Origin: an uncultured Candidatus Saccharibacteria bacterium
Lineage (GTDB): Bacteria > Patescibacteriota > Saccharimonadia > CAILAD01 > GCA-016700035
Reading direction: 5' to 3'
NCBI GenBank assembly: GCA_964535385.1
Contig: CAZHSY010000003.1
Span: forward strand, 18,529-82,528
Length of the DNA: 64,000 nt
Each line of letters opens with the position of its first letter. Within the stretch, counting starts at the first letter, position 1. Below, piece by piece: positions 1 to 64,000 of the stretch. The translations under genes were made by a program, and so were the position numbers. The notes beneath the pieces were generated by a model, which searched no databases, was not told where the DNA came from, and saw nothing but the letters and a program-made list of their open reading frames with translations.

Positions 1-149
1 CCAGCCAAGCTTGAGAGCAAGACTCGTCGCATAGAGTTTCCGATGGTCATACCGTAGCCAGGGTGAAGTGGTTCTGCCACGAACCGGCTGGTATAATCGG
101 CAACCTTTTCCTCTTTCATTTCCGGAAGGTTAATATCGTATAACGCCAT
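1..149 (-). CDS. rpoA: DNA-directed RNA polymerase alpha subunit, N-terminal 50 codons (gene continues off-window)
   Basis: The reverse strand from 149 translates as [50 protein letters not shown], a typical RpoA N-terminus. An AAGGAG ribosome-binding site lies 4 nt upstream, and the gene follows rpsD as in the alpha operon. Confidence 0.8.
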
Positions 150-179
150 GATGACTCCTTTTTTACTTATCCGCTTCGA

Positions 180-797
180 CTAGCGCGAGTAATATTCAAT
201 GATTAATTGTTCTTCAATATGCTGATCACTATCAGCCCGCAACGGTAACCCAGTGACGGTCCCGATCAACTTCTTATGATCGGCCTTGAGCCAGCTCGGC
301 TGTTCAACCGGAGTGTCTTTAAGGCTTTCGGTTAGACTGGTGAAATAAACGTTCTTCTGACTACCGGTCTTCACAGTAATAACATCGCCAGGCCTAACTT
401 GATAAGAAGGCACATCAACCTTCTTGTCATTTACTCGCAAGTGGGCATGGCTTACAATCTGGCGGGCCGCCTGTCGCGAAGGTGCAAACCCAAGTCGATA
501 GGCAACGTTGTCGAGGCGACGCTCGAGAATTCCGAGCAGATTCTCACCGGCTACCCCATCACGGCGAATAGCTTCGTTAACATAGCGACGAAACTGCTTT
601 TCCATAACACCATACAAACGCTTAACTTTCTGTTTCTCGCGCAATTGTACAGCGTAGTCAGATGGTTTTGGACGTCGCGCCTGGCCGTGCTGACCCGGGG
701 CATAGGCTCGTCGAGTCAAGGCTTTTGCAGCCTTTGGGTGGAGCTGTACGCCTTCGCGACGAGATAATTTTGCAATGGGGGTAAGATTTCGTGCCAT
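180..797 (-). CDS. rpsD: 30S ribosomal protein S4
   Basis: 205-aa ORF with an S4 N-terminus (MARNLTPIAKLSRREG…) and an S4 RNA-binding domain. It sits in the alpha-operon position. Confidence 0.95.
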   Translation of the reverse strand: MARNLTPIAKLSRREGVQLHPKAAKALTRRAYAPGQHGQARRPKPSDYAVQLREKQKVKRLYGVMEKQFRRYVNEAIRRDGVAGENLLGILERRLDNVAYRLGFAPSRQAARQIVSHAHLRVNDKKVDVPSYQVRPGDVITVKTGSQKNVYFTSLTESLKDTPVEQPSWLKADHKKLIGTVTGLPLRADSDQHIEEQLIIEYYSR

Positions 798-800
798 GAT

Positions 801-1190
801 TTAGTTCCGTTTTGCCTTTCGTGGTCGACAGCCGTTATGCGGTACGCCGGTAATGTCGCGAATACTTGATACGGCTACACCAGTTGATTGTAAAGCTCGG
901 ACAGCACTCTCGCGCCCAGAGCCGATACCCTGAACGACTACTTCAACCTTCTTTAAGCCAAAATCCTTGGCCTTCTCTAGGGCTTTCTCGGTAGCAATCT
1001 GGGCAGCGTATGGGGTACTCTTGCGTGATCCCTTAAAACCAGCCGAACCAGCCGAAGCCCAAGCCACAACGTTACCGGCTTCGTCGGTCACACTAATGAT
1101 GGTGTTATTAAAGGTAGCCTGAACGTGCACCACTCCCTTAGGGAGGTTACGTTTGACCTTGCGGCGTCGAGTTTTAGTAGCTTGTGCCAT
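801..1190 (-). CDS. rpsK: 30S ribosomal protein S11
   Basis: 129-aa ORF with conserved S11 motifs (…[21 protein letters not shown]…). Confidence 0.95.
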
Positions 1191-1223
1191 ATTCCGTTTC
1201 CTTACTTGCTTTCTTAAACAGCC

Positions 1224-1610
1224 TTACGTCTTCGACGCAGCCTTTTTACGGCCAGAGCCCATGGTCATCTTACGGCCACGCTTGGTGCGAGCATTCGTCT
1301 TGGTGCGCTGCCCACGTGATGGCAGGCCAGCACTGTGACGCAAACCACGATAAGCCTTGATTTCTTTCAGGCGCTTGATATTCAGACTTACCTTACGCAT
1401 CAAGTCAGCTTCAACTTCATAGTTTTGATCAATCTCAACACGTAGATCAGACAGGTCTTTTTCGCTTAGATCCTTCACGCGAATATCTGGGTTAATCTTA
1501 AGTTTAGCCAAGATATTATGCGAAGAAGTTAGACCAATACCGTGCACATAGGTAAGTGCGATTTCGATCCGCTTATCATTGGGGATATTTGTACCAGCAA
1601 TACGAGCCAT
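1224..1610 (-). CDS. rpsM: 30S ribosomal protein S13
   Basis: Start taken at internal Met29 ([10 protein letters not shown]…). The ORF-track start at 1694 would overlap rpmJ. Confidence 0.93.
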
Positions 1611-1611
1611 A

Positions 1612-1725
1612 CTAACCTTGTCTCTGCTTATGTTTAGGGTTTTCACAAATGACGCGTACGACGCCGCGGCGACGGACGACCTTACACTTATCACAGATGG
1701 GTTTTACACCGGCACGAACTTTCAC
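1612..1725 (-). CDS. rpmJ: 50S ribosomal protein L36
   Basis: 38-codon ORF absent from the ORF track because it is shorter than 60 aa. It starts at GTG and translates as [37 protein letters not shown] (CxxC…C…H zinc ribbon). An AAGGAA ribosome-binding site lies upstream and the gene abuts the rpsM start. Confidence 0.9.
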
Positions 1726-1760
1726 TTGTAATTCCTTGATTGATTAATACGAACTATTGC

Positions 1761-1982
1761 CTAGCGATGACGATAGGTAATGCGGCCCTTTTCAAGATCA
1801 TAGGGGGTCATCTCAAGAGTGACTTTATCCCCTGGTAGGATCTTGATGTAGTGCATACGCATCTTGCCCGAAACATGGGCCAAAACAACATGACCGTTTT
1901 CGAGCTCTACTTTAAACTTAACGTTTGGCAGGGCTTCGATCACAGTGCCTTCTACTTCGATTACTTCCTTTGTATTGGCCAT
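1761..1982 (-). CDS. infA: Translation initiation factor IF-1
   Basis: 73-aa ORF with an S1-like OB fold (…[25 protein letters not shown]…). Confidence 0.95.
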
Positions 1983-2054
1983 AAGATTCGTTACAGTTTT
2001 CCAGTTTACCCTATTCCAACAGATATGTAAAGGGTTCTACAGGTGGAATATGCA

Positions 2055-3371
2055 TTAATAGCGTTCATAGGTTGCCATGAGGACCTTTGATTCCATCTCG
2101 CGCTTGGTTTCAATCGCAACTGAGACCAAGATAAAGACAGCTGTGCCACCAAGAGCTACGGCTTGGTTGCTATTGAGGGCACGATCTATAAGGAGCGGCG
2201 AAATTGCCACTACGCCTAGGGCCAGGGCGCCAAAAAGATTTAAGCGACGAATCACTGAGCCGAGATACTTGGAGGTTTCTTTCCCGGGACGTATACCTGG
2301 TATAAATCCACCTTGCTTTTGAAGATTCTCAGCAATTTCATTTGGCTTAAAGACAATTGAAGTATAGAAGAACGTAAAAGCAAAGATTAATACAAAGTAG
2401 GTCACAATATACACCATGTTGGTAGACGTAAACCAAACCGTGAGGTTTTGGGCCAGCTTCGCCACCCAGGCGGTCTGAGCACCCTTTAAGAGGTTGCCAA
2501 TCGCCGTAGGGACCGACAGTAGAGTCAGAGCGAAGATTACCGGAATAACTCCTGCCGAGATCAGGCGCAAAGGCAGGTGCGTATCGACGCTCTTGTATCG
2601 ATCAAGAGCGGCTCGCCGACGGGCGTAGGATATGGGAATGTTACGTTGGGCCTCGTTAACGACCACTACGAAATAAATAGTAGCAAGCGTTACAAAGAGT
2701 ACCAGCCCAACCTTCAATATCTGACTACTGTCTCCCTGTAAGAGTGTCGTTTGTTGAGCTAAGGTACCTGGCAAGCTAGCGCAAATACCGGCTGCAATAA
2801 GGATCGAAATACCATTCCCAAAACCTCGCTCGGTAATAAGTTCCCCAAGCCACATCAAGAACATACTACCAGCCGTCAGAGATAATATTAAGAATGCATA
2901 CTGCGCAATTGACGGGTTACCAACCAAGTCACTGCCAGCCGTTTGCCGGGAGATCTGACGGATCAAAGCAATTACTGCAAAAGACTGAACGAAAGCCATC
3001 GGTACCGCTAGAATACGCATGTACTGGTTGAGCTTGTTCCGACCACGCTCACCTTCTTTCGAGAGGGCCTCCCAACTTGGTATCACCTGCTGCAAGAGCT
3101 GTACGATAATCGAGGCGGTAATATATGGCCCAATTCCAAGTGAAATAATTGAGAAGTTTGCCAGGGCTCCACCAGTAAAAAGATTAGCTAGCCCTAGGAG
3201 TGGCGTACGGCTAAAAAAAGATACTAGATAAGTTTGCAACTCCTTGGTATTGGCAATCGGTGCCGGGACATGAGTCAACAGACTGTAGGTAGCAAGAATA
3301 ATCAAGATGACAAACAAGCGCTTGCGCAGATCGCGATTCTTCCAGACCAACGGTAATGTCTTGAGATTCAT
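2055..3371 (-). CDS. secY: Preprotein translocase subunit SecY
   Basis: 438-aa polytopic membrane protein with SecY signature segments. It follows rplO as expected. Confidence 0.95.
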   Translation of the reverse strand: MNLKTLPLVWKNRDLRKRLFVILIILATYSLLTHVPAPIANTKELQTYLVSFFSRTPLLGLANLFTGGALANFSIISLGIGPYITASIIVQLLQQVIPSWEALSKEGERGRNKLNQYMRILAVPMAFVQSFAVIALIRQISRQTAGSDLVGNPSIAQYAFLILSLTAGSMFLMWLGELITERGFGNGISILIAAGICASLPGTLAQQTTLLQGDSSQILKVGLVLFVTLATIYFVVVVNEAQRNIPISYARRRAALDRYKSVDTHLPLRLISAGVIPVIFALTLLSVPTAIGNLLKGAQTAWVAKLAQNLTVWFTSTNMVYIVTYFVLIFAFTFFYTSIVFKPNEIAENLQKQGGFIPGIRPGKETSKYLGSVIRRLNLFGALALGVVAISPLLIDRALNSNQAVALGGTAVFILVSVAIETKREMESKVLMATYERY

Positions 3372-3403
3372 GTCCCTCCTTACTTTGAGGCGTTTTGCGC
3401 CAA

Positions 3404-3889
3404 CTACTTATCGGATTTTTTGGTGTCAGCAGTAGCTTTGGTGGTTTTTGGCAATGCAGCAATTGTAACACTGCCGCCAACTTTCTCCACCGCATTAATA
3501 GCCTGCGTCGTAGCTGCTTGTACAGTTAGCTTGAAGGCCGTGCTGACTTCACCATCACCAAGTAGTTTAACTGGTCGATCAGCATACTTGGCAATGCCGG
3601 CTTGAGCCAAGCTCTGAGCTGTCACAGTTGTAGCCTTATGGCGAGCTAGATCTTGGAGGTTAATCGTCTGGTAGCTAACGTTTGGAGCGTGCTTGAAACC
3701 ACGGGCCTTCGGCAGACGCATAGCCAATTTTGTCTGACCACCCTCAAAGCCAGGTTTAAGTTTCTTGCCGGTACGAGCTTTTTGACCTTTGGTACCACGA
3801 CCAGCTGTTTTGCCACCGCCGGCAGAGATGCCACGACCAACTCGTTTACGGGCAGTCTTGGTAGCAATGTCTAGTTCATGAATTCTCAT
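3404..3889 (-). CDS. rplO: 50S ribosomal protein L15
   Basis: Gly/Lys/Arg-rich N-terminus (…[23 protein letters not shown]…). It lies directly after rpsE, with no L30 gene between them. Confidence 0.9.
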
Positions 3890-4404
3890 ACTGTTACTTC
3901 CTCGGTCTTTTGATTCTTATCAGCAGATACTGGACTAATTTCGTCAGTTTTGAGGCTTTTGAGTGCTTCAATGGTGGCTGAAGCATTATTGATCTTATTC
4001 GTACTACCAAGAGATTTGGTAAACACATCGCGTACTCCGGCTATTTCAAGTACAGATCGGACTGCGCCGCCAGCAATCACGCCAGTACCAGCTGGAGCTG
4101 GTTTCATAAAGACTTTGGCGCCACCAAACTTGACGGTGATTTCGTGGTTGATAGTAGTCCCGTTGAGCTGCACATGGATCATCTGTTTGCGTGCAATGGC
4201 AGTTGCCTTCTGGATAGCACTAGCTACATCCCGACCTTTACCGACACCAAAACCTACGCTACCCTTACCATCGCCTACTACAACTGTTGCACGGAAGCGA
4301 AAACGACGCCCACCTTTAACTACTCGAGCTACACGATCGAGAGCAATCATGCGCTCAGTAAGATCTGACTCGCGATTCTCAGGGAAATTTGTACGAGGGG
4401 CCAT
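3886..4404 (-). CDS. rpsE: 30S ribosomal protein S5
   Basis: Start chosen at the internal Met (MAPRTNF…) because the longer ORF overlaps rplR. S5 dsRBD and C-terminal domain motifs are present. Confidence 0.9.
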
Positions 4405-4405
4405 A

Positions 4406-4771
4406 TTAGAACTCCAATCCTTTTTGGCGGGCCGCATCAGCCAAGGCGGCGACCCGACCATGGTATTGCTTTGCGCCGCGATCAAACACAACCTGCGTAA
4501 CTTCGGCTTGAGCGGCGACTTCAGCGATTTTTTCACCAACAAACGTTGCCTTCTCGGTCAAGCTAGTTTTAGCTAAGCTCTTCTCGCCTAAGCTAGAAGC
4601 AGCAGCCAATGTGCGGCCAGTTGTATCGTCGATAATCTGAGCAGAAACTTGCTGCAGGGAGACTTGCACACTCAAACGTGGACGCTGGCTCGTGCCACGA
4701 ACCTGTGAACGTGTGCGTAAAGCTCGACGAGTAGTGTGCTGTAGTTTATTGCGTAATTCTTTGGTTTGCAT
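4406..4771 (-). CDS. rplR: 50S ribosomal protein L18
   Basis: 121-aa ORF resembling L18, in the spc-operon position. Confidence 0.9.
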
Positions 4772-4784
4772 AATCTTAGATCCT

Positions 4785-5327
4785 CTAAGCGCCCTTCACC
4801 GCGGTCTTACCGGCCTTACGGCGGATGCGCTCATCGACATATTTAATACCCTTACCTTTATATGGCTCTGGCTTACGCAGCGCACGGATCTGCGCCGCAA
4901 CCTGGCCAACTTGCTGTTTATCAATGCCCTTAACAGTAATAATATTACCTTCAATGACCAGCTCGATACCCTCGGGGGCAGCAAAATCAATCTTGTGTGA
5001 GTAACCGAGTGAAAAGCTTAAGTCTGAACCTTTCTTCTCAACTCGAAAACCAACACCATTCATCTCGAGCTTCTTTTCAAAGCCCTGCGTAACACCTTGA
5101 ACGGCGTTATTGATCAATGTGCGCAAGAGGCCAAAAAGAGCAGCTGTCTCGCGATTCTCGAGTTGCTTCTGAACAGTCAACGTTCCCTCAGATTGCTCAA
5201 TAGCAAAGCCTTCTGGCAAGGCTACGGTCAGCTCGCCCTTTGGGCCTTTTACTAACACTTCACTGTCGGCTGCAGTTACTTCAGTACCGGTTGGAATTGT
5301 AATGGGGTTACGACCAATTCGACTCAT
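4785..5327 (-). CDS. rplF: 50S ribosomal protein L6
   Basis: 180-aa ORF with the duplicated L6 domain. Confidence 0.93.
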   Translation of the reverse strand: MSRIGRNPITIPTGTEVTAADSEVLVKGPKGELTVALPEGFAIEQSEGTLTVQKQLENRETAALFGLLRTLINNAVQGVTQGFEKKLEMNGVGFRVEKKGSDLSFSLGYSHKIDFAAPEGIELVIEGNIITVKGIDKQQVGQVAAQIRALRKPEPYKGKGIKYVDERIRRKAGKTAVKGA

Positions 5328-5328
5328 C

Positions 5329-5724
5329 TCACCATACCTTGCAAATTAATTCACCACCCAGACCACGGGCGCGGGCTTCGTAGCCAGTCATAACGCCGGC
5401 TGAAGTAGAGACGATCATAATACCACGCCCACCGAGCACGCGTGGAATATCATCGCGCTTAGCGTACATTCGACGGCCTGGCTTGGAAACGCGCTCCAAG
5501 GTAGTAATCGACTTAGTTGTTTGAGTTGGGTCGATATTCAAAACCAAGCTTGAGAAGACGCCCGCTTCGGTTTTCTTTACACCAGCTACGTAGCCATTCT
5601 TCTTGAGAATATCGGCTAGAGTGTGCTTGAGCTTTGAATAAGGGATCACCACCTCCGACTTGCCAACCTGGGCGGCATTCCGGATGCGAGTCAACATATC
5701 TGCAATGGGATCTGTAGTTATCAT
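5329..5724 (-). CDS. rpsH: 30S ribosomal protein S8
   Basis: 131-aa ORF beginning MITTDPIADMLTRIRNA, a typical S8 N-terminus. Confidence 0.95.
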   Translation of the reverse strand: MITTDPIADMLTRIRNAAQVGKSEVVIPYSKLKHTLADILKKNGYVAGVKKTEAGVFSSLVLNIDPTQTTKSITTLERVSKPGRRMYAKRDDIPRVLGGRGIMIVSTSAGVMTGYEARARGLGGELICKVW

Positions 5725-5734
5725 AATGTATTCC

Positions 5735-6004
5735 TTACCAACTAGCCTTTCTCACGCCTGGGATCTGGCCTTTGGAGGCGTTCTCCCGGAATGTAATCCG
5801 ACTTAAACCGTAGCGGCGAATATAGCCTCGACTTCGACCAGTGATAGCGCACCGATTACGTTGTCGAATTGGATTCGAGTTGCGCGGTAAACTGGCTAGG
5901 CCTTCATAGTCACCGGCAGCCTTCATCTCGGCTCGCTTGGCAGCATACTTATCAGCCAGCTCAGCTCGTTTTTTTTCACGTTCGAATAATGCTTTGCGAG
6001 CCAT
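5735..6004 (-). CDS. rpsN: 30S ribosomal protein S14 (89 aa, non-zinc type)
   Basis: C-terminal …[26 protein letters not shown]… identifies S14. The Cys pattern does not match the short zinc type. Confidence 0.9.
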
Positions 6005-6555
6005 TACTTTTTCTCCTTTCTTTCCAATGGAACACCAAGCGCTCGTAAGAGAGCCTCGCCCTGTTTGGGGTTTTGAGCGGTAGTTACCAGGGTAATTTGC
6101 ACGCCGTGGGTCAAACTAGCATCTTCGTAATTGATCTCTGGAAAAACAGTCTGTTCTGCTAAACCAATACTATAGTTACCCTGCGGGTCAAAAGCCTTAA
6201 CTGACAAGCCGTGGAAGTCACGCAAGCGTGGCAAGACAATTGCGTCAAGGCGATCTAAGAAGTCATACATGTGCACCCCCCGCAAGGTAACTTTAGCGCC
6301 GATCGACTGACCTTCGCGCAGCTTAAAACCAGCAATACTGTTCTTGGCTTTGGTAATAATTGGCGCCTGACCAGTGATCTTACGCAGAGTAGCAACAGCG
6401 TTATCAAGATATTTTTGATCTTGCACGGCTCGTCCGACACCAACTGATACGACAATTTTCGTCAGTTTTGGTGTTTGGTGGACGTTTGCTAACTTAAGAT
6501 CAGTCTTGAGCTGGGCGGCCGACTTAGTTCGATATTGTTCGAGTACGCGATTCAT
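6004..6555 (-). CDS. rplE: 50S ribosomal protein L5
   Basis: 183-aa ORF resembling L5, in the spc-operon position. Confidence 0.93.
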
Positions 6556-6923
6556 GAGGCAGCCTCCGCCTTCTTAGGAGCTTTAGATTTTGCAGGAGTC
6601 TTCTTGGTAGCTTTTTTATTACTAAAAGCCGACACTTTGAAAACGCGTTCCTTCACACCCGAGGCATTTAGCTTGTAGCTGACACGAGCTGGTTTATTGG
6701 TCTTAGGATCTAAAACCTGGACCTTCGATACATCAAGTGGTCGTGATACTTCGACAATGCCACCACGAGGATTGCTCTGAGTTGGCTTCATGTGGCGCTT
6801 GGCAATATTAATATTATCGACCACGATCTTATTGGCCTTAGGAAGAATAGCGATAATCTCACCAGTCTTGCCTTTGTCGCGACCAGCCGTCACCATAACT
6901 TTATCTTTAAGTTTAAGCTTCAT
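6552..6923 (-). CDS. rplX: 50S ribosomal protein L24
   Basis: KOW motif and a Lys-rich C-terminal tail. Confidence 0.9.
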   Translation of the reverse strand: MKLKLKDKVMVTAGRDKGKTGEIIAILPKANKIVVDNINIAKRHMKPTQSNPRGGIVEVSRPLDVSKVQVLDPKTNKPARVSYKLNASGVKERVFKVSAFSNKKATKKTPAKSKAPKKAEAAS

Positions 6924-7291
6924 TAGAGAACCTCCGGCGCGAGTGAAACAATTTTCATATAGCCACGGTCACGCAGTTCGCGTGCGACTGGCCCAAAGAT
7001 ACGGGTGCCTCGTGGCTGACCCTGCTTATCAATGATGACAGCCGCATTCTCATCGAATCGAATTGAACTACCGTCAGCTCGCTGGGTTGGCTTAACGCTA
7101 CGCACCACGACTGCCTGAACGACTTCTTTTTTCTTGACAGTTCCGTTTGGAGTAGCCTGCTTAACTGAAGCGGTAATAATATCACCGACTGCAGCATAGC
7201 GACGTTTACTGCCGCCAAGCACCTTGATGCACATGATTTTCTTAGCACCAGTGTTGTCGGCCAAACGCAAAACTGTCTGTGGCTGAATCAT
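6923..7291 (-). CDS. rplN: 50S ribosomal protein L14
   Basis: 122-aa ORF beginning [18 protein letters not shown], a typical L14 N-terminus. Confidence 0.95.
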
Positions 7292-7539
7292 TTGGCGCCT
7301 CCAGCAGCTTTTAATATCTGACTGACCGTAAAGCGCTTGTGAGCACTCATCGGCCGAGTCTCTGTGACTTCGACAACATCACCTAGCTGGCAGGTGTTGT
7401 CAGCATCGTGAGCCTTAAACCGAGTTGTCACCTTGTACTGCTTCTTGTATACCGGATGATTCTTAATGCGCTCAACACTAATCACGACGGTTTTATCCAT
7501 CTTGTTTGAAACAACAGTACCAGTCATTTTTCTACTCAT
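7288..7539 (-). CDS. rpsQ: 30S ribosomal protein S17
   Basis: 83-aa OB-fold protein, in the expected position. Confidence 0.9.
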
Positions 7540-7753
7540 GGGCGGCCTCCAGGGCGGCTAGTTCGCGTTCGGACTGAACAGTGAGGGCTCGAGCGATAGA
7601 ACGCTTGAGTTCGCGAATCTGCTTTACTTGTTTAACTTCTTTCGTCTTCATATCAATTACCGTCTGCGCCAGAATTTGACGTTGCTCAGTAATAAAAGCG
7701 GTCAATTCCTGGTCATTCTTGGTAGTTAAATCTTTCATAATCTTGTGACTCAT
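7532..7753 (-). CDS. rpmC: 50S ribosomal protein L29
   Basis: 73-aa helical protein, in the expected position. Confidence 0.88.
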
Positions 7754-8175
7754 GAGGCTTCTCCTACTGTTTCACGAATAACGAAGCGAGTCTTCATGGG
7801 TAGCTTACGGCCAGCTAAGCGCATAGCTTCCTTGGCAACTTCTTCGGTCACCCCATCAAGCTCAAATACGATCTTGCCGGCTTGAATCTTGGCCACGTAG
7901 TGATCGACAGCACCCTTACCAGAACCCATCCGCACTTCGTTTGGCTTCTGAGTAACAGGCGTATGCGGGAAAACACGGATCCAAACCTTACCACCGCGCT
8001 TGATGTAACGAGTCATAGCTCGACGAGCAGCTTCGATCTGACGTGAAGTCAGGCGCTCGTTCTCGAGAGCTTTCAAGCCATACTTACCGAAGCTAATCTC
8101 GGTACCGCGAGTAGCAACACCGCGATTCTTGCCCTTAAAGGCTTTGCGAAATTTAGTTTTACGTGGAAGCAACAT
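7750..8175 (-). CDS. rplP: 50S ribosomal protein L16
   Basis: 141-aa ORF beginning [11 protein letters not shown], a typical L16 N-terminus. Confidence 0.95.
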
Positions 8176-8177
8176 GA

Positions 8178-8804
8178 CTACTCACCTTCTCCTGTGTAAA
8201 CCCAAGCCTTTACGCCGATGATGCCATAGGTGGTATTGGCTTCGGCGGTAGCGTAGCTAATCTTGGCCCGAATGGTATGCAGCGGAATGCTACCGAGAGC
8301 GACTTGTTCACGACGAGCCATATCAGCTCCGTTCAGGCGTCCAGAAACAGCTACTTTCACGCCCAGGGCGCCAGCTTTCATGCTGTTTTCGGCGGTGTTT
8401 TTCAGAACTCGACGAAACGGCATACGACGCTCAAGCTGGCTCGCGATATTATTAGCAACTAGTTGAGCCTCCAGGTCCGGCTGGCGAATTTCTTCAATAT
8501 TAACACGCATCTTGCCGCTAACGATTTTTGACAATGACTTCTTGAGAGCTTCAGCGCCAGAGCCACCTCGACCAATCACCACACCTGGTTTGGCAGTAAA
8601 GATAGAGATGATGGTTTCACCAGTATTGCGCTCAATCTCTACCTGGGCCACGCTAGCCCGAAAACCAAGCTGCTCGCCAATAGTCTTTCTGATCAGAAGG
8701 TCTTCTTTAAGAAGATCTTTAAAGCCACGCTTGGCGAACCAGCGACTCCGCCACTGACGATCAGCCTGCAAACGCATTGAGATTGGATTGATTTTTTGTC
8801 CCAT
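8178..8804 (-). CDS. rpsC: 30S ribosomal protein S3
   Basis: 208-aa ORF beginning [12 protein letters not shown] with KH and S3-C domains. Confidence 0.95.
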
Positions 8805-9214
8805 TACTTGGTTTCCTTCTTTTCAACCGGCTTCTTGTCGGTAGCTTTAGCAGCCTTAGTGGCTGGCTTAACTGGCTCTACTACTTCATCGGTGACCACC
8901 AGGGTCAGGTGGGCCATAGGGTGCAAAATCGGGGCGGCCATACCACGTGACCGAGGTCGCCAACGCTTCAGTTTTGGCCCTTGATCGACTTTAATCTCGG
9001 CAATACTGAGGGTGCTCTTGCGGGCATTATGATTATTCTCGGCGTTAGCAACTGCACTCTTGAGGGCTTCAGCAACTAACTCTGCACCTTTCTGAGGCAT
9101 GGCGGCCAAGCGCCGCTCGGCTTCACCCACGCGGGCACCGCGAACAGCATCTGCACTAAGACGCAGCTTGCGTGGAGAGATCTTCAGATATTTAGCTTTT
9201 GCGTGAGTTTTCAT
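8804..9214 (-). CDS. rplV: 50S ribosomal protein L22
   Basis: 136-aa ORF with the L22 fold and a basic C-terminal extension. Confidence 0.9.
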   Translation of the reverse strand: MKTHAKAKYLKISPRKLRLSADAVRGARVGEAERRLAAMPQKGAELVAEALKSAVANAENNHNARKSTLSIAEIKVDQGPKLKRWRPRSRGMAAPILHPMAHLTLVVTDEVVEPVKPATKAAKATDKKPVEKKETK

Positions 9215-9219
9215 GAGTA

Positions 9220-9495
9220 TTATCCTTGAGACTTCGCTAACTTACCACCGTGGCCCTTAAACTTACGAGTTGGTGCAAATTCACCAAGCTTGTGTCCGAC
9301 CATATTTTCAGTAATGAAAACTGGCAAATGAGTTTTGCCGTTATGTACAGCAATTGTCCGGCCAACCATTTCTGGCGTAATAGAACTAGCTCGCGCCCAA
9401 GTTTTAATGATGGTCTTATCGTTAGGACCTAAAGCGCTAACTTTCTTCATAAGCTTAAAGTCTACGTAAGGACCTTTTTTCAGTGAACGACTCAT
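9220..9495 (-). CDS. rpsS: 30S ribosomal protein S19
   Basis: 91-aa ORF beginning [12 protein letters not shown], a typical S19 N-terminus. Confidence 0.95.
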
Positions 9496-9498
9496 AGC

Positions 9499-10329
9499 CT
9501 ACTTCCCTTTCCTTCGGCGAATAATATAGCGATCAGTGGCCTTATTCCGGCGCGTCTTCGCACCCAGAGCTGGCTTACCCCATGGAGTTACTGGTCGTTT
9601 CAGACCAATCGGGCTGCCACCCTCACCACCACCGTGGCGGTGATCATTCGGGTTCATGGCCTTACCACGAACAGTTGGACGAAAGCCAAGTCGACGTTTG
9701 CGGCCAGCTGAGCCAATGCGCACAAGACTATGACTAACGTTACCGACTACACCAATCGTAGCGGCGCACTCGAGACGGACCTGACGCATTTCGCCAGATG
9801 GCAGCTTAATAGTCGCAAAGTCACCTTCCTTAGCGGCCAGCTGCGCCTTCATGCCAGCGCTACGGACCAATTGGCCACCCCTACCAGCCGAGAGTTCAAT
9901 GTTATAGATCGTACTACCTACTGGAATACCACTCAGCGGCATGCGGTTATGGTCTCGGATTTCTACATCATCCTTACCGGCTTGAACGGTGTCACCTGGC
10001 TTAAGACCGCTACCAGCCAAGATATAGGCACGCTTACCATTGACGTCGCGTATAAGAGCAATATTAGCTGAGCGACCTGGGTCATATTCGATACCAACTA
10101 CTTCAGCTTGAGTCATGCCAGTCTGCTTAAAGTCGACAATACGCAGAGCACGTTTAGCTCCGCCACCGCGATGACGAACAGTGATCTTACCTTGGTTGTT
10201 GCGGCCAGCATTCTGCTTGCGCTTCAGGATTAGTGACTTCTCTGGCTTAGCCTTGGTGATTTCAGCAAAATCGCTGACACTCATTGCGCGGCGAGCAGCG
10301 GTATTGGCTTTGTAAACTCGAACGGCCAT
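9499..10329 (-). CDS. rplB: 50S ribosomal protein L2
   Basis: 276-aa ORF with L2 signatures. Confidence 0.95.
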
Positions 10330-10331
10330 GG

Positions 10332-10688
10332 TTATTTCGCCCCAACTTTCTTAGTCTTTTTCTTGGCTTTCTTAGCAGCAGCGTCTTCCTGAGCTTGAGC
10401 TTCGGTGTCTTCTTGACCAAGATCAAAGGCCTCAATCTTCTGGCCTTTTACGAGCTGCACGTAGGCTTTTTTGCGATTAGATCGACGACCTTTAATCTGA
10501 CGATAGGTCTTAACTTTGCCCTTCATAATAGCCATGCGCACATCGGTGGTCTCTACCTTGAAGAGATCCTCAACGGCTTGAGCCACGGTCAGCTTATTGG
10601 CTTCCATTGGGACGATGAATGTATACACACCGTGAGCTGCTTGGTGCAGGCTTTTTTCAGTAATAACCGGCTTGATGACGAGACTCAT
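10332..10688 (-). CDS. rplW: 50S ribosomal protein L23
   Basis: 118-aa ORF with an L23 core and a Lys/Ala-rich C-terminal tail. Confidence 0.9.
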
Positions 10689-11335
10689 TTGGCAGTTCCT
10701 TTGATGGTGGGTGCTAACCAGGTGCTCAGTGTTTCAAGAGAATCCTTACTGAGCAACACAACATCAGCATTCATGATGGCATAGACGGTTAGACTCTGAG
10801 TAGGGATTACAGCTACGGTTTGTATATTACTCACAGCCTGTCGGGTCTTCATAGAAACGGTATTACCCACTACCAAGACTTTGCCAGTCAATTTTAGCTT
10901 ATCGATAAAAGCTACAGCGTCCTTGGTCTTGCCAGAAGTAATTTCAAAATCTTCAATCACCTGAATACCACTGTGCTCGACCTTAAGCGACAGAGCCTGA
11001 GCAATACTGGTACGAATCGCTTTCTTCGGCAATGTAATAGAGTAGTTTTCTTCGCCAGTTGGACCAAAGATCGTACCGCCACCGCGCCAGAGTGGGTTAC
11101 GAGTACTGCCACTACGAGCTCGGCCGGTGCCTTTTTGGCGAAATGGCTTCTTGCCACCACCACTAATGAGGCCACGAGTTTTGGTCTGGGCATTAGATTG
11201 GCGCTGGTTAGCCAAAGTACGGTTGTAAGCAGTCTTGATGAGTTCTGGCGTTACTTCACGACCGAATACAGCCTTATCAAGCGTAGCTTCAGTGGTGGCC
11301 TTGGTGCCACTTTTAGTAAAAGTTGGAACCTTCAT
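10685..11335 (-). CDS. rplD: 50S ribosomal protein L4
   Basis: 216-aa ORF resembling L4, in the S10-operon position. Confidence 0.93.
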   Translation of the reverse strand: MKVPTFTKSGTKATTEATLDKAVFGREVTPELIKTAYNRTLANQRQSNAQTKTRGLISGGGKKPFRQKGTGRARSGSTRNPLWRGGGTIFGPTGEENYSITLPKKAIRTSIAQALSLKVEHSGIQVIEDFEITSGKTKDAVAFIDKLKLTGKVLVVGNTVSMKTRQAVSNIQTVAVIPTQSLTVYAIMNADVVLLSKDSLETLSTWLAPTIKGTAK

Positions 11336-11952
11336 CGGGTACTTCCTTGAATAAGAATTAAGCCTTTACGAGGACCAGGTACGGCACCCTTAATCGCAAT
11401 GAGGTTTTTGGCTGGATCAATCTGTATAACACGAAGGTTCTGAACGGTAACATTGTCATGACCCATACGACCGGCCATTTTCATACCCTTCATGACGTGC
11501 TGTGGATAACCAGCACCGATCGAGCCAGGCGCTCGGTAATTGTGAGAGCCATGAGTCTTCGGGCCACGATGGAAATTATGACGCTTAATCGTACCAGCAA
11601 AGCCTTTACCTTTACTGATACCGCTAACGACTACCTTATCGCCAATTTCAAAATTCTCAACCGTGATGGTGTCGCCGACCTTAAGGGCTCCGTCTGGCTC
11701 AACTTCAGTGGTTCTAACTTCTCGAATAGTCTTGGAGTGAGCACCACTGGTTTTGAGGTGACCAGCCTTGGACTTGCCAATCTTCTTATCTTCACCATAG
11801 CCAATTTGAGTCGCGCTGTAGCCATCGGTCTCGATAGTTTTAATCTGCGTAACCACACATGGACCAGCCTGCAACACAGTAACTGGCTGCAAGCGACCTT
11901 GGTCGTTATAGAGTTGGGTCATGCCCACTTTTTTAGCAAGAATAGCTTTCAT
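11332..11952 (-). CDS. rplC: 50S ribosomal protein L3
   Basis: 206-aa ORF beginning MKAILAKKVGMTQ, a typical L3 N-terminus. Confidence 0.95.
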   Translation of the reverse strand: MKAILAKKVGMTQLYNDQGRLQPVTVLQAGPCVVTQIKTIETDGYSATQIGYGEDKKIGKSKAGHLKTSGAHSKTIREVRTTEVEPDGALKVGDTITVENFEIGDKVVVSGISKGKGFAGTIKRHNFHRGPKTHGSHNYRAPGSIGAGYPQHVMKGMKMAGRMGHDNVTVQNLRVIQIDPAKNLIAIKGAVPGPRKGLILIQGSTR

Positions 11953-12065
11953 AGAGTTTTTGATTATGCGCTTCTCAAAAGAAACGCTGGCAAGCGCGGG
12001 ACCGGTTTCCCACCTTCTGGAGGGACCTGGGCGCTTCCCAGAACTTTCATAAAGTCAACTTAAAT

Positions 12066-12094
12066 AGTCTACAGGTTATTACCAGGAGTGTCAA
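12066..12094 (-). promoter_or_regulatory. Candidate sigma-70-type promoter for rplC (TTGACA-N17-TAGACT in the minus sense), followed by a structured 5' UTR of about 110 nt
   Basis: Found by reading the reverse complement of 12062–12094. The UTR contains nested GC-rich inverted repeats (GAAGCGC…GCGCTTGCC). Confidence 0.4.
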
Positions 12095-12202
12095 CCCAGA
12101 ATATAAACTTCTGATCCATCTATTACTAATTATTGACTCGTACTAAAATTAATGTTTGAATAGTATGGTTATACGTCATTGCTCAATCATAAAGGAGCCC
12201 CC

Positions 12203-12589
12203 TTGAGCACCCAGACAGAGCACCTCGCCATCGATTTCGCTCATCCCCTCATCGTGCGTTGCGAAAACGGCGTGCCGGTACACATCGTCATGACCGTTTG
12301 CGATGGAACTGACTCGCGCATCAAGTACCCAGTCTACCTGAAGGACGAACATCCGGCCATCGAAAGCATCGTCAACAAACTGACGCTCGATCGCCTCGGC
12401 CGCAATATCCATCTCATGGGCCCGATCACGGTCAATGCCGACAACCCCCAGGATCTCCTTCGGCGACTGCGCAACCAGGTGCAGGACAACTTCAAGACCG
12501 TCAACCAACTCCCTCAGACCGATGCTCGCATCAACCGCATCATCGACTATGTCAGGTTGGCCCTGGAGCGCTTCTTCCCCGAGGCTTGA
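12203..12589 (+). CDS. Hypothetical protein (128 aa) in a higher-GC insertion between rpsJ and rplC
   Basis: TTG start preceded by AAGGAG with 5-nt spacing. The ORF-track start is 12179. GC is about 56% by eye, against about 50% in the flanking genes. An intrinsic terminator follows. No family was recognised. Confidence 0.55.
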   Translation: MSTQTEHLAIDFAHPLIVRCENGVPVHIVMTVCDGTDSRIKYPVYLKDEHPAIESIVNKLTLDRLGRNIHLMGPITVNADNPQDLLRRLRNQVQDNFKTVNQLPQTDARINRIIDYVRLALERFFPEA

Positions 12590-12605
12590 GCAAGCCTCAT
12601 TCCCT

Positions 12606-12643
12606 GCCACCTCCACCCCGTGTGAAGGTGGCGCATTTTTTTT
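12606..12643 (+). terminator. Intrinsic terminator (stem GCCACCT/AGGTGGC followed by T8)
   Basis: Hairpin plus a T-run directly after the plus-strand ORF. Confidence 0.6.
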
Positions 12644-12660
12644 ACTAAAAAACTCTCGCT

Positions 12661-12872
12661 CGCGTACATTCTGGTACGGTGTCGATCCTACCTGGCGGTA
12701 AAGGGTTCTTCTGAGTGATGCTAGGTAATAAACCTCCTAAACTGGAAAAGGCCTGTTTAGGAGAATGCTGCAATAGACAAACAGAAAAGCAGATCGTAAG
12801 GCGTACATGGTGGTACGGTGTCGATCTGCTTTTCTAGTTTAACGACTTACAGCGCCTGATATAACAGGCCGA
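12661..12872. repeat. Structured intergenic repeat, copy C1, lying between the rpsJ stop and the insertion
   Basis: Contains two GCGTAC-N6-GGTACGGTGTCGATC cores, at 12661–12686 and 12799–12824. Block GGGTTCTTCTGAGTGATGCTAGGT lies at 12702–12725. A perfect 12-bp inverted repeat (GAAAAGCAGATC/GATCTGCTTTTC) flanks the second core. An outer inverted repeat is GGCCTGTT/AACAGGCC. Aligns block-for-block with C2. Confidence 0.7.
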
Positions 12873-12875
12873 AAG

Positions 12876-13196
12876 TTACATTTTGATTTCAATATCCACG
12901 CCGGCTGGCAGCGACAAATTCATAAGGTTATCAATGGTCTTCGGAGTCGGTTCGGTGATATCAATCAACCGCTTGTGGGTTCGCATCTCAAAGGTCTCTT
13001 GGCTGTCTTTGAAAATGTGCGGGCTACGCACCACGGTAGTGGTGTTGCGATCAGTTGGTAGCGGTACGGGGCCAGCGACTTGAGCGCCGGTCCGTACGGC
13101 TGTATCAATGATCTGCTTAGCTGACTGATCAATGACCTTGTTGTCATAGGCCTTGAGTCGGATGCGAATGCGTTGAGCGGTTTTTTCGTTCGGCAT
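12876..13196 (-). CDS. rpsJ: 30S ribosomal protein S10
   Basis: 106-aa ORF resembling S10. It starts 5 nt after the tuf stop. Confidence 0.95.
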
Positions 13197-13201
13197 AGTG
13201 T

Positions 13202-14383
13202 TTACTTGGTGATCTTGGTCACGACACCAGCACCAACGGTGCGGCCGCCTTCACGAATCGCGAAGTTCAGACCATCATCCATGGCGATTGGAGCCAAGAG
13301 CTTGATTGAAGCGTTAATGTTATCACCTGGCATAACCATCTTAGTACCTTCTGGAAGCTTAACTTCACCAGTTACATCGGTGGTACGGAAGTAGAACTGT
13401 GGCTTGTAACCGTCTACGAAAGGAGTGTGGCGTCCGCCTTCTTCCTTAGTCAAGACGTAGATTTCAGCCTCAAACTCGGTGTGAGGAGTAATCGAGCCTG
13501 GCTTAACGATAACCTGACCACGCTCAATCTGTGAACGCTCAATACCACGGAGGAGGAGACCAACGTTATCACCGGCTTGACCCTCGTCAAGCAACTTACG
13601 GAACATCTCAACACCAGTTACGGTAGTCTTCTGTGTGTCCTTGATGCCGACAATTTCTACTTCTTCGTTGACCTTCACGATACCAGTCTCGATCTTACCG
13701 GTCGCAACAGTACCACGGCCTTTGATCGAGAAGACGTCTTCGATTGGCATCAAGAATGGCTTATCGAGATCACGCTTTGGCTCTTCGAAGAAGTCATCCA
13801 TAGCCTTCACGAGTTCCATAATTGAGTCCTCAGCAGCTTCATCGCCTTCGAGAGCCTTCAAGGCAGAACCCTTAACGATAGGGGCATTCTCGTCGAAGCC
13901 GTTCTTCTCGAGCAATTCACGAATTTCCATCTCTACGAGTTCAGCCAATTCTGGATCAGCCATGTCCATCTTGTTCATGTAGACCATGATGGCTGGTACG
14001 CCAACTTGGCGAGCCAAGAGAACGTGCTCACGAGTCTGAGGCATAGGGCCATCAGCAGCTGATACCACGAGGATAGCACCATCAACCTGAGCTGCACCGG
14101 TGATCATGTTCTTCACATAGTCGGCGTGACCTGGCATATCAACGTGAGCGTAGTGACGCTTGTCTGATTCGTATTCCTGGTGAGAAGTAGCGATGGTAAT
14201 ACCGCGCTCGCGCTCTTCTGGAGCCTTGTCGATCTCGTCGTAATTAATTGGTTTGTTTACGTCTGATGGCAACCGCTTAGCCAAAACGTGGGTAATGGCA
14301 GCAGTTAAGGTAGTCTTACCATGGTCAACATGCCCCATAGTACCGACGTTTACGTGTGGTTTGCTGCGATCAAAATTTGCCAC
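13202..14383 (-). CDS. tuf: Elongation factor Tu
   Basis: 393-aa ORF with [17 protein letters not shown] and NKMD motifs. Confidence 0.97.
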
Positions 14384-14503
14384 GAATGTTTCTCCTTAAC
14401 TCTCAATATATTTTCTTATGATTTGCTTAAAGCCTGGTGGTCACCGAAAAATGACCTGCAAGGCAAGCAGGACTGGTCTAGTATATCGAGAAAACTATGA
14501 CTT

Positions 14504-14537
14504 GTAAAGGGCAAAATGTCGCCGGATTTAACTCGGG
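14504..14537. terminator. Bidirectional hairpin (AAATGTCGCC…GGCGACATTT flanked by A and T runs) between fusA and tuf; possible attenuator
   Basis: Perfect 10-bp stem with a 13-nt loop, flanked by AAAA on one side and TTTTT on the other. Confidence 0.4.
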
Positions 14538-14579
14538 CGACATTTTTCAGCACGACAGACACGCTACGGTGCATCTCGT

Positions 14580-16688
14580 CTATTCAGAGACGGCTGACTT
14601 ACCACTCTTGCCGATGAGTTCTTCGGCAATATTACGTGGAACTTCTGCGTAGTGATCAAATTCCATCGAGTAGTTGGCTCGCCCCTGAGTCATCGAACGC
14701 AAGGTCGTCGCATAGCCAAACATCTGCGAAAGTGGCACGAAGGCATCGATAATCTTAGCGCCCTGGCGATCAGACATCTGCTCGATACGGCCACGCTTGG
14801 AGTTAACATCACCAACCACGTCACCCATGAATTCTTCTGGGGTTGTTACCTCAACCTTCATAACTGGCTCGAGAATGACTGGGTCAGCCTTACGTACACC
14901 AGCTTGAAGTGCTAATGAACCAGCAATCTTAAAGGCCATTTCTGATGAGTCAACTTCGTGATACGAACCGTCATAAAGCTTGGCCTTGACGTCAACGACT
15001 GGGTATCCAGCCAAGACACCATTACCCATGGCTTCCTTAATGCCCTCATCGACTGGCTTAATGTATTCACGCGGCACAGCTCCACCAACGATAGCGTTTT
15101 CAAATTCATAGGTTGGCTTATCACCTTCAACGTCATCAGCATGTACGAGTGGGCAAATTTCGAGCCAGACATGACCATACTGACCACGGCCACCAGACTG
15201 ACGAACAAATTTACCTTCGGCTTCAACGGTCTTACGGATGGTTTCGCGATAAGCCACTTGCGGAGTACCGATATTAGCTTCAACCTTGAACTCACGCTTC
15301 ATCCGGTCAACCAGTACGTCGAGGTGCAGCTCGCCCATACCGGCGATCAAGGTTTGGCCGGCTTCGTTATCAGAGCTAACTCGGAAGGTTGGGTCTTCTT
15401 CAGCCAAACGAGATAGAGCCAGCGACATTTTCTCTTGGTCAGCCTTGGTCTTTGGCTCAACAGCAATCTGAATAACTGGCTCTGGGAAGGTAATTTGCTC
15501 GAGAATAACTGGGTGGCCCTCAGCACTTAAGGTGTGTCCAGTCATGGTGTTTTTGAGACCAACAGCGGCAGCAATTTCACCGGCGTAGACTTCTTGGACT
15601 TCTTCGCGATTATTGGCGTGCATACGCAAGATACGGCCAATTCGCTCCTTCTGCCCGGTAGAGCTATTGAGTACATATGAGCCGGACTTTAACGTCCCAG
15701 CGTATACCCGGAAGAAACAGAGCTTACCAACAAATGGGTCGGTAGCAATCTTGAAGGCCAGACCAGCAAATGGAGCATCATCGGCTACTTTAAGTACTTC
15801 TTGTTCGCCGGTCTTCTCGTTCTCAGCCAAGGGCGGCGTGATATCCAGCGGGTTTGGCAGATAGTCAACCACGATGTCGAGTAACTTCTCAACGATCACG
15901 CCACGTCCATCACCACCAGAAACGATGAAAAATTCACCAGTCAAAACGCTCTTGCGAATGACTGATTTGATTTCTTCTAAGGTTAATTCACCACCTTCAA
16001 GGTATTTTTCGAGGAGGCTGTCATCGATCTCAACAGCAGCTTCAATCAAATGATTACGGTAGCGCTCGACCTTTTCTTTCATGTCTTCAGGGATGTCGAT
16101 CTCAACCAGTTCTTTATCGGTGTAGTCTTTATAGCTATAGGCTTTTTGCTCAATGACATCGATGATGCCGTTGATTTCTTGCTCAAAACCGATTGGCAAG
16201 TGGATTGGGTAAGCCCGCTTGGTCAAACGTGCATGAATCGAGTCCAGACTCTTGTAGAAGTCGCCACCGGTCTGGTTAATCTTATTGATGAAGCAGATAC
16301 GTGGCACGCCATACTTATCAGCCTGACGCCAAACGGTCTCGGATTGTGGCTCAACACCCATCTTGCCGTCGAAGACGGTCACTGCACCGTCCAGGACACG
16401 CAGGGAACGCTCGACTTCAACAGTAAAGTCGATGTGGCCAGGAGTATCAATGATATTGATGCGCTTGCCGTTCCAGAAACAAGTCGTGGCTGCAGAAGTG
16501 ATCGTAATACCCCGTTCTTGTTCTTGTTCCATCCAGTCCATAGTTGCCTCACCCTGGTGCACTTCGCCAATCTTGTGGGTTTTTCCAGTGCGATACAAGA
16601 CGCCTTCCGTAACGGTAGTTTTACCGGCATCAATGTGAGCAATAATTCCAATATTTCGGGTATCTTCGAGAGAATATTCGCGGGCCAT
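14580..16688 (-). CDS. fusA: Elongation factor G
   Basis: 702-aa ORF with a GTPase domain (AHIDAGKTT) and EF-G domains II to V. Confidence 0.97.
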
Positions 16689-16913
16689 AGTGTTCCTACT
16701 TATGCTTTAAAAATGATAGTCAAATTGACGAAAAAATAAGCGCGAACAAGCGCTTGTTACGTGTATTTTACCAGGTTGACCACTTCCACGCAATGCTACT
16801 CATGAAAAGGCTATTGACAGATATACGCTAGGAAAGTATGATCTGGTTCCCAGAAGACAACAGGGTTAACTGGTGTGCTCCGTACATCGGAATATTGAAC
16901 GAGGAGTAACCTC

Positions 16914-17267
16914 ATGCGTACCAAGACAAGTAAGCAATTTCGACTCCTCGCCGTCGCCATCATGGCGACGCTCGGCGGACTGACCTTCGGGGTCAGCAAC
17001 GCTGGTGCGGCGAGCAGCTTCCTCAGGAATGACAAGTGGCTGGCGGTCTACTCGCCTGCCTGTGGTGCCATCGGCTGCCCCTATGGTCCGGGCTATATGG
17101 TCAAGGACAATACGGGATTCACGATGGTGTGCTGGGCAGATGGCCCCTGGGTGAACGGCAACTACAACACCAACCGCTGGTTCCGTGGCCGTGTCAACGG
17201 CATCAGTGGTCAGGTCTGGGTCCCGGCATCCTACGTCTTCAATCAGACGCGAGTCGGCCACTGCTGA
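16914..17267 (+). CDS. Small secreted Cys-containing protein (117 aa), possibly SH3b-like
   Basis: N-terminal signal peptide (MRTKTSKQFRLLAVAIMATLGGLTFGVSNAGAASS). The mature part has Cys and Gly/Trp-rich segments ending …GQVWVPASYV, reminiscent of bacterial SH3 domains. A GAGGAG ribosome-binding site precedes it. GC is about 58% by eye. Confidence 0.6.
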   Translation: MRTKTSKQFRLLAVAIMATLGGLTFGVSNAGAASSFLRNDKWLAVYSPACGAIGCPYGPGYMVKDNTGFTMVCWADGPWVNGNYNTNRWFRGRVNGISGQVWVPASYVFNQTRVGHC

Positions 17268-17275
17268 TCAACACG

Positions 17276-17322
17276 AGGCTTCTTGTGTGTTCTTTCTCGG
17301 ACACACAAGAAGCCTTTTCTAA
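17276..17322 (+). terminator. Strong intrinsic terminator (14-bp perfect stem AGGCTTCTTGTGTG/CACACAAGAAGCCT followed by TTTCT)
   Basis: Lies directly after the plus-strand ORF and abuts the 3' end of the AAA+ gene. Confidence 0.7.
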
Positions 17323-17323
17323 T

Positions 17324-19774
17324 CTACGAGGCATCGACTTGCACGAGATCTTCTTTCGAAATTGTAATTAGTTGTCCTGACTTGATCTGACCGGCCAGCA
17401 TCCGCTGCGCAATTACATCTTCCACAAACCGCTGAAGAGCTCGTCGCATCGGTCGAGCACCCATACGTGGATCATTTCCCTTTTCGACCATGAAAGCTAG
17501 CGCCTCAGGAGTCATGGCGACTGTGATGTGTCGACTAGCAAGTTGTTTATTAAGGTTCTGCAGCTGAATACCAACTACCTGCTGAAGTTCCTCCGGTTTA
17601 AGTGGGCGGAACATCGTAATGTCATCAAAACGGTTTAAGAGTTCTGGGCGGAACAGCTTCTGGGATATAACCAAGTCGATCAAAGCATCATGTTTGGTCT
17701 CGAGCTCAACCCCATCGCTCACCCACTGCCGGATCTGCTCTGCACCGGCATTGGAGGTGGCAATAATGATAGCTTCTTTAAAGCTAACAACCTTGCCAGC
17801 AGTGTCAGTTAAGCGACCTTCATCGAGCATTTGAAGTAAGAGATTAAGGAAGTCAGGATGGGCCTTCTCAATCTCATCCAGCAGCACGACGCTGGCGGGT
17901 TTCATTCGAACCTGTTCGAGGAAGGCTGACCCAGCTGAGGTCTCGGCGGCGGCATTCAGTAAGCGATTGATATCACTCGGGTTCTGATACTCTGACATAT
18001 CTAGGCGGATCATGTTTTGCTCATCACTAAAGTACACAGCCGCCAGTGATCGAGCCAACTCGGTCTTACCAACACCAGTCGGGCCAAGAAAAAGAAAACT
18101 ACCAACCGGTCGCTTGGGGTCGCGCACTCCAGTCCGAGCTCGCCGCAAGGAAGACGCCACAGCTTTGACAGCCGTATTTTGGTTGATCATACGCTCATGA
18201 ATTAAATCCTCGAGCTTAAGTAGGGTCTGAGCCTCATTACTGCCCTGCTCAACAACTCCAGTCTTAACACCCGTACGGCTCTCGACGGCCTGATTGACTG
18301 ATTGTTCAGTAACTCTGCCTTCGACAGCATAATTTAAACTACTCATGAGCAAGTCAATCGCTCGACCCGGTTGAGCTTTTTCACCCAAGAAGCGATTCGA
18401 CAGCTCAATAGCTTGCTTGAGCGCCCGATAGGTGATGACTAGGCGGTGTTGGTTCTCAAAATCAAAGGCCACGTCCTGAAGGATCTGAAAACAAAGCTCG
18501 TCGGTCACTTCTGGCAACTGCAATTTATTAAGCATTCCGACCAGCTGGCCGTTGATCTGGGCGAATCGAGTCCATTCTTCATCGGTAAAACCAAAGATCA
18601 TTGGCAAGTGCGTTTTTTCTACGATTGGCTGCAAAATCCGAGTTGCATCAATGGCTCCAGGTTTATTTTCGAAGAACAAACTGGCATCTTCAAAGTACAG
18701 GATGACATTCTTAGCTCGCACAGCGTCATTCATCATTTTTGTGAAGATCGCTTCGACAGATTCATTCTTACCAGCACTGGTAATGGCCGTGGCTGAAACC
18801 GACATCATCTTGCGATAGGTCAACTTACCCGCCGGCATACCGGTGAGGATCTTCTCGGCAAACCGATACACCAACGTCGTCTTACCGCTGCCAGTGGCGC
18901 CGATCAGAGCCACATTGGTGCGGGCTGGCTGATTGAGTAATTGCACAAACTGATCAAGCATCTCCTCGCGACCATAAGCCGAGAAGCTCCGATGGCCAGC
19001 TTCAATCTCGTCGGATAGATTTGCTGCGAACTGGTCAAGATAATTAGTATAGCCAGCTGCGAAGTCGCGACCAATTCCACCAAAGCTCTCTCGAGCCCGA
19101 CGCTCTAAGCGATCGCGCTCGATATGCTCAAGCCAGTTCAAACCAAATACCAGATCTTGTTCGGAGATCTCAAAAGTCCCCAGCCAACCGGGCTGTTCAC
19201 GCTCTACTTCTAAGAGGCCGGCTACAAGAATCGTGCCACCATTAATGAACTGACTACCCACCCGCTGCATCAGCGAGCCACTCAAGCTGTAGAGCTGATC
19301 AGGGGTAAGCTTAGTAATGACAGCCGCGGCCGCTTGTAACGTCTGATCTGTTAGCTCCAAGTGCGATATAACATAGTGCGCCTGCCATGTGCCTTGAGCA
19401 GCCTGCCAGATGGCATTTACATCACTGTGTCGTGACAGGCGCACGGTGAGCTCAGGTGATAATACATCGGGAATATTGGTCATATTGCGCCGCGCTAGCC
19501 AGTCTGGCCCGAACTGATCGAGGCCCCAGCTGGAATAAAGTCCCAACATCGCGATCGGAGCACCAGGTACAAGCAATAAGATCGCGATCTTCTGGCCAAG
19601 TAGATACCCCATGACAGCCGTCAGCCATAGTAGTCCACCAATCACCAGTAGAGCCGTATGTAAAACCGGCGACATGAGTGAATGCATAGCCTTTAGCCGC
19701 CGGCGTCTAGCCGAGCTCTGCCAGCTGAGCTGCGGGGTGGCTTGATTCGGGGTCGCATTGACTGTTTGATCCAT
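17324..19774 (-). CDS. Membrane-anchored two-domain Hsp100/Clp-like AAA+ ATPase (about 816 aa)
   Basis: Two N-terminal transmembrane helices. D1 has Walker A GATGSGKT and an altered Walker B (ILYFED). D2 has Walker A GPTGVGKT, Walker [14 protein letters not shown], sensor-1 IIIATSN and the GARPMRRA arginine-finger region. By eye there is no IGF/LGF ClpP-docking loop and no GYVGY pore loop. The start is chosen at the Met whose ATG overlaps the upstream gene's TAA (TAATG). The ORF-track start is 19834. Confidence 0.8.
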   Translation of the reverse strand: MDQTVNATPNQATPQLSWQSSARRRRLKAMHSLMSPVLHTALLVIGGLLWLTAVMGYLLGQKIAILLLVPGAPIAMLGLYSSWGLDQFGPDWLARRNMTNIPDVLSPELTVRLSRHSDVNAIWQAAQGTWQAHYVISHLELTDQTLQAAAAVITKLTPDQLYSLSGSLMQRVGSQFINGGTILVAGLLEVEREQPGWLGTFEISEQDLVFGLNWLEHIERDRLERRARESFGGIGRDFAAGYTNYLDQFAANLSDEIEAGHRSFSAYGREEMLDQFVQLLNQPARTNVALIGATGSGKTTLVYRFAEKILTGMPAGKLTYRKMMSVSATAITSAGKNESVEAIFTKMMNDAVRAKNVILYFEDASLFFENKPGAIDATRILQPIVEKTHLPMIFGFTDEEWTRFAQINGQLVGMLNKLQLPEVTDELCFQILQDVAFDFENQHRLVITYRALKQAIELSNRFLGEKAQPGRAIDLLMSSLNYAVEGRVTEQSVNQAVESRTGVKTGVVEQGSNEAQTLLKLEDLIHERMINQNTAVKAVASSLRRARTGVRDPKRPVGSFLFLGPTGVGKTELARSLAAVYFSDEQNMIRLDMSEYQNPSDINRLLNAAAETSAGSAFLEQVRMKPASVVLLDEIEKAHPDFLNLLLQMLDEGRLTDTAGKVVSFKEAIIIATSNAGAEQIRQWVSDGVELETKHDALIDLVISQKLFRPELLNRFDDITMFRPLKPEELQQVVGIQLQNLNKQLASRHITVAMTPEALAFMVEKGNDPRMGARPMRRALQRFVEDVIAQRMLAGQIKSGQLITISKEDLVQVDAS

Positions 19775-20139
19775 TACAAACCTGCAATCCCTAGTGCAAT
19801 GGCAATAAAAGGTATAATTGGAAAGACTAGCCAAAGCACAAACAGCACACTAGCCGCCAGAAACAGTAGCGCTGTGCCCATAAGCCAAGCGACAATAAAG
19901 ATCATTCGGATAATAAATCCGATCAAGCGGGCTACTAGATTCATAACCATGGCTTGCATCATCTGATCTATGCCCTGACCGCCTTCGACCCGGTCTTCTT
20001 TCCATGGCGCGAAGAGTGTACGTAGCATCTGCTTCACACTTAAGCTGTAGTACAGTTTTCGGGTACTATCTTTGGCAGACTGCAAGACATGCAGCCAGCC
20101 CGGTCCGTACCACCAGGTAAGCATATCCGTTATCAGCAT
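19774..20139 (-). CDS. Small membrane protein (121 aa) with two C-terminal transmembrane helices, translationally coupled to the AAA+ ATPase
   Basis: Soluble N-terminal region of about 70 aa followed by two hydrophobic helices. Its stop overlaps the AAA+ start by 1 nt. Confidence 0.6.
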   Translation of the reverse strand: MLITDMLTWWYGPGWLHVLQSAKDSTRKLYYSLSVKQMLRTLFAPWKEDRVEGGQGIDQMMQAMVMNLVARLIGFIIRMIFIVAWLMGTALLFLAASVLFVLWLVFPIIPFIAIALGIAGL

Positions 20140-20184
20140 GATTCTATTTTACACGAGCTCGAGTTTTAGTACAGATAGCACTAC

Positions 20185-20212
20185 AAAAAGAAAACCCCCT
20201 ATTGCTAGGGGG
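20185..20212 (-). terminator. Intrinsic terminator in the minus sense (stem CCCCCTA/TAGGGGG followed by a U-run)
   Basis: Overlaps the stop codon of the small Cys-rich protein gene. In the minus sense the stem is followed by TTTTCTTTTT. Confidence 0.6.
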
Positions 20213-20525
20213 TGATAGATCGAGCTAGTTCGGTCGCAACAATACGACGAGGCAGCTTGTTGCCACGTGGCAGTCGCCACGGCTGAGTGCTGAGGTAATC
20301 ACCGTGAGGCTTTCCCAGTGCTTCGTAGCACTCCTCGTGATAGTGTTCAACTCGGTCCCAACGTGGTTGGTCGTTTGAGTCACGAACGTAGATGTTGCAA
20401 ATGGCTTGGCGCCGTTTGACCTTGGCCCTGAATTTCACACGCTCACCACAGTGAGCACAGTTGACAGTGCTGCCAGCTTCGATCATGCGTAGGACGGCTC
20501 GCGTCCTGGGCTGTGTTGCCGTCAT
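20205..20525 (-). CDS. Small Cys-rich (CxxC-containing) protein, 106 aa
   Basis: Cys/His pattern (CAHCGERV…C…HYHEEC). It lies immediately downstream of rpsG. GC is about 55% by eye. Confidence 0.55.
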   Translation of the reverse strand: MTATQPRTRAVLRMIEAGSTVNCAHCGERVKFRAKVKRRQAICNIYVRDSNDQPRWDRVEHYHEECYEALGKPHGDYLSTQPWRLPRGNKLPRRIVATELARSITP

Positions 20526-20630
20526 GGACGTGAGTTCCTTTCGCTTATTCCTGATGTTCAGGTTTTGCTATATTACAACTTTTATTAAATTAATGCAATA
20601 GATGAACGCTGAGCAGAGACTTTCTAGATC

Positions 20631-20850
20631 ATAAAAGGCCCGTTTAGCAGGATGTTGTAGTAGGCAAAACAAAAACCGGATCTAAGACATGCTCTAAACA
20701 AATAAGTCTGATTATCCTCGCGGCCAAGACCAGTTTAGCGAAATGCTCCGCTAGGCTTAACCAAAAACTCCTCGTAAGGCGTACTTTAACGTACGGTGTC
20801 GAGGAGTTTTTGGTGTAAACGACGCTGAGCGTTCGATATAACTGGTCGCT
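20631..20850. repeat. Structured intergenic repeat, copy C2, directly after the rpsG stop
   Basis: 5' block AAAAGGCCCGTTTAGCAGGATGTTGTAGTAGGCAAAACAAAAACCGGATC aligns with C1. A 14-bp perfect inverted repeat (CCAAAAACTCCTCG/CGAGGAGTTTTTGG, 20761–20814) encloses the core GTAAGGCGTACtttaacGTACGGTGTCGA. The 3' block TAAACGAC…GATATAACTGGTCG aligns with C1. Confidence 0.7.
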
Positions 20851-20852
20851 GT

Positions 20853-21329
20853 CTAGTAACGGGCGAAGTGGGCGAAGGCGCGATTAGCCTCAGCCATCTG
20901 GTGCGTATCTTGTTTCTTCTTAATAGCATCGCCCTGATTGTTGTAAGCATCGAGAAGCTCATTAGCTAGCAAGATATCAAAGCTCTTGCCTTCCTTACGA
21001 CGAGCCGAGTCGAGCATCCAGATCATAGCGTAGTGAATCTTGCGATCTGGTTTCACTTCCATTGGAACTTGGTAATTTGCACCACCAACACGGCGAGAAC
21101 GAACTTGTACATTTGGGCTAGCATTCTTAACTGCACCTTCAAAGACTTCCATAGGATCCTTCTTAGCCTTCGTGGCGGCCTGATCGAGAGCTGCATATAC
21201 CAAGCGCTCAGCCGTACGCTTCTTGCCTTCTTTCATAACTTTATTAATCATACGAGTAACCAGTACTGAGTTGTACTGCAAGTCTGGCTTGAGTTGACGC
21301 TTGAGAGAAGCGGTTTTCTTACGTGGCAT
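20853..21329 (-). CDS. rpsG: 30S ribosomal protein S7
   Basis: 158-aa ORF resembling S7. Confidence 0.95.
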   Translation of the reverse strand: MPRKKTASLKRQLKPDLQYNSVLVTRMINKVMKEGKKRTAERLVYAALDQAATKAKKDPMEVFEGAVKNASPNVQVRSRRVGGANYQVPMEVKPDRKIHYAMIWMLDSARRKEGKSFDILLANELLDAYNNQGDAIKKKQDTHQMAEANRAFAHFARY

Positions 21330-21332
21330 AGT

Positions 21333-21755
21333 TTAGTCCTTCTTGCCCTTTTCGAGCTTAGCGCCGTACTTACTGCGACCCTGTTTACGCTGAGCTACAC
21401 CAGCAGTGTCAAGGCTACCACGTACTACGTGATAACGAACACCAGGAAGGTCCTTAACACGACCACCACGCACCAAGACCACACTGTGCTCCTGGAGGTT
21501 GTGACCGATACCGCCGATATAGGCAGTAACTTCCATACCATTTACCAAACGGACACGAGCAACTTTACGAAGCGCTGAGTTAGGCTTCTTTGGGGTCTGG
21601 GTGAAAACCTTCGTACACACACCGCGCTTAAATGGGTTAGCAGTTGTCGTAGCCTTACCTTTCAGGGCGTTGGTGGTCCGCATCAAAGCTGGGGCCTTAC
21701 TCTTAGAAGTGGCCTGCTTACGGGGTTTGCGAATGAGTTGATTGATTGTTGGCAT
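21333..21755 (-). CDS. rpsL: 30S ribosomal protein S12
   Basis: 140-aa ORF with conserved …KRGVCTKV…[16 protein letters not shown]… It carries an N-terminal insertion of about 10 aa relative to E. coli S12. Confidence 0.95.
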
Positions 21756-21814
21756 AAAATTTAGGATTTAGTTTTTTAGAAACTAGGAATTAGCTCTAAA
21801 AAAGCAACTAGGTT

Positions 21815-21843
21815 AGTTTAACAGGTTCAGACGTGTTGGTCAA
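21815..21843 (-). promoter_or_regulatory. Candidate promoter for rpsL (TTGACC-N17-TAAACT in the minus sense)
   Basis: Found by reading the reverse complement of 21811–21846. Confidence 0.4.
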
Positions 21844-21864
21844 CAGACGCGACAGACATGTACC

Positions 21865-21980
21865 GGGTCTTTTTGAGTGATGCTGGGTGCCGGCGTAGTT
21901 CTGAATGATTCTGAGGCGTACATGATAGTACGGTGAGGGATCATTCAGAACGCACAACGGTGCCCAGCGCGCTCAAAATG
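21865..21980. repeat. Structured intergenic repeat, copy C3: a nested hairpin of about 115 nt between rpoC and rpsL
   Basis: Outer stem GGGTCTTTTTGAGTGATGCTGGGTGCCG pairs with CGGTGCCCAGCGCGCTCAAAA, using G·U pairs. Inner perfect 12-bp stem GTTCTGAATGAT/ATCATTCAGAAC. The loop carries the core GAGGCGTACatgataGTACGGTGAGGG. No U-tract follows on either strand. Confidence 0.7.
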
Positions 21981-21986
21981 GGCCGC

Positions 21987-24900
21987 TTACTTATCCTCCT
22001 CGGACCTAAAGCCGGTTCCGACTGGAATAAGACGTCCAATAATGACGTTCTCCTTCAGACCACGAAGGTGGTCAGTCCGGCCACGTAATCCAGCGCCGAT
22101 CAAGACTTTCATAGTTTCCTGGAAGGATGCGGCTGAGAGCCAACTGTCAGAGCTGATGGAAATCTTAGAAATCGGCATCAGGAGCTGCTCATAGGTAGCT
22201 GGCTTTTTCTTAGCCTCAAGCGCATCGGCGTTAGCTTCGCTCAATGACGTCTTCGAGATAATATCGCCAGCGATAAACTCGGTGTCATTTGGCTCTTCGA
22301 TGCGCACGCGGCTAAACATCTGGCGAATAATCACCTCGATGTGCTTAGATGCAATCGTCTGGCCCTGACTCGAGTAGATAGCTTGCACTTCGTCAACGAT
22401 ATAACGCTGTACAGCTTCCTCGCCAAGCAAACGGTGCATGTCCTGCAAGTTGACAGAACCCTGGGTAAGTCGTTGACCGACGGTCACTAGGTCACCATTC
22501 TTGATGTGTAATGTAACGTAATCCGGAATAGTGTACTCCTTGACGTTACCACCTTCATGACTGAGCTCTATAACGGTCTTTCCAACGCTAATGCGACCGT
22601 CGGCACCAGCTTTAATAGTCCGCTTACCGGTCTCGCTTACAGCCAGGACATCACCCTTCTTGACTATGGCGCCGGTCTTGACGCTTATCTTCATGCCGGC
22701 CTTGATGTCGTACTTGGTAATCTTCAGATCAGCTGGAGCGATGCGCAGAACTTGCTTGCCATCAATGGTCTTCAGGGTAGCTATGCCATCGACTTCAGCC
22801 AACAAAGCCTCACCACGAGGGTTACGAACTTCGAAGATTTCTTCAACACGAGGCAAACCTTGGGTGATATCAGCAGCCGAAGCAACACCACCGGCGTGGA
22901 ACGTACGCATCGTCAGTTGAGTGCCTGGTTCACCAATTGACTGAGCAGCCATAATACCAACTGCTTCGCCCATCTCAACTTCAGCCCCATGGGCCAGATC
23001 AACACCGTAACAGTGCTTACAAATACCCCAGCTCAGGGTGCATTTCATGATGCTCCGGATAACCACTTCGTCGATACCGGCATCGACGATTGCCTGAGCA
23101 ATTTCATCGGTGATTGGCGCATTGGCTTTTACGAGTGTCCTGTCGTCGTCTTTAACAGCCTTTGCGCTATATCGACCGACAATCCACGGGATGAACGAGT
23201 CGAGTCCAGCAGCCCGGGCTTCGGAGCCAGTTACTTTATAACCAGTCTTGTCACCACAGTCATCGGCTGAAATCAGAACATCCTGAGCGACATCAACCAA
23301 ACGACGAGTCAGGTAACCTGATTCAGCAGTCTTGAGAGCTGTATCGGTAAGACCCTTACGAGCACCGTGTGAGGAGATGAAGTATTCGAGAATATTCAAA
23401 CCTTCTTTATAGTTGCTCTTCACCGGCAGCTCAATAGTGCCTCCAGTTGAGTTGAGCACCAAGCCCTTCATACCGGCCATCTGGTTAGCCTGGCCAACCG
23501 TTGCACGAGCACCAGACTCGATGTCCATAGCTAGGGTTGAGCTGTTTGGATCGAGCTCCTCGGCCAGCTCAGCTTCGATCTTTTCACCGACTTCTTTCCA
23601 TATTTCGATAGTGCGCTCTTTGCGCTCATCGTTGGTGATCAAGCCTTGCTGATACTGAGTTGTGACGGCCTGGGCCTTAGTCTCGCCTTCTTCGAGAATC
23701 TTGACCTTGCCGGCTGGTGCATGGAGGTCGTCCATACCCAGTGAGAAACCAGACTCAGTGGCGTACTGATAGCCAATCTCCTTGATGGCATCGGCAGTTA
23801 GAGCGGTCTGCTCGCCGCCAAATAGTACGAAGATTTCGGCTAAAACAGCCTTGAGGCGAGATTTGGTCATCGCATCATTTTGGAAGGTTAGACCTTCTGG
23901 AAGATGTTCGTTGAAGATCAAGCGACCAACTGAGGTCTCAATGACTTCGCCATCCAAACGAACCTTAACACCGGCCCGCAAGTGAACAATATCCTGCTGA
24001 TAGGCCATCATTGCCTCATCGCGGGAACTGAAGCTCTTGCCTTCACCCTGTGCGCCGTCTTGAATGTTGGTCATGTAGAAACAACCGAGTACAATCTCGT
24101 GACTTGGGTTAATGATTGGCTCACCGCTAGCTGGCTTGAGCAAGTTGTTCGAGGCCAGCATAATCTCGCGAGCTTCTTTCTGAGCTGCGTCTGACAGCGG
24201 CACATGGACAGCCATCTGATCACCATCGAAGTCAGCGTTGAAGGCTGCACAGACCAATGGATGAAGCTGAATTGCCTTACCTTCGATGAGAACCGGGCGA
24301 AAAGCCTGAATCGACAGACGGTGCAAGGTAGGAGCACGGTTGAGAAGTACGTACTTATCGGTAATGACTTCTTCGAGAGTATCCCAAACTTCAGTCCGAG
24401 CTCGTTCGATCATTCGAGCCGCACTCTTGACGTTGTGAGCGTATTCTCTCTCGATAAGCTTTGAGATAACAAACGGCTTGAAGAGTTCTAGGGCCATCAT
24501 CTTCGGAATACCACACTCGTCGAGCTTGAGGTGAGGACCAACTACGATCACCGAACGACCTGAGTAGTCGACGCGCTTACCAAGCAAGTTCTGACGGAAG
24601 CGGCCCTGCTTACCCTTAAGAAGGTCGGTCAAGCTCTTGAGCTTCTTACGTGAACCACCAACCGCGGTGACAGCCCGCTCACGGCGTGAGTTGTTGTCCA
24701 TCAAAGCATCGACAGCTTCCTGAAGCATGCGCTTTTCATTGCGGCAAATGACTTCTGGAGCTTCGAGTGAGTAGAGCTTCTTCAAGCGATTGTTACGGTT
24801 AATAACCCGACGATAGAGGTCATTCAAGTCTGAAGCGGCAAAGCGACCACCATCGAGCTGAACCATTGGACGCAAATCTGGCGGAATGACTGGTAGTTCC

Positions 24901-25805
24901 TGCATGACCATTGAGTCTGGCTTAATCTTGGCTTGCTGCATGCCTTCAACGATCTTGAGACGCTTGAGAGCTTTGCGCATACGCTGGCCACTGGTTGAAG
25001 TTGATTCCTCGCGCAGCTCTTCGGCCAACCTATCGAGATCGATTTCGACGAGAAGATCACGAATAGCCTCGGCACCGATACCAGCCTTGAAAACATTACC
25101 GTATTTAATATTAAGATCACGATAAGCACCTTCGGGCAACAATTGATATTTAGCTAGGCCTTCGAGCTCATTTTTAGCACCCAAGTAGTTAACCTCTAGG
25201 TCGGCTAGTTCCTTCTGGCCAACTTCATCAAGTCCTGATTCATCCTTGGCTTCATACTTGGTCAGGATTTCTTTGCGACGGCTCTGATAATCTTGGGATA
25301 GCTCTTCGAGAGAATTGGTACGGGCATCCTCATCGACATCTTTGACGACGAAGTTAGCGAAATAGGTGACTCGTTCGAGATCGCGCACGCTCATATTCAG
25401 AAGTGTACCAATTGAACTTGGCGTCCCACGAAGGAACCAAATGTGCGTTACAGGAACTGCCAAATGAATGTGCCCCATACGCTCACGGCGAACGATAGCC
25501 CGCGTGACGAGCACACCGCACTTATCACAAGTAATACCCTTGTAGCGGATCCCCTTGTACTTACCGCAATAACATTGCCAGTCTTTGGTTGGACCAAAAA
25601 TCTTTTCGCAGAAGAGGCCGTCTTTTTCTGGCTTCTGAGTCCGGTAGTTAATTGTCTCAGGCTTAGTGATTTCACCATGGCTCCAATCAAGAATTTGTTC
25701 GGAACTAGCGACCGTTAAACGGATGGCCGAAAAATCAATTGACGGGAGTGCCTGCGCATCGTGCTGTATATCTGATCGGGTTTCTGTTTGAGTTCCAGCT
25801 TCCAT
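21987..25805 (-). CDS. rpoC: DNA-directed RNA polymerase beta' subunit
   Basis: 1272-aa ORF with the NADFDGD catalytic motif and the N-terminal zinc-binding Cys cluster. Confidence 0.97.
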
Positions 25806-25806
25806 C

Positions 25807-28800
25807 TTAGACCTCCTCTCCTTCTACTTTAGCTTCTTCTACAGCGATAGTCTCAAAATCATCGGCCATGACACCAGCGTCGGATAGATCCACAACGGCG
25901 ACATCAGGAGCGGTACCTTCCAAAAGTTCATCATCAGCCAACTCAATGGCTTCCTCTTGTGTCACCTTATCGAGCAAGGTATCGGCGTCGATTTCGGCGT
26001 TCGCACTATCAAGTTCGACGGCAAACCCGAGTGACTGCAGCTCTTTCACGAGCACGTTGAAGCTCTCAGGTACACGCGGCCCTTTGATCTGCTCGTTCTT
26101 AATGATGGCCTCATAGGCCTTGGAGCGACCAATGACGTCGTCGGACTTGATGGTGAGGATTTCTTGCAAACTATGAGCAGCGCCATAGGCCTCGAGCGCC
26201 CAAACTTCCATCTCTCCGAATCGCTGACCACCCATCATAGCCTTACCACCAAGCGGCTGCTGCGTAACCATGGCGTATGGTCCGGTTGAACGAGCGTGAA
26301 TCTTGTCATCAACCATGTGATGAAGCTTCAGCATGTACTTGTAGCCAATGGTTGTCTTCTGGTCGAATGGCTCACCGGTGTAGCCGTGATAGAGCTGTGC
26401 CTTACCATCTTCTGGCAATCCAGCTTTCTTGAGCTCTCCTTTGATCTGATCGATTGTCACGCCATCGAGAACTGGGCTGGCGACTTTGTAGCCAAGTGCC
26501 TGAGCCGCCCAACCAAGGTGGGTTTCGAGGATCTGACCGATATTCATACGAGCACCAATACCGAGTGGGTTTAAGACGATATCGACTGGTGTGCCGTCTT
26601 CGAGATACGGCATATCTTCGATTGGCATAACCTTTGAAATCACACCCTTATTACCGTGTCGACCAGCCATCTTGTCGCCAACCTGGATCTTGCGCAGTTG
26701 GGCAACAGCAATGTAGATCTGCTGTAAGACACCACTTGGAAGATCGTCGCCGTTCTCGCCAGAGAGAATCTTAATGCCAACAATCTTACCCTGCGAGCCG
26801 TTTGGCATGCGCAAGCTAGAGTCCTTAACCTCGCGAGCTTTCTCACCGAAGATCGCTCGGAGCAAGCGCTCTTCAGAGCTGAGTTCGGTCTCACCCTTGG
26901 GGCTAATCTTACCGATAAGAATGTCGCCAGCAGTAACTTCAGCACCGACGCGGATGATGCCGCTCTCGTCGAGATCTTTGAGCGCTTCGTCACCGACATT
27001 TGGAATGTCGCGGGTGACTACTTCTGGACCAAGCTTGGTATCACGAACGTCGATTTGGTGAGTCTCGATATGAACCGAGCTATAACGATCATCCTGAACA
27101 ATGCGCTCTGAAATGATGATGGCGTCTTCGAAGTTGTATCCGTCGAAGGCCATGAAAGCGACCAGGACGTTCTGACCGAGAGCCAGTTCACCGTCGACCG
27201 TCGACATACCATCAGCCAGCACGTCACCTTTCTTGATCTTTTCGCCACCAGTCACAACACAACGCTGGGTCATACCGGCTCCTTGGTTGGAGCGAATGAA
27301 ATTAAGCAGCTCATAGCTACGCTCTCCAAGCTTCTTGTACTTGACGACAATCTCCTGAGCGCTGGCGCGAATCACTTCGCCCTCATCCTCGGCCAAGATA
27401 ATTTGACCCGAGTCAGCTGCGACTTTGTGCTCGATACCAGTACCAACGATTGGAGCCTGTGGCTTCACGAGAGCAACAGCTTGCTTCTGCATGTTCGCAC
27501 CCATCAAAGCCCGTCGAGCGTCGTCGTGTTCCATAAATGGAATCAATGCGGCTGAGATACCAACCGTCTGAATTGAGGAAATATCCATGTATTGGACGTC
27601 ATCGGCTGAGAGTTCAGCAGCTTCACCACCAACCCCACGAGCTGAGACGACGGGATTTACAAATGAGCCATCTTCGTTAATTTTAATATTAGCTGGAGCA
27701 ATTACGGCATTTTCTTCGTCAAAAGCATCGAGGTAGACGACCTCCTTAGTTACATGTGCTTTCACTTGGACCTTGTCGAAACCAGCCTTCTCGATAGCCT
27801 TAGCAGTCACAGCAGTGATCTTCTCACCAGCTTTAACGATTACCTTGCCAGACTTGTCTTTAACCTGAAAACGAGCTGTCTCACCGGTTGCCTTAGCTGT
27901 CTCAACCTGGCTAACTACCCGCAGGTAAGGCGTTTCGATAAAGCCATACTCATTGACCCGAGCGTAACTGGCCATAGTCGAAACCAAACCGATGTTCGGT
28001 CCTTCTGGAGTCTCGATCGGACAAATACGACCATAGTGGGTGCGGTGGACGTCACGGACTTCAAAGCCGGCACGTTCGCGGTTCAAACCACCTGGTCCAA
28101 GCGCATTCAAACGACGCTTGTGGACGATTTCATCAAGTGGGTTAGTCTGCTGGAGGAACTGTGAGAGTTGGTGGGAAGCGTAGAATTCCTTCACGCTAGC
28201 AACAATCGGCCGAACATTAACCAAGAGAGCTGGAGTAACGGCATCTGGATCAGCTACAGACATACGATCCTTGACGATACGCTCCATACGAGCAATGCCG
28301 ACCCGGAAGCGTTGCTGGATTAATTCACCGACCATCTTCAGACGACGATTACCGAGGTGATCAATGTCTTCACTGGCGTGATTTTCGTTGGTCATGCGGA
28401 TGACTTCTTTGATAATACCTACAAAGTCCTCAACCCGAAGAATACGATTCTCGCGAGTGTTCTTGATATCAAAACCAAGTCGCTTATTGAGCTTGTAGCG
28501 ACCAACCTTCGAGAGATCATAGCGCTTGAAATCAAAGAACATAGAGTCGATGAGAGTTTTAGAGTTTTCAACGGTAGCTAGATCACCAGGGCGAATGCGT
28601 TTGTAGACTTCCATGAGAGCTTCGGCAGTTGAGCTTGAGGCATCCTTAGCGATAGTTTCTGCAATAAATCGAGTCTCACCAGTATCAACGTCGCTGAAAA
28701 GCTCGAGCAGTTCATTATCAGTACCAAAACCAAAAGCCCGCATAAGGGTTGTAACAGGAAGCTTGCGCTTGCGGTCGATCTTAACACTCATCACACCATT

Positions 28801-29301
28801 AGCACTGGTCTCGATCTCGAGCCAAGCACCGCGTGAAGGAATAATTTTAGCGCCGAAATTGCCACCTGGGCTATCATTTGTAAAGAAAACACCAGCACTA
28901 CGGACGAGCTGCGAAACTACCACGCGCTCAACACCATTGATGATGAAAGTTCCACGCTTGGTCATAACCGGGTAGTCGCCGAGGAAGATTTCCTGAGTGC
29001 GTACTTCACCAGTTTCCTTAATAAGGAGCTCCATATTGGCTCGCAAGCTAGCCTCGTAGGTTGCATTCTTTTCCTTAGCTACCATCTCGCTGAGCTTTGG
29101 CTCTTCGTAGTAGTAGTCTTTAAACGACAAGGCATACAACTTGCCAGTAAAGTCCTCTATTGGGCTAATTTCTTCAAAAAGTTCGGTCAAACCTTCTCGA
29201 ACAAACCAGTTGTAACTGGCTTGCTGGATTTCTACTAGGTTTGGCAGCGGCAAAATATCACTGTGTGGCTTTAAGTGCTTACGGTCGGCTGTTTTAGGCA
29301 T
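25807..29301 (-). CDS. rpoB: DNA-directed RNA polymerase beta subunit
   Basis: 1164-aa ORF with conserved beta-subunit blocks. It lies directly upstream of rpoC. Confidence 0.97.
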
Positions 29302-29349
29302 ACGCTTAACTTACTCTCCTTCGAATCAAGTGACACTCCTTCGCCTATC

Positions 29350-29405
29350 CGTGAACCCTCAGTGTGATGCAAGGAAGGTACTCGGAGATAATCTACCGAG
29401 TACGT
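29350..29405. repeat. Related structured element in the rpoB leader (copy C5, partial)
   Basis: GAACCCTCAGTGTGATGCAAGG resembles the GGGTTC…GAGTGATGCTAGG block. A hairpin GTACTCGG-N10-CCGAGTAC lies at 29378–29403. A CTAGGAAC motif lies at 29693–29706. Confidence 0.4.
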
Positions 29406-29742
29406 CCCCTGCCACTTTCGTCAAACAGCTAGGTGAAACAATGGATCTAATTAATGTAGTGAATAAAAACGTTTGTTTTGTAAAAACGAACTAATGGATG
29501 AGATGGCGACTCTCTGAAACTATCGAGGCAGGGTATCTAGACTTACGCGACAAACATTTTGCTCTAGGACGCAAAAAAACTCGCTCACAAAAAAGCGGTC
29601 TTGTATGGCGTTTTACGTAAGTCTAAGCATCCTCTTGTACCCTATTGTGATGGTTTGTGCGGCTCCTGTCAACAGTATTTGTGTAGTAAATAGGAACTAG
29701 GAATTCACTTCTATCGATTGGCTACAGTTCCTGGCTCCTAAC

Positions 29743-30990
29743 TTACGCGTAAGCGTGTGATATACGCTTAAAGCTCAGGAGAAATACTACACCAATCCCA
29801 GCTAGAGCCGCCCCCATACCAGCCAGAACTGTGAGTGGTGAAAAGACGTCCGCCAGCAAACCAGCAATGAAGACTGGTGCGAGGGCCGCAATATTAATCA
29901 TCATATTAAGTGTGCCGAAAATCTGACCACGCAGTCGGTCGGTCGAAGCCAGCTGAAGTAATGTCTGCGCCGCCACCAGCATCAAGGCGTTAAGAAACCC
30001 GAGCGCAAAAGTGGAAGCCGCCACCCAAGGCTGAACATTCGTCAGATGGCTGATCGTAGGTAAAACGGCCAACCAAACCAGCATGGCGCTAGCACTGAAA
30101 AGAGCTATATAAACTAAGCGTACTTTACTCATGTGCTGCAAGAGCCGCCCCGCTACTACTGATCCGGCTACTAACCCGATACCGGCCGGCACCACCAACC
30201 AGTGTCCGGTGTGAGCTAGATCGGTTCCAAAAAGTTTCTGTGACAAAGCTGGAGCTAGCGCAGCCACGATACCAACCATGGTCTGAGCAATGGAGATTAG
30301 CAGAATTGGGAAAAGTAACGTACGAGTGCCAATAATATGACTAAAGTGCTCCTTAAGGTCGGTACGAATCGCTCGCACTGTACTGCGCACATCAAACTTC
30401 TCTTTGACCGGAGGCCGCATACTCGGTAAGGCTATTGATAATAAGAAAGCGATTATAAAGGCTATCATTACCACCGCATAAACCGTGTGTATCCCCGATT
30501 GGCCAATTATTGGAGCTGCTAGTGAGTAGCCAATGATAAAGCTGGCATTGAGTGTAAAAATAAATAGTGAGTTAGCGACTGAAAGATTACGTTTATGCAC
30601 GAGCTTGGGCAGGGCGGCACCTTCGGCTGGCACAAAGAACTGTGTAAAGATTGAGATCAAGAAAGCCACCACATAGACCGCCAAGACTTGGCTATCGAAT
30701 ACAATAAATAGCGGTATAAGCAGGGCTCGGATCAGGTTCGTCCAGGCTAGGACGCGCTTGCGATCTCGCTGGTCCACATAAGCTCCGGCCGGTACCGCCA
30801 CCAAAATTGCGGGTAAACCAATCGCCACGATCAGCAAAGATACTGAGCTGTTGGCAAAACGTGTGCCTTGCGCAATGTCGTATATGCGAATAAGAAGCGC
30901 GTAGTTTAAGAGCTGTGCGGCGACTTGACTGGCGATTTGAGCGCCCCAAAGCTTGAGGAACTGACGGTTTCTCAGAACCTCAGCGTACAT
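29743..30990 (-). CDS. MFS-type transporter (415 aa, about 12 transmembrane helices)
   Basis: Hydrophobicity pattern and MFS-like loop motifs. Confidence 0.7.
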   Translation of the reverse strand: MYAEVLRNRQFLKLWGAQIASQVAAQLLNYALLIRIYDIAQGTRFANSSVSLLIVAIGLPAILVAVPAGAYVDQRDRKRVLAWTNLIRALLIPLFIVFDSQVLAVYVVAFLISIFTQFFVPAEGAALPKLVHKRNLSVANSLFIFTLNASFIIGYSLAAPIIGQSGIHTVYAVVMIAFIIAFLLSIALPSMRPPVKEKFDVRSTVRAIRTDLKEHFSHIIGTRTLLFPILLISIAQTMVGIVAALAPALSQKLFGTDLAHTGHWLVVPAGIGLVAGSVVAGRLLQHMSKVRLVYIALFSASAMLVWLAVLPTISHLTNVQPWVAASTFALGFLNALMLVAAQTLLQLASTDRLRGQIFGTLNMMINIAALAPVFIAGLLADVFSPLTVLAGMGAALAGIGVVFLLSFKRISHAYA

Positions 30991-31113
30991 GTGAAGACAT
31001 CTCCATTACCTTTATTGTACAGGGTTTTGAATCCCCAAGCACGAGATGTTATATCCATATATTGTCAGCACCGACCAAAGCATAGGGTATAGGCCTCAGT
31101 TGAGTGGTGCCGC

Positions 31114-31722
31114 TTATTTACGAGAGATCACCTTGTCGACAATACCATACTCAGCCGCTTCCTTAGCACTCATCCAGAAATCACGATCTGAATCAGTGGC
31201 TACGCGCTCTATTGTCTGGCCAGTTCGCTCAGCGATTATTTGATTAATCTCCTCGCGAGTCTTGATGATTTCCTTAGCGGTGATTTCAATATCAGCGGCC
31301 GTTCCTTCAAAGCCGCCAGATGGCTGGTGCACCATGATTCGACTATGTGGCAAGGCAAATCGCTTACCTTTTTGCCCCATTGTAAGCAGGAAGGCGCCCA
31401 TCGAAGCTGCCATACCGACCACAATCGTTGAGACATCCGGCTTAATGTGCTCCATAGTATCGAAGATGCCCATACCAGCAGTCACACTACCGCCTGGTGA
31501 ATTAATATAGAGCGTAATATCGGCATTCTTGTCCTCGCTCTCGAGGAAGAGCAGCTGGGCAATTATGAGGTTAGCCACCGTGTCATCAACCGCCGTTCCA
31601 AGGAAAATAATCCGCTCCTTTAACAGCCGCGAGTAAATGTCATAGGCCCGCTCCCCCATGCTGGTCTTCTCGATTACAGTTGGGACGAGAATTGAATTGT
31701 ATTGTGTCTTGTCCATGCCCAC
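31114..31722 (-). CDS. clpP: ATP-dependent Clp protease proteolytic subunit
   Basis: 202-aa ORF with …[18 protein letters not shown]… and the Ser-His-Asp catalytic triad context. Confidence 0.95.
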
Positions 31723-31750
31723 TCCTCCTTCTTGCTACTTGCTTCGATCC

Positions 31751-33025
31751 TTACTTGGCCTGTTCACAGAGCCAGTCAACCGCCCGCTGGGTGATCATGC
31801 GGTTAGCCACATCCTGCTTAAAGTGATCATGATCAAGATGCTCTAAGACTTCTGGGTCAGAATAGGTCGTACGCATATTCTCGATCTGAGCATCGACTTC
31901 TTCTGGCTTAGCAACAATCTTCTGCTTATCGATAACATCACGGATGATAAGGCCAATCTGAATGCGCTTCTGGGCCTCAGCTTTGAGCTCAGCTTCAAAG
32001 TCCTTTTCAGTTTTCTTCTGAATCTTCAACCAGTCTTTGAGCTCAATACCCTGTGAACGTACCTGTTTGTCAACTTCAGCCTGGAGTTCCTCAAGCTGTT
32101 CAGCCTCGAGAATCGGGCTAACTTCGAGCTTGGCATGCTTGACGGCTTCAGCCAGTACTTGACTCTCGTATTCTCGCTTTAGCTCCGTCTCTTTACCTTC
32201 AAGAAGATGCTTACGAATATCATCCTTTAGATCGTCAAGGGTTGGGAAATTGGCAATTTCTTTGGCTAGTTTGTCATCGAGGTCAGGAAGCTTAATCTCG
32301 CGGACTTCATGGATCTGAACGCTGAACTCCACGTCTTGACCGGCTAGCTCGGTAGCGTGGTAGTCCTTGGGAAAAGTAATCGTAAAAGTTTTCTTATCAG
32401 CCTTCTTCAGGCCAACCAATTCATCCTCGAAACCAGGGATGAATTGGTTGCTACCGACCACAATCATGGTGTTCATACCCTTCGCCCCGTCAACAGGCTT
32501 ACCATCCATCACGCCGTCAAAGTCCATACGAACCTCGTCGCCTTCTTGAACAGCTCGTTCAACTGTATTACGTTCGGCAGCCTGGCTGCGGACATTTTCA
32601 AGAGCTATCTCAATCTCAGCTTTCTCAACCTTAGGCTCGGCGTACTTGACCTTGAGCTTAGTGTAGTCGTAATCGATCTCTGGAAGGACGGCGACCGTAG
32701 CATCGTATTCAAGCTCATCAAATGGCACAAACTTCTTAACGTCAACCTTAGGATGGGCCAAGGTCCGCAAATCATGACCATTCACAGCTTCAGTAAAAGT
32801 AGCAGCCAGAACCTTCTCGACTACGCCTACTTGTAACTTAGCCGGATCAAGTGATCGCTCTACCATCGCGTCAGGAGCCTGGCCGGGTCGAAAGCCTGAG
32901 ACCTTAACATCTTTGCGGGCCGCATCGAGCACAGCTGCTTTGGCGCTCTGTAGTTCATCTTTTGTGACGATAATATGCAGACTCACCTCTGCTGGGGTTT
33001 GCTTGGTAATAGTAGCTTTTGTCAT
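31751..33025 (-). CDS. tig: Trigger factor
   Basis: 424-aa ORF with an FKBP-like central domain and N-terminal and C-terminal trigger-factor domains. Confidence 0.9.
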   Translation of the reverse strand: MTKATITKQTPAEVSLHIIVTKDELQSAKAAVLDAARKDVKVSGFRPGQAPDAMVERSLDPAKLQVGVVEKVLAATFTEAVNGHDLRTLAHPKVDVKKFVPFDELEYDATVAVLPEIDYDYTKLKVKYAEPKVEKAEIEIALENVRSQAAERNTVERAVQEGDEVRMDFDGVMDGKPVDGAKGMNTMIVVGSNQFIPGFEDELVGLKKADKKTFTITFPKDYHATELAGQDVEFSVQIHEVREIKLPDLDDKLAKEIANFPTLDDLKDDIRKHLLEGKETELKREYESQVLAEAVKHAKLEVSPILEAEQLEELQAEVDKQVRSQGIELKDWLKIQKKTEKDFEAELKAEAQKRIQIGLIIRDVIDKQKIVAKPEEVDAQIENMRTTYSDPEVLEHLDHDHFKQDVANRMITQRAVDWLCEQAK

Positions 33026-33107
33026 AAAGCCATGATACTACACGACTGAGAAGAAAACTAGCACTCAGCATGACCGAGTGCTAGTTTGCGCACCTTAAGA
33101 AGGTTTC

Positions 33108-33410
33108 TTAGGCAGCTCTTCGACTGATGTCGTGAGCCAGTTGGTCCAGAAAAGCCGCATGCAAGCCGGCCTGAGTTGTGTAATCCCCCTCTGGACAACG
33201 ATCGAGGAAGTGCTGACGCATCAGGCGAATAGCTTCGCCTACATGCCAATTATCTTGTGCAATACAGAGCACATTCAGAATCCTCAAGAAATGATCCTTA
33301 CCTCCATGCTGACAAATCTCTTCGATGCGAGCTACATCGCCGTCAGAACTCACCAGCCGACGAACTTCATAGCGTTGGAATACCCCCAAGCAATGGCGCT
33401 TCATATCCAA
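33108..33410 (-). CDS. Hypothetical protein (100 aa); possibly an HD-domain-like fragment
   Basis: The only ORF in this region. It has His/Asp motifs (…HGGKDH…). A perfect TATAAT lies upstream in the minus sense. Confidence 0.35.
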   Translation of the reverse strand: MDMKRHCLGVFQRYEVRRLVSSDGDVARIEEICQHGGKDHFLRILNVLCIAQDNWHVGEAIRLMRQHFLDRCPEGDYTTQAGLHAAFLDQLAHDISRRAA

Positions 33411-33510
33411 ACCCCCGTATGGACAATTCTGAATAGGTACGAGAATACTTGATCGACATTATATTCTTTCTGTTTCAATTATTAAATAGTTCTTAAATTT
33501 CACCTGGTTT

Positions 33511-33531
33511 GCAAGGCCAGGCCTTGCAAAA
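33511..33531. promoter_or_regulatory. Perfect 10-bp inverted repeat TTGCAAGGCC-a-GGCCTTGCAA (possible operator)
   Basis: Palindrome between the tRNA terminator and the 33108..33410 gene. Confidence 0.3.
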
Positions 33532-33543
33532 GTATTTGTAAAT

Positions 33544-33577
33544 AAAAAAGGGTCCGGAATTAACGTATCCGGCCTTT
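33544..33577 (-). terminator. Intrinsic terminator in the minus sense after tRNA-Leu (stem GGCCGGA…TCCGGACC followed by a U-run)
   Basis: Hairpin CCGGA-N9-TCCGG. In the minus sense it is followed by CTTTTTTATTT. Confidence 0.55.
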
Positions 33578-33780
33578 GAAGCAAGTGCTTCACGTCCTCG
33601 TGGGAGAGTAACTCAGAGGGAGGTACTACGAGGGTCGTCGCTCATGTCCTCATCCCAAACTTCGTCGTTGAGGGAATGGCGCCAGAACCCGCCGCTGAAG
33701 TCTCCAATAAGTACTTCCACCAAGTCATCCAACCTGGAATTATGTTCATTATTATAACATAATTGTAGGCTTTTTGTCAA

Positions 33781-33865
33781 TATCAATATCTGGTGCGGAT
33801 GAAAGGACTTGAACCTTCACGCCTTGCGGCACCAGCTCCTAAGGCTGGCGTGTCTACCAATTCCA
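33781..33865 (-). tRNA. tRNA-Leu (anticodon TAG), type II with a long variable arm and an encoded CCA
   Basis: Reverse complement is GCGGATGTGGTGGAATTGGTAGACACGCCAGCCTTAGGAGCTGGTGCCGCAAGGCGTGAAGGTTCAAGTCCTTTCATCCGCACCA. Cloverleaf stems were identified by eye. The anticodon loop is CTTAGGA. Confidence 0.85.
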
Positions 33866-33875
33866 CCACATCCGC

Positions 33876-34400
33876 TTACGAAACTTTCTTATAATACCCT
33901 ATTCTGGTGTCACCATACACCTTTTGCTTCACAAGCAGTATCTGATGAACTGTTTCAGGCAACTCCGAGGCCTTTCCGCAAGAAACGACCGTTGTCCCTC
34001 GGGAATCGAGATGTAATGTACTCCTCCCGAGTATATCTGGACTAAAATCCGCATACGGTGGGTCAAGAAAGATAATATCAAATAAGTCTTCAGTGTCACC
34101 CAGGTACTTATCGACATCACTCTGTAAAATCTGAGCCCTCGCTTTAACTCCAAGTTCTCGAGCATTCTCCTGAATAACTCTGCAAACGCCAGCTGATTTC
34201 TCAACAAACATCACCCTACTCGCCCCGCGACTCAGTGCTTCAAGCCCAAGTGCGCCCGACCCGGCGAATAGATCAAGCGCCGATAGTCCGGCCAGATCAT
34301 CACCGAGTACATTGAAAATTGCTTCACGCGTCCGCTGCGATACTGGTCGTGTCCCCTCGCCTGGCTGCTTAATTACCCGATAGCGCAAGGACCCGGCAGT
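33876..34400 (-). CDS. rsmD: 16S rRNA (guanine966-N2)-methyltransferase RsmD
   Basis: Class I methyltransferase motifs (LDLFAGSGALGLEA…DPPY). The start is chosen at the internal Met; the ORF track extends to 34487. Confidence 0.8.
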   Translation of the reverse strand, partial: TAGSLRYRVIKQPGEGTRPVSQRTREAIFNVLGDDLAGLSALDLFAGSGALGLEALSRGASRVMFVEKSAGVCRVIQENARELGVKARAQILQSDVDKYLGDTEDLFDIIFLDPPYADFSPDILGRSTLHLDSRGTTVVSCGKASELPETVHQILLVKQKVYGDTRIGYYKKVS

Positions 34401-34434
34401 CACCCGGGTGGTGTGTTGTTTTCCGGCCATGAGA

Positions 34435-35214
34435 CTATGAGTGAACCGGCGCCAGTTTCTTAACTGGCTCTTCACTCCAGGCTTCACGATAAGCTGACAG
34501 CCAAGCGGCGGCGATCAGCTGCGGAATTCGTGGCACGACGGTAGCCTTAACGGCCTTAGCCAGCTTAGCTGTCCAACCGTGCTTCAAAAACTCTTCATAC
34601 AAACCAAGCTTGGCGATCTTGAGCGACTCATCCTTAATCACCTGCTTAATACCATCCCGCTCGATGGCCTGAGCCAGCGTCATGTCAAATTTCACACGCA
34701 GTGGCGAGAAAAGTGTGGCCGTCGAGATACCAGATTCGAAAGCGATATGAGCGCTCTTCCAACCCTTCGTACCCCAGGTCTTCCAGCGCCGCATCATCTT
34801 AGAAGCTTCGGCGTACTCCTCGGCAATTAGTTTATAGCTCAAATGATGAGCTGGAGTCAGCGAATCAGTAACGTAGTGCGCCATATAACCAGCGTGAAAG
34901 GCGGCTTCAACATAATCTTGCTTCTTCAAGGCGGCTACAAGATTCTCGTGATGAATAGCAATCCAATCTGGCAGATGGCCAATTTCATTCACCGGATCCC
35001 ATAAGTGATCAGTCGAGTACTTACCAGCACCCTTTACCTTCATGCCGTCAGGTCCACCGTAACCTTCGAAATTCAGAATGTCCTTGCGTCGGGGGAAGTG
35101 GCCGGTGTTAATCATCGGGCTAAGCATACGAAAAGCCTCCCGATCAAGTTTTTGATGGGTTCCTGCGATGGTGATCTTGCCACGAGTGGCGAATGATGCA
35201 ATACCTGAATTCAT
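34435..35214 (-). CDS. Hypothetical His-rich protein (259 aa); possibly a Zn-dependent phospholipase C-like or S1/P1 nuclease-like fold
   Basis: Multiple conserved His and Asp residues (THQK…HLWDP…HHENL…HAGYMAHY…AHH). Low-confidence fold guess. Confidence 0.35.
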   Translation of the reverse strand: MNSGIASFATRGKITIAGTHQKLDREAFRMLSPMINTGHFPRRKDILNFEGYGGPDGMKVKGAGKYSTDHLWDPVNEIGHLPDWIAIHHENLVAALKKQDYVEAAFHAGYMAHYVTDSLTPAHHLSYKLIAEEYAEASKMMRRWKTWGTKGWKSAHIAFESGISTATLFSPLRVKFDMTLAQAIERDGIKQVIKDESLKIAKLGLYEEFLKHGWTAKLAKAVKATVVPRIPQLIAAAWLSAYREAWSEEPVKKLAPVHS

Positions 35215-35223
35215 AGTTTGATG

Positions 35224-37278
35224 TTAATCGAGTGAGGTGACGGCTTTTAATCGGTTGATTCGCTCGATCGTATGTGGGTATTTTACAATATTATCGCTGG
35301 CAAGGAAAGCCAGAGCGGCTTCGCTAGCCTCAGTAATCAGTCGACTATCGCTCAGGCTTGCAAATCGCAAGTCTAACTTGCCCGCTTGGCGCTCTCCATA
35401 AATCTGACCGGGACCACGGTTCTCCAGATCAACTTGAGCCAAGCGAAAGCCGTCGTGAGTCCTCTCCAGAGCCCTCACACGAGCCACACTAGCCCCGTCA
35501 GCAGTGTTGAGGAAAAGATAACAATATGACGGGGCCGAGCCTCGACCGACCCGACCACGCAATTGATGCAAGGTGGCCAGACCAAACCGTTCAGCTCCCT
35601 CTACTACCATTACCGAAGCATTTGCCACGTGTACGCCGACCTCAATAACCGTCGTAGCCACCAAGATATCAATCAGGCCGGCTGCAAATCGCTCCATCAC
35701 TCGGACCTTGTCCTCAGGCTTGAGTTTGCCATGCAAGAGGCCAACCCGACGATGTGCAAAGACTGTCCGCTGCAAGCGCCGGAACTCGGTCGTGACCGCC
35801 TTCATACCACCAGTGTCAGTCTCATCGATAGCTGGACAGACAATGTATATTTGCTGGCCCTGCTCGATCAAAGCATCAATATCATGCTCAATGCGGGCTC
35901 GATCACGCTCAAAAACCACCTGAGTCCGCACCGGTTTACGGCCAGGTGGGAGCTGTTTGATCGTCGAGATACTCAAATCTCCGTACATCACCAGCGCGAG
36001 TGTCCGAGGAATTGGTGTGGCGGTCATCGTCAGAACATGTGGCAAACGGCCAGCCTTGTCCTTCAGCGTCAGTCGCTGCTTGACCCCAAAACGGTGCTGC
36101 TCGTCGATAATCACTAGCCCAAGACGATCAAAAGCAGCCTGCTTGGTGATGAGGGCTTGCGTGCCCACCACTAACTCAACACTGCCATCGGCTAGGCCAT
36201 CACGAACCGCCCGACGCTCAGCGGCTGGTAATTTACTGGTCAAGAGAGCTGGCTGTAACTCCCAAGGAGCGAGCAGTTCCGTTAATGTGGCCTGGTGTTG
36301 GCGAGCTAGTATATCAGTTGGCACCATGATGGCTACCTGGTGGCCAGCCCGTATTGCCATGAGGGCCACGAATGCAGCCACAACAGTCTTACCTGAACCA
36401 ACGTCACCCTCAAGCAAACGATTCATGGGCTGCGTTTGGGCTAGATCATCAAAAATCCGCATAGCCACCCGGCGCTGATCATCAGTTAACTTATATGGCA
36501 GCTGCTCCGTAAACTGCTTGGCCAAAACAGTGTCTAGTGGAATCGAAATACCAGCTTCAGTTAAGAGCTCCTCTTTAATACTCAAACCAGCCGCCAGGTG
36601 CAGAAAGAGCTCAGTAAAAGCCATCCGTGCCCGAGCCGCCTCCAGCTGCTCTGTCGAATTGGGCTTGTGCAATTGTTGATACGCCTCGGCTCGAGTCATA
36701 AGCCTCTGCTTGTCTCGAATATCCTCTGGCAATTCGTCGAGTAATTGATCGGCCACCGGCAAAACTTGATCGATGAGTTTACGTAGCAATGTCGAAGTTA
36801 CTTTAGCGGACTCACTATAAATAGGCACAATCGAACCAGCTTTCTTACCCTGACTATTGGCCTCCGGGGCTGGTTCAAAGCTAGCCTGAGTGATGCCATA
36901 TTGATTACTAGCAAACTTCAAATCCCCTAAAAAGAAATACCACTCGTCTTTCTTAAGCTGCTGCACAATCCAGGGCGACTGAAACCACGTCAGCTTGAGC
37001 GAGCCAGTCGCATCACTGACAACTGCTTCGGTGATCGTCATACCCTTGCGCTTGTAGCTCGAACGCACACCGAGATGCTCAACCTTAGCTCTGACCGTTA
37101 CCAGGCCGGGTCGCAGCTGAGCAATCGTCTGAACCTTCGAAAAATCATCATAACGGCGAGGAAAATAATCTAAGAGATCAGCCACTGTCTCCAGGCCCAG
37201 AGCAGCTAATTGTGTATCAACGACTTCGCCGACACCCTTTAAGCGTGATAGCGGCGTGGTAAGAGACAAATACGTCAT
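35224..37278 (-). CDS. recG: ATP-dependent DNA helicase RecG
   Basis: 684-aa ORF with an N-terminal wedge region and SF2 helicase motifs (GDVGSGKT, DEQHRFG). Confidence 0.92.
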   Translation of the reverse strand: MTYLSLTTPLSRLKGVGEVVDTQLAALGLETVADLLDYFPRRYDDFSKVQTIAQLRPGLVTVRAKVEHLGVRSSYKRKGMTITEAVVSDATGSLKLTWFQSPWIVQQLKKDEWYFFLGDLKFASNQYGITQASFEPAPEANSQGKKAGSIVPIYSESAKVTSTLLRKLIDQVLPVADQLLDELPEDIRDKQRLMTRAEAYQQLHKPNSTEQLEAARARMAFTELFLHLAAGLSIKEELLTEAGISIPLDTVLAKQFTEQLPYKLTDDQRRVAMRIFDDLAQTQPMNRLLEGDVGSGKTVVAAFVALMAIRAGHQVAIMVPTDILARQHQATLTELLAPWELQPALLTSKLPAAERRAVRDGLADGSVELVVGTQALITKQAAFDRLGLVIIDEQHRFGVKQRLTLKDKAGRLPHVLTMTATPIPRTLALVMYGDLSISTIKQLPPGRKPVRTQVVFERDRARIEHDIDALIEQGQQIYIVCPAIDETDTGGMKAVTTEFRRLQRTVFAHRRVGLLHGKLKPEDKVRVMERFAAGLIDILVATTVIEVGVHVANASVMVVEGAERFGLATLHQLRGRVGRGSAPSYCYLFLNTADGASVARVRALERTHDGFRLAQVDLENRGPGQIYGERQAGKLDLRFASLSDSRLITEASEAALAFLASDNIVKYPHTIERINRLKAVTSLD

Positions 37279-38462
37279 ACAACGATGCGTTTGTAGCGAC
37301 GCTTGCCGAGCTGCGCTACGACACCAGGCTTCACCCGCACGCCATCGAGCGACTCAACGACTTCGCTATCAAACTTCACACCCCCCTGCCCAACCAAGCG
37401 GCGAATCTCCGACTTAGTAACTGTAAATGCATTGGCGAGCAGACCAACTGGGTCAGCCAACTCCTTATCATCAGCCATATACTCTTCGATCTCATCAGGA
37501 TCCTCACCACTTCGAAACTGTTTCTCCCAAGCGATCTCAGCTTCGATTGCCTTATTCGCGCCATGATAGCGAGCCACAATCTCCCGAGCCAATGAGGCCT
37601 TGGCATCACGTGGATTGTCGCCAGCCGCAGCATCTTGCTCCATCTGTTTTATCTGATTCATCGGCACATCGGTAGCTAATCGGAAATAGTGGAATATCAC
37701 ATCATCACTAATGGTCATCACCTTGCCATACATCTCGAGTGGAGCGTCGGTAATAAAAATACAATTAGGGGCCGTCTTGCTCATTTTCTTTCCATCCGCA
37801 CCAACCAAAAGCTCTGTCACTAGAATGGATTGAGGTATCTGATCGAGTCGCTTCTGCAAGGTCCGGCCGGCCATGAGATTAAAGAGCTGATCATTCCCGC
37901 CCAACTCAACGTCAGCGTGCAAGGCGACAGAGTCATATCCCTGCATTACGGGGTACAGAAACTCTTGCAAGCCAATTGGCTTATTATTGTCATAGCGTTG
38001 CCTAAAATTATCTCGCTCCAGCATCTGTGCGACTTTAAACTCACTTGCCAAGTCAAGAACCTCTCGAAACTCCAGCTTCTTCAGCCACTCGGAGTTATGT
38101 CGAATCTCAGCCCGTTCTAGGTCGACAATTTTACCAATCTGCTTCAAGTAACTCTTCATATTGGCTCGGACTTCATCGGAAGTCAGTGGTTGGCGCTCGG
38201 CCTCCTTATCGGACGTATCGCCTATTTGGGCTGTATAGTCGCCTATCAGGATAATCACCTGGTGACCAAGTTCCTGGAAGGCACGTAACTTCCAATACAC
38301 AACGGCGTGACCGATATGAATCTTGTCTCCGGTTGGATCGATACCGAATTTGATACGCAAAGGCTTACGACCACGCAATTTCGTCTCGAGATCAGTCCGC
38401 ACAATTACGTCCTCAACACCACGAGTCAGGAGCTCTTGAATATCTGGTTTACGATTTGTCAT
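37275..38462 (-). CDS. tyrS: Tyrosine--tRNA ligase
   Basis: HIGH motif (KIHIGHAV), KMSKT motif (KKMSKT) and a C-terminal S4 domain. Confidence 0.93.
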   Translation of the reverse strand: MTNRKPDIQELLTRGVEDVIVRTDLETKLRGRKPLRIKFGIDPTGDKIHIGHAVVYWKLRAFQELGHQVIILIGDYTAQIGDTSDKEAERQPLTSDEVRANMKSYLKQIGKIVDLERAEIRHNSEWLKKLEFREVLDLASEFKVAQMLERDNFRQRYDNNKPIGLQEFLYPVMQGYDSVALHADVELGGNDQLFNLMAGRTLQKRLDQIPQSILVTELLVGADGKKMSKTAPNCIFITDAPLEMYGKVMTISDDVIFHYFRLATDVPMNQIKQMEQDAAAGDNPRDAKASLAREIVARYHGANKAIEAEIAWEKQFRSGEDPDEIEEYMADDKELADPVGLLANAFTVTKSEIRRLVGQGGVKFDSEVVESLDGVRVKPGVVAQLGKRRYKRIVV

Positions 38463-38750
38463 AGCAATATAATACCAGATCAGGGTTCAGTAATTGGAAT
38501 CGCAGGAAACTCGAGATTAAAACTTGGCTTTGGCCGCACATTACAATCATTGCCCGACTACCCCACCCAGTACCGGGCTACTTTCTGACAATACTAACCA
38601 TGGCGCTAGCCCCGCATGAAATTGAGGCGGACATGAAGTACGGTGAAATTTCATAGGAGCGTGACTTTGTCGGACAGTGCATCGAAAATAAGTCGCATTG
38701 TGATCAGTAAAATCTCAGCTACTTTAGTGGTATAATGTAGGCACTTAATC

Positions 38751-41357
38751 ATGGCTCGACGAACTCGTCATTCTAAACCACGCCAGGTCACGCATAGCGC
38801 ACCAAATGTGCATCCTGAGGCAGCTAAGCTCAACCGATCCCGGAAGAAAGTTCAGGGCTGGGCGCGCTTCTCCCCGAAGAACATTTGGGCCTGGATGATC
38901 TCGCAAAAGGGCCGCCGTATTATTGGAATTGCGGCAGCTTCTTTTCTCTTACTGATTGTCGGCCTCTTCCTGTGGATCGCTAAGGATCTGCCAAGTCCAA
39001 ATAAAATCAACTCTAAAATCTCAGCTCAAACCACCAAACTGTATGACCGGACCGGCCAGACGGTACTCATCGAGATCTATGGCGATAAAAACCGATCAGT
39101 CGTCCAGCTGGATCAGGTTCCAAAAGAATGCCGAGAAGCTACCATTGCTTTGGAGGATAAAAACTTCTACACCCAAGGTGCTTTCTCGGTAACCGGTATT
39201 GGTCGCGCGCTGACTGGTATCGTCTTTCGTGATCCTAGTAAGGGCGGTGGTTCAACAATTACTCAACAGTATGTCAAAAATGCTTTTCTTACCGGTGAGC
39301 GCACCCCGACCCGTAAACTTAAGGAGCTTATCCTGGCTATGCAGATTGAGCTTCTGTATAAGAAGGATGACATCATGCAACTGTACCTGAATGAAATCCC
39401 ATATGGTGGTACTGCCTATGGTATCCAAGCTGCTGCCAAGACCTACTTTGGTAAGAACGTTCAAGAGCTAAACCTGGCCGAGTGCTCAACGCTGGCTGCT
39501 CTCCCGCAGAGCCCGAGCTACTATAACACTCACCGAGAAGCCCTAGCTGGCCGACAAGAGATAGCCCTTCACAACATGGTGGAGCAGGGCTACATCAATC
39601 AGGGCCAAGCTGACGCTGCGCTCAAAGAAAACGTTGTCGCTACAATGAAGGTAAAGAACTATGGCGCCAATGTCATCGCACCACACTTCGTACAGTACGT
39701 CCGCGAACAACTCGAAGAAAAATATGGTGAGAAAACAGTCGATGAAGGTGGTCTCAAGGTCATTACGACCCTTGACCTAAATAAGCAGAAAATCGCTGAA
39801 GACTCAGTCAAAAACAATATCGCCAGCGTTCGTAAGTTTGGTGGTAGTAATGCCGCCCTGGTGTCAGAGGATGTTGATACTGGTGAAATGTTGGCTATGG
39901 TGGGCAGCTACGACTATGGCGATGAAAAGGTTGGTAACTTCAACGTAGCCGCCGCCGAACGCCAACCAGGCTCGAGCTTTAAGCCAATCGTATATGCCAC
40001 GCTCTTCAAGGGCAATTGGGGGCCTGGCTCGACCATGTATGACGTCACGACCGACTTCGGCGGTGGCTACAAGCCGAAGAACTACACAGGCCGCACTTAT
40101 GGCGTGCAGTCGGTTCGAACGGCTCTGGCTAGCTCACTCAACATTCCTGCCGTCAAAGCCCTCTATATTGCCGGCATTCCAAACGTAATCCAAACCGCCA
40201 ACGACCTCGGAATCACCACCCTCAAGAAAGAAGATGCCTCACGCATGGGTCTGTCTATGGCGCTGGGTGCGGGTGAAGTCAAGCTCACTGAGATGGTTAA
40301 CGCCTTCACGGCCTTCCCGAACGGTGGCGAGATACGTAACCAAGTTACCGTATTATCTGTTACTGACCCCAGTGGTAAGACGCTTGAGAAGAACACTGAC
40401 TCTGATAATCGCCCCAAGCAAGTACTTGATCCGCAGGTAGCTTACGAGATTAATTCAGTCCTGTCTGATAACCAGGCACGCTGTTCACTCGGAGTATTCA
40501 CCTGTAACAATCCACTCGTACTCAAGGGCAAAACCGCTGCTGCTAAAACTGGTACGACTGAGGACTATAAAGACGCCTGGACGATGGGTTATACCCGCCG
40601 AACCATGACCGGTGTCTGGGCTGGCAATAACGACAACACCCCCATGACTCAGTCGGCCTCAATCGTGTCGGCCCCAATCTGGCAGAGCTACATGTCTCAG
40701 GTGACTGCCGATGAAGAGAATGAAGCCTTCACACGACCATCGGGCCTCAAGAATGTTACGCTTGACGCCGACACCGGTAAGCTCCCGAACGACGGAACAA
40801 AGCACCAACGCACTGACTTTTTCGCAGCTTGGTACAAGCCTGTGACAGCACCAACAAGCTCAAGTGGCAAAGTTAATAAACTCGACGGCAAGCTAGCAAC
40901 CGAATGTACGCCCGAGGACGCCATCCAGAGCGTGACAGCTAACAGCCTGACAGCAGAGATCCCTTCGACGGATATCTCCTACCCACGTTGGCAAGCACCG
41001 ATTAACGTCTTGGCGGCCAGCCTGGGTTTTACCGGCGGTGCGAGCATTCCGACCGAGAAGTCGACGATGCACAATTGCAGCGACGTAAAACCAACCGTTT
41101 CGATTTTAGTAACCCCTTCGAGCGGGAATAGCTTCATCGTCGGCGCTGCCGTCATTAGCGGTACCAACCCGGCTAATAAGTTGACGTACTATGTAAATGA
41201 TCAGGAGCTTACATCTCAACAGATAAACGGGAGTGGCGCCTACCCACTCACGATTACTCCAGGCATTGAGGGTCCGATTAAGATTCAGGTCAAGGTAACT
41301 GACGCGGCACTCTACACCGGCACTTCTAATACTATTAATGTCACGGGTACTCCATAA
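38751..41357 (+). CDS. Class A penicillin-binding protein (glycosyltransferase plus transpeptidase) with a Ser/Thr-rich C-terminal β-domain extension of about 170 aa
   Basis: N-terminal transmembrane helix, GT51 motifs (EDKNFYTQGA…, RKLKE) and transpeptidase motifs (SSFKP, SxN, KTGT). Confidence 0.92.
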   Translation: MARRTRHSKPRQVTHSAPNVHPEAAKLNRSRKKVQGWARFSPKNIWAWMISQKGRRIIGIAAASFLLLIVGLFLWIAKDLPSPNKINSKISAQTTKLYDRTGQTVLIEIYGDKNRSVVQLDQVPKECREATIALEDKNFYTQGAFSVTGIGRALTGIVFRDPSKGGGSTITQQYVKNAFLTGERTPTRKLKELILAMQIELLYKKDDIMQLYLNEIPYGGTAYGIQAAAKTYFGKNVQELNLAECSTLAALPQSPSYYNTHREALAGRQEIALHNMVEQGYINQGQADAALKENVVATMKVKNYGANVIAPHFVQYVREQLEEKYGEKTVDEGGLKVITTLDLNKQKIAEDSVKNNIASVRKFGGSNAALVSEDVDTGEMLAMVGSYDYGDEKVGNFNVAAAERQPGSSFKPIVYATLFKGNWGPGSTMYDVTTDFGGGYKPKNYTGRTYGVQSVRTALASSLNIPAVKALYIAGIPNVIQTANDLGITTLKKEDASRMGLSMALGAGEVKLTEMVNAFTAFPNGGEIRNQVTVLSVTDPSGKTLEKNTDSDNRPKQVLDPQVAYEINSVLSDNQARCSLGVFTCNNPLVLKGKTAAAKTGTTEDYKDAWTMGYTRRTMTGVWAGNNDNTPMTQSASIVSAPIWQSYMSQVTADEENEAFTRPSGLKNVTLDADTGKLPNDGTKHQRTDFFAAWYKPVTAPTSSSGKVNKLDGKLATECTPEDAIQSVTANSLTAEIPSTDISYPRWQAPINVLAASLGFTGGASIPTEKSTMHNCSDVKPTVSILVTPSSGNSFIVGAAVISGTNPANKLTYYVNDQELTSQQINGSGAYPLTITPGIEGPIKIQVKVTDAALYTGTSNTINVTGTP

Positions 41358-41591
41358 AGTAGTCGGCGAGTCATGTACCCCACCCGTCTTAGAGCGCGCT
41401 GGCCGACATTTCCTCCGCGGTAATCATTCACCGTAATTTATATATACGGCTGACTACGTTCCTAGATGATAAATACCAGCCAGCGCCACTCAAGACAACC
41501 GGGTGCTGAGCAAGGAGTACGAGGGTAATGAGAGAAAGTATTTAATCATTTTTATAGTATTCATGAGCAAGCAAAAACTCTCGAGGAGCTC

Positions 41592-41822
41592 ATGGCGGGC
41601 TGGGAACCTTTTGAGCAGCCCAAGGCCGGACGAGTGTTTAAGCACTACAAAAGTGATCTCTACGATATTCTTGAGACTGGCTTCATAGAAGCCACTGAAG
41701 AACCCTGCATCACATATCGATCACAAAATAAGGGCTTTGTGGGGGTTCGAACAGCTAGAGATTTCTTTGCTACAATCAAACACGACAGCAAGACACTTCC
41801 CCGTTTCCGCCCGATAGATTAA
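41592..41822 (+). CDS. Small hypothetical protein (76 aa)
   Basis: ORF with GAGGAG 3 nt upstream of the ATG. Codon usage looks coding. No homology recognised. Confidence 0.35.
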   Translation: MAGWEPFEQPKAGRVFKHYKSDLYDILETGFIEATEEPCITYRSQNKGFVGVRTARDFFATIKHDSKTLPRFRPID

Positions 41823-42773
41823 CTACTTAGTTTTTGACTTAGCCTTATTGCCGTTAGTGCGTGGGGTAGCAAAAATCATCTTACCAGCCACAGTTTGAAA
41901 GATGCGCGTTACTTCGGTGGAGACTTCTTGATTAATAAGCTTATCACCACCCTCAATCACAATCATGGTGCCATCATCTAGGTAGCCGACTCCCTGATTC
42001 TTTTCTTTACCAGCCTGCACAACTTTCACCACCATCTCTTCACCTGGCAGAACAACGGCCCGTATAGCTTGGGACAGTTCATTAATATTAAGCACTCGCA
42101 CTGTTTCAATTGTTGCAACCCGATTAAGGTTATAGTCAGTAGTCAAGATATCAGTCTTATATTTCTTTGCAAGATATACGAGCTTAGCATCGACTTCCTT
42201 GACCTTCTCCGGATCATCTTCGATGATATCGATCTCGACTTCTTTATTCTTACGCAAGCTATTCAACATCTCCAGACCACGCCGTCCTCGGCTACGACGC
42301 AGTGGGTCCTCGCTATCGGCAATATTCTGCAGCTCAGCTAAGACAAAGCGTGGTACGAGTAGCTTGCCCGGCACAAAGCCTGTCTTAGCAATATCGGCGA
42401 TTCGACCATCGATAATAGCTGAAGTATCAACCAGAATTTGATTCTTATGAGCAGCTGGAGTAATGACTTTGCCGTCTTTTTTGACAGTAACAAGCTTAGG
42501 GAACAGACGATTAATAAATGGATACTGCTGATAAAAGACTTCGGCCAATGCTAAAGCACTCATAAATGTCACGGTAATTGGCAGAATAATACTATAAGGA
42601 CTTGGCAGGCCACGAAGTGGAATCGACACCAGAAGCCCAGCTCCAGCACCAGCGATAAAACCAACTGTGATTAATATCAGCCGCTGGAAGTCCAGGCGAC
42701 GCAAACGAATGCCAATGTAGGCAACAATCAGAGCCGCCATAGCAATGACCGGAATTACTAATAAAAAATTCAA
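41823..42773 (-). CDS. yacL: PIN and TRAM domain-containing membrane protein (YacL-like)
   Basis: N-terminal transmembrane helices, a PIN domain (VDTSAIIDGR…) and a C-terminal TRAM-like β-barrel. It is adjacent to radA, as in Firmicutes. Confidence 0.8.
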   Translation of the reverse strand: MNFLLVIPVIAMAALIVAYIGIRLRRLDFQRLILITVGFIAGAGAGLLVSIPLRGLPSPYSIILPITVTFMSALALAEVFYQQYPFINRLFPKLVTVKKDGKVITPAAHKNQILVDTSAIIDGRIADIAKTGFVPGKLLVPRFVLAELQNIADSEDPLRRSRGRRGLEMLNSLRKNKEVEIDIIEDDPEKVKEVDAKLVYLAKKYKTDILTTDYNLNRVATIETVRVLNINELSQAIRAVVLPGEEMVVKVVQAGKEKNQGVGYLDDGTMIVIEGGDKLINQEVSTEVTRIFQTVAGKMIFATPRTNGNKAKSKTK

Positions 42774-42775
42774 AT

Positions 42776-44113
42776 CTACCCTTTCCGTCCTGAAGCCGTT
42801 TTCAAACGAGTTAACGCATCCTTAATATCAGTTAAGCCCACCACACCAGTTGCCTTAAGAGCCGAAGGAGCGAGGATATGCTTAAACCCAAGCTTACGAG
42901 CCTCTCGGGCTCGGGCTTCCATTAAACTTACTGACCGAATCTCTCCGGCCAGTCCCACCTCTCCGAAACTCACCAACGAGCTGGGAATGGTTGTGCCGTA
43001 GTAGGCGCTGGCGATTGCCAAAATAAGTGCCAGATCAAGGGCTGGCTCTGTCAGCCTGAGACCTCCTACGATGCTAACATAGATGTCCTGGTCGGACAAC
43101 GGAAGACCAGCCCGTTTGGTGAGGACTGCTGCCAGGACATTAAGGCGGTTTTGGTCAATCCCCACCGCCGCCCGCTTGGGATAACTTAAGACCGATGGCG
43201 ACACCAGTGCCTGCACCTCGACCATCAGTGGCCGGGTACCTTCCAGGGCTACGAAAACCGCACTGCCGGGCAAATCACGGCGTTCTTTAAGGAGGATCTC
43301 GGAAGGATTCTCAACTTCTGCAAAACCCTGCTCGCCCATTTCGAGTAAGGCGACATCGCTGGTGGCGCCAAACCGATTTTTGCTCGCCTTTAGGACTCGC
43401 AGAGCCCCATATTGATCACCCTCCATAGACAGCACCACATCAACGAGATGCTCGAGTAGTCTCGGACCAGCCAGATTACCCTCCTTCGTCACGTGACCAA
43501 TGATAATCACCGCTGTGTGCGAAACCTTCGCCGCCTGCATGAGTTGATTGGCAATAGTGGTGATCTGACTCGGACTACCGGGAGCCGCCGGCAAGCTACT
43601 GCTGGCCAGTGTCTGGATTGAATCAACAATCACCAACTGGTAGGTACCAGCCGCAATATAGCTGACGGCATCATCGGCCACAGTCGTAGCTAAGAGCTCC
43701 AAATTATCCGGCTGACTCCCGAGTCGATCAGCCCGCATCTTAATCTGTCGAGCGCTCTCCTCGCCCGATACATAGAGGACCTTGCTACCTGCCGCCACAC
43801 TGCTGGCGGTTTGCAAAACAAGCGTCGACTTCCCTACACCCGGATCACCCGAAAGCAAGGCTAATGACCCCGGTACGATGCCGCCGCCAAAAACCAAATC
43901 AACTTCACGTAAGCCAGTTGAGAAACGTTCGATCTGTTGCTGTTCGACCGAGCTTAAGGCTACTGGCCGGCTGCCACTAGTCTTACCACCAGACATACTG
44001 CTGGCATTAGACTCTATCAGGCTATCCCAGCTACCACACTGCAAGCAGCGACCAGCCCACTTACTGTGGGTTACCCCGCAGACTTGGCAGACAAACTGTG
44101 TTCGCGAGCTCAT
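42776..44113 (-). CDS. radA: DNA repair protein RadA/Sms
   Basis: N-terminal Cys4 zinc finger, RecA-like Walker A (GDPGVGKST), a KNRFG motif and a C-terminal Lon-like domain. Confidence 0.95.
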   Translation of the reverse strand: MSSRTQFVCQVCGVTHSKWAGRCLQCGSWDSLIESNASSMSGGKTSGSRPVALSSVEQQQIERFSTGLREVDLVFGGGIVPGSLALLSGDPGVGKSTLVLQTASSVAAGSKVLYVSGEESARQIKMRADRLGSQPDNLELLATTVADDAVSYIAAGTYQLVIVDSIQTLASSSLPAAPGSPSQITTIANQLMQAAKVSHTAVIIIGHVTKEGNLAGPRLLEHLVDVVLSMEGDQYGALRVLKASKNRFGATSDVALLEMGEQGFAEVENPSEILLKERRDLPGSAVFVALEGTRPLMVEVQALVSPSVLSYPKRAAVGIDQNRLNVLAAVLTKRAGLPLSDQDIYVSIVGGLRLTEPALDLALILAIASAYYGTTIPSSLVSFGEVGLAGEIRSVSLMEARAREARKLGFKHILAPSALKATGVVGLTDIKDALTRLKTASGRKG

Positions 44114-44149
44114 ACCCCTCTATTGTACCCCGTCAATCTGTGATCGACC

Positions 44150-46630
44150 TTAAACGACGCCCGAAAGTTGATTGGTTATATCAAGCTCAACCACACCGCG
44201 AGACGCCTTAACGGTGACGGTATCACCTTCGGTGATAGTGCCGTCAAGTAAAGCCTCAGCTAGTCGGTCCTCAACTAGGTTCTGAATCGCCCGCCGCATC
44301 GGCCGGGCGCCATTATTGACGTCGTAACCCTTATCCACCAGTAGCTGCTTCAAGCCTGGAGTAAATTTGAGCGCTACATCCTTCGCAAACAGCCGCATAG
44401 CTAGGTCTTTAAGCTGGAGGTCAACAATCTTACGAACATCAAGCTTGGACAAGGCCTTGAAGATAATCGTGTGATCGACACGGTTTAAGAACTCTGGTCG
44501 AAACGTCCGACGTAGCTCCTGCTCAATAGTACCCTTCATGGTCTCATGCAGGCGATCAAGCTCGCGCTGATCATCTGGCGAGTCAGTTGTAAATCCAATC
44601 TTCGCTTCTTGATAGAGAGACTTGGCACCAACATTGCTGGTCATAATGATAATAGTATTGCGGAAATCCACCGCCCGACCCTTGGCATCAGACAATTGAC
44701 CATCTTCGAGGATTTGCAAAAGCATATTGAAGATATCCGGATGAGCCTTCTCGATCTCGTCAAATAGAATAATGCTGTATGGCTTACGTCGAACCTGTTC
44801 AGTTAGCTGACCAGCATCCTCATACCCGACATAGCCAGCTGGAGCGCCGACGAGCCGTGAGACATTGTGTCGCTCCATAAATTCAGACATATCAACTTTG
44901 ATTAGAGCATCTTTATCATGGAAGATCTCGCTAGCCAAGACTCGTGCCAGCTCTGTCTTCCCGACTCCAGTGGGCCCGAGGAAGATAAAGCTCCCAATTG
45001 GCCGATCAGCATGAGCAATACCGGTTCGACTGCGTCTGATCGACTGCGCCACGGCTTCGACAGCTTCACCCTGCCCAATAATATGCTTCTTCATGGTGTC
45101 AGCTAATTTGCGCAGCTGCTCAGTCTCAACCTTGACTAAACGAGTTACCGGAATGCCAGTCGCCAAGCTGATAACTGCTGCGATGTCTTCCTCGCCAATC
45201 GTTAGATTCTGCTTAGTAGCGTCTTTCTTCTCTTGAGTTTCAATCTTGGCTTCGAGGACACTAGCCTCAGCCTTAAGACGAGCCGCAAATTCAAAGTCCT
45301 GGTTATAAACAGCTTCTTCAATCTGCTCATTGATCTCGCTTAGACGCTGCTGCAGCTTCTTGAGCGGCTTTGAACTTCCACCTCGCTCAATCCGCGCCAG
45401 ACTGGCGGCTTCGTCAATTAAATCAATGGCCTTGTCAGGCAAGAAACGATCAGCGATGTAGCGCTTCGATAACTTTGCAGCGGCTTCGACGGCTTCGTCG
45501 GTTATGCGAACGCCATGGTGCTCTTCATACTTCGAACGCAAGCCTTGCAAGACTTCGATCGTCTCGTCGACCGTCGCCTCGGGCACAATCACCGGCTGGA
45601 ACCGGCGTTCTAAAGCCGCATCCTTCTCGATATGCTTACGGTATTCATCAAGTGTGGTTGCTCCAATCACCTGCACCATGCCACGACTCAGAGCCGGCTT
45701 CAATATATTGGCGGCATCAATCGCACCCTCAGCCGAACCAGCACCAACCACGGTATGAATCTCATCAATGAAGAGAATGATATCTTTATTTTCGGTCACC
45801 TCTTCAATCAGCTTCTTGAGGCGCTCTTCGAATTCTCCACGGTATTTCGTACCAGCAATCACTGTCGCCATATCCAGCATGACAATGCGCTTGCCGAGCA
45901 ATACATCTGGTACATTCTCCTGCACAATCCGACTGGCTAGGCCCTCGACAATAGCTGTCTTACCTACTCCTGGCTCACCGATCAGGACAGGATTATTCTT
46001 CTGGCGACGGTTGAGAATAGCAACCATCCGGTCAACTTGTGGCTTACGCCCAACCATCGGATCAAGCTCATCCTTAGTAGCCTTTTCAGTAAGATCAATG
46101 CCAAAATGATCGAGAGCCGGTGTGTCACTATCACCTCCGCGCTGTCGACGAGCCGCCTTAGCTCCATCGCTGTAGGACGGCGTCTGAGCCTGTAAATACT
46201 GTTCGAGCTCGGTGCGGATATCATTTGGATTAATCGAAATTTCTTTCAGCAATACATTAGCTCGGGCGTTGCGTTGCGACAGGATAGCGTACAGCAAATG
46301 TTCAGTCCCGGCATAGGGCTGCCCGAACTCTTGAGCTACCCTGAGAGCCAACGCGATGGTTTTCTTGGCTGTCTCTGATAGTGCCTGCAGCGTATGGGTA
46401 GATACCTGGGCATTTGAAACCAGTGTCAGCTCTAATTTATCTAACGTCACACCCGACTGGGTAAGGATCTTCGCTCCGATTGAGCTCTGCGTTTTCATCA
46501 CGCCTAAGAGAAGATGCTCCGTACCGATATAGGCTGAGCCGAGCGAGGCAGCAATCATGCCAGCATGCTCGAGGCTATGCTTGGCATTTTCGGTAAAACG
46601 GTCAAACTGTGGTGGTAAGTTAGGATACAT
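44150..46630 (-). CDS. clpC: ATP-dependent Clp protease ATP-binding subunit ClpC
   Basis: Clp-N repeats, two AAA+ domains, a GYVGY pore loop and a KIGF ClpP-docking loop. Confidence 0.95.
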
Positions 46631-46674
46631 AGAACCTCCTTTATAAACAATTACAAAAGGGAGGGCAACAGGCG

Positions 46675-47898
46675 CTAGTCAGTTTCAGTCGGAGCTGGTT
46701 CACCCTCAGCCGCATCGTCAGGAACAGGATTTTCGTCAGCAGTCTCAACAACTTCTGACTCTGGAGTATCATCGCCAGCGGCGGCGATAAGTTCGTCTTC
46801 TAGATTTACTTTCTTCTTCGTCGCTGTGTCTTTTTCGACGACTGCAGCAGTCTCTTCAACACCAGCTTCATCAGCTCCATCAATATCGATGTTCCAGTCA
46901 GTTAGCTTGGCGGCCAAGCGAACATTCTGACCACTACGGCCAATTGCCAGCGAGAGCTGGTCTTCGGGTACCTTCACCGAAGCCCGTCGTTCATCCTTAT
47001 TAGCATTGACGCTGATAATATTTTTGGCTGGACTCAAGGCATTGGCGATGTATTTGGCAATGTCATCGTCATATGGAATGATATCGATCTTCTCCTCACC
47101 AATATTGGCCATCACAGCCTGGACACGAGTACCGCGGCCACCCACGAAGGTACCAACTGGATCAACGCCATCGACGTTTGACTTTACTGCCAGCTTGGTA
47201 CGGCCACCGGCCTCACGAGCGATATTAACGATCTCCACAGTATTATTAGCGATCTCCGGGACTTCCATTTCAAAAAGTTTTGTAATCAGATGAGGATGCG
47301 AACGCGATACCACAATCTGTGGGCCACGTAGGGTGTTCTCAACCCGAACTACGTAGACGCGCAAACGCTGTCCAGGATAGTAACGCTCCCCATGGATCTG
47401 CTCAGAAGCAAACATAATACCAGTGGTGCGACCGAGATCAACATAGACATTGCCATGTTCGACTCGCTGTACAGAACCATTCATAATGGTATCTTCTTTG
47501 TCTTGGTACTCGTTATAGATCACTTCACGTTCAGCTTCACGGATGCGCTGGATGATGACCTGCTTAGCGGTCTGAGCAGCTACGCGGCCAAAGTCCTTAT
47601 TGTGGTCTTCGATCTCGACTTGCCCGCCGATAGCTACCTCAGCGTTAATTTTCTGAGCATCCTCAAGGGTGATCTCGAGAAAGTCATTCTCCGGCTGCTC
47701 GACGACTTCCTTAGTAATAAAAATCCGTGGCTCGCCATTATCTGGGTTTACTTCAATCCGGACTTCTTGGTCTTTGTCGCCAAAGTCTTTCTTGTAAGCC
47801 GCAATCATGGCCATCTCGATGGTCTCCATAACGGTGTCCTTCGAGATACCTTTCTCTTCGCAAATCTGTTCTATGGCTGATAAAAATTGGTTATTCAT
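46675..47898 (-). CDS. nusA: Transcription termination/antitermination factor NusA
   Basis: N-terminal domain, S1 domain, two KH domains and an acidic C-terminal tail. Confidence 0.93.
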   Translation of the reverse strand: MNNQFLSAIEQICEEKGISKDTVMETIEMAMIAAYKKDFGDKDQEVRIEVNPDNGEPRIFITKEVVEQPENDFLEITLEDAQKINAEVAIGGQVEIEDHNKDFGRVAAQTAKQVIIQRIREAEREVIYNEYQDKEDTIMNGSVQRVEHGNVYVDLGRTTGIMFASEQIHGERYYPGQRLRVYVVRVENTLRGPQIVVSRSHPHLITKLFEMEVPEIANNTVEIVNIAREAGGRTKLAVKSNVDGVDPVGTFVGGRGTRVQAVMANIGEEKIDIIPYDDDIAKYIANALSPAKNIISVNANKDERRASVKVPEDQLSLAIGRSGQNVRLAAKLTDWNIDIDGADEAGVEETAAVVEKDTATKKKVNLEDELIAAAGDDTPESEVVETADENPVPDDAAEGEPAPTETD

Positions 47899-48094
47899 AG
47901 TAGTTTCCTTGATCTCTTCAATTGTACTGGATTTAGGCCGTCATAATCATGAATTCTTGACAAAACTCATGGTTTTTTAGTCAAAAAATGCCGCTCGCTG
48001 CTATTCTTGGTGGTTCCAAGAAGCGACCGACTCTGACAACAGCCTTTTTATGTATGATTACCAGTATATGGGTTGATATTGGCACTGTCAAGCC

Positions 48095-48246
48095 GTGAGT
48101 GCTAGAAGCGGCTACCGACCCCTGAATGCGGCTCCTCTCCAGCACACTGGTCGTCGTCATAAGCTCCTATAGCATTTCACCGTATTCATATACGGCGCAG
48201 TGTTAAGCTGGGCTATTCCTTGACCAGCATCACTGGGAAGAACCGG
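48095..48246. repeat. Structured intergenic repeat, copy C4 (diverged, opposite orientation), in the 500-bp noncoding region upstream of nusA
   Basis: The reverse complement of 48225–48246 is CCCGGTTCTTCCCAGTGATGCTGG, matching the GGGTTCTTCTGAGTGATGCTGG block. Mini-hairpin CACCGTATTCATATACGGCGC lies at 48178–48198. A possible second end GTGAGTGCTAG lies at 48095–48105. Confidence 0.5.
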
Positions 48247-48399
48247 GTACTAGGCGTGAGTGGCTGGGCATTGGATGTAACTAATTCTCGTATATCCTGG
48301 ACGACAGAAAGCAAAAAAGATGTGCTTGATACAATTCAGTAACTTGCGCGCCTTTTATGGCCGCATAGTATCACTGGCATTAGAGGATCTCAATATCCT

Positions 48400-48777
48400 T
48401 TAATAACTATCAACGGCAAAACAATCTTCGTGATGAATAATCTTCATCTCTGGTCCTGTACCAATCACCTCAATGACATCAAAGCGCACCGGACGCTCCC
48501 ACAGCCCTTGCTCTGTCAGCCAACATAAGGCCCCGACACTTAAGCGACGCCGTTTATCAGCCGTAATCGCTCCGATACCGCCGCCGTAAAATGAATTTAG
48601 TCGATATTTTACTTCAACGAAGACCAGTACCTCACCGTCTTCCATCACTAGGTCCAATTCAAAGAATCTTGTCCGCACATTGCGCTCTCTCGGAGCTAGC
48701 CCCTTACTGACAAGCCAGGCCTCCGCCAAACGTTCAGCTCGTTGGCCGACTCGCGTCGTATTCTTTACCTGCTTCAT
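48400..48777 (-). CDS. yraN: YraN-family (UPF0102) predicted endonuclease
   Basis: Restriction-endonuclease-like motif (…FELDLVMEDGEVLVFVEVKYR…). Start taken at the internal Met (MKQVKNTT) to avoid overlapping rnhB. Typical rnhB-yraN pairing. Confidence 0.75.
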   Translation of the reverse strand: MKQVKNTTRVGQRAERLAEAWLVSKGLAPRERNVRTRFFELDLVMEDGEVLVFVEVKYRLNSFYGGGIGAITADKRRRLSVGALCWLTEQGLWERPVRFDVIEVIGTGPEMKIIHHEDCFAVDSY

Positions 48778-48799
48778 TGGCTGCCCCCTCTCGCTAACC

Positions 48800-49411
48800 T
48801 TATATAATCTTTGTAATGAACGTCCGTCGATGTATGACACTTGGGCCATGACGTTTGAGCGCCATACGGTGTCTCTCTGTACCATAGCCAACGTGCATAC
48901 CAAAACCATATTCGGGATACATATCGTCCATCTCGCGCATTAGTGTGTCCCGAGCATGCTTGGCCACGATTGAAGCCGCCGCAATAGAAGCACTCACCTG
49001 ATCGCCACGAACGATCATCTCGACCGGTACGTCGCACTTAAGATAGTTATGTCGACCGTCAAGCAGGATTATTTCTGGCAATGGATCCAGACTCTCTAGC
49101 AACAAGCGCCCAGCTTCAGCTTGGGCCGCCGTGATGCCATGCCCATCAATATAATCAGGTTCAACGTGCATAACCTTGCAGATCAGTGCGTACTCTTGGA
49201 TGATAGCCGCCTTATCGGCCCGTTGTTGACTCGAGAGTAATTTTGAGTCCACAACTGGTTCAGTAAAATCCGGTGGCAAAACTACCAGTCCAACAGTGAC
49301 CGGGCCGGCTAGAGCGCCACGACCGACTTCATCAATGCCAGCAATCCGTTCAAGCCCACGTGATCGCGCTCGCCCTTCAATCTCAAATGTTGCCCATGAT
49401 TTCATTACCAA
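48800..49411 (-). CDS. rnhB: Ribonuclease HII
   Basis: GIDEVGRGALAGPV motif and conserved catalytic Asp/Glu residues. Confidence 0.93.
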   Translation of the reverse strand: MVMKSWATFEIEGRARSRGLERIAGIDEVGRGALAGPVTVGLVVLPPDFTEPVVDSKLLSSQQRADKAAIIQEYALICKVMHVEPDYIDGHGITAAQAEAGRLLLESLDPLPEIILLDGRHNYLKCDVPVEMIVRGDQVSASIAAASIVAKHARDTLMREMDDMYPEYGFGMHVGYGTERHRMALKRHGPSVIHRRTFITKII

Positions 49412-49502
49412 TATGATACTACGAACAAAATACGAATAGCAAGTTAGTTAGAGTAAAATAAACGCCACCCCAGGAAAATACCCGAGGCGGCGGCGAATCT
49501 CG

Positions 49503-50444
49503 CTAGACAAGCTTGGCGAGAATTCGCTCAATGATCTTGGGACCACTCAGACGATAGGCACTCCCAACCTGGACAAAACTGGCGCCATACTGCTGGTAGT
49601 CTCTCACGTCATTACCAGTAGTGATACCGCCGACGCCGATTACCGGAATATCGGTACCATGGAGGCACTCAGCCCACTGCGCCACCTGCCCCAATGCGAT
49701 TGGTTTGAAGGCCGGCCCAGACAAGCCGATGTAGCGGAGTCTATAGTATGCTTCGTGAGGCCTTTCGTGAGCAGAAAAGGCGTCACGATTCACAATCAGC
49801 GCATTCGGAAAGGTATTGGCAGTAACAACACTCAAGCGCTGATTGTGCCGTCGAGCTTCAATTACCACGCCAGCCACCTCGCCCAAGAGTGTCGGGTCGG
49901 AATAGGGACTGAACTTGACATCAAGCGGACCCTGCCAGACTTCTGATACCATAGCGATCTGCTCGTCGACATTGACCGGATCAAAACAGGCGATCTGCTT
50001 CTGCAAGCCATACGTCCAGATGTTCGGGCAACCGAGATTGAGCTCCAGGCGATCTACTTGCCACTCACTGGCGAGCTGCAACAGGGCCTCCAGGCTCTCA
50101 CGATAGTCTCCCATCGGAGCAATGGAGAGCGTAATCACCTTGCCGGAAATACGGGCTTCGTCAAGCAAACTCTGCCACTCTTCAATAATCCCTGGCCGCC
50201 AATAGTACTGAAGCGGCGGCTCAGGGAGACCCTTGGAATTGGCGTAGAGGTGAATCGAAGACAGGACGGTCTCATTGGGTTCGGGGTTGCCCGTCCGCCC
50301 CTCGATTGACCCCGTCAATGTGCCGATTATGACATTTGCCGAGGGTGAGCGCACCATCACACGCAGTTCATCAAGTGTCTTGGCAAAACCGGCGGCAATG
50401 CCAACCGGGTGTTCGAAGGTCGTATCGTACAGCTGAACTGCCAT
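49503..50444 (-). CDS. Dihydroorotate dehydrogenase-family flavoprotein (class 1 PyrD-like TIM barrel)
   Basis: NLGCPN active-site motif and C-terminal GGITTGNDV FMN-binding motif. Start chosen at Met32; the ORF track extends to 50537. Confidence 0.75.
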   Translation of the reverse strand: MAVQLYDTTFEHPVGIAAGFAKTLDELRVMVRSPSANVIIGTLTGSIEGRTGNPEPNETVLSSIHLYANSKGLPEPPLQYYWRPGIIEEWQSLLDEARISGKVITLSIAPMGDYRESLEALLQLASEWQVDRLELNLGCPNIWTYGLQKQIACFDPVNVDEQIAMVSEVWQGPLDVKFSPYSDPTLLGEVAGVVIEARRHNQRLSVVTANTFPNALIVNRDAFSAHERPHEAYYRLRYIGLSGPAFKPIALGQVAQWAECLHGTDIPVIGVGGITTGNDVRDYQQYGASFVQVGSAYRLSGPKIIERILAKLV

Positions 50445-50567
50445 GGTCACTTCTTTCTTGGTAGAAGGTACGAACTGTCTGATTATTCCATCACCACAGT
50501 AGCTCGACAAGCATAAAAAGAAAAACCGGCACCACATGAAAGTGGTGCCGGTGGGAGGACAAAATCC

Positions 50568-51047
50568 TTAGCCTACACGGCTGGGCAAGCCCCAGAAGTT
50601 CAGAGCCGTACCGATCGAGGGCTCTCGCAGTTGAGTCAAGAGTTCATCTCGATCTTTCCAAGTCACCACGTAGTCAGCTCGAACGCCAAGCTCGCCGTCG
50701 CTGTAACAGCCTGAGCGATGCAATACCACCACTGGCTTACCAAGTGCTTGGAACTGACGAGCCAGCAAGCCAATGTAGTCTGGTGCTAGACCAGCATTGA
50801 GCAGGCACACCAACACCGTGCAATCTTTGGGGTCGATCTTCGACCAATCGATGACTTGCTCAGACGTGATGCCGCCAGTTGAGAGCGTCTCCTGATCATG
50901 CATCCTAGAAAATACCTGCCATCCCTGGCGACGCAATTCTTGCAGTACCAAGCTGGCACTGTGTTCGGCGTCAATTGGCGAAGTCGCCACGACGTAAGCG
51001 GTCATTGCTCCTTGGGTCATTGCTTCTCCTGTAGGTGCGGGAAGCAT
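50568..51047 (-). CDS. Hypothetical protein (about 150 aa); Rossmann-like, possibly nucleoside 2-deoxyribosyltransferase or YtoQ-like
   Basis: βαβ pattern (AYVVATSP…). The family call is a guess. Confidence 0.35.
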   Translation of the reverse strand: MLPAPTGEAMTQGAMTAYVVATSPIDAEHSASLVLQELRRQGWQVFSRMHDQETLSTGGITSEQVIDWSKIDPKDCTVLVCLLNAGLAPDYIGLLARQFQALGKPVVVLHRSGCYSDGELGVRADYVVTWKDRDELLTQLREPSIGTALNFWGLPSRVG

Positions 51048-51119
51048 AATTATATAATATTACTACAAATAAGTCAAAAGCCCCTTTGGGGCTTTTAATG
51101 ATTTAACCAATTATTAAGA

Positions 51120-51782
51120 CTATTTTTTGTCTTGATTGCTATCGTCTTGCTTGTCGGCTTTATCAAGGCCTTCTTTGATTTCTTCTTCCGGGAGCAAGGC
51201 TTCGTCATCACCATCAGCTGGATCATTTTCTACACCAGCTGGCTCAGCATCTGACTTTGGATCATCGCTAGTAGCTGCCTTGTCTTCTTCCTTAGCAAGC
51301 TCTTCGGTAGATTCTACGACTGCGTCTTCGGTGTCTGCAATAATTTCTTCATTAGCCTCTACCTCAGCCTCAAGCTCTTTGATTTCATCGACCGTACGAT
51401 TATCAGCTTCATTGGCAGCCGTCTTATCAAAATCAAGCTCGGCCAAGCGAGCTGACTTCCCTTGACGCTCACGCATGTAGCTCAAGAAAGCTCGGCGGAC
51501 CTTGCTGCGACGCACAACTTCAACCTTCTCAACGTTTGGGGAGTGCAAGAACCAACTCTTCTCAACCCCGATGCCCGAAGCGATCTTGCGCGCTGTCAGA
51601 TGGGCGTTGCCATCATTTGGCTTACGTAAACGAATAACTAGACCTTCGAACACCTGTGTGCGGGTCTTACTACCCTCACGAATAACCTGATGGACACGTA
51701 CGGTGTCCCCAGGTTGAATCTGAGGTAGCTTGGTCTTCAACTGTGGTTTTTGCAATATATTTGCAAGTCCGAGTGCTGGCAT
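51120..51782 (-). CDS. rplS: 50S ribosomal protein L19 with an acidic C-terminal extension of about 100 aa
   Basis: The N-terminal 115 aa resemble L19 (…GDTVRVHQVIREGSKTRTQVFEGLVIRL…). The C-terminal 100 aa are about 40% Asp/Glu. Confidence 0.88.
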   Translation of the reverse strand: MPALGLANILQKPQLKTKLPQIQPGDTVRVHQVIREGSKTRTQVFEGLVIRLRKPNDGNAHLTARKIASGIGVEKSWFLHSPNVEKVEVVRRSKVRRAFLSYMRERQGKSARLAELDFDKTAANEADNRTVDEIKELEAEVEANEEIIADTEDAVVESTEELAKEEDKAATSDDPKSDAEPAGVENDPADGDDEALLPEEEIKEGLDKADKQDDSNQDKK

Positions 51783-51857
51783 AACTAGACTATGCTAACA
51801 GATTCATCAGGAGGAATCAAGACCCGAGACTTAGTAATGTCTAATCACCCATAAGTC

Positions 51858-51886
51858 TTGACCTATAAATGATTTCGCTATATAGT
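51858..51886 (+). promoter_or_regulatory. Candidate promoter TTGACC-N17-TATAGT for the 51957 gene
   Basis: Sequence pattern matching a -35/-10 pair. Confidence 0.4.
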
Positions 51887-51956
51887 AGCTTGTTCGATAC
51901 ATTTTTGTGTTCGACGCAAGACCAAAAACGCACCTTTTATACGGAAAAGAGTTGAT

Positions 51957-52313
51957 ATGCCCTCAGACATCATGGCGCTCGCAATTGCCAAGTTCGAATA
52001 CAGGCAAACCGGCTTCAAGGTCAATCAAGAAAATGCCGTCATCACTGGCGTACTGAACAGCGACAGAAGAATCCAGATACTTAAGGCCTGGCCGGTGAAT
52101 GGCCAAGTCGATCTCAACCGCACTATCGGGCATTTGCTTGAGGATATGAAAGCCATGAGCAGCGACTACACCCTGTGCGCAACTGGCGCCCGAGGATATC
52201 GCTTCCAAGGCGAAACCATCGAAGGCGTTGCCATCATCGCTTGTCTCGAGGGCGGCGATTGGCATGAGCTTGATGATGAAATAATTCGCCAGGCTGGCCT
52301 ACTACTAGTCTGA
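51957..52313 (+). CDS. Small cytoplasmic protein (118 aa), possibly Roadblock/LC7 (MglB-like) fold
   Basis: Length and the βαββα pattern. No partner small-GTPase gene is nearby. Low-confidence family call. Confidence 0.4.
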   Translation: MPSDIMALAIAKFEYRQTGFKVNQENAVITGVLNSDRRIQILKAWPVNGQVDLNRTIGHLLEDMKAMSSDYTLCATGARGYRFQGETIEGVAIIACLEGGDWHELDDEIIRQAGLLLV

Positions 52314-52387
52314 CAGCAACCCAAAAAAATACACCCGCTACCTTACGGTGGCGGGTGTTTGCTTGAGAATGTGATAAGACTTGGACT

Positions 52388-53122
52388 TTACTCAGCTGAA
52401 TAGGCCTGGAAGCGACTTTCGGGCTGATACTCGGCGTATTCATCGAAGGTCTGATCAACAATAACTGATAGATCACTCACGGCTTGATTCAGGTCATCGT
52501 TCAAGATACAGGTCGGCCAGACCTGCAGGATCTCGGGGATCTCCCAAGTGGCACGAGCCAGCTTTTGGGCGATAACAGCTGGATCGTCCCCGCGGCCGAG
52601 CAAACGTTCCTCCAGTGAAGTCAGCATGAGACCATTAGCCAAGGTCAGATCATCAAGCGATGGTAGTTGAGTATCTACCCGACGACCATACGTACGTACA
52701 CGCCTGAGCGCTCGGCCGATCGGTGCCTTGCCACTCGATGGCAGAATACCCACCAAAATCACCCTGGGGAAACCCTGCACGAGTTCTGACTTGGCGTAGA
52801 GCTGTTGAGCTCCGTTTACATCAAGATCTCGAATCTCAACGCCCGGCTGGCCTCTATCGACATATGAGCCATACAGGGCACCAGTGGCATTGGGTGAATG
52901 CTCGACGATCAGACCAGCCGCTCGCTGCTCCATGAACTCTGCAGTTTCCAAGTAAATGTACTTGGGTTCACCGGTTGGCGTGTTGCAGTCATCGGGTCGC
53001 GGCGAACGCGTGGTAGCCTTACGACCAAGCTGTAGTTTTGGGTATTCTTCCAAAATCCGGTTGATCAACGTGTCCTTCCCCACGCCCTCCGGTCCGGAAA
53101 TAGCGATAATATGTGAAGGCAT
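52388..53122 (-). CDS. gmk: Guanylate kinase-like P-loop kinase with a C-terminal extension (244 aa)
   Basis: Walker A GPEGVGKDTL at the N-terminus and a Gmk-like core. The extra C-terminal region of about 60 aa is unassigned. Confidence 0.65.
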   Translation of the reverse strand: MPSHIIAISGPEGVGKDTLINRILEEYPKLQLGRKATTRSPRPDDCNTPTGEPKYIYLETAEFMEQRAAGLIVEHSPNATGALYGSYVDRGQPGVEIRDLDVNGAQQLYAKSELVQGFPRVILVGILPSSGKAPIGRALRRVRTYGRRVDTQLPSLDDLTLANGLMLTSLEERLLGRGDDPAVIAQKLARATWEIPEILQVWPTCILNDDLNQAVSDLSVIVDQTFDEYAEYQPESRFQAYSAE

Positions 53123-53160
53123 GAGCCCTCCCTCTCGAGTTCGTAGGTGCGTTGGAGAGA

Positions 53161-53190
53161 ATTATATAAACAAAATCATTTTCAAATCAA
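53161..53190 (-). promoter_or_regulatory. Candidate promoter TTGATT-N18-TATAAT in the minus sense, upstream of the gmk-like gene
   Basis: Perfect -10 hexamer. Confidence 0.4.
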
Positions 53191-53370
53191 ATTTCACTCA
53201 ACTAATTACCCAGCCATTCTCACTTAGTAGCTGGTTAGGTTTCTCGTGAGTCATAGTTGATATTTCTGGTAGGAACGCGAGTAGGCCGGCCATATAGTTA
53301 CGGTGTCTGATTACCGCTAGTCGCCAAGGTCAGCTGTGACCACTCTAAAATGAGCAACCATCACGTAAGC

Positions 53371-56300
53371 TCACTCTACTAAAACAGCATCTTCGTTCAC
53401 AACAACTGCTAACTGCTTAGTCAATTTCTGAGACACCGCCACCCTGAACGGCAAGCGAATTTTCTGACCAGTGCTCGAGAGTTGCAGGATAGTCTCAGTG
53501 TCGCCAGGAGCGGCTTGCAAGATGCCCTTGAGACGAATTAAGGATACCTGATCCTTCAGGTCTACCAGCGTCACGATCAAACGGTCAGCTGCCTGTACAG
53601 CGTCGGGTGCAATCTCAACTGTCTGACCTTCACCAGTCGCAATGTAGTGCTTGAGGACGTTCGGATCAAGCGGCTTAGCCTTATCAACCGCAATCTTCAC
53701 TTCTTCGACCAGATTATTGTCGCGATCCCGGGCATTCACCTTGCCATGTACGGCCACCAACCTATCCTCTACCCACAGATCTGGCGTAGCCTCATAGGCC
53801 TTCGGGAAGACAAGTAACTCGATATCCCCTCGGACTGTCTCCAGCCCAACAAAAGCCATGGAGTCGCCTTTTTTTGTCAGGATTTTGCGCACTGTCGTAA
53901 TCACACCGCCCACAGTCACCTTCTGACCATCCATACCAGACTTAATATCATCAGCTGGCATAGTTTTTTCACTCAACCAGGCCTGGATATCACGTAAAGG
54001 ATGGCTGGTGAGATACATGCCAAGCAGCTCCTTCTCCCATAATGCGAGCTCTTTGTCCTCTAATGGTGTAGTCGGTGGTTCGAGTGGTAAGGGTGGCATC
54101 TCCTCGGCGATCCCCATACTACCGAAGATATCAATCTGACCAGACAGGGCGTTCTTCTGAGCCTTCGACATATAGGCCACAATGCGCTCTAGATTATTAA
54201 GTAGCGTGCCGCGATCGCCAACTGCATCGAAAGCTCCGACCTTGGTCAAAGCTTCGAGCGTCTTGCGGTTGAGCTCGCGGGCATCAACTCGCAAGACGAA
54301 GTCCTCGATTGTCTTAAACGGCCCGTCTTCTCGAGCGCTCAAGATGGCGTTAATTGGACCAAGCCCAACATTCTTCACTGCCGCCAGACCAAAGCGAATC
54401 TGATCCTTGCCGGCTTCATCTTTGACAACAGCAAATTCCGAGTACGACTCGTTAATATCAGGTGGGAGGATGGCGATATCCATCTTGCGACACTCCGCAA
54501 TCTCAATCGCCACCCGATCAAGGTTGCCATGATCACTGGTGAGGAGCGCGGCCATGAAGGCGGCTGGATAATGTGCCTTAAGATAAGCTGTTTGCACGGC
54601 AATCAGGGCGTAACAAGCGGCGTGGGATTTATTAAAACAATACGCTGCAAAATCTTCGATCGACGACCACAAGCTCTCGACCCATGCTCGGTCGGCATCG
54701 GAGTGCTTAATAGCCCCTTCGATGAAATCAGCCTTCATCTTAGCAATCACTTCTGGAATCTTCTTACCAATACCCTTACGCAAGGTGTCAGCCTGACCGC
54801 CAGTGAAACCACACAGGTCTTTTGAGATCTGCATGACTTGCTCCTGGTAGACGATAATGCCGTAGGTTTCAGCCAAGGCGTCTTTCATCTTCTCATGCTC
54901 GTAGGTAATACGGTCAGGGTTATGTTTACGCTTAATGAAGTCATCGATCCACTGCATCGGTCCCGGGCGATAGAGTGCTACCATGGCGATAATATCCTCG
55001 AAGCGATCGGGCTTGAGATCGCGGATGTAGCGCTTCATGCCGGCTGATTCAAGCTGGAAGACGCCCGTCGTTTCGGCTCGCGCAAGCAGCTCATAGGTAG
55101 CTTTGTCGTCGATCGGAATCTCCGATACATCGATATCTCGTCCGTAGACACGTTTAATAATTCGCAAGGCATTTTTAATGACCGTGAGGTTAGACAGACC
55201 CAAAAAGTCGAATTTCAGAAGTCCTAGATCTTCAACGGTTGTCCCGACGAACTGAGTCGAAACACCACCCTTCGAAGCTCGTGTCAGCGGCAGATATTCC
55301 ACTAGAGGATCTGGTGCAATCACTACGCCAGCCGCGTGAGTGCCAGCGTTTCCGATAGTACCTTCAAGCTGAACTGCGATATCGATGAGGCGCTTAGCGC
55401 GCGGATTGCTCTCATATTCATGCTTGAGCTCAGGCACTTCCTTGATCGATTTCTCGAGCGGGATATGCCGACCCTGAACTGGAGCTGGCACCATCTTGGC
55501 CAGGACATCGACCTCGCCGTAAGGCATGGCCAGCACTCGACCAGTGTTGCGCACGGCGTTACGGGCGGCCATGGTGCCGAAAGTGATGATTTGGGCCACA
55601 TGATCCTGGCCGTACTTCTCGGTAGCATACGCAATAACTTCATCGCGGCGGTCGTCGGCGTAATCCATATCAATATCAGGCATTGAAATGCGATCTGGGT
55701 TCAGGAAACGCTCGAAGAGCAAGTCGTACTTGAGAGGATCAAGATCAGTAATATTTGTGACAAATGCCACGATCGAACCAGCTGCCGAACCGCGACCAGG
55801 CCCGCAGATAATACCTTGATTCTTCGACCAGTTAATGAGATCGGCCACGATCAAGAAATAACCGTCATAGCCCATGCGCGCGATGACCTCGAGCTCGTAC
55901 TCGATGCGCTCTAAGACATTGGTCGGGAGTTTTGCCTTGGCTTTTGCCTCATCGTAGTGAGAGATGTCCTCCTTCGGGATATCTCCATAGCGCCACATCG
56001 CCCCTTGATACACCAGGCGCCGCAAGTAATCACGCTCATTGTCTCCTTCTGGAACTTCGAAGGTCGGAATGAGAATCTTGCCAAGCTCGATTTCTAGGTT
56101 ACAGCGCTCGGCAATTTTCACCGTATTCGCCAAGGCCTCGGGGTCATTTGGAAAGCGCTCGGCAATAGTAGAACCGTCGTGAATCGACAGATCCTGGTCG
56201 AGCTTGAAGCGCTTAGGATCTTCGATGGTCGAGCCCGTCTGCACGCACAGCAAAATATCATGGGCATAGTGCTGGGACTCCTTTGAGTAGTGAGCATCAC

Positions 56301-56967
56301 CGGTCACAACCAAACCAAGGTCGAGTTCTTTGGATAGCTGACGCAGGCCGGCATTGACCTTGTCTTGTGGCTCCCAACCGATATGCGGCTGCATTTCGAG
56401 GAAGTAATTATCCTTGCCGAAGACTGAACTATACCACTCGGCCGTTTCCTTAGCTGAGGCGTAGTTGTCAGCCAAGATACTTGAGCCAACCTCGCCACCG
56501 ATACAGCCCGTCAGAGCAATCAAGCCCTCATGGTATTTCTCGAGCAACTCACGATCTACCCGCGGCTTGTAGTAGAAACCTTCAAGGCAAGCAATGGTCG
56601 AGAGTTTGATTAAATTTTTATAGCCAGTTTCGTTCTGAGCTAAGAGCGTCAAGTGATACGGCGTGCGGTCTTCGCGCGTTGACTTATCGGTGTGTTTGCG
56701 GGCGGCTACATAGGCCTCCATGCCAATAATGGGCTTAATACCCCGCTTCTGGCATTCCTTGTAGAACTCAATCACTCCCGATAGAGTGCCGTGGTCAGTG
56801 ATAGCCACCGCAGTTTGGCCGAGCTTTTGCACCCAATCAAGCATCTGCGGAACCTTCTGAAGACCATCAAGCAGTGAATAGTGGGTGTGATTATGGAGGT
56901 GCACAAAATCAACAGTCGGTGCTGCCGTTTTAGACTCCTTGACTACCATATCGCCCTCCTTCGCCAT
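53371..56967 (-). CDS. dnaE: DNA polymerase III alpha subunit
   Basis: 1198-aa ORF with an N-terminal PHP domain (HLHNHTHYSLLDG), a polymerase core and an OB fold. Confidence 0.97.
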   Translation of the reverse strand: MAKEGDMVVKESKTAAPTVDFVHLHNHTHYSLLDGLQKVPQMLDWVQKLGQTAVAITDHGTLSGVIEFYKECQKRGIKPIIGMEAYVAARKHTDKSTREDRTPYHLTLLAQNETGYKNLIKLSTIACLEGFYYKPRVDRELLEKYHEGLIALTGCIGGEVGSSILADNYASAKETAEWYSSVFGKDNYFLEMQPHIGWEPQDKVNAGLRQLSKELDLGLVVTGDAHYSKESQHYAHDILLCVQTGSTIEDPKRFKLDQDLSIHDGSTIAERFPNDPEALANTVKIAERCNLEIELGKILIPTFEVPEGDNERDYLRRLVYQGAMWRYGDIPKEDISHYDEAKAKAKLPTNVLERIEYELEVIARMGYDGYFLIVADLINWSKNQGIICGPGRGSAAGSIVAFVTNITDLDPLKYDLLFERFLNPDRISMPDIDMDYADDRRDEVIAYATEKYGQDHVAQIITFGTMAARNAVRNTGRVLAMPYGEVDVLAKMVPAPVQGRHIPLEKSIKEVPELKHEYESNPRAKRLIDIAVQLEGTIGNAGTHAAGVVIAPDPLVEYLPLTRASKGGVSTQFVGTTVEDLGLLKFDFLGLSNLTVIKNALRIIKRVYGRDIDVSEIPIDDKATYELLARAETTGVFQLESAGMKRYIRDLKPDRFEDIIAMVALYRPGPMQWIDDFIKRKHNPDRITYEHEKMKDALAETYGIIVYQEQVMQISKDLCGFTGGQADTLRKGIGKKIPEVIAKMKADFIEGAIKHSDADRAWVESLWSSIEDFAAYCFNKSHAACYALIAVQTAYLKAHYPAAFMAALLTSDHGNLDRVAIEIAECRKMDIAILPPDINESYSEFAVVKDEAGKDQIRFGLAAVKNVGLGPINAILSAREDGPFKTIEDFVLRVDARELNRKTLEALTKVGAFDAVGDRGTLLNNLERIVAYMSKAQKNALSGQIDIFGSMGIAEEMPPLPLEPPTTPLEDKELALWEKELLGMYLTSHPLRDIQAWLSEKTMPADDIKSGMDGQKVTVGGVITTVRKILTKKGDSMAFVGLETVRGDIELLVFPKAYEATPDLWVEDRLVAVHGKVNARDRDNNLVEEVKIAVDKAKPLDPNVLKHYIATGEGQTVEIAPDAVQAADRLIVTLVDLKDQVSLIRLKGILQAAPGDTETILQLSSTGQKIRLPFRVAVSQKLTKQLAVVVNEDAVLVE

Positions 56968-57007
56968 TACTTACTATTGTACGCGTTATCCCCAAGCATT
57001 TTAAGGC

Positions 57008-57037
57008 TTGTCAAAGGAAGTTTAGAGCGCGTATAGT
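57008..57037 (+). promoter_or_regulatory. Candidate promoter TTGTCA-N18-TATAGT driving the plus-strand island
   Basis: Good -35 and -10 match. Divergent from dnaE. Confidence 0.5.
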
Positions 57038-57077
57038 GCAAAATACCACTCGCACCTATCAGGAAGAGGTACCCGCC

Positions 57078-57449
57078 ATGTCTCATAAGGTGACAGAAAT
57101 TCCTAAGCACACGGTTGTCGAGTACTGCTTCGCTACCCCGGATCGTCGAATCTTGATGATTCCTATCGTCGCCGGAGCCATGGCCATAACTGGCTGCGGC
57201 TTTTTCATAGGCGTCTTTGGGGCTGAGGGTTCGCAGCTCGGTTGGCTGACGACCTTCCTGGCGAGCTGCTTGTCGGCTTGCAGTCTTTATCTCTTGCTGA
57301 CCTGGGATACAATCATGCAGGGGCGTCGTAGCGGTGACCGTAAATCAAGCCCCCTGCTCCGACCCTTGCTGGCGACATACCTGTACTTCTCCATCCTCAC
57401 GGCGGGCCTCAGCCTCTACTGGCTGGCTGAACTCACGCCTGCGCAATAA
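57078..57449 (+). CDS. Hypothetical membrane protein (123 aa)
   Basis: Start at MSHKVTEIP with ribosome-binding site GGAAGAGG. Two to three hydrophobic helices. High GC. Confidence 0.55.
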   Translation: MSHKVTEIPKHTVVEYCFATPDRRILMIPIVAGAMAITGCGFFIGVFGAEGSQLGWLTTFLASCLSACSLYLLLTWDTIMQGRRSGDRKSSPLLRPLLATYLYFSILTAGLSLYWLAELTPAQ

Positions 57450-57550
57450 TCCCTATTACTTGCTGTCCCTGATTCGTCAGGGACATTTACATAAGTAAAT
57501 TGATATTATATAATAATTACTTCGCACCTAGACGTAAGGAGAAGTCTATC

Positions 57551-58195
57551 ATGACACCGACAGTTTTGCCGCCCCGACTTGATCGATCAACTGCCCTAGC
57601 TGGCTTCGAAGCCACTCGGCGTTGGCTGAACGCTCGTGGGCTCAACTGGCTGGCTCACTCAATCGCGGTCTTTATCGACACAAGTGAGAACATCGTGTTC
57701 GAGCACAGAGGCACCAAGGCTTCGGACCGCATCGACGACGTTCGGACCGATGCACAGCTGGTGCTCGCCAATAGAGCGATGAATGTTCCGATCGTTCGTC
57801 CGGTCACCGACTTGAACGGCCGCTTCATTGGCATGGTCGCCTGCTCGCTGGCTTCGAACAACCAGACCCAGCCGCTGGCGTCACTGCTAGCTGAATTCAC
57901 GCGAGACCCCAATGAGAACTCCCCATTCATGGATCTCCTCATCGAGGAGGTTTTCCTGGAGAACGACTGGGATCTACCGAGTGATTGGCCCCACCGTCCA
58001 CTGCCAGCAACCGACACTGCCTCTTCCCAAGCTGGCTTGCAAGCCCTGATCACAGGTGCAGCCCAAGCTGGGCTACTACACTCTCAGAGCTATGGCGTGC
58101 CTCCCCTGGAAACCGCACCAGCCACACCAGGGCAAGCTGGTCTCCCTTCTGAGATCGTAGATATTCCCGGCTTCGGCGGCGGAATCCTCTCATAG
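57551..58195 (+). CDS. Hypothetical protein (214 aa) with a Pro/Gly-rich C-terminal tail; N-terminal part possibly GAF-like
   Basis: Start at MTPTVLPP with ribosome-binding site TAAGGAG. High GC, about 58% by eye. Confidence 0.5.
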   Translation: MTPTVLPPRLDRSTALAGFEATRRWLNARGLNWLAHSIAVFIDTSENIVFEHRGTKASDRIDDVRTDAQLVLANRAMNVPIVRPVTDLNGRFIGMVACSLASNNQTQPLASLLAEFTRDPNENSPFMDLLIEEVFLENDWDLPSDWPHRPLPATDTASSQAGLQALITGAAQAGLLHSQSYGVPPLETAPATPGQAGLPSEIVDIPGFGGGILS

Positions 58196-58347
58196 ATCTT
58201 ATTGATTAGATGGAGCGACAAGAGCTCCATTCAAGTGGGTACCCCTGTGGTACCCACTTTTTCATAAGTGACCACTCCATCTACTCGTAATCGACCTATC
58301 GATCCGATACCATGACCTGCTAGCAGTCTCACCTTACGGAAGGAAGC

Positions 58348-58816
58348 ATGAATGACTCAGGAGTATTCCCGCTATTCGACACCACCCCACCATTACCTAC
58401 CGATCAGCACTGGCTGGCTTGCGTCAGCTGGAGACCTGCCTCGGCATACTTGGGCTTGACTGGCTCGATCGCGCCTACATTGCCTGGGTGGATGATTCAA
58501 TCCAACTGGTTTTGGCAATTTCTGGACAACGCACCTTCGAACTCGGTAACGCTCTAGCTAGTCAATTAGCTCGGGACACATGCGGCAAGTCGAGCCAGCG
58601 CCTGGTGTCGAGTACCTACTCGATAATAATGGCGCTATAGTTGGTACTGTTTGCGTGCTGTGTCACGACTCGGCCATTGAGAGAGCCCTATCCATCCTCG
58701 CGACAGAGTGTACAATCAATCCGCATCATTCAATCGAGATGATCCCCAACGACACCCGTCAAGCCTTAGCTGAACGCTTGACTGAACTACCCGACGGCTG
58801 GCGATTCAAGCACTAG
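58348..58816 (+). pseudogene. Probable frameshifted gene: three overlapping ORFs in three frames (58348..58557, 58419..58640, 58580..58816)
   Basis: A strong ribosome-binding site (GGAAGGAAG) precedes only the first ATG. Successive ORFs overlap end-to-start in different frames, consistent with two frameshifts in a single ancestral ORF of about 155 aa. Confidence 0.45.
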
Positions 58817-58858
58817 AATAGACATTTTAGTCTACAGGAGATCGATTCAGATTCGTTA

Positions 58859-58889
58859 CCACCCCTTGGTTGAGAGGGGTGGTTTTTTA
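58859..58889 (+). terminator. Intrinsic terminator (CCACCCCT-N8-AGGGGTGG followed by T6) ending the plus-strand island
   Basis: Perfect 8-bp GC-rich stem plus a T-run. Confidence 0.7.
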
Positions 58890-59195
58890 TGGCTGTGGTT
58901 GCACGGTTGGCTTTGGCACGTTGTCATTTAGATCGTTCACGAAATTACCCACCCAGGGTACGCCGCCAAAAATAACTACGAGGTAGCCGATCAACACGAC
59001 AGCCAAGGCCACGCCGACCACACCACCAATTCCCCGATACACCCCAGCCCTAAAATTAAGCCAAGCAAATTTTCGTCTATTTTCAAGCAGCTCAATAAAT
59101 TCAGCTGACGCAAATATATTAGCTACTCTTGTAGCTTCTGAAAGGTCAGTTGCTGAGGATGCTTTCTTCGAGGATGGTTTCGAGCGCGTAGCCAT
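58887..59195 (-). CDS. Hypothetical membrane protein (102 aa)
   Basis: One or two transmembrane helices (GIGGVVGVALAVVLIGYLVVIFGG). Confidence 0.5.
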   Translation of the reverse strand: MATRSKPSSKKASSATDLSEATRVANIFASAEFIELLENRRKFAWLNFRAGVYRGIGGVVGVALAVVLIGYLVVIFGGVPWVGNFVNDLNDNVPKPTVQPQP

Positions 59196-59216
59196 TGTGG
59201 TCTAGTGAGGAAATAA

Positions 59217-59801
59217 CTATCGTTTCTTAGTTGTAGCCTTCTTGGCCGTTGCAGTTGTCTTCTTAGCGGCCTTCGCGGCAGTATTCTTGGCTGTATTGGC
59301 GGCTTTCCTGACGGCTTGAGTAGCTTTCTTGGTAGTCACTTCAGCTTCTTCGGCTACAGAATCAGTCGACTTCTTAACTGCTGTGGCGGCTTTCTTAACT
59401 TCACGACTCGTACTCGTGCCGAGCTGCTTGGCTAAGACGTCGAGCTCTTCAATCAGGCCACGGCCTTCTTCCACCAGGCGTCCAGCCTCGCCTACCACGT
59501 CTTCTTGAGAATCTTGAGCAACACTGCTCATTTTGAGAGCCGTCGCATTCAGCTGCTCTTTCATACGCTCAGCCCGCTTAATTAAGGCCTTGGTTTCTTT
59601 AACTGAGTCGTCTTTGACACGTACACTAGAGACTTTAATCTGATCAAGTGTGGTGCCGAGACGATCTTTGACTTCATCAAAATTCTTCTGCAGGTCATCA
59701 CGAGTTTCTTTGCCGCTCTTCGGAGCAAATAGTAATGCTGCCAGGCCAGCCGCAGCCGCACCGATGATTGTTCCCTTGATAAATCCGCCTTTTTTGCTCA
59801 T
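59217..59801 (-). CDS. YtxH-like stress protein: N-terminal transmembrane or amphipathic segment plus Ala/Lys-rich coiled-coil repeats
   Basis: GG-rich hydrophobic N-terminus followed by a long helical region with repetitive KKAAT(A)V tracts. The ORF-track start is 59831. Confidence 0.55.
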   Translation of the reverse strand: MSKKGGFIKGTIIGAAAAGLAALLFAPKSGKETRDDLQKNFDEVKDRLGTTLDQIKVSSVRVKDDSVKETKALIKRAERMKEQLNATALKMSSVAQDSQEDVVGEAGRLVEEGRGLIEELDVLAKQLGTSTSREVKKAATAVKKSTDSVAEEAEVTTKKATQAVRKAANTAKNTAAKAAKKTTATAKKATTKKR

Positions 59802-59805
59802 GACA

Positions 59806-60072
59806 CTACCTCCGTTTACGCCCCCGACCACCGGCTGTTGCCTTCAAGATCTGAGCGAAAATAGCACTCATGGTCATGGGGTTAATGATCTTTTCTTTGA
59901 CTTCGTGAATAATATCGGCCGCCGTCTTGGTGCCATCCTGAGCAATCTCGGCTATACGCTGAATCGTCTGGATAAGCTTGCGAGCCGCGAAGAACACCAC
60001 GATCATGATCGTGATAAGTATCAGTACAGCTACTGATAGGACGAGTAGCAAGAAAAATAATACGGTATCCAT
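59806..60072 (-). CDS. DUF948-like small membrane protein (88 aa)
   Basis: Single N-terminal transmembrane helix, then a helical region. Adjacent to the YtxH-like gene, as in Firmicutes. Confidence 0.5.
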   Translation of the reverse strand: MDTVLFFLLLVLSVAVLILITIMIVVFFAARKLIQTIQRIAEIAQDGTKTAADIIHEVKEKIINPMTMSAIFAQILKATAGGRGRKRR

Positions 60073-60075
60073 GAA

Positions 60076-60741
60076 TTACTTATTCCCCTTAGTCATTACT
60101 GTGGGTATTGTAACAGCTTTCGAGCTACGGGTGCGAATCACCGCCCGTTGTCTGACTCGACGTTCTCGATCTTGCCCAGCACGCTCGACTAGTTCAAATG
60201 CATTTTTATCAATCAAGCTGTTTGGCACCACAAAAATCGTGCCATTTTTATCCTTGAGACGGCTTTTGCGCATATCCATATCAATAATAATGCCCTCTGT
60301 CTTTTGATCATTTGGCCCGACCTTAACCCGATCACCAATCCGGAAATGCCGATCTCGGGCTAAATTAAAACCCGAAATCATATCGCTGACCGTACCAGCC
60401 AAAGCCTGTGACAAACCGAGGGCAAAGACTGCAAAGCCACCCGACAAGGCCAGAGCTACGTTACTTAAGCCCAAACTCTGCAGAATAGCAATACTCAGCA
60501 GGAAGTATAGTCCCGCATCAAGCAGTCGAATGGCCACCTTGATCAAGCCCTTAGGCAATCGTGTAAGACCCAGCAAACGAACTAATATGACCGAAGCCAC
60601 GCGAACCACAAAAAAGCCTATGACGATATAAAAAATAGCGTTCACAAGCATTGGCCAGCCACCGGTAAAGAGTCCCGTAAGTTCACTCACAACCGCCTGT
60701 GGGGCTGGTGAGGCGACGGGAATAATTGCTAAAACACTCAT
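60076..60741 (-). CDS. Small-conductance mechanosensitive channel (MscS family), 221 aa
   Basis: Three transmembrane helices followed by the MscS β-domain (…FRIGDRVKVGPNDQKTEGIIIDMDMRKSRLKDKNGTIFVVPNSL…). Confidence 0.8.
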   Translation of the reverse strand: MSVLAIIPVASPAPQAVVSELTGLFTGGWPMLVNAIFYIVIGFFVVRVASVILVRLLGLTRLPKGLIKVAIRLLDAGLYFLLSIAILQSLGLSNVALALSGGFAVFALGLSQALAGTVSDMISGFNLARDRHFRIGDRVKVGPNDQKTEGIIIDMDMRKSRLKDKNGTIFVVPNSLIDKNAFELVERAGQDRERRVRQRAVIRTRSSKAVTIPTVMTKGNK

Positions 60742-60911
60742 GCTTAATAGGTATTATAGATTAGAATCTAGGAACTAGAAACTAGGTGTTCAGAATGACT
60801 CACCCGGACAGAGCCTGCTCTACTCATCTCCCACCGTCCCACCGGGTTTCACGATCGGTGCAGAGTTCTTATTTTATGACGTGGTAGTCCTTCAAGCCTA
60901 TAATCTGGCGC

Positions 60912-62345
60912 TTACAGGTTATTCTTAATAATGTCGTTAACGAGCTGGGGATTAGCTTGGCCGCGTGTTTCTTTCATTACTTGACCAACGAAGAAGCCGA
61001 GTGCTTTGGCATTACCTGCCCGGAAATCTTCCACCGCCTGCGGGTTGGCAGTAATGACTTTCTGTACAATGTCAGCTAATTCGGCTTCGTTAGAGTTCTG
61101 TTTCAGACCCAGCTCTTCAATGAGTACTACGGGGGTCTTACCCGTCTCATACATAGCCGCAAAAACTTGCTTGGCCATCTTACTTGAAAGCTCGCCAGCT
61201 AATTCGCGCTCGACTAGGTCACGCAGATCATTACCGGTGAATCGAACTTCAGCGACTTCTGCTTCACTGGTAGCCGCTCGATAGTCACCAATCAACCATC
61301 CAAGTACCTTGCGCACACCGTTATCGGACAAGCCGACTCGAGCCTCAGAAAAGAGTTTTAGGGCGACAGGATCTTCGATCAAGATGTCTTGCTCATCTAC
61401 CTTAAGTCCCAATTCGACCAGCTCGTGGCGGATAGCTAGAGGCAGGGGCTGAGCATCGAGAGAGACCTGCTGAGCCACCTTCATAGCTTCAGTGATAACC
61501 AGTGGCGGAATATCCGGCTCTGGGAAATAGCGATAATCATGAGCCTCTTCTTTGCTGCGCTGTGAGAATGTCTTACCCTTGCCGTCATCCCAGCCGCGAG
61601 TTTCCTGGTCGATTACGCCGCCATTTTCGAGGACCTCAATCTGTCGAGCAATCTCATAGGTTAGAGCCCGCTCGCCATTGCGAAATGAGTTAAGATTCTT
61701 AAGCTCAGTGCGGGTACCGAGGCGTGCTTGATCATCTGATACCGAGACATTGAGGTCAAACTTAAAATTGCCATGCTGAAGCTGGCCATGCGTCACACCA
61801 AGCGTGGTAGCAATCGCGTAAATCTCCTGCAGATACCGTCTAGCTTCTAGTGGCGTATGCATATCCGGCCGAGACACGATCTCAACCAAGGGCGTTCCAG
61901 CCCGATTGAGATCCACCAGCGAGTAGTCCTTGCCGGCTGGGTGCGACAACTTACCAGCATCCTCTTCCATGTGAGCCCGCTCGATACCAATGCGCTTAAA
62001 TTCGCCATCAACCAAAATCTCAATCCAGCCATCTTCGACGATCGGCTTATCAAACTGCGTAATCTGATAGCCCTTAGGATTATCTGGATAGAAGTAGTTC
62101 TTACGATCGAACTTGGTGTCATGTCGAATTGTCGCGTTCAAACCAAGGCCCAAGCGGATAGCCAACTCCACAGCGTGCTTATTTGGTAATGGTAGCGTCC
62201 CTGGATAACCAAAACAAACTGGACAGACGTGCGTATTTGGCTTGGCGTCTATCGAGTTATTATCGCAAGCACAAAACATCTTTGAGTTTGTTGCCAGCTG
62301 AACATGAATCTCGATGCCAATGGTAGGTGTGTATTTTGAGCTCAT
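60912..62345 (-). CDS. gatB: Asp/Glu-tRNA(Asn/Gln) amidotransferase subunit B
   Basis: 477-aa ORF with the GatB N-terminal domain (…IGIEIHVQL…) and a C-terminal YqeY-like domain. Confidence 0.95.
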   Translation of the reverse strand: MSSKYTPTIGIEIHVQLATNSKMFCACDNNSIDAKPNTHVCPVCFGYPGTLPLPNKHAVELAIRLGLGLNATIRHDTKFDRKNYFYPDNPKGYQITQFDKPIVEDGWIEILVDGEFKRIGIERAHMEEDAGKLSHPAGKDYSLVDLNRAGTPLVEIVSRPDMHTPLEARRYLQEIYAIATTLGVTHGQLQHGNFKFDLNVSVSDDQARLGTRTELKNLNSFRNGERALTYEIARQIEVLENGGVIDQETRGWDDGKGKTFSQRSKEEAHDYRYFPEPDIPPLVITEAMKVAQQVSLDAQPLPLAIRHELVELGLKVDEQDILIEDPVALKLFSEARVGLSDNGVRKVLGWLIGDYRAATSEAEVAEVRFTGNDLRDLVERELAGELSSKMAKQVFAAMYETGKTPVVLIEELGLKQNSNEAELADIVQKVITANPQAVEDFRAGNAKALGFFVGQVMKETRGQANPQLVNDIIKNNL

Positions 62346-62797
62346 ACTGAGACCCCGAGATCTCTAAGGCCCTGACCGAGCTTGGCCACGGCTTGCTCCA
62401 CCTCGCGCGGCACGACGTCGATGTGAACTTCGTGGGCATATTGATTGCGCAGCTTATGAGCCGCCCATATGCCGTTTAGGTCGGAGAATTTCGAGCCACC
62501 GGACTTTAAACGCTCTCCCATCGTATCACCGTGAAAGCCCTTGGCTTGCATGACATGATCAAGCAACTTATCAGCTTCGATAAGAGCGTTCTTCAGGCCC
62601 GACCCGCCTGATTTCATCATCTGCTGAATCTCGGTCCAATGACGAGTTACAAATTCCGTATCCAGCGTCGGCTGCGGGCTATCAGGTGAGTCATCGAAGG
62701 TTGCCTTATCGCGAGACCGGCCTCCGGAAGCATTGCTCATGTAGGCCAAGAGACCACCAATCACGACTACTGCCAAAATCATTGATAGAAACGTCAT
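62342..62797 (-). CDS. Membrane-anchored hypothetical protein (151 aa) inserted between gatA and gatB; has an Rx4H (HEPN-like) motif
   Basis: N-terminal transmembrane helix and an HKLRNQYAHEVH motif near the C-terminus. 4-nt overlaps with both gatA and gatB. Confidence 0.55.
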   Translation of the reverse strand: MTFLSMILAVVVIGGLLAYMSNASGGRSRDKATFDDSPDSPQPTLDTEFVTRHWTEIQQMMKSGGSGLKNALIEADKLLDHVMQAKGFHGDTMGERLKSGGSKFSDLNGIWAAHKLRNQYAHEVHIDVVPREVEQAVAKLGQGLRDLGVSV

Positions 62798-64000
62798 ACC
62801 GCCCGATCCTCCAATACCACGGCAAGTTCAGTCTGAGCTGCGGTAGCTGCCTGCAAAAGTAGCTTATCCTGCTGACGAGCCGCCATAAATTGCAAACCAA
62901 GTGGCAAGTTGTCCGAACCGGCTAAAGGTATAGAGATCGCTGGTATACCAGCTAAGTTCGCACCGACTGTCATAATGTCGGCCAGATACATCGCGATTGG
63001 ATCAGTCGTATTGTCGCCCAGCTTGAAAGCAGCCGTCGGCGTAGTGGGGCCAAGCAGTACGTCATACTGACGAAATGCATCATCAAAATCTTGCCGGATC
63101 AGCGTCCGAACTTGCATGGCCTTCTTGTAACAAGCATCGTAGTAGCCGGCTGAGAGAGCATAGGTACCAGTTAAGATACGTCGCTGCACCTCAGGTCCGA
63201 GCTTCTCTCCCCGTGTGCGATTATAACCAGTCGTGACATCGCTAGCCGTCAGGGATGCTCCATAGCGAATACCATCATAGCGCTCTAAATTAGACGAAAT
63301 CTCAGCTGGTGCCACGACATAATAGCACGGCAAAGCCTTTGTCAGCTGTGGCAAACTGATTTCATCAATCGTCCAGCCAGACGCCTGAAGCGTAGCGAAT
63401 ACCTTTTCATAAACCGCCGAGACATCAGGCGCGATTCCATCAAGATATTCTTTAACAATTGCAGCCCGTTGCGGTATGGCCGCCCCACCAAAGTCGATTG
63501 TCTCGAGGCCTATCGTCGTAGCATCATTCTCATCTCGACCAGCCATAATACCGAGCAAGAGAGCCGCATCCTCGACACTATTTGCAAAAGGACCAACCAC
63601 ATCGAGCGAGCTCGCCATCGCTACCACGCCATAGCGTGAAATCACGCCATAGGTCGGCTTTAAGCCCACCACACCACAGAAAGCGGCTGGCTGGCGAATA
63701 CTACCGCCGGTATCTGTACCGATTGAGAATAACCCTACCCCAGCCGCCAGAATAGCTGCCGAACCACCAGAACTACCACCAGGTACACGGCCTAGATCAT
63801 GGGGATTGCGGGTCGGACCGTAGCTGGAGTATTCGGTGGAGCCACCGTGGGCAAATTCATCCTGGTTGACCTTGGCGATACAGATCGCACCAGCTACTTC
63901 GAGCTGACGAACTGCTGTACCGGTATAAGGAGCTGTAAACTCATCGAGTATCCGACTAGCAGCCGTAGTACGTACTCCTTCGATGAGGAACATGTCTTTG
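62794..64000 (-). CDS. gatA: Glutamyl-tRNA(Gln) amidotransferase subunit A (C-terminal ~400 aa; 5' end off-window)
   Basis: Amidase signature GGSSGGSAA with Ser-cisSer-Lys context. The ORF reaches the window edge. Confidence 0.9.
   Translation of the reverse strand, partial: KDMFLIEGVRTTAASRILDEFTAPYTGTAVRQLEVAGAICIAKVNQDEFAHGGSTEYSSYGPTRNPHDLGRVPGGSSGGSAAILAAGVGLFSIGTDTGGSIRQPAAFCGVVGLKPTYGVISRYGVVAMASSLDVVGPFANSVEDAALLLGIMAGRDENDATTIGLETIDFGGAAIPQRAAIVKEYLDGIAPDVSAVYEKVFATLQASGWTIDEISLPQLTKALPCYYVVAPAEISSNLERYDGIRYGASLTASDVTTGYNRTRGEKLGPEVQRRILTGTYALSAGYYDACYKKAMQVRTLIRQDFDDAFRQYDVLLGPTTPTAAFKLGDNTTDPIAMYLADIMTVGANLAGIPAISIPLAGSDNLPLGLQFMAARQQDKLLLQAATAAQTELAVVLEDRAV

Follow-up and report, generated by a model that had tools for sequence, protein, structure and literature searches.

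Characterized members of the DUF336 family are small-molecule sensors or binders, with HbpS binding heme, EfgA formaldehyde and the C-terminal domain of PduO both heme and cobalamin; homo-oligomer formation is a further property of the family (PMC8153426). The protein encoded by ORF2, a gene located in a 64-kb stretch of Saccharibacteria DNA (hereafter the window), has an N-terminal domain that matches the proteins of the DUF336/GlcG/HbpS/EfgA group (PF03928) in size (~135-145 residues) and, as predicted, in its alpha/beta topology. However, it differs from them in lacking detectable sequence similarity, in carrying an extra, disordered tail of 65 residues with the motifs SSQAGL, YGVPPL and PGFGGG, in being confined to one Saccharibacteria clade and in evolving very rapidly. 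Moreover, HbpS has a signal peptide, whereas ORF2 has none, and GlcG, PduO and OrfY are found in metabolic operons, unlike ORF2.

Two other known situations invite comparison. Like genomic islands acquired by horizontal transfer, the block of plus-strand genes that includes ORF2 lies on the strand opposite to its surroundings, has a higher GC content and ORFan-like contents, and occupies a slot into which relatives have incorporated foreign DNA. In contrast to such islands, its core gene, ORF2, is found at the same site throughout a clade, with a divergence proportional to that of dnaE, and the block comes without an identified donor, mobility genes, att-like repeats or a tRNA. Its third gene, by comparison, recalls the pseudogenization of tandem paralogs in reduced genomes, because it is a divergent extra copy beside an intact paralog, disabled by two small indels and devoid of an obvious promoter. 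What stands out in this case is that the decaying copy is a tail-less form, which exists intact elsewhere (P0025).

The best explanation of the block, to which we assign a probability of about 0.7, is a resident set of slot genes comprising ORF1, ORF2 and a pseudogene, with the ORF2 family being inherited vertically. The block would thus represent a variable slot between dnaE and the DUF5665 gene of a Saccharibacteria genome, filled in this case by three small plus-strand genes that each appear to have a terminator of their own. ORF2 would be the single-copy resident of the slot in one Saccharibacteria clade, accompanied by a membrane protein (ORF1) probably common only to the window and its nearest relative found, and by a duplicated sensor domain (gene 3) that may have been dispensable and is decaying.

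Gene order and expression signals of the block

The minus strand carries 52 of the 57 long non-overlapping ORFs in the window, as the preliminary description had stated in more general terms, and dnaE, with its start at position 56967, is one of the genes on this strand. The anatomy given for the intervening plus-strand segment, including a membrane-protein ORF and a 214-residue Pro-rich protein with good Shine-Dalgarno sites, three ORFs in different frames and a strong terminator, was largely recovered (Table 1); its portrayal as a 58%-GC unit with a single promoter and a single terminator was not.

Table 1. Features of the block and its flank (positions refer to the window)
Feature	Position	Strand	Description
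Block	57008-58889	+	promoter-like site, ORF1, ORF2, three overlapping ORFs, strong terminator
P1	57008-57037	+	promoter-like site TTGTCA-N18-TATAGT in the divergent dnaE/ORF1 intergenic region; consensus scan
ORF1	57078-57449	+	small membrane protein, 123 aa
Hairpin after ORF1	57464-57485	+	GUCCCUGAU...CAGGGAC; weak terminator candidate
P2	57486-57514	+	promoter-like site TTTACA-N17-TATAAT upstream of ORF2; consensus scan
ORF2	57551-58195	+	acidic, cytoplasmic protein, 214 aa; N-domain and Pro-rich tail
Hairpins after ORF2	58209-58259	+	two adjacent hairpins; the second (58233-58259) with an 11-bp stem
Gene 3	58348-58816	+	pseudogene; tail-less (N-domain-only, ~156 aa) ORF2 paralog
Overlapping ORFs of gene 3	58348-58557, 58419-58640, 58580-58816	+	three different frames
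Intrinsic terminator	58858-58883	+	terminator scan; 10-bp G+C-rich stem, 6-nt loop, T6 tail
DUF5665 gene	58887-59195	minus	convergent with the block; stop codon abuts the terminator

P1, the promoter that had been proposed for the whole segment, matches 10 of 12 consensus positions but is surpassed by P2, which matches 11 and is the best site in the region; both are consensus matches and thus candidate promoters. AG-rich Shine-Dalgarno-like sequences precede both ORF1, where the sequence is GGAAGAGG, and ORF2. Downstream of ORF1, the segment 57450-57500 folds with a free energy of -16.6 kcal/mol (z = -4.5 against shuffled sequences), although its hairpin is not followed by a strong T run. The segment behind ORF2 (58196-58270) reaches -30.8 kcal/mol (z = -5.4), and the second of its two hairpins has a short U run behind the stem, making it a terminator candidate. 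The final terminator has a free energy of -19.4 kcal/mol (z = -3.4). Because each gene ends in its own stable hairpin and ORF2 has its own promoter-like site, the block does not form a single operon running from one promoter to one terminator. A scan of positions 58196-58347, ahead of gene 3, detected no promoter-like site, and an Rfam search over 56800-59300 returned nothing.

Hydropathy analysis of ORF1 reveals two strong transmembrane-like segments (residues 24-49 and 56-75) and a third, weaker one. A single-sequence search of a database of 5.8 billion proteins retrieved only ORF1 itself, and comparisons with Pfam, NCBIfam, PADLOC and PHROGs were uninformative, the sole PHROGs match spanning 23 residues of a family of unknown function. 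Nevertheless, the nearest relative found (L084), whose DnaE N-terminus is 90.7% identical to that of the window, carries a homolog of the same length at the same position, with 58% protein identity even though synonymous sites are saturated. A 113-residue membrane protein encoded beside the ORF2 ortholog of another genome (L009) was also compared with ORF1 and showed no similarity.

Descent of the ORF2 family and its broken paralog

ORF2 has a pI of 4.7 and no transmembrane segment, and its Pro-rich, disordered C-terminal tail contains a conserved SSQAGL helix, a YGVPPL motif and a terminal PGFGGG motif. A single-sequence database search returned the query alone, and searches against Pfam, NCBIfam, PADLOC and PHROGs, as well as tblastn searches of phage and plasmid collections, yielded no match. 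Homologs surfaced only through synteny-guided tblastn and profile searches, which produced 10 matches in the database of 5.8 billion proteins and, in an exhaustive search, 12 representatives among 1.84 billion representative proteins. Motifs and length are conserved across 19 aligned sequences.

The gene order GatB-MscS-p88-YtxH-DUF5665-[slot]-dnaE is shared by ~50 Saccharibacteria loci, which bears out the earlier suggestion of a Saccharibacteria-like organism. In all 13 lineages with a readable context (the window and 12 others), the ORF2 family member lies in the slot beside the DUF5665 gene, with dnaE on the other side wherever the contig reaches far enough; the carriers include L005, L007, L008, L009, L010, L011, L084, L087, L088, L089 and L090. 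All named carriers are Saccharibacteria/Patescibacteria MAGs, and homologs were detected solely where the DnaE N-terminus shares 83-91% identity with that of the window. Run over the fetched loci (2.16 Mb in total), the HMMs of the family and of the tail detect slot genes only, and the family is single-copy everywhere except in the lineage of the window. The remaining contents of the slot vary. It holds homologs of both ORF1 and ORF2 (36% identity) in L084, a 5.9-kb insert bearing IS1595 in L008 and a GHKL-ATPase gene pair in L007 and L011. No ORF2 homolog was detectable in L004, whose slot holds an unrelated gene of 257 codons, or in the partly covered slot of L006, even though DnaE is ~86% identical in both cases, indicating that loss or replacement does occur. 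The slot is thus a hotspot in which transposon-borne and ATPase genes have been inserted in relatives. Small, GC-rich slot genes of more distant Saccharibacteria, forming a 120-residue family (L031/L040/L042) and a 166-189-residue family (L019/L020), were considered as remote kin of ORF2 but reached profile-profile probabilities below 1%.

The ORF2 family is under purifying selection (dN/dS = 0.135 for the orthologs of L009 and L010), yet it accumulates amino-acid changes at about 8-13 times the rate of dnaE, with dN values of 0.086 versus 0.010 between L009 and L010 and of 0.72 versus 0.055 between the window and L084. The family thus keeps a fixed position next to dnaE while its sequence changes roughly ten times as fast as those of its neighbors. 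Pairs with a more similar DnaE also tend to have more similar family members (Spearman 0.47, p = 0.003), and close genome pairs show DnaE/family identities of 97.8/84%, 96/54%, 95/55% and 94.5/44%, with no discordant pair. The window and L084 are in line with other pairs at equal DnaE distance, although family identities saturate at 25-36% beyond ~9% DnaE divergence, so that this test of vertical descent has power for close pairs only. We conclude that the ORF2 family is inherited vertically in the slot, while some horizontal exchange may take place within the clade.

Such exchange could, in principle, account for more of the pattern. Related Saccharibacteria may swap divergent ORF2 alleles when homologous recombination takes place in the conserved dnaE and DUF5665 flanks, with GC-biased gene conversion, resulting from frequent recombination, keeping GC3 high and gene 3 representing a captured second allele instead of a local duplicate. 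The hotspot character of the slot, with its diverse contents in L004, L007, L008 and L011, would fit this scenario, as would an ORF2 identity of 36% where DnaE is 91% identical, the persistence of a locus-specific GC3 excess across genomes and the fact that gene 3 resembles ORF2 (22% identity) no more than it does P0024 and P0025, family members from other lineages (26% each). However, the proportionate divergence in close pairs, a test that is weak for deeper, saturated ones, and the single-copy state of the family outside the lineage of the window speak against it, and we consider this explanation unlikely.

For gene 3, we favor the decay of a resident paralog. The preliminary description had found the three overlapping ORFs consistent with a decaying gene, and a family HMM built without gene 3 indeed matched consecutive profile positions in two frames: the frame-0 fragment (58356-58637) covers profile positions 7-78 (E = 7.9e-10) and the frame-2 fragment (58562-58813) positions 81-136 (E = 8e-4), while the repaired protein scores between 5e-15 and 2e-17. 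Since BLASTP of ORF2 against the fragments gave only a marginal match (E = 0.002) and none for the third ORF, the paralogy is established by the HMM; searches of the fragments against Pfam, NCBIfam, PADLOC and PHROGs produced nothing meaningful. Three-frame translation shows that the reading frame of the gene changes from 1 to 0 and then to 2, and that the only start codon preceded by a Shine-Dalgarno sequence lies in frame 1. The first shift falls between 58356 and 58389, where a run of four C residues (58385-58388) is a candidate site, and the second between 58577 and 58616, each being equivalent to a 1-nt deletion. The three ORFs are therefore one gene, pseudogenized by two frame-disrupting indels. 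An intact tail-less family member of 160 residues (P0025) exists in another genome, and gene 3 is missing from L084.

Could the pattern instead have arisen from errors in sequencing or assembly, or could a full-length protein be made from gene 3 through two programmed -1 ribosomal frameshifts? Both shifts run in the same (-1) direction, the C run lies within the first interval and the frames in use are still free of in-frame stops. However, the separate assemblies of three read sets (SRR10761721, SRR10761723 and SRR12404947), whose accessions belong to at least two series, show 100% identity throughout the DNA of gene 3, including the segment 58419-58640 for which a check of read support had been suggested, which makes sequencing errors unlikely, although these sets may not be fully independent of the deposited assembly. 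As for programmed shifts, neither interval shows a slippery heptamer of the X XXY YYZ type, there is no promoter-like site upstream, and the absence of the gene from L084 leaves no conservation pointing to a programmed event. Either explanation thus appears very improbable.

Base composition and the question of a recent import

The reading initially proposed was that the block as a whole had recently been acquired from a donor of high GC content, for instance an actinobacterial host. At 53.6%, the GC content of the block falls short of the ~58% reported for it, a value reached only by ORF2 (58.5%), with ORF1 at 56.3%, gene 3 at 53.3% and the two internal spacers at 35% and 47%. The block is still the highest-GC stretch of 1882 bp in the window and ranks in the top 0.6% of sliding windows. 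Its z-score, however, amounts to no more than 2.3, with a reference mean of 49.8% (sd 1.6%) taken from a single 64-kb window rich in highly expressed genes. By the same reference, GC3 is 0.67 in ORF1 (z = 2.75), 0.62 in ORF2 (z = 1.95) and 0.56 in gene 3 (z = 0.9), exceeding the value expected from amino-acid composition by 0.15 in ORF1 and 0.13 in ORF2 (reference sd 0.047). Roughly 40% of the GC excess of ORF2 over the reference genes stems from its amino-acid composition and the remainder from GC3.

While this composition, the ORFan-like behavior of the genes in standard searches and the uptake of foreign DNA by the slot in relatives would suit an import, the orthologs point the other way. 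The family is enriched in both GC and GC3 in most genomes that carry it (GC 53-64%, GC3 57-69%), on backgrounds near 50% in most loci. Its apparent anomaly in composition is thus best seen as an old trait of the family as a whole rather than an un-ameliorated trace of recent transfer; an excess that persists in most orthologs despite saturated synonymous sites behaves in the opposite way to a signal that is transient and precedes amelioration. Moreover, ORF1 and ORF2 homologs are already in place in L084, and ORF2 homologs occupy the same slot in 12 other lineages, with a divergence that scales with that of DnaE. Nor does a compositionally matching donor lineage harbor the closest homologs, as the family has 10-12 representatives among billions of proteins, the exhaustive search of 1.84 billion detected none outside the clade, and all homologs with readable context are Saccharibacteria slot genes. 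The block contains no integrase, transposase or other mobility gene, ORF2 has no phage or plasmid match, the only tRNA of the window lies far away (33791-33875), and the flanks share no long repeats, only chance-level matches of 12-29 nt. These findings do not support a recent transfer, be it from a high-GC or an actinobacterial donor, and we regard it as highly improbable. As a case of genes passed from a host to its epibiont, the block does not stand, a point worth noting before it is cited as one, and it cautions that raised GC and ORFan status are insufficient evidence of recent transfer in these genomes. For two other plus-strand genes of the window (12203-12589 and 16914-17267), no homologs were found in 80 metagenome loci centered on rplC or in searches of protein-family collections.

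That ORF1 and ORF2 are chance open frames in a GC-rich spacer is scarcely credible, and refuted for ORF2, since the missing Pfam, NCBIfam and PADLOC matches (and, for ORF2, PHROGs matches) and the tendency of high GC to create long spurious ORFs on both strands (such as 57655-58053 on the minus strand) are outweighed by the purifying selection, conserved motifs and length, and confident, reproducible fold prediction of ORF2, by the conservation of ORF1 in L084, and by the Shine-Dalgarno-like sequences and end hairpins of both.

Predicted fold and possible function of ORF2

Our results uncover a family of proteins that is so far unannotated, is confined to a single Saccharibacteria clade and combines a confidently predicted DUF336-type sensor domain with a conserved tail. 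In two AlphaFold models, the N-terminal domain of ORF2 (about residues 10-140) is predicted to adopt a DUF336/GlcG/HbpS/EfgA-like fold, with block-mean pLDDT values of 86-97 in the deeper one. All of the 16 top Foldseek matches of these two independent models in the PDB are DUF336 structures (E = 1e-5 to 1e-3, probability 1.0), among them EfgA (6BWS), OrfY (2A2L), 4NKP, HbpS (3FPV), NahX (9JTH) and the C-terminal domain of PduO (5CX7). For these predicted models, TM-scores normalized to the whole target are ~0.55-0.64 at an rmsd of about 4 Å, and the structural alignments show 11-17% identity. The domain is thus predicted to superpose on solved DUF336 structures as a single alpha/beta domain. 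At the sequence level, neither ORF2 nor, even at E ≤ 10, any of 10 family members matched PF03928 or another Pfam model, and no DUF336 chain was retrieved when the PDB sequences were searched with a profile.

By analogy with HbpS and EfgA, the N-terminal domain may bind a small ligand, such as a tetrapyrrole or a reactive metabolite, and we infer a function of ORF2 as a small-ligand sensor. The conserved tail, which the tail HMM found on no other protein in the 2.16 Mb of loci, could attach the protein to a cellular partner that is itself conserved and so relay the ligand signal. It is tempting to speculate that the family forms an unrecognized, clade-specific branch of the DUF336 fold whose tail couples ligand sensing to the replication machinery or an export route as the conserved partner, although we hold this proposal to be decidedly unlikely as a whole. 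The replication machinery comes into consideration because ORF2 is divergent from dnaE wherever the contig extends that far. Proteins that bind the beta clamp use the consensus QL[SD]LF, and, judged by eye, the QAGLxAL sequence of the ORF2 tail does not fit it. If the tail served an export route, ORF2 would help these epibionts interact with their hosts, and its rapid evolution would reflect adaptation to host-derived signals. The lasting GC3 excess of ORF2 and other small opposite-strand genes would, if the proposal were true, mark a distinct lineage-specific gene class in Saccharibacteria. As regards the fold itself, one family member, P0014, has independently been labelled GlcG (DUF336 family) by JGI.

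Layout and origin of the dnaE/DUF5665 locus

The plus-strand block at 57008-58889 is a lineage-specific, vertically inherited and fast-evolving locus, whose core gene, ORF2, encodes a divergent protein of predicted DUF336 fold with a conserved tail that is novel. While 52 of the 57 long non-overlapping ORFs in the window lie on the minus strand, reading is on the plus strand in the space between the dnaE start and the DUF5665 gene, hereafter the slot. The elements listed for the block in the preliminary description are present as described, but by their appearance they form three transcription units rather than one. The start of ORF1 differs between gene callers (GTG at 57036, 137 aa, ENA; ATG at 57078, 123 aa, NCBI/Logan). 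The ATG, which has a Shine-Dalgarno-like sequence, is the likelier start, since the GTG overlaps with the -10 hexamer of the first promoter-like site.

Features of the window and of related loci (L numbers, metagenome or genome loci compared)
Locus	Feature	Position	Strand	Remarks
Window	ORF	12203-12589	plus	between rpsJ and rplC; GC3 0.77
Window	ORF, 117 aa	16914-17267	plus	between fusA and Clp-like ATPase gene; signal-peptide-like N-terminus; GC3 ~0.76-0.77
Window	Fourth small plus-strand gene, 118 aa	51957-52313	plus	between L19 and guanylate-kinase genes; GC3 0.61
Window	dnaE	53371-56967	minus	
Window	Promoter-like site TTGTCA-N18-TATAGT	57008-57037	plus	10/12 positions match
Window	ORF1, 123 aa	57078-57449	plus	two strong TM-like segments and a weaker third
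Window	Hairpin	57464-57485	plus	dG -16.6 kcal/mol, z -4.5
Window	Promoter-like site TTTACA-N17-TATAAT	57486-57514	plus	11/12 positions match; better than the first
Window	ORF2, 214 aa	57551-58195	plus	pI 4.7; no TM segment
Window	Double hairpin	58209-58259	plus	dG -30.8, z -5.4
Window	Gene 3 (three overlapping ORFs, three frames)	within 58348-58816	plus	
Window	Strong terminator	58858-58883	plus	10-bp stem and T run; dG -19.4
Window	DUF5665 gene	58887-59195	minus	Pfam E 2e-9
L084	Homolog of 51957-52313	169-531		
L008	Split ORF2 ortholog with insert	526-7285		N part 6652-7173, C part 622-765
L007	Extra gene pair in slot	5930-8403		
L011	Extra gene pair in slot	7439-9879		
L004	Slot gene, 257 aa	9070-9843		60% GC
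L031	Slot gene	9506-9868		
L040	Slot gene	298-666		
L042	Slot gene	9493-9855		
L019	Slot gene	1795-2364		
L020	Slot gene	524-1024		
L094	rpsJ-rplC gap ORF	1672-2094		
L095	rpsJ-rplC gap ORF	9336-9728		
L096	rpsJ-rplC gap ORF	9263-9682		

The first 450 residues of DnaE place the organism in the Saccharibacteria, as had been considered possible, with best matches of 83-86% identity among species representatives; in metagenome contig L084, the nearest relative found, this part of DnaE is 90.7% identical. The gene order GatB-MscS-p88-YtxH-DUF5665-slot-dnaE is kept in about 50 loci. In distant relatives (DnaE <=77%), the slot usually measures ~100 bp or contains an unrelated small gene; in the window's clade (DnaE >=83%), it harbors a homolog of ORF2 that runs opposite to dnaE (L005, L007, L008, L009, L010, L011, L084, L087, L088, L089 and L090). 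The family is small, with only 10 proteins recovered from 5.8 billion in a profile search and 12 members when 1.84 billion cluster representatives were scanned exhaustively with an HMM. In the Saccharibacteria-like DNA that was fetched (2.16 Mb), both the family and its tail are confined to the slot, at one copy per genome, with the exception of gene 3. L084 carries an ORF1 homolog in the same place (58% identical) and lacks a counterpart of gene 3.

The block had previously been attributed to recent horizontal acquisition from a high-GC donor. However, its best matches come from close relatives, an outcome recognized beforehand as speaking against transfer, and that attribution is not supported. 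The locus lacks an integrase, no tRNA lies close to it, its flanks share no repeat of note, and no phage or plasmid match was obtained. Two ENA metagenome contigs, L091 and L092, differ from the ORF1-ORF2 region at one position in ~1.5 kb (57909 C>A, P120H in ORF2) and stop before gene 3; judged by this sequence, they represent a near-identical strain from other samples.

Base composition and evolutionary rate

The GC content of ~58% initially reported for the whole block applies to ORF2 (58.5%), whereas the block itself reaches 53.6% (ORF1 56.3%, gene 3 53.3%, the two spacers 35% and 47%), compared with 49.8% for the window. It is the highest-GC 1882-bp segment of the 64 kb, with 0.6% of sliding windows equally high and a z of only 2.3. 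GC3 amounts to 0.67 in ORF1, 0.62 in ORF2 and 0.56 in gene 3; the genes of the window have 0.51 +/- 0.06. When codon usage in the window is taken as the reference, the expected GC3 is 0.52 for ORF1 and 0.49 for ORF2 (reference sd of the observed-expected difference, 0.047). From amino-acid composition alone, ORF2 is expected to have a GC content of 53.9%, as against ~58.5-58.7% observed (reference genes 50.6 +/- 1.9%). Relative to the window, the excess is thus real but moderate, arising in part from codon choice and in part from amino-acid composition. ORF2 orthologs have 53-64% GC and a GC3 of 0.57-0.69 against a background of ~46-51% in most loci; the excess is small in L007 and L011, where the background is 54%, and P0019, the family member in L090, is an exception with only 49.7% GC. 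Since the excess persists in most genomes, between which synonymous sites are saturated, it is not an un-ameliorated trace of recent import.

ORF2 evolves rapidly. Between L009 and L010, its orthologs show a dN of 0.086 and a dS of 0.63 (dN/dS 0.135), with dN values of 0.010 for dnaE and 0.053 for MscS. Between the window and L084, dN declines from ORF2 (0.72) through ORF1 (0.35), DUF5665 (0.21), YtxH (0.15), MscS and GatB (0.10 each) to dnaE (0.055), so that the ORF2/dnaE ratio is ~8-13 in both comparisons. Family identity increases with DnaE identity across 36 genome pairs (Spearman 0.47, p 0.003), as illustrated by DnaE/family values of 97.8/84%, 96/54%, 95/55%, 94.5/44% and 91/36-42%, and saturates near 25-36%. 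The window-L084 pair (90.7/36%) falls on this trend.

A GC3 excess is common to all small plus-strand ORFs in the window. Those next to rpsJ and fusA have no family match and no homolog in 80 rplC-centred metagenome loci; the latter is overlapped on the other strand by a 131-aa ORF. Pfam, PHROGs and NCBIfam gave no match for it, and its proposed SH3b-like nature is not supported. The former, an opposite-strand ORF of 128-136 aa, lies in the ~920-bp rpsJ-rplC gap of the S10 operon (11952-12876), which ranges from 200 to 6300 bp across 38 metagenome loci from relatives. Three loci among the closest by L3 identity (L094-L096) have in this gap an opposite-strand ORF of 130-140 aa (GC3 0.57-0.73) without detectable homology to that of the window. 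The gene at 51957-52313 is matched in L084 by an equally placed homolog with 35% identity, compared with 85-91% for GatB, DnaE and other housekeeping neighbours; like ORF2, it is fast-evolving yet positionally stable. Small, opposite-strand, GC3-rich genes that evolve fast but keep their position seem to be general in this clade, and such a pattern alone is not a sign of recent transfer.

Predicted fold of ORF2

No library searched assigned a name to ORF2. Two AlphaFold runs, based on alignments of 10 and 19 sequences, predicted the same alpha-beta-beta-alpha-beta-beta-alpha-alpha N-domain (residues ~10-140; block-mean pLDDT 70-95 and 86-97, respectively), followed by a helix spanning residues 159-172 and then by disorder up to the end. 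With both models, the first 16 Foldseek matches in the PDB were DUF336 proteins, including EfgA (6BWS), OrfY (2A2L), 4NKP, HbpS (3FPV/3FPW/4BMW) and NahX (9JTH), while PduO-C (5CX7) ranked immediately after them (E 1e-5 to 1e-3, probability 1.0, TM 0.55-0.64 over the whole target, 11-17% identity); GAF-like sensor domains matched more weakly. Independently, one database source labels the family member P0014 "GlcG (DUF336 family)". Those DUF336 proteins that have been characterised bind or sense small molecules, with HbpS acting in extracellular heme sensing, EfgA as a cytoplasmic formaldehyde sensor that mediates growth arrest and PduO-C in heme and cobalamin binding (PMC8153426). By analogy, we infer that ORF2 may combine a cytoplasmic ligand-binding domain with a linear-motif tail that would contact a conserved partner. 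Conservation within the family is highest in the tail: its SSQ-GL, YGVP-L and PGFGGG motifs are invariant in the ten closest members, among which the N-domain has diverged to ~30% identity.

Gene 3 and other occupants of the slot

Gene 3 is a tail-less paralog of ORF2, to which its three-frame translation shows continuous similarity, switching from frame 1 to 0 to 2. An HMM of 19 ORF2-family proteins, built without gene 3, was run over every stop-to-stop fragment in the window (1806 in all). Apart from ORF2 (3e-68), only two fragments scored below E = 1: 58356-58637 in frame 0 (E 7.9e-10, profile positions 7-78) and 58562-58813 in frame 2 (E 8e-4, positions 81-136). Frame 0 lacks a start codon before a TTG at 58419, and the sole ATG with a Shine-Dalgarno-like sequence (58348) lies in frame 1. 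Scans of all junction positions placed the first shift between 58356 and 58389, plausibly at the C4 run at 58385-58388, and the second between 58577 and 58616; each is equivalent to a 1-nt deletion, and a slippery heptamer is absent from both intervals. Once repaired, the protein (156 aa, E 2e-17 against the family HMM) covers the N-domain only and stops before the family tail, and P0025 (160 aa) is an intact tail-less member in the slot of another genome. Contigs from three read sets (SRR10761723, SRR10761721 and SRR12404947) match the window at 100% identity over 9-16 kb, gene 3 included. Together with the cross-frame family similarity, this identity indicates that gene 3 is a genuine pseudogene, in agreement with its initial interpretation as a decaying gene. 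It is probably young, since the frames used are still free of in-frame stops.

The slot is a hotspot, with differing insertions among relatives. In L008, the ORF2 ortholog, whose intact allele is P0017, is split at ...SLMT|EADN... by a ~5.9-kb insert encoding an IS1595-family transposase, a Replic_Relax/TrmB-like protein, an HTH-SocA/Panacea antitoxin with a small partner ORF, a PfkB kinase and an MBL-fold protein. L007 and L011 share an extra conserved gene pair (GC ~55-63%), which may constitute a defence-like or mobile module. One protein of the pair (565 aa) has HATPase_c_3 (GHKL) as its N-terminal domain and gives weak PADLOC matches to TmtA; the other (240-248 aa) has no family matches. 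In L004, an unrelated gene replaces the ORF2 homolog. The best reading of ORF1 and gene 3 is that they, too, are lineage-specific additions around a resident ORF2. More distant Saccharibacteria (L031, L040, L042, L019 and L020) carry other small slot genes, which profile comparison found unrelated to the ORF2 family. These genes and that of L004 lie on the strand opposite dnaE and have a GC content of 57-60%, versus 46-53% for their loci.

Follow-up and report, generated by a model that had tools for sequence, protein, structure and literature searches.

Anantharaman et al. (2013, PMC3710099) described three groups of bacterial membrane-associated HEPN proteins. [quoted passage not shown] One of these groups, which is DUF4145-like, has a single N-terminal TM helix and a strictly conserved WP in its TM domain. 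All three are sporadic and of a signalling or conflict type. Here we describe a protein, X, that is predicted to share this architecture, including the single N-terminal TM helix and the intact motif. X differs in that it lacks the WP, a signature that just 6 of 149 members of its family have upstream of the domain, and in that it is a clade-wide core gene fixed in gatCAB rather than a sporadic one.

In the window (the whole 64,000-nucleotide stretch of DNA analysed), the ORF list and homologues place the gene for X at 62342..62797 on the minus strand, a strand that was absent from the first-pass annotation. According to the ORF list it is flanked on the same strand by the 3' part of gatA (62794..64000), a gene that extends beyond the window end, and by gatB (60912..62345; 477 aa). 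The first-pass annotation had described a 151-aa ORF with 4-nt overlaps at the stop of gatA and at the start of gatB, and both the ORF list and direct reading bore this out. The plus strand reads 'tcat' at 62794-62797 and at 62342-62345, which gives ATGA on the coding (minus) strand both where gatA stops and X starts (62794..62797) and where X stops and gatB starts (62342..62345). These overlaps fit translational coupling and matched expression. Direct reading also revealed a GGAGG 10 nt upstream of the X ATG, within the 3' end of gatA (62808..62812, minus strand), which may act as a Shine-Dalgarno-like element. The GatA and GatB assignments are genuine: Pfam identifies Amidase (in locus L004, where gatC precedes gatA) and GatB_N plus GatB_Yqey, respectively, in the corresponding proteins of relatives. 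Judged by its homologues, X is itself far beyond a chance ORF, since it has 187 close homologues and belongs to a family of 2,627 clusters at 50% identity.

The order of these genes proved to be a property of the class. Of the 80 Saccharimonadia species sampled, essentially all had the order gatC-gatA-X-gatB, and gatA lay directly upstream of X in essentially all 88 loci. The stop and start of gatA and X overlapped in essentially every Saccharimonadia locus, at X identities of 33% to 100%, and additional genes, where inserted, came after X and never separated it from gatA. The overlap was -4 at the gatA/X junction in 45 of 86 related loci and -1 in another 12 (together 57 of 86), and it was -4 or -1 at the X/gatB junction in 49 related loci. 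As a negative control we used gatB loci from a metagenome scan with GatB, which are mostly from generic bacteria with few Saccharimonadia; X was missing from 79 of 80 of these other bacterial loci. Among 31 gatB loci of unrelated bacteria in which gatA lay upstream, the two genes were contiguous in 28, which bears out what had been assumed at the outset to be the normal arrangement. Approximately 10% of unrelated bacterial gat operons have another small, unrelated gene between the two, so an insertion per se is not unique. We also considered X as a replacement for GatC, an idea ruled out because every long locus has gatC upstream. None of the 150 best representatives of the family, all of 228 aa or less, was fused to a Gat subunit.

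Saccharibacteria (class Saccharimonadia) inherit X vertically, as a core protein. The identity of X tracks that of GatA (rho 0.59) and GatB (rho 0.60) across 62 loci, and it is present in at least 548 species genomes. The wider family is large and Patescibacteria-enriched, and its contexts vary. Four of seven sampled distant members were located outside gat operons (adjoining lgt/trxB/dsbA, adjoining signal peptidase/coaE, or alone), a fifth was on a contig too short to judge, and the remaining two adjoined a single gat gene each (gatC-gatA-X' and X'-gatB), which shows that X can be separated both from gatA and from gatB. In a non-gat subfamily, the protein coupled upstream of X' gave weak hints of bPH_2 only. 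The TM helix is missing in some distant members, and 12 of the 111 members that have one carry an N-terminal extracytoplasmic extension. We found no homologue in phage or plasmid records and no paralogue within the window, where X is single-copy. The literature on Saccharibacteria GatCAB and on Patescibacteria HEPN proteins yielded no description of X.

The N-terminal TM helix proposed in the first-pass annotation was recovered as an AF2 helix spanning residues 2-23 (62729..62794, minus strand), with a Kyte-Doolittle mean of 2.28. Charge bias points to an N-out/C-in orientation: family-wide, K/R residues number 0.02 before the helix versus 4.4 in the 15 aa after it, and the corresponding values in the wider family are 0.23 and 3.7. 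In the close family, S5, A9, V12 and L16 are conserved on a single face of the helix. Residues 24-46 (62660..62728, minus strand) form a linker, first basic and then variable, that is predicted to be disordered, with pLDDT below 50 for residues 25-40 and with a length and sequence that vary across alignments.

The remainder of the protein, residues 47-151 (62345..62659, minus strand), is predicted to be a cytoplasmic HEPN-fold domain with helices a1, a2, an insert, a3 and a4. The AF2 model of this domain (pLDDT 94.5, pTM 0.89) is a four-helix up-down bundle of two alpha-hairpins, with helices at 4-17, 21-42, 50-60, 64-79 and 87-103 in domain numbering. Published criteria for HEPN domains place the motif at the end of helix 3, with a polar N, H or D after the Arg and an acidic residue of helix 2 near the motif; the insert helix 50-60 (MGERLK) between a2 and a3 also fits a criterion from that work (PMC3710099). 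The motif noted in the first-pass annotation, HKLRNQYAHEVH, is present, and checking by hand placed the codons of R117 at 62447-62449 and of H122 at 62432-62434. It belongs to a longer catalytic-type motif, W111-A-A-H114-K-L-R117-N118-Q-Y-A-H122 (62432..62467, minus strand), at the C-terminal end of a3. In the AF2 model helix 107-122 ends in the six residues R117-x4-H122 and leads into a loop (123-129), which puts both residues at the end of a3 in a predicted HEPN-type helical bundle. The R and the H were both strictly invariant among homologues, as were N118, H114, W111 and D76, in 149 cluster representatives of 26-54% identity. N118 thus supplies an invariant polar residue after the conserved Arg. 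D76 (62570..62572, minus strand) is the candidate helix-2 acidic residue; it lies in a2 (EADKLLD), within helix 21-42 of the domain model, and is invariant in three alignments (A1, A3 and A5).

Structural comparison pointed the same way. Foldseek matched the model to the PDB entries 2hsb, 1o3u, 5yep, 7bxo, 8yuf and 8xdj at TM scores of 0.61-0.65, and all of these are HEPN proteins. Every match with a TM score above 0.55 was a HEPN protein, whereas non-HEPN matches fell below 0.5. The top match, 2hsb, had a probability of 1.00; Foldseek E-values were weak, the best being 0.042.

X alone gave no curated Pfam, NCBIfam or PDB sequence match, and none of the family members scanned reached the gathering threshold of any curated Pfam or NCBIfam family. 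The family consensus sequences likewise returned nothing useful from Pfam, and profile searches against PDB sequences retrieved no HEPN protein significantly. No unrelated family was assigned, and the recurrent Pfam near-matches among 149 members were to HEPN families: HEPN_Swt1 of the Swt1/Abi2 clade (PF18731) in 15, Hypoth_Ymh (PF09509) in 10, HEPN_RiboL-PSP (PF18735) in 10 and HEPN_Cthe2314 in 3; PF13643 (DUF4145) was not among them. These near-matches align over the motif helix and score at most 13.9 bits, where scores were seen, against cut-offs of 25-28. The best of them, to HEPN_Swt1 (E 1.6e-4), involved a single member, which was not found in two batches that we scanned. Members of the Swt1, Ymh and RiboL-PSP families usually occur together with restriction-modification, Abi or ATPase modules, either as fusions or in a shared operon (PMC3710099). 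Weak matches to bS20 and SecA, which cover the linker and the helix 1-2 region, were taken to be compositional noise.

The match to HepT was marginal. Among 42 members, PF01934 (HepT/DUF86) gave one weak match (E 0.022, below threshold), and hhalign gave a probability of 2-7% (P 0.005-0.02) and aligned the motif of X in register with the RN/DxxxH motif of real HepT sequences. The HepT alignment was gathered with a DUF86-like probe, which served solely to retrieve real PF01934 proteins. In structure, X and HepT SO_3166 (PDB 5yep) are predicted to share a similar four-helix fold, within the TM range of 0.61-0.65 of the HEPN set, and both carry an R-N-x3-H-[D/E] core on the penultimate helix (GLRNIAVHDY in SO_3166 and KLRNQYAHEV in X). 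Unlike HepT, X has a TM anchor and an additional invariant H114 and W111, and it lacks both an MNT partner and the conserved Tyr after the His. This Tyr is the AMPylation site of HepT.

Taken at the superfamily level, the assignment of the X domain to HEPN (Pfam clan CL0291) is supported, because the predicted fold, the motif placement, the sub-threshold HEPN-clan matches from Pfam and PADLOC and a published ECOD assignment (described below) agree. The motif-level guess of the first-pass annotation therefore stands for the superfamily, on the invariant R and H, the fold and ECOD, but not for membership in HepT/DUF86 or Abi, given the thresholds and the hhalign probability of 7%. Two functional analogues share an N-terminal membrane anchor and a cytoplasmic endoribonuclease domain, namely RNase Y and Ire1 with its KEN domain, which is of the HEPN type (PMC3710099). 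We claim homology of X to neither: Ire1 has a lumenal sensor and a kinase domain in addition, and RNase Y uses an HD domain.

A probable counterpart of X has been disrupted by transposons in Southlakia epibionticum, a genetically tractable and naturally competent species for which Tn-seq data are available (Wang et al. 2023, PMC10633639). SEML1_0535 encodes 139 aa, lies between gatA and gatB and overlaps its neighbours by 4 nt and 1 nt (Tables S1/S2 of that study), and has a domain at residues 26-135, after an N-terminal segment, so that its architecture is that of X. We infer that it is the X orthologue from operon position, size and junction overlaps rather than from sequence. [quoted passage not shown] Its Tn-seq calls were GD/GD/ES, with reads falling from 126.6 to 5.9 to 2.8 (PMC10633639), a depletion that could be partly a polar effect on the essential gatB. 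The supplementary tables name SEML1_0535 only as a 'hypothetical protein'; it is not discussed in the paper, and the term HEPN does not occur in the main text (PMC10633639). Southlakia encodes RNase Y, which is non-essential, and RNase J (PMC10633639). There is thus no obvious RNase gap for X to fill, and as a simple idea X as a substitute for RNase Y is ruled out.

We consider it reasonably probable that X is a membrane-tethered, cytoplasm-facing core protein of the HEPN fold and a putative housekeeping endoribonuclease. X is co-transcribed with GatCAB, its start and stop overlapping its neighbours, and would be anchored by one N-terminal TM helix (N-out/C-in) that holds a four-helix HEPN domain inside the cytoplasm by way of a basic, disordered linker. 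It would be expected to dimerise as HEPN RNases do, possibly helped by the small-xxx-small face S5xxxA9 of the TM helix. Catalysis would be metal-independent, with His as the general base and Arg/Asn steadying the transition state, and would leave a 2',3'-cyclic phosphate product. At the least, X may be an RNA-binding module. In either role it would act on RNA at the inner membrane face. Candidate substrates are tRNA(Asn/Gln) or the transamidosome, or a broader class of RNA.

The position of X in the operon raises the question of whether it serves GatCAB itself, as a lineage-specific accessory subunit or regulator of the amidotransferase and the transamidosome. The overlap with gatA in essentially every Saccharimonadia locus, the inserts that always spare this junction, the co-divergence with GatA and GatB, and the distant members that adjoin one gat gene all favour this idea, as does the Tn-seq profile of SEML1_0535, which at late time points is similar to the profiles of gatA and gatB (PMC10633639). 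A link to tRNA would also be in keeping with PrrC and RloC, HEPN enzymes that are tRNA anticodon nucleases (PMC3710099), and with Southlakia, whose annotation has no Asn- or Gln-tRNA ligase (PMC10633639), so that its GatCAB serves both tRNAs. However, four of the seven distant members are outside gat operons (with a fifth contig too short), the two split cases separate X from either neighbour, GatC is present so that X replaces no known subunit, no Gat fusion occurs among the 150 best representatives, and other small genes are found between gatA and gatB in roughly 10% of unrelated bacterial gat operons. We therefore regard an accessory subunit as possible but unlikely, and the specific proposal that X, as a membrane-tethered module, adds a fourth component to the tRNA-dependent amidotransferase pathway of Patescibacteria and docks GatCAB or the transamidosome at the membrane, as quite unlikely. 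X might instead be a non-catalytic HEPN protein at the membrane, a scaffold or a ligand sensor that binds RNA or nucleotide but does not cleave; its location within the gat operon would then be incidental and due to genome streamlining and shared expression. MtlR and the C-terminal domains of nucleotidyltransferases are non-catalytic HEPN domains of this kind (PMC3710099), the published ECOD label for SEML1_0535 refers to a nucleotidyltransferase substrate binding subunit/domain (PMC10633639), the contexts of the wider family vary, and the extracytoplasmic extensions in 12 of 111 TM members could sense signals. Such domains typically lose Rx4-6H, though (PMC3710099), whereas in the X family (n=149) the Arg, the Asn, the two His residues and the Asp of helix 2 are invariant, the pattern expected of an active site, and we find a non-catalytic role improbable.

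The first-pass annotation had also offered a toxin as an option. A reading of X as the HEPN toxin of some toxin-antitoxin or abortive-infection system that settled in the gat operon would accord with the fact that most prokaryotic HEPN proteins are toxins (PMC3710099) and with the HepT toxins among the structural neighbours of X. PADLOC gave near-matches to Csm6, Csx1 and CARF_HEPN models; the weak ones to the HEPN regions of Csm6 and Csx1 (best 1.8e-4, 2 of 42 members) would also accord with a toxin, but no PADLOC defence-system model matched at a meaningful level. Neither an MNT nor any other antitoxin gene adjoins X, which is flanked by gatA and gatB in 88 loci, and the gene is single-copy within the window and has no phage or plasmid homologue. 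Vertical inheritance with GatA and GatB, at a fixed position and in at least 548 species, also contradicts this option, as does the finding that transposon disruption of the Southlakia counterpart is deleterious and not neutral (PMC10633639). A toxin is thus very improbable, and we concluded that X is not a toxin-antitoxin or defence module. Given its co-divergence with GatA and GatB, the lack of a partner gene and of mobile homologues, and the transposon depletion, X behaves as a core gene that matters for fitness rather than as a toxin.

The preferred reading, that of a membrane-tethered housekeeping HEPN protein, bears on how HEPN domains are used. Nearly all known prokaryotic examples come from conflict systems, whether toxin-antitoxin, abortive infection or CRISPR ancillary nucleases. 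X puts a catalytic-type HEPN scaffold into a single-copy, vertically inherited fitness gene across a class of ultra-small, host-dependent bacteria that includes the human oral TM7, where it is tethered to the membrane and encoded as a fixed part of the operon for indirect tRNA aminoacylation. Its family comprises over 2,600 clusters at 50% identity and merits a curated profile, as neither Pfam nor NCBIfam has a model for it. If X docks GatCAB, indirect aminoacylation in these ultra-small epibionts would be organised in space and kept in check by an RNase. If active as an RNase, X would be a candidate Patescibacteria-specific housekeeping RNA-processing enzyme, and would fall into the class of 'enriched, essential, unknown' proteins that defines Patescibacteria biology.

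The 151-amino-acid open reading frame that the first-pass annotation placed between gatA and gatB (here X) is present at 62342..62797 on the minus strand, and it is cotranscribed with the GatCAB genes with start and stop codons overlapping. Direct reading of the plus strand gives "tcat" at 62794-62797 and at 62342-62345, which is ATGA on the coding strand both times, so that the start codon of X overlaps the gatA stop and its stop codon overlaps that of the gatB start. The X start codon is preceded, at a distance of 10 nt, by a GGAGG element (62808-62812). X is flanked by gatB (60912..62345) and by gatA, which is truncated by the window end; longer contigs bearing an identical X protein have the gene order gatC-gatA-X-gatB-mscS. 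A paralogue search found no second copy of X in the window, and an RNA scan of the window found no Rfam elements near the gat operon, the sole RNA gene detected being a tRNA-Leu (anticodon TAG; 33791..33875, minus strand).

No curated model exists for the X family. A homologue search returned 187 close relatives, all of about 150 amino acids, and a profile of the soluble domain reached 2,627 clusters at 50% identity. Species-representative genomes with a homologue number at least 548; almost all are Saccharimonadia, human oral TM7 among them. In a 54-member close alignment, the invariant positions are R117, N118, H122, H114, W111, D127, and the A75-D76-K77-L78 stretch; of these, six (D76, W111, H114, R117, N118, and H122) are still strictly invariant in 149 cluster representatives that are 26 to 54% identical to X. 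The first-pass annotation had guessed a HEPN-type domain from an Rx4-6H motif and named nonconservation of the R and H residues as grounds for dropping the idea. Because R117 and H122 are invariant in 149/149 representatives, that objection falls away.

The predicted structure points to the same fold. An AF2 model of the soluble domain (pLDDT 94.5, pTM 0.89, five helices) was compared with the defining HEPN features of Anantharaman et al. 2013 (PMC3710099). It contains a four-helix up-down bundle of two hairpins, in which the Rx4-6H motif forms the last six residues of helix 107-122 and so ends helix 3, where HEPN proteins carry it into the following loop; N118 supplies the polar residue directly after R, and the invariant D76, located in helix 2, is a candidate for the acidic residue of that helix. 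All Foldseek matches in the PDB with a TM score of >0.55 were HEPN proteins, and other helical bundles scored <0.5. HEPN matches included AF_0298 (2hsb, probability 1.00, E 0.042), TM0613 (1o3u), and Csm6, as well as the HepT toxins 5yep, 7bxo, 8yuf, and 8xdj.

Single-sequence searches of X against Pfam, NCBIfam, and PDB sequences gave no matches. The sole recurrent globular Pfam near-matches among the 149 members were HEPN_Swt1 (15), Hypoth_Ymh (10), HEPN_RiboL-PSP (10), and HEPN_Cthe2314 (3), which fall on the motif helix. PADLOC near-matches fell in the HEPN regions of the Csm6, Csx1, and CARF-HEPN models. Comparison with a genuine PF01934 alignment by hhalign placed the motif in register over 86 columns (P=0.005), at a probability of only 7%, and in the HepT toxin SO_3166 the catalytic motif reads GLRNIAVHDY, similar to KLRNQYAHEV in X. 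These sequence-level lines, every one weak alone, converge. Independently, published annotation assigns SEML1_0535, the counterpart of X by operon position in Southlakia epibionticum, to an ECOD group that corresponds to the HEPN fold. X very probably belongs to the HEPN superfamily. The guess thus holds at the superfamily level; placement in HepT/DUF86, in Abi families, or in DUF4145, which is counted among HEPN-clan families (PMC3710099), is not supported.

The proposed N-terminal transmembrane helix spans residues 2 to 23. In the close family, K/R residues number about 0 before it and 4.4 within the next 15 residues (0.23 versus 3.7 in the wider family), so by the positive-inside rule the topology is N-out/C-in, with the HEPN-fold domain facing the cytoplasm. 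Lacking a basic n-region, the helix is not a signal peptide. In the close family, a conserved face, S5-A9-V12-L16, forms a small-xxx-small pattern that is consistent with helix pairing. A transmembrane helix is clear in at least 74% of representatives and a few appear soluble, the helix being apparently absent from the distant members P0171, P0186, P0225, P0233, and P0265; 12 family members have a longer extracytoplasmic N terminus (>20 amino acids).

Linkage to the gat operon extends across relatives. In essentially all of 88 loci (33 to 100% identity), gatA lies directly upstream of X, and gatB lies directly downstream in most. The gatA/X overlap is 4 nt in 45 of the 86 measurable loci and 1 nt in 12, other values being mostly artifacts of start-codon choice in our analysis; at the X/gatB junction, 49 loci have a 4- or 1-nt overlap. 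The gatA-X interval is free of inserts, and in 12 species of Saccharimonadia (L032, L040, L042, L043, L044, L046, L049, L050, L055, L059, L086, and L087) unrelated small housekeeping genes, often with overlapping starts, lie between X and gatB; by eye from translations, these appear to be histidine-phosphatase-like, NUDIX, PNPOx-like, HAD-like, CoaE, and GIY-YIG genes. X occurred in only 1/80 other bacterial gatB loci, itself Saccharimonadia-like, and gatA and gatB were contiguous, as the first-pass annotation held to be normal, in 28 of 31 control loci with gatA upstream. The insertion of X is therefore lineage specific and ancient. Identity to X tracks that of GatA (rho 0.59) and GatB (0.60) to a degree comparable to GatA versus GatB (0.69), which indicates vertical inheritance.

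Two control loci from unrelated bacteria carry other genes between gatA and gatB, identified by eye: an ORF resembling the 23S-rRNA-intervening-sequence four-helix-bundle protein (L138, ~1492-1884) and a DUF948-like membrane protein with a YtxH-like protein (L146, ~832-1615). Small genes thus recur inside gat operons, in ~10% of sampled loci. Downstream of gatB, the window has a conserved minus-strand block (58887..60741) of an MscS-like channel (60076..60741), an 88-amino-acid transmembrane ORF (59806..60072), a YtxH-like protein (59217..59831), and a DUF5665-like protein (58887..59195). Loci L001 to L007 have a comparable block after gatB, with dnaE next, and the Southlakia YtxH gene SEML1_0531 is near gatB too.

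Distant members (X') occur as gatC-gatA-X' without gatB, X'-gatB-mscS without gatA, X'-lgt-trxB-dsbA, signal peptidase/unknown gene/X'/coaE, or standing alone. Given these mixed contexts, gat linkage is strong in Saccharimonadia and recurrent elsewhere, short of universal. The gene for P0171 is directly followed by gatB, and a cyclophilin gene precedes it by 52 nt. In a non-gat subfamily, a 184- to 201-amino-acid unknown protein with weak bPH_2 (bacterial PH-domain) matches (E ~0.01 to 0.05) precedes X', with a 1-nt overlap in L096 (1186-1740) and a 3-nt gap in L089 (1407-2012). The coaE gene follows X' in L089 and X in L087.

SEML1_0535 (139 amino acids) is likewise placed between gatA and gatB, shares the overlaps seen for X, and is flagged as a core, Patescibacteria-enriched family (PMC10633639). 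Its Tn-seq calls are GD/GD/ES, and its reads drop from 126.6 through 5.9 to 2.8 (PMC10633639). From those data we computed by hand T0 insertion reads per kb of ~301 for SEML1_0535, ~35 for gatB, ~11 for gatA, and ~1,736 for a neutral neighbor; at T2, SEML1_0535 insertions were depleted to the same degree as those in gatA. Insertions at T0 were thus far worse tolerated than in the neutral neighbor and better tolerated than in gatB or gatA, which argues against complete polarity on gatB and is compatible with partial polarity. GatB and GatC are likewise flagged "Patescibacteria enriched" (Table S1 rows SEML1_0534-0537, PMC10633639), suggesting that the whole amidotransferase module is lineage divergent.

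X carries a HEPN-fold domain that is conserved, tethered to the membrane, and turned toward the cytoplasm; its catalytic-type residues are invariant, and the gene behaves as a core gene. X would homodimerize like HEPN RNases and may act as a metal-independent endoribonuclease at the inner membrane face. With this operon context, and with PrrC and RloC as precedents of HEPN anticodon nucleases (PMC3710099), tRNA or the transamidosome is an appealing target; however, distant members occur in non-gat contexts and Southlakia has RNase Y and J, which leaves room for general RNA processing or a noncatalytic role, and we regard a tRNA/GatCAB accessory function as plausible yet rather unlikely. The toxin also offered by the first-pass annotation is contradicted: the family is clade-wide, vertically inherited, and nonmobile, it has no partner gene, and no homologues were found on phage or plasmid records.

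A transmembrane helix with a cytoplasmic HEPN domain, as in X, was anticipated in section 15 of Anantharaman et al. 2013 (PMC3710099), whose single-transmembrane group has a WP signature that X lacks. Literature searches found no description of the X family, which has so far appeared only as an undiscussed row in supplementary tables (PMC10633639). Unlike all characterized prokaryotic HEPN systems, X is partnerless, nonmobile, clade-wide, and fitness relevant, with a fixed place in a translation operon. We do not claim a categorically new type of system; X offers a solid, experimentally accessible way into essential biology specific to the Patescibacteria.
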